Both the position numbers and the translations under genes were made by a program. A DNA stretch of 35,268 nt, from contig LT635946.1 in the NCBI GenBank assembly GCA_900128565.1, forward strand, positions 1-35,268, in the 5' to 3' direction. Shown piece after piece: positions 1-35,268 of the stretch. The notes beneath the pieces are model-generated. The model worked only from the letters and a program-made list of their open reading frames with translations, did not search any database and was not told the DNA's origin. Each line of letters opens with the position of its first letter. Within the stretch, counting starts at the first letter, position 1. The stretch comes from Stramenopiles sp. TOSAG23-6. Lineage: Eukaryota.

Positions 1-889
1 GAACTAAGGACTCCCAACGAAGCCTTCTATTTGTATTTAGTGTGGTATACTTTCTGTTTTCTACATTTCTGTTCTTTTCATTGTTACCTAAACGATTGCG
101 GAATGCATCTTCAAACATGAATAGACCTCTATTAACTATTTTTTGTACATGTGGTTGGAGAGCAAAATATGTTCCCCACATGGTACCACTGGTTGGTACA
201 GACACACAAATACTTGCTACGTAGCCTCTATACAAACCAACACAACCCTCTGACATGTACAAATCTCGTGCAATTCTAAATGGACTATGTCGATTATTCC
301 GAATACTACTACTACGTGTACTATTTGCTATTGGACTTGAATGTGAAGGAGTGGAAGTAGAGTTTCTATCCATTCCTTGCACCATTCTTCTAGCACTGAC
401 AACATCAATTGGAACTGCAAAAGTTTGAGCTATAATACTTGCAAATAATCCGGCAACACCAGATGCAGTCACTTCTTTTGTTTGGTCCTTTTCATTTGAA
501 CCATTCAACAAGTATCGGAGAACCGATGATCGCGAAGCTTCAAAACAAGTCACATATATCGGGCCAACAACAAGTCCGAACAGACTGGTTCCAAAACCCG
601 CATACATACCACGGATTCCTTCATATCGTCCTATCTTCACAAAAGCATCAGACATACCCCTATACGTCGTTCCAGGAATTTGTAAACGTGTCTTAACTAA
701 AGTAGCAGGGTAAAATAATGCACGAACAACAAAGGACCCAAACGGCATAAAAGCATACAAACGTTGCTTGTCAAGGTCTTCCCAAGCAACTGTTGAAACT
801 GCAGATGCAGTATTATAGCGGAACAAATGAGACGATTTTGCAGTGCCATGATTGACACTACAATCAGTCAAGCCATTAGACCCAGACAT
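1..889 (-). CDS. SLC25A44: Mitochondrial carrier family protein, SLC25A44-like (3' end outside the window)
   Basis: Manual translation from the ATG at 889: MSGSNG...TVAWEDLDKQRLYAFMPFGSFVVRALFYPATLVKTRLQ...YRGMSDAFVKIGRYEGIRGMYAGF...PIDVVSARRMVQ...EGCVGLYRGY. It carries repeated carrier signatures (Px[DE]xx[KR]x[KR]-like, EGxxGLY[RK]G), and the WEDLDK motif matches SLC25A44 (WEHLDK). The frame stays open to base 1, which explains its absence from the ORF track. Confidence 0.9.
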   Translation of the reverse strand, partial: MSGSNGLTDCSVNHGTAKSSHLFRYNTASAVSTVAWEDLDKQRLYAFMPFGSFVVRALFYPATLVKTRLQIPGTTYRGMSDAFVKIGRYEGIRGMYAGFGTSLFGLVVGPIYVTCFEASRSSVLRYLLNGSNEKDQTKEVTASGVAGLFASIIAQTFAVPIDVVSARRMVQGMDRNSTSTPSHSSPIANSTRSSSIRNNRHSPFRIARDLYMSEGCVGLYRGYVASICVSVPTSGTMWGTYFALQPHVQKIVNRGLFMFEDAFRNRLGNNEKNRNVENRKYTTLNTNRRLRWESLV

Positions 890-1254
890 GGTGCAATTGT
901 GCTAAACACAACGCAATGCCGTTTGCTAAAACTTTTGCGTTCTAAACTGATAGATTTTGTTTATAAATGTGTTGTTGTTGTGTTTTGTCTACTGCGTTGC
1001 GCTAGCGGCTAGAGTGACACATCGATCTAGATCGATTGTCAATTGACTTTTTTGTTTTCAGAATCATCGGGATTCCGATTTCGTGTATTATATAGAGGTT
1101 AAGACGTTGGACTGGCTCGCTGGGNTTATTAAGTTAGTAACATTTCCTTACCTACAGTGGCTACGTATATACTAGGTAGTAGATCCAGGAACTACAATAA
1201 AAGAAACTAAAAGTGGAAAAATTTAGCAGAAGAAACTGTGTTTCTGTAGATATA
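890..1254. promoter_or_regulatory. Probable bidirectional promoter between the two divergent transporter genes
   Basis: 365-bp head-to-head intergenic region. It contains a perfect 16-bp palindrome ATCGATCTAGATCGAT (1021-1036) and GTCAATTGAC (1038-1047). Confidence 0.45.
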
Positions 1255-2772
1255 ATGGATTATATTCGAACAATTGCTGGTTACCACAGAATAGTTCGTA
1301 GCTGGTTTCTTAGTCGTGAAAAAAATAGTAGTTATAGTGTTCTAAATAGTACTGTCGATGAGACTGAAATGTCGAAGTCTTTGCCTAGTGGCCTCTCCAA
1401 ACACACTATTAGTTGTAGTAAAGAAAGGGGGAAATCTACCAGAAATAGAGCAGCGGATTCTTTTTGTGTAAATATTCCGAAGGTATCTACCCGATGGTAT
1501 AAATCGTGGGATAGGGATTGTTCTTTTATGCTTTTAGCTATGTGTACACATGCCGCTGGATATGAATTCGTTCGCGTCGGCTCTTTGACGTTATTTACAA
1601 GCTATTTTGGAGCTGAAAAATTACCCTACATGTTAACATTTGTGCCTTTTATGGCTGTTGTGCTTATTCTGATTTATAATGAAATGCTAGGTCGTTTAGG
1701 TGCTGCAAAAACTCTCCAAATGAGTAATCTGTACTGTGCAGGAGTTGTTTTACTTCTGCTCATTTGTATTCATTTGCAAGTGTATTTATTCATTTGTGTA
1801 CCGCTGCTTTATATATTTCGAGAAGCATATGCCAGTTTTCTATCATCACAATACTGGTCATTCTTCAATTCAAGATTTAATTCGAAAGAAGCTGAAACAT
1901 TATTTGGGCCTATTGTGGGAATTGTGAGCCTATTCGCAATGAGTGCTTGCGTGTTTGTTCAATATGTTGCAGTATATGTATCAACTACGTGTTTAGTATG
2001 GTTTGCCATCATTTGTTTATATTCATCTTCTGTATTATCTAAGAAAGCATACACGATTTCAACGGTAAAGCCTAAAGATTTTGACGTTTCGCCACCAAAG
2101 TCAGAACACAAAAATAGCAATAGTTGTAATAAATTACTATCAGGTCATCGTTCTTTACAAATACATCCAATGCTCACACCCTTGTTTATAGCTACTGTAG
2201 CAATGCAAGTGACAGCGACAGTACTAGGTTTATCGTATAATAATTATCTCAGAGCAGAATTGCCATTAGATGCAGACAGATCTGTCTATACTGGAAAAGT
2301 GTACGCAATTATCAAAGGGTTTTCTGCATTTGTACAGCTATTTGGTGTATCATATTTGGTGAAAAGAATTCCTGTCGTATCATTGATATTTATGCAACCT
2401 GTAATTATGGCTTNTTCAATTATGGTATCTATTATTTATCCATGTTTAACTACCGCGTGTGTTGCGATGGTTTCGTTTAAAATCTCTGAACATTCGATAT
2501 TTTCTACCTGTAAAGAATTGCTCTTTGTGCCAATGGGTAAAGAAGCGAAATTTGTGGCAAAGGAGTATATAGATGTTGTGGGTTATAGATTGGGTAAGGG
2601 TGGTGTTTCCGCCATATTATCCATTTTATTAGGAATTTTTACTGTTACTCCTTTTGGATATAGTTGTTTGTCTCTATTAGCTTTATTGTTGTGGGGCTAC
2701 TCAACACTGCTTTTACTAAGAAGATCTAAATTATCTAATCGCTCTACACCAGCAGATATATTACCCATTTAA
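1255..2772 (+). CDS. TLC / NTT (Npt1-like) ATP:ADP or nucleotide transporter, MFS-related
   Basis: Roughly 10-12 hydrophobic helices. Motifs FGAEKLP, SSQYWSF...EAETLFGPI and especially KELLFVPMGKEAKFVAKEYIDVVGYRLGKGG match the NTT consensus KEMAYIPL..E.K.KGKAAIDVVG.RLGKSGG. First in-frame ATG is at 1255 (the ORF track starts at a GTG at 1213). One N at 2414. Confidence 0.85.
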   Translation: MDYIRTIAGYHRIVRSWFLSREKNSSYSVLNSTVDETEMSKSLPSGLSKHTISCSKERGKSTRNRAADSFCVNIPKVSTRWYKSWDRDCSFMLLAMCTHAAGYEFVRVGSLTLFTSYFGAEKLPYMLTFVPFMAVVLILIYNEMLGRLGAAKTLQMSNLYCAGVVLLLLICIHLQVYLFICVPLLYIFREAYASFLSSQYWSFFNSRFNSKEAETLFGPIVGIVSLFAMSACVFVQYVAVYVSTTCLVWFAIICLYSSSVLSKKAYTISTVKPKDFDVSPPKSEHKNSNSCNKLLSGHRSLQIHPMLTPLFIATVAMQVTATVLGLSYNNYLRAELPLDADRSVYTGKVYAIIKGFSAFVQLFGVSYLVKRIPVVSLIFMQPVIMAXSIMVSIIYPCLTTACVAMVSFKISEHSIFSTCKELLFVPMGKEAKFVAKEYIDVVGYRLGKGGVSAILSILLGIFTVTPFGYSCLSLLALLLWGYSTLLLLRRSKLSNRSTPADILPI

Positions 2773-3006
2773 AGTTGTGAAGTTTTAAAGTTATAAAATC
2801 ATGTAAGATATATATTTTCATAAAATTGATCCTTTCTCTAGAGATGTTAAATTTCCATCTTTGAATATTGAAATAATGTCCCTGGTAAAAAGATATGCGG
2901 TATTGTTTCATTTTTCTTAATGTAAGATAAAAAGTGATTCTATATATATTCGAATGATTTTTATTTTATAATTGTATAGTACTAACCTAGTTATACTATA
3001 AATAAA

Positions 3007-6000
3007 TTACATCCATGCGCTATCATCATTAACATCACCTTGGCCCTCGCCGATAGCGTCTCCACCTGTTGGATCTTTCCACTCTAGAGCACCAGATGTC
3101 AAATGTATCCAATAATATTTTCCCTTGGAGCTACTCCATTTTTTCGACCATCCTTCTTTCGGGAGAATATTTACTTTGTCTAACGTATCCGTAAAAGATG
3201 CATCAGCAAATACTATGACACGGCCAGACTTTGTATTAGCTAGTAAACTTCGTATTTCACTACAAGCAACATCTCTTACATCGCGTCCATTTATACTTAA
3301 GACATGCATGCCTTTTACTACACCTGCATCAGCCAAAGGTGAACCACCATCCTTCTTTGGTCGGAAACCATCTACCCGAGCCCCATATTCACGACCTGAT
3401 ATTTCTTCGAGTTCTACGTAACAAGGCTCACCTTTATTAATGTCTACATCAATAACAGTAGAATATGGGTTTATCCCACTAGATGTATTTACACTTGCTG
3501 CTTTATGTGGTACTGCAAATACAAATTGTCGCTCTTCATTCTTTATCTTATCTAAAAGAAGCGTAATGTCTAAATGATTCAGTTTTCTTACATCTTTTTC
3601 ATTAATACTAATCAGATGCATTCCTATCTTTGCACCCGCCTGTTGTATGTAACTACCCCCTTCATCCTCTGCTTGAAATCCAACAATCATTACACCAGGA
3701 ATATTTTTCGCAATAGGAGCTAGTTTTGTAAATGTAGGGCCAGGTGGTGCAGATATCGTAATCACATTACCATTTTTCTCATTCCTTGACCTATATTTAG
3801 ATTTTGAGTTTGAACCCCTATTTTCATTCTTTTTACTACTGGATGAACTTTTTCTTCTTCGTCTTGATACTTTTGTAAATGTCACTCTGAAAGATGTATT
3901 CCTTGCTGAGCTTTGTTTCACAGTTAATTTCAATAAGCTAGTAATATTTTGAAACGATGTGTTGGTAATATCACTACCATCAACTTTTACTAATCGCATA
4001 CCTTTGACTACACCACATTTACCTAACCAAGAATCTTTTTGAACAATTGTTACTTTTGCACCTACACCATTTGAAGAATATTCACATAGCCCTATACCTA
4101 ATGGGACGTTTGGCGGTATTTCAACAGGTCTTAGAGTATTTGATTCACCTTCTCTGTCAATGTGTACTAAAGTGCCACTAGCAGTGCTTACAATAACGCT
4201 TCCTTTACGCTTAATATTCATTGAAGAAGGTTTCGTTTGATCTATTTCATCAATTTGTTTTCGGATTTCTTTCATTTCTGTAGCAGGTATCACTTTATTA
4301 CTTTTATGTGCCTTACTCCTTAGCTGCAGCAATTTTTTCATCGATTTAGCCACAGCTGTCGCTTGAATGACACTGGTGTTGTCTGGGTTTTCCCATCTAA
4401 CGTCACCTGTATTGTCATCTACCCAATAAAAACAATTTTTACTTTCTGCATAAAATTTTGTCCAATGCCTAGTCGTTGTTTTGATGTTTTTAACTTTGGT
4501 ATTTGTTTCAAATATTTTCTTCAGTCGTCTTCCACATGGCTCTGCGATTTTACGTCTACAAATAGGAATCATCGAAACCATAATTAGAAAACCTAAAAAA
4601 ACTACACTTACATTGATTATAACTAAGGATTGACCAATAAATGAATTTGTACTCTCTACACTATCGCTACTAATCAATAATCCAGCAAAAAACACAAAAA
4701 ATAATACACATAATAAACACTGTTGTAAAACATCATCGACAATCTCATGATATGGCCTTGTATTCATTGCAATAACCATAAAGAATACCGTAATCACTAA
4801 ACCACATGCACTCCGTTGTAGTGGCCCACCCGCAAGTGTAATACCACCTGTCATGAATGCTTTTCTAAGTAACTCGCTGCATTCGTACCACCAGAATTGT
4901 CGCTTATATTGCAAGTACAGAGAGCCATACACTCGCTTCATCCTATGATAATGTTTATTATTATCGAAAGCTTCTTTTTCGGTTTCATCCATATATTTTG
5001 GGTGTATAAGTAAATGCCGTATATGATATAATTTAAGAAAATATATTAGCGGCACGCCGACGACAAAAAAGCACAATCCAATTGTAGCCACTAACCATAT
5101 TGGTGAGTATACTTCGTTATTACGGTCACATATAATACTTGCATCGGCTCTCAAATAATGAACACCATTGACTTCGAAACAGTGAAATACTCTGAAACAT
5201 CGTGTTGTGAGTGCCGGGTACATTAAAAATATAACTAGATTAAAAAGTGCTATAGCATTGTCTCTACAACTCAGTGTAGTATATCTTACTCTTGGGAAAC
5301 ATTTCTTGATAATTATGCATATAACATAAACAATAAATAATACAACTGTGAAAAATGGCAATACACTCATATGCGCCATAAAACTTCCAGCAAAGTTTGT
5401 ACTAAAACTACAAGGGGAGTAGAACGCTAAAACTGCCATAAAATCTAAATTAATGTATTTGAATTGCCTATATAATTCAACAAATTCAGGTGGAAATGTA
5501 ACACCTAGTGTAAATTTAAGTTGTGATATCACTTGCATATGGGATACGACTTGACGAACGGTTGATACTAACATTATTAGACTACCACTGTCAGGACCAG
5601 CAACTGAGTGCATTGAAGCACCAGTAGCTAAATCATCTTGTGCGGTTTCAAAACGTCTCTGGTCATCATCATCATTATTTGCTTTTTTAGTATTTTTATT
5701 TTTTTTAGTATTTTTCTTGGTTTTGGTATTTTTGGTATTTTTAGCAATTTCAGTGGTTTGATTATTATCTGGATTACTTTCATCATTGCCATCAAAAGTA
5801 ATAGGACTTACTTTCGCATGCCTTCCCTTTGACGAAATGTGCATAGATGGGAGTTTAATAATTTTACCTTTTGCACTTTCTCTAATATTTCTACCCTTAT
5901 CTCTAATCCGCCTACTAGTTTTTCGTGCAATAGATGAATTGCGACGTATTGTCTTTGCTACTTGAGTTCTACTCATATGCCGTTCATTCTTTATAGCAAC

Positions 6001-9000
6001 AATCCATTCACTATATGAAATAACGCCGTCATTGTTAATATCTATTGTATCAACCATTATATCAACCAATCTTTTGTCCATTCCTTGCTTCAATAAACCA
6101 AGTTTAAGTTCTACAGATGAAACTGTGCCAGAATTATCAGCATCAAGTTTAGAAAATGCACCACGCATATCAATATTTGATGCATCAACTTCTTCAAATG
6201 GCGGGCGTTTTGTTAGTAATACAAATGCTATAATAACACCCATAACGGTAGCAGCTATAGCAGCATATTTTAAACCATTACTATTCTTTCCTGACACACA
6301 ATAAGTGCATAAAATGCCATTGGATTCACGAACAAAATTTTCGTCACAAATTCCACATATTGGACCAGTATAGCCGGTGCTACATTCGGTCCAGTTTCTA
6401 CGCACAAACTCGTCGTTTGAAACTTTTCTTAATGGACACATACCTATATATTTCCATGCATGACCGGTACGTGGTTCGCCAGCCGCGCCTTCGCATTCTT
6501 CTAAAGTTTCAATTTTATCGACTTTCTTTGTACATTCTTTCCAATTTGTTAAATTTGAATATGTTGTACATTCTTGACATTCAAACTCGGGTCTTCCGTC
6601 TTCTTTCCACGGACATTCTAATGCACGGACTCCAATAGGATTTGATTGATAAACGGTTAAATTTTGCCAATATCCTTGTTTTAATGAAATTTGTTTTTCA
6701 GGATCCAACGTGAAATACTCTAAGCCTTCTTTCGTGCAATTCATTTCTGGTGAACATTTGGAACACGATATTGCTCGAGAATCAAAATCACTTAATATAT
6801 TCATATGAATATCTGTTAATTTAGTCACATTATACTTTGCATTAAACTTTGCTTTTTCTAATAGAAATTGTTGGTGTGCTAAAGGTTGACGGCCCTCGGC
6901 AATTTCTATTGCGGTACTTTTTTTAGATCTTTCAATCATATAATCAATATCTCCAAGATGTCCATAATAAGACAGAGGGCAATGACAGCGCATTCGATCA
7001 GAATCACCTTCGGCAAACATTCCTGGGCATCTGCCTTCATACTGTGACCCTTCAGGACAAAAGCTCTTTGGGCCACATTGTACTTTCACGCCTGGGGTGG
7101 CACAGAAGTAACCACCTGGACATGACACGGGGCTTTTGGATCCTCGAGCGCAAAACAATGCTTCCTTGTAATAATTTTCAGAGTGAATAGTATCGGCACC
7201 ACATTCATACGAGATTTCTGGAGAAGGACAATAATATCCAGCTGGGCAAGGTTGAGCAACTTTTGAACCAGGTGGACAAAAGTATGAAGTTTTTTCCCAT
7301 ATACCACTTGGTGACCCACTTATACATGCAGTTTTGGTAGGTCTACCTCTAATCCATTCACCATTACTAGCGTTGCAGATTTCTTCATTTTCTACATTTG
7401 TGAGTAATGTACCTTGTACATGCCATTTACATCCATTTTCGTTATCATCTATGCATATATCCTCTGTTTGGTGTGTTTTACATAATGTATCATCATTTTG
7501 TTTACGACAACCTCCTACATCTATACATATTGAAGATAATACATCATTTTCAATAAGGCCAGTGGATATCATACATGATTCTGTTGTAGAACATTCAATT
7601 TTCTCATTAGGATTTGGACAATAAAATCCACTTGTACATTTTGTTGGATCAACTACACCACCAGGACATACCCACGAAATTGTTGCATTCTCTAATCTAG
7701 AGTCGGGATTTGACTCATCATAAATACATGATTTTTGAGTCGCTGAATTTGGACAATAATAACCTGGTTCACATTGTTTTGGAGAAAAGCTTCCTTCATC
7801 ACAATAATCACCAGGGGTATCACATGCGATTTCCTCACTCGATGTTGGACAGTAAAATCCTTTNCGGCAAATACTTGGATATTTTGATCCTTCAGGGCAA
7901 TACTGGGCTTTATCATTTGCAGATGCTTGATCATCCATACTCCATACCCCAGTCAATGAATCTATTCCATCAATTCCATTTATTTCTATTGTTGCTTTAC
8001 AAAGATCCTCTGTTGTTCTTGCATTTAACCATACACCAACTGGTACTGTACTAGTACAAGTATCTTGAGTTATTCTTTGTAATAACGCTCCCATAAACGT
8101 CCATGTACATCCAGCTACGGTACATGTATCAAACTCTAATGTATCACACGCATCATCAGTGTCTGATGTACCACTACAACCTGATTTTTTTGCAATACAA
8201 ACATCAACTACATTATTAGTAGATATGCCATTTACTTCAATCATACATGCGCTAAAGGGTATATCACAATTATAACTATGTTTTCCCCCACGACAATAAA
8301 AACCACTGGGGCATTTTTTTGGTTGTAATGCACCACCTGAGCACAGCCACCCTGTATGTTCATCCTGTAGTGTTGCATCTACATCATCACTATTGTATAC
8401 ACAACTCTTCCGAGTACTACTGGATGGACAATAATAGCTTTCACTGCACATATTGTTTTCATAACTCCCCTCAGCACAGTAAGAGCCGTTATCTGGGCAT
8501 AAAATTTTCTCTCTTGAATTAGGACAATAAAACCCAATTTCACATAGCGGGCTTTTATTGATTGTTGCTGTAGGACAATAGTATGCTTTTATTGTAGGCA
8601 ACCATTTATTTGTAGAAGCTAGACTCACTTTTGGTAAAATTGTACATTTTCCCTTTTCACTTAGAGGTATATAATATACTTCATCCGATAGAGCAGTTCC
8701 AATAACGTTGCCGACTGATCCAACAGTGTATGTGCCTACTGGTTCTATCGAACAACTACCATCAGTAAATTCTAAAGAACCACTACTATAACCTTTTCCT
8801 GGATTGATTAACGTAACTTGTATCGTATCTAATGTGGTGATTATTTCTTCACCCTCTTCATTTGTATCTTTTCTTGTTTCAAACTCTGTCGTTAATATAG
8901 CTTTAATATCACTACCTGTGCTTTCACAAGCAGCTTGTGTTGTACTCGTATCAAACAAATCTGTTCCATCTTCAGCTATACAATTTCCAATCGGAAATTC

Positions 9001-12000
9001 TGATATGTACTGTGATGGTTCAATCCATGAGATATCATTATTACTATCAACACACTCATTTTGGTTTGTTCGCTTTGAATACCATTTACCAGTTGGGAGA
9101 ACAGTTGATTCGCATTCTTCTTGAGTTCTTCTTCCTTTAATAAGATCGCCTTTATTTTTCCAAATACAATGGGCTTCATTCTCACAATTTTCTTTCTCGT
9201 CCAAATCAGCACAAACAATCTCGCTATCTGAATTATGTATCTCTACACATTCAGTACTTTCAGTTATACAACTATCTACACTAATATTAGTACTAATATC
9301 ATTAATAGTTATGACACAACTTGAACTGTATGGATAATCACAACTGTACTTGTACTTCCCATCTTTACAATAATATCCTTCTTCACATTTAGTTGGGGTT
9401 AGTGATTTCTGCGGACAGTGCCATCCAACATGCTCACTTTGTAGCCAATTATTAGGTTTTTTTGGATCAAAAACACAACTCCTTTCTTCGGATGAAACTA
9501 TACAATAACTTCCTTGGGAACAATCACTTACTACATGACTTCCCGAAGAACAAAAACTTCCATCATTTTTACATGGAAACTTTTCTCGGGAGTTTGCACA
9601 AAAATAACCTGCAGGACAAGTAATTGGAACTGGTGAGCCTTCATCACAATATACGCTTTTTTCGGTACTAATTCCTTCCATATACTCCTGGTGCGAAGCA
9701 GAGATCCAGGTACCACCCGGAGTATTGGAGCAAGCATTTTCATTAATACGTTTTTCATACCAAACACCTTTTGGTAACCTATCCGTTTCGCATTTTTGTT
9801 TTGTGTTTCGATTTGTTAACACTACCCCAGCTAGTGTCCATTTGCAATGTAAAGTCTCACATGTAGCGGGGTTATTATGGGCAGTACAAGATGATATTTC
9901 ACATACATCATCATCTGCATTGTCCTCGTCGCCTGTATTCCACGTGCAATTATTTCCTCGACAATCTTCTGGCGTTGAATATGTTTCACACGTTGCAACA
10001 CACACATCATTACTTGTCCACGAACATCTTCTTTCAGTCATTGAATTACAATCATTGATTTCCGATATTGTACTACAGTGTGGGGGTGTTGTCTTTTCAA
10101 CACATGTCCCAGAACTCCATAAGCAATTTTCTGCAACACAACTATCCATAGTATATTGATATGAACAATCAGCAAAATCGTCACAACCTTCATTAGATAT
10201 GCAGGTATCCACACTTATATTAAAGGAGGATGAACCTTGTTGAATCTCACAGTGACTATGAAAAGGATACTCACAACTATATCTATACATTCCAAGTTTA
10301 CAATAAAACCCAATAGGACATGGTTTCGGTATTTTATTACCCCCAGTACAAATCCAACTTTTTGAAGCATCGCCCAACATTGTATCGTTTGAATCCTCAT
10401 TATACACACAACTACTTTTGCTTACTGATGATAAACAGTAATACCCAGTTGGACAAGGCAGTGGTGTACTTGCACCTTCTGGGCAATACGAACCATCATC
10501 GTCACATTTATTCTGTTGTGTTGTTGTTTCATCGCACCAATATCCAGCGGCACATATTGAATAGGTTGCAACACCCGCTGGACAATATACTGCTTGACCC
10601 AATTCTTCAGCTACAGTTACACAAGAATAATGTTCTGAACCATTTAAACAATAGAAACCACTTGGGCATTCGTTCTTCTCTACACTGTTTAGAGGACAAT
10701 AATACTGTTTTTCATCGTCTTCCAATTGACATTGATTCGATACATCTGGCGTTGGACAAAACTGCCCAATATCACAATCTCGCGGAAGAAAAGAACCAAC
10801 GGGACAATATGGTTTATCCTCTGAAGTGCATTCATTCATTTCTCGTGAACTTTGACAAAACGACCCCGTTTCGCATTCTATAGGAACTAGACTACCAATA
10901 GGGCAATAATATGCTTTGGTCATTGGTAACCAAGCAGCATCATCCAATTTTTCACATGCTTCTTGCGTTTTGTATTGTGATATCACGTCTTCTCCAGCAT
11001 ATAAGCATCTTCCTAACGGCGTTGTATCTGTTGTTTCAGGATCTATCCAAACACCTTGAATATCGTGATTGCTATCAACACAATCAGCCTGTGATGTTCG
11101 CTTTGAATACCATGTACCCTTTGGAAGAATAGTTGATTCGCATTCTTCTTGTGTAACACGTTTTACAAGTAATGTTCCTTCCGGTGTCCACAGACAACCA
11201 TTATTAATGCATGGAGTTGGCGACGAATGTAGATTACATGTTTGATCATCCGATTTGTTGGAACAGCTTGCTATCGCTACACATGTATCCATCAAAATAT
11301 TAAATGTGGTATCGTCAGCAGTTAAAAAACAAGTACCAGAATATGGATAATCACAACTATACTTGTTTTTACCCAGTGTACAATAATGTGCAATAGGACA
11401 TTTTATTGGTGTTTTTGTGTTACTTGGACAATACCAACCCACAGTTGGACCTTCTAAAAATGTGTCAACATTGCTTGGATCATAAACACATGATTTTTGA
11501 GTCGCTGAATTTGGACAATAATAACCTAGTTCACATTGTTTTGGAGAAAAGCTTCCTTCTTCACAATAATCACCAGGACTATCACATGCGATTTCCTCAC
11601 TCGATGCTGGACAGTAAAATCCTTTGCGGCAAATACTTGGATATTTTGATCCTTCAGGGCAATACTGGGCTTTATCATTTGCAGATGCTTGATCATCCAT
11701 ACTCCATACCCCAGTCAATGAATCTATTCCATCAATTCCATTTATTTCTATTGTTGCTTTACAAAGATCCTCTGTTGTTCTTGCATTTAACCATACACCA
11801 ACTGGTACTGTACTAGTACAAGTATCTTGAGTTATTCTTTGTAATAACGCTCCCATAAACGTCCATGTACATCCAGCTACGGTACATGTATCAAACTCTA
11901 ATGTATCACACGCATCATCAGTGTCTGATGTACCACTACAACCTGATTTTTTTGCAATACAAACATCAACTACATTATTAGTAGATATGCCATTTACTTC

Positions 12001-15000
12001 AATCATACATGCGCTAAAGGGTATATCACAATTATAACTATGTTTTCCCTCACGACAATAAAAACCACTGGGACATTTAATTCCCTCGCGAGTTGCACCA
12101 GCACATAATTTATCGTCTGAACAAGGATGTTTAAGACCGTTTTTGCACTGATACCCTTTTGGACACAATTCTTTCTTAAATCCGTCGCATGTGTAATGAT
12201 CAGGACACTGTGTCGGTGCTATTGAATTTGCAGGACAAATCCATAAATGTGAAGAATCTATTAACCCATCTTCATCTTTTTCGTACTCGTTCCACACACA
12301 AGATTTTTTTGTAGTATAGTTTGGACAGTAATTACCTTGTGGACAATCAATACTTTGATAAGACCCAGCGAAACATAATTTACCGTTTTCTGTACATTCT
12401 ATTTGTTGTCTTGATGTTGGACAATAATTATTTTCTCCACAAATAGATGGTTCGCTAACACCAAGAGGACAGTATTGTGCTTGTAGCATGTTTGTCCATT
12501 CCCCAGAATTATCCTCACAAGCTGCTTGTGTTTTGTATTGCGAAATCACATCTTCTCCTTCATATAAACATCTTCCTAATAATACTTCATCTGTAGTTTC
12601 AGGGTCTATCCATACACCTTGAATATCGTGATTGCTATCAANACAATCAGNCTGNGATGTTCGCTTTGGGTACCATACACCAATATCATCGTTACAATTA
12701 TTTTCATCTACAGACAATAAAGTCCCTCCCATAATCCATACACAGTATTTTTTTGATAAACAATCTGGACTTGTTGTATAATCTGAACAATCATCTTTTT
12801 GGGTACTTGTGGACGCATTATTACCTTTACAATGATCTATCGCAATACAACTATCTACACTAATATTAGTATCAATATTATTAATAGTAATGACACAACT
12901 TGAACTATACGGATAATCACAACTGTACCTTTGTACACCACCTTTACAAATATAACCTAAAGGGCACAAATTTGGTAGTGATGAGCCTGTTGGACAGTAC
13001 CAGTGCTGTACCAAATTATTTATTGTTAGTGTCCTGTCCGGATTACTTGGGTTGTATACACATGGTTTTGGTTCAATGTCTCTCTCCATACAATAATTGC
13101 CCGCAGTACATATATTGCATTCTCGTTTATGTGCAAATAGTTGAAATGTACCTTCTGGGCAAGTTTTACAAGTATCAGGTCCTATGTTTTTGCAAAATTT
13201 GTGACTTTCTTTGCATTCCCCTTCACAAGAAGTGGTCTCCCAAAGACATGAATTATTTCCTATACATTCTGTATCACTAATAAGACTTGAACAATCTACA
13301 GTTTCGTCCAAAGGTGTCCACGAATTTCCACAGTTTTTTTCTGTTGATTCACTCTCATTAAAACTACTTTTACATTTGCCTTTAGCTACACAACCTTTCC
13401 AACTACATACAGATGATCTTTTTTTACAATCAGCTTCATTTATATAATCATTGCACCTTTGAGTGTGATATGAGTTACTTGGGCATACTCTATATTCTTT
13501 TGTATCACTTGAAACACTATCACCAGTTCTATTAGTTGATTTTACAGAAATTCTAAAATTTTGTATTATTGAAGTATCTTCATAATCAATTTCTGTAGTA
13601 TACTTGACAAGTTGGTTACTACCTGTTATCCACGTACAACTACGTGGACCAATATATTCACAACCATTGGTGTTATTACATGCATCTTCTTGTAGCTTCT
13701 TTTCACATTCACTGCTCGCTGTAGCACTACAACTTTCAGCGCTGGTGTCCCATTCACAACCAACAGTTTTCTCACAAAACCGTTTTAATACAAGTTCAGC
13801 ACATTTACTATTTGATGATGCAATACAAGATACACTTTTACATGAATTATTATTTGTATACATTGTACAATCGGAAGAACTTAAGCATTTACTATTAACT
13901 GAATCCCATCTACATCCGTTAGCTTTAGCACAGGACTTTGGAGATTCAGAATTCCCCAAACAATATTCAGCATTGCTTTCTACACAAGCGTTTTTACAAA
14001 AAGCTGATTCATTTGAATTTACAAATTTAGTACTTGTATTATTAATTTGTACTTGAAATTCTGTAATATCATCAATATTTTTAGTTTCTGTATCTGGACA
14101 CTGCCATTCTATATCAAAAATAATTTTTGCAGAGTTTTCTGTCTCCGGCACACTCACTGATACGGCTATATTTTGGGGAGGTGGAGGTACGCTCTCGTCG
14201 TTCATATTAGCTTGTTGCATAGGTGTGTACATGGACCATCCTACTTGATTTCGAACACGCATACGCATCCACATATTATTTATAGTAGTTGGCACATCTA
14301 GTATAACACCTATGTCAGAAGATGACTTGAACGATTTCCATGATGGGTTATCATCATTTTCTGTATCACACAAAATTTGAAAATCGTATACAGTTTCTAA
14401 GTTGGTTCCATATAATTTTGGACTTTTCATTATTAGCATTCCACTTTGTTTTTCGTATGCTAAAACCTCAGGTTGCCTTTGTTTACCATCAATCGACATA
14501 ATCGGGGCTACATTATTTGGAGCAAATGTTTTAGTGAATAATGTCTTTGCTTCACAAGAATTTTTTTGTGTACTCCATTCACACTGACTAGTGCACTCAC
14601 TTTGACTATTTTTCATTGTATTTTTGTTGTCACATTTGTCGAGACATTTACCAGTTGTGAATGATACAAATGTACCTAGTTCATTACTCCATTCAGCGTT
14701 CTCTAACCAGGTACCATTAAAGTCAGAACATTTATCTTGTGGAATGTTTGTATATAATTTATGGACTATACAATGACTCGATGTACACACTTCTTCTGTT
14801 GAAGAAGCATACACAATACTACCCTTTATGCATCTGTGTTGTTGTATTTGAATTTTGTTCCCCACCTTCAAGTTATCAATGAAATCAGAATCAGCTGCTA
14901 GTGTTACACTAGTAGCACCCACATTTGTATCATATAGAACTGTTGCTTTTACTCCATTCATTGATATGATATCTGATTTTGTGAACTTATGAGGTCTTTG

Positions 15001-18000
15001 AATTCCATATATCGTCACTACATTGTTGTTCCATACACAACCATTTGAATTCTCTTCAGCACTATAGATGTTACACTTCTCTTCGACACTATAGATTTTA
15101 CAATGACTATATATTTCATGATACTCTAAACTACTACTGTGTAAAGTATATTCTGAATCTTTTAATGTCGTCATATTTTGATCAATTACCCCTTTAATGG
15201 TATCATGTGCTTGCTTTGTACTCTCTATCACCGGGCAATTATCTGTATCAATACATCCACTGTTTGTTGGAATAATTACATGTACACCCGCTGCAAGAAA
15301 AGCAGGGGAATTTGGGAATTTTGCGTCAAAATATACTTTAGAGGATGCAGTTGATGATTCCATAAATTTTCCTTTACTTTTACCTTCTACATTGTCCATT
15401 TTCATTTTAAGTCCAATATTATATGTCTCACCAAGTACTAATGTTAATTTTTTTTCATATCTCTTATCGGAATTGTTATACTTTAAAGGTACCCCATCAT
15501 GCGTAATGGAGCCTTTGTCACTTACTTTAGCACTTATAGATGTATCCACATTATCATATTGAACTTTAACAATGGCTAATTTGTTACCTGTATCTGAATA
15601 TTTCTGCACATTATCATCCTTTTGAAATTCTTGTGCAGTGTGATGTTGTACAAGTATAATTTTATCACTATTATTAATGTACAATACTGTTCCTAATGTT
15701 TTTTCTGTTGCATCATTTTCGATAATATCATCAACTTTTATATGAGATATGTCATTAGTATCAGTCAAGGTCAAGAGAGATGTGCCATACTCCTCAATGA
15801 TTAAATCTGTCTTTTTAGTTATTTCTTCCATACCATGGTAATATATTATCCATTCACCATCGTTATTTTCACAGGAATCCTTAGTAGGAGGGCTTGGCAA
15901 TGTATTGATAATGTCACTATTATCTGGCTCACGAACTATGCATTCATAGTGTGCACCACATGTTATATCTGATATTTGAGATATTCTACAATTAGGGCCA
16001 GTAAATCCGTGATGACATGTACAATCACTTCCATTTTTTTTTTCTCCATGACCACAACATGTATTCTCAGAACATTCTATAGCAGTGCAGCTGCCAGTCT
16101 CGGTTATTTTATAACCTCGAGCGCCAGCATCTGTAACACAAGAAGTATTATACTCATCAAAGTTGATACTGAAATCTGTGCTTAAACTAGTAGAAATACC
16201 ACTACTCACAGATGTCTTTACACAAGCAGCATATGGGTCGGCTTCATCTAACTTTTCATATCCATCATTACAATGACAAATCACTTTTGGTGTACCTAGT
16301 GTAGGAATGCCTAAACTAACTTTCGGTATACATCTTTTTATGTTTGCACCACACATCAAATGTGCAGCACATTCGCCCCCATTTCCACACGAAGCACCAA
16401 CGTCTTTACGACAGATATTCATAGAATCGCATGTTAAAGGTGAAAGATCAGATGAATCAGATGAATCACACTTTTTGTTTATACTACAATCATATCCTAA
16501 ACTAGCCACGCACGAATAACCATCCACGTCTAATATATAGCCTGTAAAACAGTCACATACTCGCATTTGATTATCTGTACTCAATGCTTTACACTTTTGC
16601 GAACAGCGTGAACAAGTAGCACTTTTTAGATCTGCTATACAATCTGAAAATTTTCCCGTCTTGTCATACACTGTTGTTGAAATACATTCTTCGGTTGGTC
16701 GCTTGACACAGCCTTTTAAAATAAAGCCAGTATAACATTCGCATATTCTCTTGTCATCATTTATTATCCCATTACCACACCCACCAAGATCTGTACAAGT
16801 ATCATTAATTACAACTTTGCCACTTCCGCAAGATTCACATTCTTCTTTTGAAGTTGTGCTTACTTTTCCATCAGGGCAAACTTTGCAGGACAACTTACCA
16901 GTTTTATCTTGATATTGGCCACCAACACATCCTTTACATTCTTCCAATTTAGCAACGTCGCCAAATTTACCTATTGGGCAATCATCACATGAGTTATTAT
17001 CACCATTATGATATTTTCCTTTGTCACAATCACGGCAGGTGGGACTTATCTTGATTTTGTCGGTACCTTTAAATACTCTACAATGAACAGGACAGTTTTG
17101 TGCCCAATCATACCAATCTGCATTTACATCTGTACATACTGAATGGCCTTTCAAATCAAGAATATCATAACATCCCCATGAACCATCACTTACATCACTC
17201 TTTAGTAAATTACTTTCAACTTTTAAATCTTCATTGGTGTAGTATCCTTCAACTATTGCACACGTTACGATACATTTTTGTGCTCTGGCAAAATTAGAAT
17301 CAGAAGAGTCTGTGCATACTGGTTTGTACACCTTCGATTGTTTTGACTTTATATTTAATCCACACCAAGGGTCGGTTTCGTCCTCTACAGATTTATCTCC
17401 TATCGATGAAGGTAATAATTGTTGTCCCTCGGAGTCATATGTCTTACAATCTACACACTCACTGGAATTTCTTGCTGCTTTTTTATAGGTATGTCTACCA
17501 GTTGAACATGTTTTACACATAGTTTGTCCTGTTTCATCTTGGTATGTACCTTCAGCACAAGTACTACACATTGTCGTTGTATCATCATTATAATACCCTT
17601 TCTGACAAGGAAAACATGCTGTTGGATTTATAGTCGTTGGTATTACAAACTCACTATTATCCGTTGGTATAATATCCAAAGTTTCATATAATGTTAATTG
17701 TATAGGATCTGCACCAGAGATACTCTTAATTTGTTTTACATCTCCTGCATGAGAATCAGATCCTTCTTTGGGTAATACTCGCAAATATTTGTCTTTAAAA
17801 TATGATGTAGGATAATCTAAAGTAGCTTCAATGGGAATTTGAAAACGCCGATAACGGAAATTGCTATTAGAATCCACAGCTTTAGTGAATGTCATTTTTG
17901 AAGTTAATACTGTCTCAGTACCATTTATACATGCTTCGCATTTTTTATTACCTTCACTGTCAGCTTTCAATGTTTTACCATTAGGACATTCAGCACATGT

Positions 18001-21000
18001 AGATATTCCATTTTCAGTCCGTATTTCCCCATCACACAATTTGCAACCTTTCCATATATTATTACCGACGCAAGTTAATTGACGCGACGAGTAAGAAAGC
18101 ACAATGTTACTGAGAGATGCATAGTTTTCAAAATTATCATTTGGATTTGAACTGTTATAATCAATAACAAGTTTAATATCCATATTGTCTGCATTTGACT
18201 GGTCTAGAAATATTGAAGGTATTTTATCACGTTTCACTATGCGTATATTGTATGAATATGCAGGAACAACAAATTTCATAAAGTCACAATCTAGCTTATT
18301 TGAACATGTCATTTTGTATGTAATGTCAGTACTATGTGAATTTGTTGCAATCACAGATAATTTCCAATAACTTTTATCGCTACAGACACATCTTGGTGAA
18401 GGTGAAGTACACCACTGGCCCAATCTAGCCGTGCTTATATCAATACATTCAATACCTTTAGGAAAACTTTTCAAAAAGTCTACACTATCTTTACCATCTC
18501 TGAAATTCCATAATACATTATTATCGGAAGTTACATTCTTTGGCCAAGTAATATTGATATTGGCACTATCTTGACTCAAATTTGATGGAGTTGAATTTCT
18601 CGCATAATGATACTTACCATTACATTGACTTATTGGGCATATAGTGCCTTCTGGAGCCGGACATGTTCGTATCGCAACTCTCATTGAAGCATGTTTTTCC
18701 CATTTTTGTGGGACAATTCTTACTCGTCTACAATTTTTATTTTGATGAAAACTTTGGTGAACTACACTACTATTATCACTATTACCTGTAAATAAATACA
18801 CACCTGAAGACTTATTTGTCCGTTGATACAACCAAGTTCCTCCTTCCAATTTACCTGTATACACAGAATATTCGGTGACCCATTGTTGTAAATATGGATG
18901 TCCCTGTATATCAATGCCGTGTACTGTGCGTAAAACACCTAAATCTATTTGGATGTAACTATTTGGTGTAATGTCGTATATGCTTTGAGGTTGTTTATAT
19001 ACCATCAAATCAACTTGTGAGTGCTTTTCAGATTGAATTTTATTTATAGGTGCAGATGTACATGTAGTTTTTAGAAGTTGAACACGCATTGATATTCCAC
19101 CATGCCATGTTTGTGGCACAATTACTACATTCTTCACTTTGACTGGTTTGACCCATTTCTGGTAAGCAGTCGAGTCACAGGGCTCATTTAATGTGTTAGC
19201 TTTCCAAAACAAACTACCCTCTAGTGTCTTCTCATATTTATAATCAGTGCCTTCAGTATTATGTAATACTTTGAAATATTTCACAAAACAGTTAGTGTCC
19301 TTTGTAGTGCACCATGTTGCACCTTGGGAATTACAAGGGAGTCCTTGTGTACTGGTACCTAGAATCTCAAGAACTTCATCTAATTTTATCCGAAGTATGG
19401 CTTTAGCAGGTGTTATAGTACCAAGTGGGGGTGTCATTCTATAATTTCCGAATGTATCCTTTTGATACAGAGAAAATTTTGCTTCATTGCATGATTCTTG
19501 AACATTATGAGGTCTAGCATATGGAATATTTCCTTTTGAGGCAATCAATATACGATAATCATGACATGAAAGCTTTGGCGGAGAAGCACCCGCAGCTTTC
19601 CACGCACATGCATTATTACTGCGCATAGAATATTTCGGCTTACACACTTCACACGTCGCGGGACAACATCCTCTAACGTGGTCTCTACGGTTCCTACTCT
19701 TACACCAATGGATAGCTGCAAAACATGTATTTTCGCTCCATGGTCCATTATCATCAAGGCATGTATTGTCTGGTTTATCTACACTGTCGCAGTTTATATA
19801 TTCATCGGTACAAGATCCTTGAATGACCCAACATGATCCTTCTGCACAATCATCATGAAATGCACATACACAACTATCTTTTTCACGCTTTTCTGTGAAC
19901 CAATCACATGCAAAATAACTTTTCTGTCTATCAGAATGACCTTGAATATCTTCGTTATCTGCACATACTCCAGGTTCTGTATGACAATAGTGTCGTTTTG
20001 TGTTTGAACTTGAAATATAATCAAAAGAGGTACAATCACTCAAGTATGTGCATTGACAAAAATTATTTACTGAACCAATACCTCTTAGTTTAGGATTCCA
20101 TATATATGTGGAATCAGTGACTTGAAATGTATCCTCTTCATCTAAAGGATTTACACTTAAACCAGTTTCTCTTTCTTTGGTCCAAGCAGGAAAACACCAT
20201 TGACCTGGACTACCGCCCCAACTGCTTACCATGAAGTAATTTATCTTTTTGTTTGCGTCTAGTGAGATAGACATGAACTCTTGTTTACCTACAACTTCTC
20301 CCTTTCCTACTCTTAAACGGTCATCATTCCATGATATCCAAAAAAACCTGAATTTATTTCGATTTAGAATCCCCCATTGATTGTGTGTATCTTCATCTGT
20401 CCCCTGATTACTTCTTCGCATTAGAGACTTCGAATTGTTCCAAGCACCTATTACAATCTCATATTTTTTACCTTCATGAGTAGTCCCTTCACTGAGAGCA
20501 ATATGAGCATCATTCCTTGTTTTTACAGAAAATACAATGCTTTTCTTATCAGATATAGGTATTGCTCCTTTATATTCATATTTAGCTTCAGCTTCGAATC
20601 CCACTTTCGACTTATTTTGTTGGGATCCAAAATTAAGTATAGATGGAAAATCTATATCCTTAAGGTATGATCCACAAAAATTATTGATAGGGCCATCGAA
20701 CTGTAAAGATTCAACTTCCTTTGGCTGACTGGAGATGACACTACCATTACTTGCTGTGAATTTAGGTATGTATACATCTATAGCTTCTGGTGTTTCCAAA
20801 TTACAACTAGATCTACTTGGTATTTCATATTTCCATGGCGTATATTCGGAGGATGTAGGTGCACTACATTCACATAATAATAACTCCATGGATTCTATCA
20901 CCGATAAAGGTGTTATTCTAACATTTGGAATTTGAAATTTCTGGTTATTATTCTGGTGACAGAAAGAGGATGTTTCCCAGTATGCAGTACAATGTGCAGT

Positions 21001-24000
21001 GCCACTGACACACTCATCGCCCTCTTGCCCAAGTGGTGGACGAATTGTAGAAGGATGATTAGCTGCATTTCCAAAGCCCATTCTGTATATTATGGATCCA
21101 TTTATGTCACCCTTGTCAATATCAAAAGCCCACATTTTCCAAAAGTTATTCCATCTTAAAAATACTTGATTATCAACATCGGTATCTTGCTTTTTCCAAT
21201 ATGCTTTATTGTTGATTTGATCATTTTGTAGTATGTATATACCACTCACATCATCTCTGTTGCAGAAGGCAGCTTCTTGTCCACCCCATGATATAATATC
21301 AGCTGTGACTTGTAAACGTCTTGGGATAATTGATGTATCCTGTGAATAATTTAAATCTGATGTTGATTCTTTTGTATGGGTACATGAAACTTCATTTGTT
21401 GTATGACACATATCATTCTCAGTTTCTTTCCAAGATTCATCATTCCATGCATGAATACATGTACGACCAAAACTTGAGCAGTATTCAGAACAACTTGTTT
21501 TAACATTATGTCTAAGTACAGTGCAATCTCTACATGCAATTTGAGAAATGTTGTTTTCATTATTGTTTTCTTGTAAAGTAGGCCAGTTTTCTTCATTACA
21601 CAAATTAGACTCAGTACTTAAATTCGTCATTCCAAATGCAAAATATAATCGATTGGAATTCGAATTTAAGAGGGTGTTTGGGTTTTGAAAATTATTTTTT
21701 GATTTTCCAATTCTAAAGTTATTATCGTTAAATCGGCTAAACTCATCAATTTCATTCAAACTATTGAGCGTTAGACCTTGAAATGCAATACCATTTGGTG
21801 GAATTTTAGATACCACATTAGTATCAGTAGAATAAAAACCATTATTTTGCGTTTGATCAATACTTTTGTATGTGTTTTTAATTTGAGATTGACTTCTTTC
21901 TGTAAGGATTTGCCCCCTCGGTGAAGACATTGGGTTTGTATTTTGTGACCACATCAAATACGACGTTTTTAATTTCGAGTAAGGATAATGAATTTTAAAT
22001 TTAAACCCATTTTGTTTTGTTCTAAATTGCTCAATATTTTCTAATCGACTGTAATTAGCTGAATATTGGTCTGGTGAATTTGGATTTTGTACACCACTCA
22101 CCAATGAATATCCTAAATTATGCCATGCATATTGATTTTGTGAAAAATACTGATTTTTTCCAGTACTGGAAGACTGCCGACCTAGTAAGTTCCAAACACC
22201 TTCAGTGTTATATAAAAGTTCTCTATCTTCTTTTAAACGCCCAGCTGTAGTTTTCTCGGTATGATTTCGTGTATCGCATTGCATGACAGATGCTTTTCGA
22301 GTATATACAGAAAATGTAGATACTGAACCACACAATAATCCTGCTTGACCTGCGATAGTATTTACGTCACACCGCAAACATTCAGATTCTTCTGCAGCAT
22401 TGAATAAAGGTCGTTGTGTTGAACATGTACAATATTTTGCATTGTATATGGCTATATATGTATATATAGTATGTTCATTTGATAAAGATCTAGTATCACA
22501 TGCTTCAAAACATATTTGCGGACTTGCAGTTTTTTCATGCATCTCTAATGTAACGGACCAATTCATTAAGTTACTTGTGTCTACAGGATCAGTTTTCAAA
22601 GTATTTGTAAAACATCCAAAATATTGAATTGGATTTTTCGTGGAATCTTCACCAACAACACCTCTACTCTTTGTTGTAGGCACACACTCTGCACTCCATG
22701 CAGTATTTGAGTGTATCTTGGGTGATAAAATACGAGAAAATGAAGGCATTGATGTTTTATATAATCCAAATCCATTTACTGATGTTGACAATAAACCTTT
22801 CACTGTTGAAAAAATAGGTGTATTATTTTGATCACTATCATTCATACATTGCAATGATGGTTTCGATGTTTCAATACTATCAGCACAACATTGCACCGCG
22901 GCATGTTTTACATGCTTACATTGTTTTTTTGTTCCAACACAAGACCCATCAGTCCATTTGCAAGAAGATGCCTCACATTCAATCTGGGATGTCAAGTGAT
23001 TACATGTTGTTTGAACAAAAACAGATTGCAAATTGTTGTTATGAATGTTTGTAGAACTCAATGGAGTGTTGTTTGTATTGATTGCAGTACTATCAACTCT
23101 CTGCCAATCAAGAAATGCTGAAACAGATTTCCCCCCTGATCGATCAATATTTACTATATATCGTATTTCGTGTTTACCAGCAACTAAAAATACACTTTTT
23201 GAACTTGTCCATTTTTGTACACCGTCAATATTTGACCAATTGCTAACAAATCCTACACAACCAGGTGTACCATTACTAATACATTGCCATGTACTTGACA
23301 AATTCGTTTTATCCATTGCCGTTTTATTGAGCAGTTTTGGTACAATGCGGCAATTTTCGTGAGAGTCAGAATATGTTGGATTTATTGTTTGATGTCCAAT
23401 TGGGTCGCAAACGACTCCATAACAAATATCATTTTCTATTCTACAATATCGTTTTGCTTCATCTAGTCCACAAATACCTACACATTGTCCACTAATAAAT
23501 TCAGAACAATGTGATTTTCTACATTGTAATTCATTTACTGATATTGATTTGCCTAAATATTGCTTCCATTCAATGTTGTAATTATCCCCAATACTATCAT
23601 CTCCAATATCAATTCCTCCAAGATTAAGTGCCATAGGAAGCTTGGACGCCTCTTCACCGCCAACATTGTTTGTAAACTGTGCTTTTTTTCCATTTGGCGC
23701 TGTACATTCACAAATGGCATCGGATGTACCCGTGAATTTATAGTCACACCCTTTATGTTGAAGCACATCGCAATTGTCATCTCTTTCTTCCCATGCATCA
23801 ACACATGTGCGCGGATTGACTTTATCAAGTTGGGCACAATAATCATTACATGAATTATTATAACCATTAATGTTAATCAGAGCTTTACATTCACCACACA
23901 CAAGGTCATGGTCCTTACTTGGCCATGTTGATTCATCACATAATTCATCCGCAGGAATCGAATCTCTGACGTCCCCAATACCTTGAAAAGGTGGGGGTGA

Positions 24001-25777
24001 ATGAACTCTATTGATAAACACATCATCAACATACAAATAACTACCACCATGAGTACTCTCATAGAATCTATACAAACCTGATTTTGGAACAGTCATCATT
24101 CCTGTCCATCGAACAACTAATTTTTCATCCTGGGGTCGTAAATCTATGTAAAATGTTTGATCTTTACCCACTGGAGATGCTTGTGGTAAATCTAAAGCAT
24201 GACAATCAAAGTCATGTAAATTTTTGTCTGTTTCTTTAGTAAATTTATTAATCACTAAATAGCAGCATCCTAATCCACTTCCACAATTCGCACCAATCTG
24301 ACAAGCTTTTTCTGACCAAAAAAGACCAGAGGTATTTCTCCCGTCATCACAATCATCTGCTGCATCAATGTAACACCAATCTGATGTAGCTCCCTGCACT
24401 GTGTCATCCATATTGCAGCGATTATTAGCGAGAGGTGATTTACACTTGCATTTTTGTTTTGCACTGATGTAATGAACGCCTGTACAATTTACAGTTTCAT
24501 TACACTTTTGTTTACATAAATCAACATGTGATGATTCGAATCTACCAGTACGTATAACGTCAACATTGATATTATTTCCTACATTGCAATCATCTCCTTG
24601 TATCCATTGAATTTGAGTACCAAAAGTAGGATAATCACTAGTGGCGACATGTTGTTTTGCAGTAAAATTTGTATCATTGCTATCAATATCAAATACCCAA
24701 TATTGTGAATTCCATTGCAGGTACATACTACCGTCTGTTCTTCTCCATTTTATTTTATTGTTATGTTTATCTGAATCCCTCACGTATATACCATTTAATA
24801 TTGAATTTTGACATGTGCCACCACCTACGAATGCTGTAATTTTTAAGACATCAGATAATATCTCACTTTTTAAACTACTTGTATTACATAGAGTATTTGT
24901 GTGTATTTTCCATTGAGGTACTACAATTCTATCGTGTATAGGGGGTGGCTGTGTACCATTGATAGACTCCCATTTAACACCACTTGCTAAAGGGCGACTA
25001 TCGCATCTTGTTACTAATGGAGTAGATCTGTCTAATACAGCATTAATACCTAAATATCCTATATCGAGAGGTTTTATATCTGCGCTATATACTGTATATG
25101 ATGAACACGAACTCGCTTCATAATATATATTACCTATAGCAGCAGAAGTGCTTTGAGTACCAATACCAATCATACTGAGCACACAGTCACCTTGCTGAGA
25201 ATCAGCCAAATTGGATAATCTTGCAAACACCATACAGTGTTCATTTATACATGCATCTTCACATTCACTTTTAGTTTTCATTTCAAGTATTCGAGGTTTC
25301 TGTATGCAGAAATTTGATGTAAGTTTATTAAATGTTGATTTTTTTTCAAAAGAATAATACTCACCAAAGAACGATAATGTTTGTTTGTTCACAGACGAAT
25401 TCTGCATTGAACATTGATTTGATTTTGATGTCTCCGTAGACATATTATATTGCGTTTGTTTCTTTGTTTCATTATTTCCTAATACATATATTTGAGCAGA
25501 TTTTTTCCAATGTTTTGGAAATGGGCCTTCTTGACACCCCTTAAAATCAGAATTGCCTTTGTCATCTTTATTACCTATAGTAATTGGTACATCAAGACAT
25601 TGTACACACTTCATCTCACCATTCACTGCTGAACAATATGCTTCATTCTCCTGATTTTGATTCTCACATACTGCGCCTTCAAAATTACGATTGTTACAAT
25701 CGTTACCTTCGACCCATGTGCCACTGGTGCAGCAGTAGCCAATACTCGTGGTCGTTGCTCCTGGTACTCCCGATGTA
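3007..25777 (-). CDS. Giant Cys-rich multi-pass cell-surface receptor-like protein, exon 2 (ectodomain repeats, TM, EF-hands, TRP-like TM region, WW/PDZ tail)
   Basis: Uninterrupted 7539-aa ORF (3007..25626). Its frame stays open upstream to 25777 (TSGVPGATTTSIGYCCTSGTWVEGNDC...), up to an AG acceptor, so the GTG at 25626 is unlikely to be a true start. Confidence 0.9.
3070..3157 (-). other. WW domain 2 (C-terminal) of the giant protein
   Basis: LPKEGWSKKWSSSKGKYYWIHLTSGALEWKDP fits W...G+YY....T....W..P. Confidence 0.75.
3220..4130 (-). other. Three PDZ-like domains
   Basis: PLGIGL...AKVTIVQKDS...GVVKGMRLVKVDGSDI; GVMIVGFQ...AGAKIGMHLISINEKDV; GARVDGF...LADAGVVKGMHVLSINGRDV. Confidence 0.75.
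4384..4467 (-). other. WW domain 1
   Basis: WTKFYAESKNCFYWVDDNTGDVRWENP. Confidence 0.7.
4570..5580 (-). other. TRP/PKD2-like multi-pass membrane region (about 7-8 TM), as in protist GPCR-related Cys-rich proteins
   Basis: A series of hydrophobic helices with family motifs YP......F.C....G..YLRAD..I.C, YGSLYLQYK..FWWYE..ELLRK and RPY. Confidence 0.7.
6000..6165 (-). other. EF-hand pair (cytoplasmic, after the first TM helix at about 6215-6270)
   Basis: Two canonical 12-residue loops, DADNSGTVSSVE and DINNDGVISYSE. Confidence 0.85.
7720..8316. repeat. Near-identical ~595-bp intragenic duplication, copy A
   Basis: Matches 11482..12078 at a constant offset of 3762 with only a handful of substitutions. 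The core of about 420 bp appears identical. Confidence 0.95.
11482..12078. repeat. Near-identical ~595-bp intragenic duplication, copy B
   Basis: Matches copy A at 7720..8316. Confidence 0.95.
13520..14530 (-). other. Two fibronectin type III-like domains; the second is interrupted by Cys-rich repeats
   Basis: MRMRVRNQVGWS...PPPPQNI...IEWQCP...ITEFQVQI ... NFRISVKSTNRTGDS. Confidence 0.55.
16800..17620 (-). other. Ephrin-receptor-like (GCC2/GCC3) Cys repeats
   Basis: CFPCQKGYY...CSTCAEGTYQDETGQTMCKTCSTG and CDDCPIGKF...CKGCVGGQYQDKTGKLSCKVCPDG. Confidence 0.75.
18660..19345 (-). other. F5/8 type C (discoidin) domains
   Basis: YIQIDLG....VHGIDIQG....QWVTEY...FTGNSD...V...F....CRRVRIVPQKWEKHASMRV, plus a second copy VKNVVIVPQTWHGGISMRVQL. 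Confidence 0.8.
20195..20545 (-). other. Farnesoic acid O-methyltransferase-like (Methyltransf_FA) domain
   Basis: FSVKTRNDAHIALS...YEIVIGAWNNSKS.MR...GILN..KFRFFWISW....LRVGKG....FMS...SSWGG. Confidence 0.75.
22297..22623 (-). other. WSC-like carbohydrate-binding domain
   Basis: YFGCF...PQICFEAC...Y.YIAI.NAKYCTCS...EC..C.......CG.....SVY. Confidence 0.7.
23100..24120 (-). other. PA14-like domain split by inserted modules
   Basis: N-half VRWTGMMTVPKSGLYRFY...GGSYLYVDD; C-half SVFLVAGKHEIRY...LDWQ lies about 270 aa later. Confidence 0.6.
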
Positions 25778-25857
25778 CTGTGAAAAAATATTTAAAAAAT
25801 CGTTAGGTACAAAGTTTCGTACAAAAACANATTANATCTGAAATTCATGATGAAAAC
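25778..25857 (-). other. Short GT-AG intron, introner-like insertion
   Basis: Minus strand reads CG TAC [GTTTTCATCATG...TACCTAAC GATTTTTTAAATATTTTTTCACAG] TAC ATC, with a branch-point-like CCTAAC, a T-rich tract and a CAG acceptor. Removing these 80 nt joins the two ORFs in frame. The stronger-looking GTACGT donor at 25861 (84 nt) would not be in frame unless the N at 25863 hides an indel. Confidence 0.75.
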
Positions 25858-28800
25858 GTACGNGGACAGAACTGCCCATCAACATCGCAGTCCCAACCAG
25901 TGCAGGATGTGACACGGGGATTACACGCATTTGTATCAATGGTACGAAAATTCCAACAAAACTTTCCATTGACTGTGAAATCATTCTTTGGGTTCATTAT
26001 TGGAATTGCACCAACTGTTGTAAGTAATGATTCGTTTTGTTTTTTACCATCATCACAAATACAATACTTCGTAAATCCTTGTTTTGGATCATCCACATTC
26101 AGGGGTGCCTTTCTATGTTTACACTTCATATTGGTTCCGCCATCAACCCAAATACTCCAATATTCCTCGCCAAATTTAAAATGTTTATTAGTTACACTAA
26201 ATGGACCATCAACGCCATACTTGACAGATCCATTTGCACAATCAAAACGTTCACCCTCTTTAGCAGCATAATATTGACTACCTTGTATGTGGTCCATTAT
26301 ACCGTCATTATCAAAATCAAATAGCCATCCACCTGCACCAGGCACTGAACTAAATAAACCGTATCTTGATGCTTGTATTGTTGTATTACCACATGTTACT
26401 AAATACAAGTTTCTTCCATTACTTAATTGATTGATGTGTTGATCTTTTAATTTATAAAAGCTGTTCCAATTTGACACGTAACCACCTGCAATTTCATTTG
26501 TATTAAATATTAATGAAGAATTGTCGTTTTCTTTTATATTAATTATTTGCGTCCACCCTTTCAATTTAGTTGTATAATTACAAGTTACAAGACGTGTGAT
26601 TGCCGGGTATCCAAATGTGATGGATTGATCATGTATCACGTCGTTTAAAATTGTACCTGTATCACGCATTGTAGATAAATATAAATTTCTACAACTCGAA
26701 TATACTGCTTTGATACAAACACCGGATGACCATGTACAAACGCCGTTACACCAAGCTGCTCCATTTCCTTGAGGACAACCTTCACAACCTGTATACGAGT
26801 AATGATTTCCACAACTTATTCTTTGTGATTGGCTTACTGTTCGTAGTAATTCCTCGTCGGATAAGGAAACACAAAACAAATGTCCTTTCTTTTCTGGTGT
26901 TAAAGCTTGCGATTCATTTTCCTTGAACTGTAAACCATCCAATAGATTTGTTCCATACGATGCACATTGTCGTATACCAGCACTTTCATCATTGCTACCA
27001 ATTTGTACATATTCGCCAGAACCATCCAGTACAGGTGACCAGCTATCAGTGATTGTATTATCACTATTATTAAAATTTGTGAAATATACAGCTTGTACAG
27101 GTGTATTACCAGACATATTTAAATAACGAAGAGGGCATATTTCTTTTGCGTAAGCAAGACGCTGGCCTAAAGCGAGGCATAATTCTTTTGCCATGGACCA
27201 AGTCTTTTCACCCGGTATATCATAATGTGTAGGTTGGGACGTATACTGGACAAATCTGTCTAGCTCAAAACCAGAATTTTGATCTAATGGAATATTTGGA
27301 TTCCTTGGAGTAGGTGCATCAATACTGCATTGCGTACTACTCCATGTCATTCGTCCTTGAGCTCTATGATTACATGCATCATCATACTTAGTTTGTGCAA
27401 GCAATTCATGAATAGTACACAATCGAGTACCCGATTTTGCACATATATCTTCTGCATGTTCCAAAGTGACATGATTATGACATTTTGCTTTCACTCCGCC
27501 ATGATTCGGCGGTAATGCCCAAACACGAAATTCGTTTAAATCAAATTTACTCTGTCTATTTTGAGTAGTATCATTTTGTAACTTGAAGCGAAGAGTTACA
27601 GCTTTTACATACACTATATCAAATTTAAGAGTTGTCTTGTGTGTATTAGTCACATCAAACGTTTCTCTATCGAGTACAATTTGATTATACCAACCTCCCA
27701 TGTCATTGCCACCCTGTGGTACATGCTGATTGGATACTGTACCAATGATAGATTGATTATGAGCAATACCTCCCCATGGCTGAGTATCTGTTACCACACG
27801 CATGTTGCTAAATCTTCGAGATCGACTTGAAGGCAAATTATGTGCAACTGAAAATCGTCTCAATGGTTCTTTAAATTGACCACTCACAATATCAATTAAA
27901 AATATAGGTGAAACTTTTTCAAATTCAAATGATAATATTATATCTTGAGTATTAGGAGCCAGGTGATAAAAATACAAACCAAATGCGTCTGATTTAGAGT
28001 CGATTATATTTTCCTTTACCTGTGATGAAGTTGAATTACATTTGCAATGTGGATCGGGTAAAGTGATGGGACTACTGCATTTGATACCTACACCAATATC
28101 ATTTCCAGCTTTACAATAACCATTTCTATATTCAAGATTACCCCATGCATTACTACCTTTAGTACAAGAATTCAATGGCTCATTTTCTTTACAGTGTCCC
28201 ACATGCATTGCATCTTTAGTAAATTTTATTCTTGTTACTTCACGTACACCAACATTGTACCCAAGTTTTTTACAAATAGTTGTTGCACCATAATCATTAT
28301 CCCAGAAAAAATGACCACATATGGGATACCAATCAGCATTCCAGAATACTTCGGCATAAAATAATTCACCTTGCTCGGGAAATTTCTTACCACATTCACA
28401 GCAATTGTTTTCAGGATGATTGAATTCAAGACCTGATTTCCATTCTTCACCAGCTTGTACATTACCATTAGCACACCAACCCTTATGTTCATAGTACGCA
28501 CAATCTTCACCATTATTTCCATTATTCCAATCAACCGTATCTTGACAGCTTCCATACCCCGACATTACCCTAACGTCACCATCTACATTTGGATTTGTAA
28601 CTAAGTCATTGGAAAAACTTTTTATGGAACATAACTTTTGTGTCACAGGAAAGTTTTGATTTTCATCTGGTTGCATATTGACTGTACCGAGTAGTAAAGT
28701 ACCTTGAAACAATGAAATAGTACCTTTACAATAACAAACTTTATTGTTTTGTGCACATGTATATGTAGCGACAGGGTCAGCAATATTAGTATTAGTGTAT

Positions 28801-30254
28801 GCAACCTTTGGTTGTGTGACAGAACCTCCATTTTCTGAAGCTGCAACGTTGATGGCAAGTAGTGCCTTTGCTTCGACAGGTTGATGCCATATACTAACTT
28901 CATTAATGTCAATATCATGTACACTAGAATGCGGTGAAGATCCTTCAATAACTTCAATTTCAACACGTGTTGCTGATACGGGTGTAAAAGATAATTCGAT
29001 ATTGTAGACTGGTGCGTTACTACAGCTGTATTGAAAGTGATCAAATTGTTTGCAAAGTGTATGCTTTGTTAGTATGTACCCATCAGCACAAGACATCTCA
29101 TCAACTTTTGCACAACAGTGCTCATCAAAATTTCCATTTTTCAGACATTTCGAAGCATTGTGTGTTGGTGGTACACAAGTGAACTTTTGGTATTTGTATC
29201 CACCCCTTCCACAAGTAAAATTTAAATTCGTTAGAATATAGTTATCCAGGCATGTTTTGTTTTCAGTACTTGATGCACAACAGCTTACATCAACTATCCC
29301 ATTAATTCTACATTTATTTGGGTCGTGTTTAGGTCCTTCTGCATACGTACCACCACTCAAATGAATCTCATCTTCATGAGGGCTAGATTTTTTGTTTAAA
29401 AAAACATGCGGTTCATTAGAACCGAGCCATTGACTACGAAGAACACGTAATTTCTGAAATTGTTTTGGAGTATCATCATCTACCCCATTGAAATAGCGCA
29501 AACGAAATTTCATGAGATAGTTTTGCCAATGCCCACTTGATATACTTATCTTATGAATTTCTTTCGCAACTTCATCTTTAAAGATGAATGAAATAACTGG
29601 ATGATTGGTATCTGAGTGTGATATAACACCACGATAATCAATCACACCATCAATGATACTCGATGTACTAGCGTCTGCGTGCATACAAGAGCATGAAACG
29701 ACAGTCGAGCAAGAATTTGGCTTATTCAATTCACAGTCCATCAATCCATCCCACAAAAACGACTCTGTATATTCTACATTTGTACTTGATTTGCATTGTA
29801 TACTCATGATTCCTTTACAGTAACAATTATATCCAGCAAGTTTGCAGTCGATGTTTTTGTTCCGCACAGTAAGTGACGTGCTAACTGTACCCCCGTTTGC
29901 TGATGCGGCTATATTGGTACCGGTACTGAATAATACGTTGTATTCTGAAGGCATTACTTGATCCAAGAGAGGAGGTATCTGTGTAGCATAACACACATCC
30001 TTTGGTTTGTCATCCTTTGTTGGTCCCCAGTTTGTGACAGGCCCAAGCAATACTCTATCCAACGAATCGGTGTATCCCTCTTCACCTTGGAGAGTTTCAC
30101 AATTTATTACAGAGATCTCATCAAATATTGATGATTCTTCAAGAGTTCCTGTGGTAGATGTCATTGTGCAACCCCCTTCACAGCTAGCTGAAAGACAAGG
30201 CGTAACAAACAACAATAGCGCGAGGAAAATTATCATGAAATGATTGAAATTCAT
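25858..30254 (-). CDS. Giant cell-surface protein, exon 1 (signal peptide, discoidin-like, SRCR-like and lectin-like modules)
   Basis: 1513-aa ORF 25845..30386. The ATG at 30254 begins a signal peptide MNFNHFMIIFLALLLFVTPCLSA. The ORF ends mid-module (CTGWDCDVDGQFCP), and that module continues in exon 2 (SGVPGA..GYCC..GTW). Confidence 0.85.
28074..28584 (-). other. SRCR-like domain with an internal insertion
   Basis: DGDVRV ... EVFWNADWYPICGHFFWDNDYGATTICKKLGY...C...E....C...GVGIKC. Confidence 0.65.
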
Positions 30255-31076
30255 CGGGGTACGATATCGCCGAACGGTTTTTGCTACCTTGAAAGTTTTT
30301 TTCGTGTTTTTCAAGTTATTCTTGAGGTACCGCTTTCCATATAGAGTTTGCAAAAGATGTTTACTATATAATTGTGATACTATCATGTTGAAAGTGTTTC
30401 AATAAATCAGTAGATGTAATACTTAATCGCTGAAGTGGACTTTGATTGTGTACTAACGATATACAACCGGTTGCTTCAACAAACTCTACCCAAAAATCGC
30501 CGAAACCGAACATAAGGAGTTTCTCTTTTTTTTTGAGCAGGTTTGTTTCAAATTTCAAAAAAATGAAACCGTTAAGGGCCGATCTTCGCTAAGAAATCGG
30601 CCGCGGACATCAAATCGAGAAAATTTTCTCTGCGCACTATAAAATTTTATTGTTTTTTTCGTATGCGGTCATGCCATAAGAATATATTTTCATCACTGTA
30701 AAACCACCAGATATTGTGTTGATAGGTGTAATAAAAGATATCCTGAAGTTTGTTTACTGTAAATTATCAAATTACTTTGCTAAAACAAATTTTCTACTTG
30801 CCCTTAATTGAAACTCATGTGCTCCTTGAAAATGTACTTCATGTTAATATGGGGACTGTAGCAAATCGAATTGATCACTAAAACAAATTTGGACACTGGG
30901 TACATACACTCCAACGTATCCACAACACAATAGGAGGCTAAAATATACTCAATTGTACTGTTTTGTCTACGTTTGGTTTAATTTTGTCAGGAGCATTCCC
31001 AGAGTGTTCCTCATTTCAAGCCATTTTTACACTATAGAAAACTTTCAATAGTGATTCGGATAGGATAAAATATACA

Positions 31077-31952
31077 ATGCTACCTAGTGAATCTAGTTTG
31101 ATAAAGCGGATGTTCAAGAATGATGGGTCGCTTACCCATGAAACTTCATTGGTGTTCCAAATTTTTGGGGAGCCAAATGTACTCTCTGAACAGATAGGAA
31201 ATCGCCGGCTAGAATCACCAATGATGACAATAATAGATGAATCAGGCTTTGCTGCTTTTGCATTTGTGGCACAGTCTGCGTGGAGTAAATATAGGAAATG
31301 TTTATTTAGTCGAGGAATGACTATATCATTCAAACCGAATCAACTTGTGCCAATCCGAAAGGTATCATTTGATGGTGATTTGGTTCAATTTCATTACTTG
31401 CTGTTTAATTGGACTCTTGGAGAAGTTTTAAGTCTACCATCTAAAATAGAATGGCCAGAATTGACTAATATAAAGCCTAAACCAGTTGTAGAAAGAGTTT
31501 TTAGACAGCATGGTTTTTTGAAGGAAACTTGTGGTAAGAGACCATTATTCAAAGATGGGATGTATTTTTTTGAGTGTGACGGCGTTAGCTGCAGTAAGTC
31601 TGGACAAGAAGAAGTTACTGTAGATGACGGAGAGTTGACTACCGCAGAAAAAAAAGAGAGAAATGGTGATGAAAACTATGACCATTTTGACTTCCATAGA
31701 TGCATTATTGATTTGATTCCACTTCCAGATATTCAGCTACTTGGTCAAGAAAACCATTATGTTCCAGAGAGGTATTCTGATGGAATTAAGAAGTTACCGA
31801 AGACATTAAAGCGTAACATTTTATACACATTTTATGCAACAAATGTGTTTCGATTTAAAGATAGGACACGGTTACCAAAGTGTGTACTTGCAGCAATTCG
31901 TCAAAAGTTTCCACAACTTGATGATGAAAAGGATTATACTTTCTACATATGA
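31077..31952 (+). CDS. KolX-like accessory protein with a P2X7 C-terminal (ballast)-like motif
   Basis: The C-terminus KRNILYTFYATNVF...RTRLPKCVLAAIRQKFP....DY resembles the P2X7/KolX motif R..AYR.Y..W.F....LPSC....IR..FP....Y.GF. 291-aa ATG-initiated ORF. Confidence 0.6.
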   Translation: MLPSESSLIKRMFKNDGSLTHETSLVFQIFGEPNVLSEQIGNRRLESPMMTIIDESGFAAFAFVAQSAWSKYRKCLFSRGMTISFKPNQLVPIRKVSFDGDLVQFHYLLFNWTLGEVLSLPSKIEWPELTNIKPKPVVERVFRQHGFLKETCGKRPLFKDGMYFFECDGVSCSKSGQEEVTVDDGELTTAEKKERNGDENYDHFDFHRCIIDLIPLPDIQLLGQENHYVPERYSDGIKKLPKTLKRNILYTFYATNVFRFKDRTRLPKCVLAAIRQKFPQLDDEKDYTFYI

Positions 31953-32739
31953 TGAACCACCATACTCACGAAATGTTGTATCTAACAAAGCTGGTCAAAA
32001 TTATGTATGTTTTCATCATCATTTTTTTTTACTTTTCTTTTTTTTTGTTTTTTTGTATTGTCCAAATCTTCTAAATATTCAAGCCGCGAGACTTGGAAGA
32101 GAGGGTCTTTACTGTCTATGACAGTATTGACCCAACTCGAGTACCTCCTTGAAGAAGTAGTTGATTTGTNTTGTTTTTCATCATTTTTTTTACTTTTCTT
32201 TTTTTTAATTTTTTTTTTATTCCTTTACTTCAAGTGCGGGGCCCGCCTGTCCATGGTCCGAGGCCCCCTGGTTGTTGGGAATATTTTTATTTACTTTTTT
32301 TTTTTGACTTTATCAAAGTTTCCTCGAGTTATTTTGTTTTGTTAGGGAGTAATGGACATCTTCAAGATGCATTCCATGAGCTCGCCACTCTGTGGGACTC
32401 CAGTAGTCCGTGTGGCTGGGATTTATCCCCCTAACTTGTGTGAACTATACTTTTTCCCGCAGTAATTTTTTGTCATTGTAATTCTGTTTCTGACATTAAT
32501 TTCTGCTATACTTTTTTACATTTTAGACTAGGACTAGGACAACCATTACTAGACTTGGTGTGTCGGGATTTGGTGCGTCAAGTGTTACAATAATTGTTGC
32601 AATATCTTGATTTACAATACAAATCTTGAATTGATCTACATTTTCTTTCAAAATTATGTACGTTTTCATACTTACAGTGAACCCATAATTGTTCATTCTA
32701 ATCATACAAATACTAAAAATATTAAAAAAAACTCTAACC

Positions 32740-32890
32740 CTAATAATTTAAATAATCATTTAAATAATAATTTGAATAATAATACAAATAATAATTCAAA
32801 TAATAATTTAAATAATAATTCAAATAATAATTCAAATAACAATTCAAATAATAATACAAATAATAATTTAAATAATAATACAAATAATAC
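32740..32890. repeat. (AAT)-rich 12-bp degenerate tandem repeat
   Basis: About 12 units of AATAATAAT plus TTA, TCA or ACA. Confidence 0.9.
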
Positions 32891-32904
32891 TATATTTTGA
32901 TTAA

Positions 32905-32973
32905 TTTTATTGATTATGAAATATTATTTTTATTGATTATGAAATATTATTTTTATTGATTATGAAATATTAT
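32905..32973. repeat. 23-bp tandem repeat, 3 perfect copies
   Basis: TTTTATTGATTATGAAATATTAT at 32905, 32928 and 32951. Confidence 0.95.
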
Positions 32974-33039
32974 TGGAAACATTAATTTCAAAAAAAAATT
33001 ATTTCGTGACAGTAAATAAAAAGAAAAATCTTTAATATT

Positions 33040-35241
33040 TTAAGTTGCATCTGCTTTACATCTACATAGTAAATTCTCAATAACATCTTTTGATCCTCTT
33101 GGAACATTTGAAGGATCCAGTTGCCTGAGCCACATTCGCTGCTGAACACTACTAAGCTTTTGTATATTTTCAGCAGATATCTCCAAATTTTTTAAACGAA
33201 GATTCTCTACAGGACACTTTGAAAATGAATGAAACTGGTTACAAACCTTGCAGGGTTTTGGACGTCGCTTTTTACGTTTTTGCTTGGGCTTACTACTATC
33301 AATAGCAGCAGTGCCTTCACAATGAGTTGATGTTTTTGATGAATCATAAGCACCGGGAGCACCATTCAGACCAATAACACTATGATCACCATGTATTCGA
33401 CCCTGTTTACCTAGTCGTTTCTTGAACATTCGTTGATTCCGTTTCTTGATCTCTTCTGGAGACTTATCCTTTTCAGCCTTTTTATACGCTTCTTTTTGAC
33501 GCTTGATTTCACTCTCTCGAATATCTTTTGAAGCAAGACCTGGAATACATAATTTTTTACCAAATCTTTCAAGTGTATCTGAGTATGGAGTATATATACT
33601 TTTTAAATTGTGATGGTTATTTAACAACCTGGCAGCACGAACAGATAGACCTACAGCTTCCATAATACGACATTTCCAAACTTCATAGTGTGTGTCCTTT
33701 GGACGCCACTGTGCCAAGGTTGATATTATACTTTCACATATATTATTTTGTTGCACACCAGTCTTTTGGTTCCAAATACCACTATCTTTACTGAAGACTT
33801 TAACATGTAAAATATGATTTAGCTGCTTTATTTGTGCGTCACAAGTTACAACAGAACCGGCTTTCTTTTTGAATTCACTGTGATGATTGCAATTTTCATC
33901 CTGACATTGACCTGTCAAGTGAGGCCATGCGTGCTCCTTCCAACATTTCATCATCTCATCTCGAAGGTTCCATACAGTACCAGGAAAATTTACATTTTCT
34001 GTTCCATCTCTATTAAATCTCTCTAGCTTATGTCTAAACCGAGTGAAGAGATAGTTCAGAGCAAGCTGAACTCGCAAAGCAAAATTACTATTTGTACTTT
34101 TGTGCATCTTTGTTTTAGACTTACTACGATTTGTATTTGTTATACAGTCACACACAACACCGACATCACCAACAACAACACTGACATCACCACCAACAAC
34201 ACTGACATCACCACCAACAACACCGACATCACCACCAACAACACCGGCATCACCAACATTGACATCACTAACAACAGCATCACCATTCTTATTTTTCTTA
34301 TTTGCAATGTATAACGGGCAGTCACTGTAGTGACAACCACAAACAACTTTAATATCTTTTTTTTTGGTTCCAAATTTCAAAGATGATTTTTGCAGAGCTA
34401 AAGCTTGCTGGACTTGACCAAAATTATGGGCTATTGTTGATGAAACTGCTGTGATAGGTTTATAGCAACGCCTAACTTTGTGGATCCAGCAACGCACTGA
34501 ATTACACAAATTGAAAACCTCACGGCAATCACCATCTGCGTGCGTATCACCATCTGATGAATGAATCGTAACAACATAATTTCCATTTGGGCCATCACGA
34601 TTCTTGATTGACTTTAGTCCTTTACGGCGACAAATACTCTCAAAGTATGTGCCATCAGCTACTTTTTCGCCTTCAACATCATCAGGTATTGTTTGACCTT
34701 TTATGTCAAACAATTCATCATCACGTGACGATACCATATTCCACGCAATTAGAAGTCCTGAGATCAAATCCACGAAAACAACTCCACCAATGTCTGATGG
34801 CGAAGAGTGGTTTTTTTTTGACCGGATAACCCAATAACCATCACTTTTGAGCATCATTGAGAGACGACCTCCAGGTGAATGAGGATCACGCGAATCAACA
34901 ACTTCAAAGCCAGCTTCAAAGAGTTGTTCAAGTGTTGGCATAACACAATGAACTCCATACAATTTATAGAGGTTGTTGTATTGGCGTTCTGAAACAGAGT
35001 GCCTACCAGAAAGATCTCGTTCCTCCTTATACTCACCATGACTTTTACCTCTCCAAAATGAAGAAGCAAGATCGCGAAGCGTAGGAACATCACTCACTGA
35101 TGTTTCAATACATTCTTTGTAATTCATGCATCGTTCTCGGAGGGCCTGTGACTGCGATGACGATCGAAATTTGACCTGCTCATTACAGCAAGAACAACAA
35201 CCCCATGTATATAAGACATGTATTTTGGAAAAATATTTCAA
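33040..35241 (-). CDS. DDE transposase, Kolobok/Mutator-like; 5' end uncertain
   Basis: First D in DGYW...HSS...GGVVFVDLISGLL; second D in SSDGD; CWIH (CxxH); catalytic E in QQNNICES.IS.L....PK; basic NLS-like KQKRKKRRPK; CCHC-like knuckle CKVCNQFHSFSKC. The ORF-track TTG start lies inside an introner-like repeat. Confidence 0.8.
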   Translation of the reverse strand: MKYFSKIHVLYTWGCCSCCNEQVKFRSSSQSQALRERCMNYKECIETSVSDVPTLRDLASSFWRGKSHGEYKEERDLSGRHSVSERQYNNLYKLYGVHCVMPTLEQLFEAGFEVVDSRDPHSPGGRLSMMLKSDGYWVIRSKKNHSSPSDIGGVVFVDLISGLLIAWNMVSSRDDELFDIKGQTIPDDVEGEKVADGTYFESICRRKGLKSIKNRDGPNGNYVVTIHSSDGDTHADGDCREVFNLCNSVRCWIHKVRRCYKPITAVSSTIAHNFGQVQQALALQKSSLKFGTKKKDIKVVCGCHYSDCPLYIANKKNKNGDAVVSDVNVGDAGVVGGDVGVVGGDVSVVGGDVSVVVGDVGVVCDCITNTNRSKSKTKMHKSTNSNFALRVQLALNYLFTRFRHKLERFNRDGTENVNFPGTVWNLRDEMMKCWKEHAWPHLTGQCQDENCNHHSEFKKKAGSVVTCDAQIKQLNHILHVKVFSKDSGIWNQKTGVQQNNICESIISTLAQWRPKDTHYEVWKCRIMEAVGLSVRAARLLNNHHNLKSIYTPYSDTLERFGKKLCIPGLASKDIRESEIKRQKEAYKKAEKDKSPEEIKKRNQRMFKKRLGKQGRIHGDHSVIGLNGAPGAYDSSKTSTHCEGTAAIDSSKPKQKRKKRRPKPCKVCNQFHSFSKCPVENLRLKNLEISAENIQKLSSVQQRMWLRQLDPSNVPRGSKDVIENLLCRCKADAT
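34154..34285. repeat. 21-bp in-frame minisatellite inside the transposase (GGDVSVV repeats)
   Basis: ACAACACYGACATCACCAMCA x4 plus degenerate shorter units. Confidence 0.9.
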
Positions 35242-35268
35242 AAAAAAATCGTTAGGTACAAAATTTCG
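35218..35268 (-). repeat. Second copy (partial, at window edge) of the introner-like element
   Basis: Aligns with 25773..25819. AAAAAATCGTTAGGTACAAA[G/A]TTTCG matches at 25 of 26 positions, and both copies share the ATGTA flank. Confidence 0.85.

Follow-up and report, generated by a model that had tools for sequence, protein, structure and literature searches.

The locus and its host gene

The window (the whole stretch of 35,268 nt analysed here) comes from an uncultured marine protist and carries a giant gene on its minus strand. As the initial annotation had proposed, an insert splits the reading frame of this gene (30398..3007); it lies at 25861-25773 and is an 89-nt intron with GT-AT ends (GTACGT...CAGTACAT). 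Features are listed in Table 1. The copy finder called one complete copy of the underlying element in the window, and the flanking frames are open (RNA was compared over 22800-25829), in line with the earlier statement that this is the only intron in 27 kb. The four GTAC strings and the three Ns (at 25830, 25835 and 25863) noted before are indeed there, and so is the second copy, which shares 84% identity over 51 nt and is truncated by the contig end.

Table 1. Features of the intron, its host gene and the second family copy in the window (a slash marks the cut)
Feature	Position	Strand	Evidence
GT...AT intron, 89 nt, copy of a genome-wide intron-forming element family	25773..25861	-	RNA contigs join 25862 to 25772; family homology has the same limits; removal gives a 9100-codon frame
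5' splice site CAC/GTACGTTT, positions -3..+8	25854..25864	-	10/11 Watson-Crick pairs with the 5' end of this genome's U1
Conserved core GTACGAAATTTYGTAC, imperfect palindrome in the family consensus	25807..25822	-	Commonest core strings among copies
Branch-point-like motif TACCTAAC; the A at 25803 is the putative branch site	25802..25809	-	Conserved in the family; suggested use as branch point
Conserved 3' terminal motif TTTTCACA(A/G)TAC plus last two letters AT; cut after AT	25773..25786	-	Sequence logos; RNA end at 25772
Intron-internal CAG, 5 nt before the intron end, not the acceptor	25778..25780	-	3/3 RNA pieces end at 25772, none at 25777
Upstream exon/reading frame of host gene, ending ...GQFCP	25862..30398	-	Open frame; RNA loose-end match
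Downstream exon of host gene, giant Cys-rich membrane protein	3007..25772	-	F5/8C, Methyltransf_FA, Ephrin_rec_like, EF-hand, TRP-like and PDZ matches
Second family copy, 3' part, ending CCAAAATACAT	35218..35268	-	Within a transposase-like reading frame; truncated by contig end

For the host-gene region beside the junction, no homologues were found among 484 candidates (long proteins only), an HMMER search gave 9 weak repeat-type matches (the one inspected was unrelated), and none of 37 metagenome pattern matches was confirmed; there is thus no orthologous empty site for comparison.

RNA and DNA evidence at the junction

Assembled contigs from three RNA runs of one sample (X5, X8 and X9) cross this single junction, and in all three the match to the window stops at 25772 and resumes with the sequence from 25862. 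The loose ends past 25772 (141, 255 and 51 letters) read as window 25862 onward, with 28/29 called bases in agreement. A contig from the DNA run X3 (24827-25829 and beyond), which is from a different sample than the RNA, runs into the insert; it shares the same 10 SNPs with the X5 contig and is identical to the window across the part of the intron compared (the 3' 57 nt, including the CAG site). The RNA joint 25862/25772, together with a DNA contig of the same SNPs that holds the insert, shows that the intron is spliced as GT-AT and that the CAG is bypassed. Since the exon flank at this copy is not AT, the splice joint cannot slide. The other in-frame acceptors (giving 98- and 104-nt introns) are ruled out by the RNA end at 25772.

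The focal copy is present in two haplotypes differing at 12/1003 bases, and a 348-nt DNA-level indel nearby indicates a polymorphic population. In X3, the one DNA run compared, no empty allele was listed, and none of the loose ends listed (there are 10 more) falls at 25772. The summed depth in the last X3 bin is 16,142 as compared to 5-9, which fits a high-copy family and gives no copy number.

The element family across the genome

The genome search with the insert, suggested earlier as a copy-number check, returned 521 candidates, i.e. many copies and not just two, and 20/40 non-self matches cover exactly query 8-96 (25861-25773). We counted 152 copies in 432,429 bases (contigs picked by contig number), which puts the family at roughly 7,000 copies; a reversed control of 232 kb contained zero. 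The family consists of copies with shared ends, inserted in sense orientation in reading frames. In a set of 186 copies (including loci selected for likeness to the focal copy), 171 have a GT donor, and the last two letters are AT in 142 and AG in 8, with TT, AC, GT and GG also observed. From the branch motif to the end, 131/186 copies contain no AG at all.

Exact removal leaves the reading frame open in 170/186 copies, as compared to 85, 71, 87 and 67 for cuts shifted by -2, -1, +1 and +2, and 61 in antisense. Among copies with an AG five letters before the end, the full-length cut is open in 13/13 and the AG cut in 6/13. Conserved genes hold several copies each and are readable through only after exact removal. 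In a WD40 gene, for example, removing copies ending in GT, AC and GG gives gapless alignments to 11, 11 and 9 of 11 homologues, respectively; the first junction of this gene falls within an indel-rich loop and is uninformative. Together with the RNA joint, these data bear out the earlier proposal of a multicopy intron-generating family located in genes and removed by splicing. The proposal that it was recently active finds only partial support: the best pair among 254 sampled copies is 97.9% identical, but the median best match is 85.6%, and the focal copy, shared by two haplotypes, has its best genome match at 88% identity.

AT directly precedes GT in 122/186 copies, with AC before the final AT in most, and a GT...NN cut keeps the frame open in 55/64 copies that lack an AT flank. 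Perfect inverted ends of 3-4 bp are found in 135/186 copies, a second copy follows head-to-tail in 3/186, and four GTAC strings occur in 5/186 (1-3 in most). Sequence logos show YAY-type triplets at both sides: C, A and T at 80, 85 and 89% in the 3' CAT, and A at 72% and T at 83% at the exon end, where C at -3 reaches only 36%. The core of the focal copy folds no better than shuffled sequences.

Outside the called copies, donor-like words number 84, as compared to 105 in the reversed control; by eye, the intron-like ones resemble broken or degenerate family copies, and no separate GT-AG intron class was seen among them. The element core is absent from viral contigs (exact 21-mer search). No autonomous partner element was found at the transposase-like and PF20700 loci examined. 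The transposase-like frame at 33040-35268 is unsupported as mobiliser, being single-copy with a left-end candidate (TTAA/GG) unlike the family ends, and 3.6 kb around the second PF20700 gene (contig C79) contain no family ends.

U1 snRNA and other spliceosome components

The 5' end of this genome's candidate U1 snRNA (AAACGUACAUG) is the full complement of the family donor CAU/GUACGUUU, and both U1 copies have three changes relative to the Rfam consensus. Mean predicted pairing to family donors is 9.1/11 with this U1, as compared to 6.9 with a standard U1. We note that the candidate, recognized from its gene sequence, has an Rfam score of 54.1 bits, under the 69.5-bit cut-off. The branch-pairing region of this genome's U2 (GUAGUA) is standard. 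U2, U4, U5, U6, Prp8 and one U2AF65-like gene are present; U6atac was not found in the assembly (possibly incomplete), and U2AF35 is not among 17 zf-CCCH matches. A degenerate U2AF35 motif matched 4 times; the best match (the one examined) is a chance frame over another gene. The U2-then-U1 tandem is absent from metagenome contigs as an exact pattern, which near relatives may escape. An altered U1 that matches the intron family suggests that the splicing machine has been reshaped by one selfish element.

Proposed mechanism and alternative explanations

We consider it highly probable that the insert is one of thousands of insertions of a short non-autonomous element into genes, and that these are cut exactly from pre-mRNA, by the following steps. 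The major (U2-type) spliceosome would do the cutting, with U1 (5' AAACGUACAUG) recognising CAU/GUAYGUUU and U2 recognising the CCTAAC branch motif. The 3' end would be defined by the terminal motif of the element (a U-tract, then CA(C/A)A(A/G)TAC) and not by AG, the cut falling two letters past this motif, whichever letters these are (mostly AT). Less firmly, the element proper may be GT...AC with 3-4 bp inverted ends, inserting as DNA at CAT^G-like targets with duplication of 2 bp; the duplicated AT would become the 3' splice site, and splicing would restore the target exactly. At the focal copy, the exon-side AT would since have mutated to AC.

The duplication step draws on covariation between element end and flank. 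In 12/44 copies with a non-AT end, the final dinucleotide is the same as the exon dinucleotide preceding the donor (2.0 expected; maximum of 8 in 20,000 permutations), with no link between exon position -3 and the element end, pointing to a 2-bp target duplication. However, 32/44 non-AT ends differ from their flank, and an AT end goes with a flank other than AT in 40/184 copies. A simple duplication would account for these only with mutation after insertion or a mechanism that tolerates mismatches.

A wider reading, to which we give somewhat less than an even chance, is that one selfish element replaced nearly all introns of the lineage and retuned the spliceosome. Three positions of U1 would have changed to suit the element end together with the duplicated target. 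The 3' site would be located by its constant spacing from the terminal motif instead of by AG, perhaps with U2AF35 absent and the RNase H domain of Prp8 altered. If so, any 2-bp target duplication would yield a perfect intron, and the main cost of insertion would be gone.

Copies might instead spread via RNA, by reverse splicing into transcripts at U1/U5-friendly CAT/G sites followed by reverse transcription and recombination, with splicing itself as described above. The sense orientation, the conserved parts (which are splice signals), the very short inverted ends, the few head-to-tail copies and the preference of U1, too, for an AT flank are all consistent with this route. We regard it as unlikely, as covariation of the intron's final dinucleotide with the new flank is not predicted by reverse splicing, and selection would also yield a sense bias.

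For the non-conventional introns of euglenids, removal guided by paired ends or an internal palindrome, and not by a spliceosome, has been proposed. The ATGTA...TACAT ends are complementary in many copies here and the core is near-palindromic, but the end pairing spans 3-4 bp, the focal copy folds weakly, and the fixed GTAYGT donor, branch motif, U-rich tract and matching U1 indicate a spliceosome, which makes such removal very unlikely. It is also highly improbable that the RNA came from an insert-free allele, the window allele being a broken gene and the family unspliced: the RNA and DNA runs were made on separate samples of what the nearby indel shows to be a polymorphic population, but the DNA contig with the SNPs of the RNA contains the insert, X3 has no loose end at 25772 among those listed, and conserved genes with several copies can be read only after exact removal.

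In the initial annotation, the insert was an 80-nt introner with GT-AG ends (GTTTTC...CAG) and a target duplication of 3 bp (TAC), or equivalently an 83-nt unit with a 4-bp GTAC duplication. The letters required do exist, a TAC precedes GTTTTC (25857) and another follows CACAG (25778), and the 80-nt splice is in frame; however, both TACs lie inside the 89-nt element, so neither duplication is present, and the splice leaves three extra codons (9103 vs 9100) and not one. None of the 40 non-self matches spans the 80-nt limits, the homology covering 89 nt, and most copies lack such an AG. The donor GTACGT, held to be out of frame, is in frame with the true 3' end; the RNA joins this consensus donor (25861, not 25857) to a non-AG end, with no contig ending at 25777, and reads one base at 25863, so that the N there hides no indel, a possibility the annotation had allowed for. 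GTTTTC would pair poorly with U1 (4 pairs and 2 wobbles). Rare variants are lost from assembled contigs, which makes a minor isoform of this kind conceivable, but as an account of the intron the 80-nt reading is hardly tenable. We give equally little credence to a family of AT-AC introns (minor-type or shifted) with both true cuts two bases further left: the joint can slide in the many copies with AT before GT, but the focal flank is not AT and its RNA is cut at GT and after AT, most copies without an AT flank are open with a GT...NN cut, no U6atac was found, and the donor fits U1 and not a U11-type site.

Implications and comparison with known systems

Few rules of splicing are as conserved as the 3' AG. 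Thousands of GT-AT introns, an AG that is ignored five bases off and a U1 with matching changes make this genome a natural experiment on 3' end choice, and the same genome also tests whether mobile elements drive change in core snRNAs. With standard gene finders, many genes in this lineage would be mis-modelled or truncated, a risk that the first, in-frame but wrong GT-AG reading illustrates.

Among established classes, U12-type introns have an RTATCCTT donor, AT-AC ends and minor snRNAs; the GTAYGT donor, the unambiguous GT-AT joint and the lack of a detected U6atac set the family apart. Helitrons insert at A^T without duplication and have 5' TC and 3' CTRR ends with a subterminal hairpin; an A^T insertion can be read at the ends here, but TC/CTRR ends are lacking, the hairpin is weak and the flank covariation fits a duplication. 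As in canonical U2-type GT-AG introns, the family has a GT donor predicted to pair with U1 and a branch motif predicted to pair with U2, but not the 3' AG. In the open literature, supplements aside, we found no GT-AT intron family in a stramenopile (the dataset catalogue of PMC12130899 could bear on this) and no description of an introner-linked U1 change.

As far as the accessible text of the sources goes, introners of Micromonas, Aureococcus and Parmales use AG (or AC) 3' sites, with 3-bp duplications in Micromonas, and the introner survey names no 3' site other than AG and AC (PMC12130899, PMC11282704). Like these, the present elements are short non-autonomous intron makers of an aquatic protist, with similar, spliced copies at unrelated sites within genes; a target duplication may supply one splice site, and one family can dominate intron gain. 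They differ from these in their exact excision, in an apparent duplication of 2 bp and in a 3' site that is AT or varies. In the marine protist Amoebophrya (A25/A120), the majority of introns are described as non-canonical and repeated, with direct and inverted repeats (8-20 nt for the latter), many families, no clear terminal signature and no U1 detected (PMC7789003, in the portion available), whereas the family here has a fixed donor, a branch motif, a terminal motif and a matching U1.

The closest known precedents, judged from accessible portions of the reports, are the co-evolved U1 of Entamoeba and Mastigamoeba and the non-canonical introns of Fritillaria. In Entamoeba (AACAAAC) and Mastigamoeba (ACGUAC), the U1 5' end has co-evolved with an atypical donor (bioRxiv 10.1101/2022.06.08.495308). 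The U1 here has the ACGUAC core of the Mastigamoeba variant and an extra A extending the pairing as in Entamoeba; unlike in both, it also has C9A, pairing with T instead of G as last exon base, and, as those systems are described, differs in accompanying a transposon-derived family with a non-AG 3' end. In Fritillaria borealis and F. pellucida, transposon-derived introns, most of them not GT-AG, are reported to be removed by the U2-type spliceosome, with a proposed origin by target duplication; AT is the commonest 3' end (34% and 44%), the main classes of a diverse set start with AG (AG-AC 18%, AG-AT 16%), the 5' end of U1 has stayed strictly conserved, and U2AF exists in duplicate (PMC13326754, PMC11282704). 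Both systems have a YAY triplet preceding the 5' site and another at the 3' end (CAT/...CAT/ here), but the AG start, the unchanged U1 and the duplicated U2AF are not shared: in an unrelated protist host, one GT-donor family (171/186) dominates, U1 has changed at three pairing positions, and one U2AF65-like gene was found and no U2AF35. Within what these sources describe, the family is convergent with the Fritillaria introns, and the problem has been solved differently.

Limits and splicing of the focal intron

A genome search with the insert gave 521 candidates; among the 40 non-self matches listed, 20 cover exactly 25861-25773 and none has the limits of the 80-nt unit proposed in the initial annotation, so that the matches put the insert unit at 89 nt. 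The letters recorded there exist (TAC ahead of GTTTTC and behind CACAG, GTAC four times, three Ns), as does a second, partial family copy in the window, but both TACs, taken then for a target duplication, are part of the element. Excision of the 89 nt gives ...GQFCPPGVPGA, relative to which the 80-nt reading adds three residues rather than the one extra codon claimed. The G that completes the CAG in the focal copy is uncommon in the family, standing at that position in 7% of copies.

RNA and DNA contigs were compared over 22800-25829, a range bounded by Ns. Contigs of all three RNA runs compared (X5, X8 and X9, one sample) stop at 25772, none at 25777, where the AG reading would end, or at 25774, where an AT-AC-type reading shifted two bases would end; their loose ends match the window from 25862 onward at 28 of 29 called bases. 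The contigs of all three runs thus cross from 25772 to 25862, which bears out splicing as such and contradicts splicing at the CAG, and the RNA has a single base at 25863, where the N had been suspected of hiding an indel. One contig of the DNA run X3 spans 24827-25829 and continues beyond, with 12 differences from the window, all outside the intron and including the 10 of the X5 contig. Since it shares those 10 and has the insert, one haplotype contains the insert, CAG included, in its DNA but not in its RNA. This evidence consists of assembled contigs, which hide rare isoforms, from one RNA sample and DNA of a different sample. The focal copy contributes a joint that does not slide and a bypassed AG; the original observation is partly confirmed, and its interpretation partly supported.

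The intron family

Family copies start with GTAYGTTT, have a core finishing TACCTAAC and the terminus TTTTCACAATACAT. A motif-anchored finder that placed no constraint on the final two letters yielded 446 raw calls across 133 loci, of which 388 were unique, 254 well bounded and 186 strict; in the reversed control it called none. The density of 152 copies per 432,429 bases (60 loci picked by contig number) extrapolates to ~7,400 copies in the assembly, a rough figure, since contig breaks frequently fall within copies and some contigs occur in duplicate. Ages are mixed (best pair 97.9% identical, median best match 85.6%).

The 3' ends of the 186 strict copies are AT (142), TT (17), AG (8), AC (7), GT (5) and other (7); the 5' starts, conditional on the filter, are GT (171), AT (14) and GC (1). 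Exact removal leaves an open frame across 20+20 codons in 170/186, as compared to 67-87 with shifted ends and 61 in antisense; for non-AT ends the count is 34/44 vs 19-20. Where an AG lies five letters ahead of the end (13 copies), the full-length cut is open in all 13 and the AG cut in 6, and 131/186 copies have no AG downstream of the putative branch motif CCTAAC. A WD40 gene contains four copies; when those ending in GT, AC and GG are removed exactly, the product aligns gap-free to 11/11, 11/11 and 9/11 homologues, respectively, and the fourth junction is uninformative.

Thirteen of the 14 AT-starting copies (e.g. L049 + 3459, L061 - 6876, and one in L121; L numbers denote sampled loci) end in T, i.e. 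are AT-AT or AT-TT introns, with the frame open in 12/14 upon exact removal. Head-to-tail tandem copies with zero exon between them account for 3/186. Family-like starts with the core absent (GTATGTTTTCATCATC, GTACGTTTTCAT) lie between two convergent frames of the window, and are possibly degenerate copies or UTR introns.

Coordinates of features (window positions unless a locus is named)
Feature	Location	Strand	Remarks
Partial second family copy	35218-35268
Family-like starts, core absent	32005-32230; 32656-32680	+
Tandem copies	L049 4081-4280; L050 130-308; L023 901-1128	+	0-based
snRNA cluster	L097 9-645 (G000:C1146); second copy C6122		U5-U2-U1-U4 head to tail; gaps 2, 23, 5 bases
Prp8 TRPFL site	L134 ~700-716	-	ten codons from Ns
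Host-gene frame	30398 to 3007	-	interrupted once, at ~25.8 kb
Internal duplication	7717-8316 vs 11479-12078		600 bp, 98.5% identical
Module indel	23597-23944		348 nt, in frame
Kolobok-like transposon	30572-35268
Kolobok-like left end, candidate	~30572-30577		TTAA/GG
Convergent frame	31038-31952		in Kolobok-like element
PF20700-like transposase	33040-35217		Atlas score 0.90

Splicing machinery

U5, U2, U1 and U4 are tightly clustered on each of two contigs, with U6 elsewhere; the head-to-tail order and short gaps suggest a single precursor transcript. U2 (GUAGUA), U5 loop 1 and U6 (ACAGAGA) are standard. U1 (Rfam score 54.1 bits, below the 69.5 cut-off; E 7.5e-12) has the 5' end AAACGUACAUGG in both copies, vs AUACUUACCUGG in the Rfam consensus, and its three changes yield full complementarity to CAU/GUACGUUU. 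Pairing with the 186 family donors averages 9.1/11, as compared to 6.9/11 for a standard U1, and reaches 10/11 with the focal donor. Searches of the assembly found neither a standard U1 nor U6atac. A U2AF65-like gene is present; U2AF35, sought in the assembly by two routes, was not found, which an incomplete assembly could account for. Prp8 is conserved (the stretch around human 1515-1530 is identical) and, within its RNase H domain, reads TRPFL at human 1864-1868, a stretch that is TRKGM in 62-67 of 67 homologues; a role of this change in splicing is a lead only.

How the element may move

Non-AT ends equal the two exon letters ahead of the donor in 12/44 copies (2.0 expected; permutation maximum 8 in 20,000), end letters covary with flank positions -1 and -2 and not with -3, and 135/186 copies have 3-4 bp inverted ends. 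The covariation fits a 2-bp target duplication around a GT...AC element. The element proper would be this GT...AC unit with its inverted ends, preferring a palindromic CATG-type target and duplicating 2 bp of it; the two duplicated letters would become the 3' splice site, so that splicing would restore the target. Against this, the majority of non-AT ends differ from the flank and no empty site was found. No partner enzyme was found for DNA transposition either, and copies may have spread through RNA instead, a rival reading that we consider less likely.

Host gene, neighbouring elements and organism

The host gene encodes a Cys-rich membrane protein of ~9100 residues and contains an internal duplication. 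A 116-codon segment made up of one Cys-rich module and a linker, with micro-homology of 5 letters, is absent from RNA and, as it is also missing in one DNA contig, is a module indel at the DNA level; a related copy was found on a different X3 contig.

Next to the gene lies a Kolobok-like transposon. The C-terminus of its convergent frame, which has no Pfam match, resembles KolX/P2X7 ballast, and its transposase frame itself contains a family intron. Another locus, L140 (G000:C79), has a second PF20700 transposase gene, behind which comes a frame that by eye resembles an exonuclease; there is a break close to an N. The Kolobok features used for comparison are from the available text of PMC9587614.

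The source assembly is eukaryotic (21 Mb, 6236 contigs; the window is one entire contig), and the sequencing runs containing the focal region are marine. In the Prp8 tree the organism falls among environmental sequences adjoining oomycetes and ochrophytes; support for its group is weak (0.78), and another member of that group, P0037, clusters with Incisomonas marina. The host is probably a heterotrophic stramenopile, its placement not firm.

Comparison with known systems

Being multicopy and spliced, the focal element works like an introner. For this copy, a canonical GT-AG intron and a U12-type intron were both rejected on the RNA contig ends, the latter also on the U6atac search. We found no report combining a GT-AT intron family with a matching U1 change in a literature search of the main texts of openly accessible papers. 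As far as their available texts go, a broad introner survey gives AG and AC as 3' sites (PMC12130899, PMC11282704), Amoebophrya has non-canonical introners, with U1 not detected (PMC7789003), and Entamoeba and Mastigamoeba have U1 changes matching odd donors (bioRxiv 10.1101/2022.06.08.495308). The nearest case is Fritillaria, where, in the available text (PMC13326754), 3' AT and flanking YAY triplets are likewise common, whereas AG is the predominant donor, U1 shows no change and U2AF has been duplicated.
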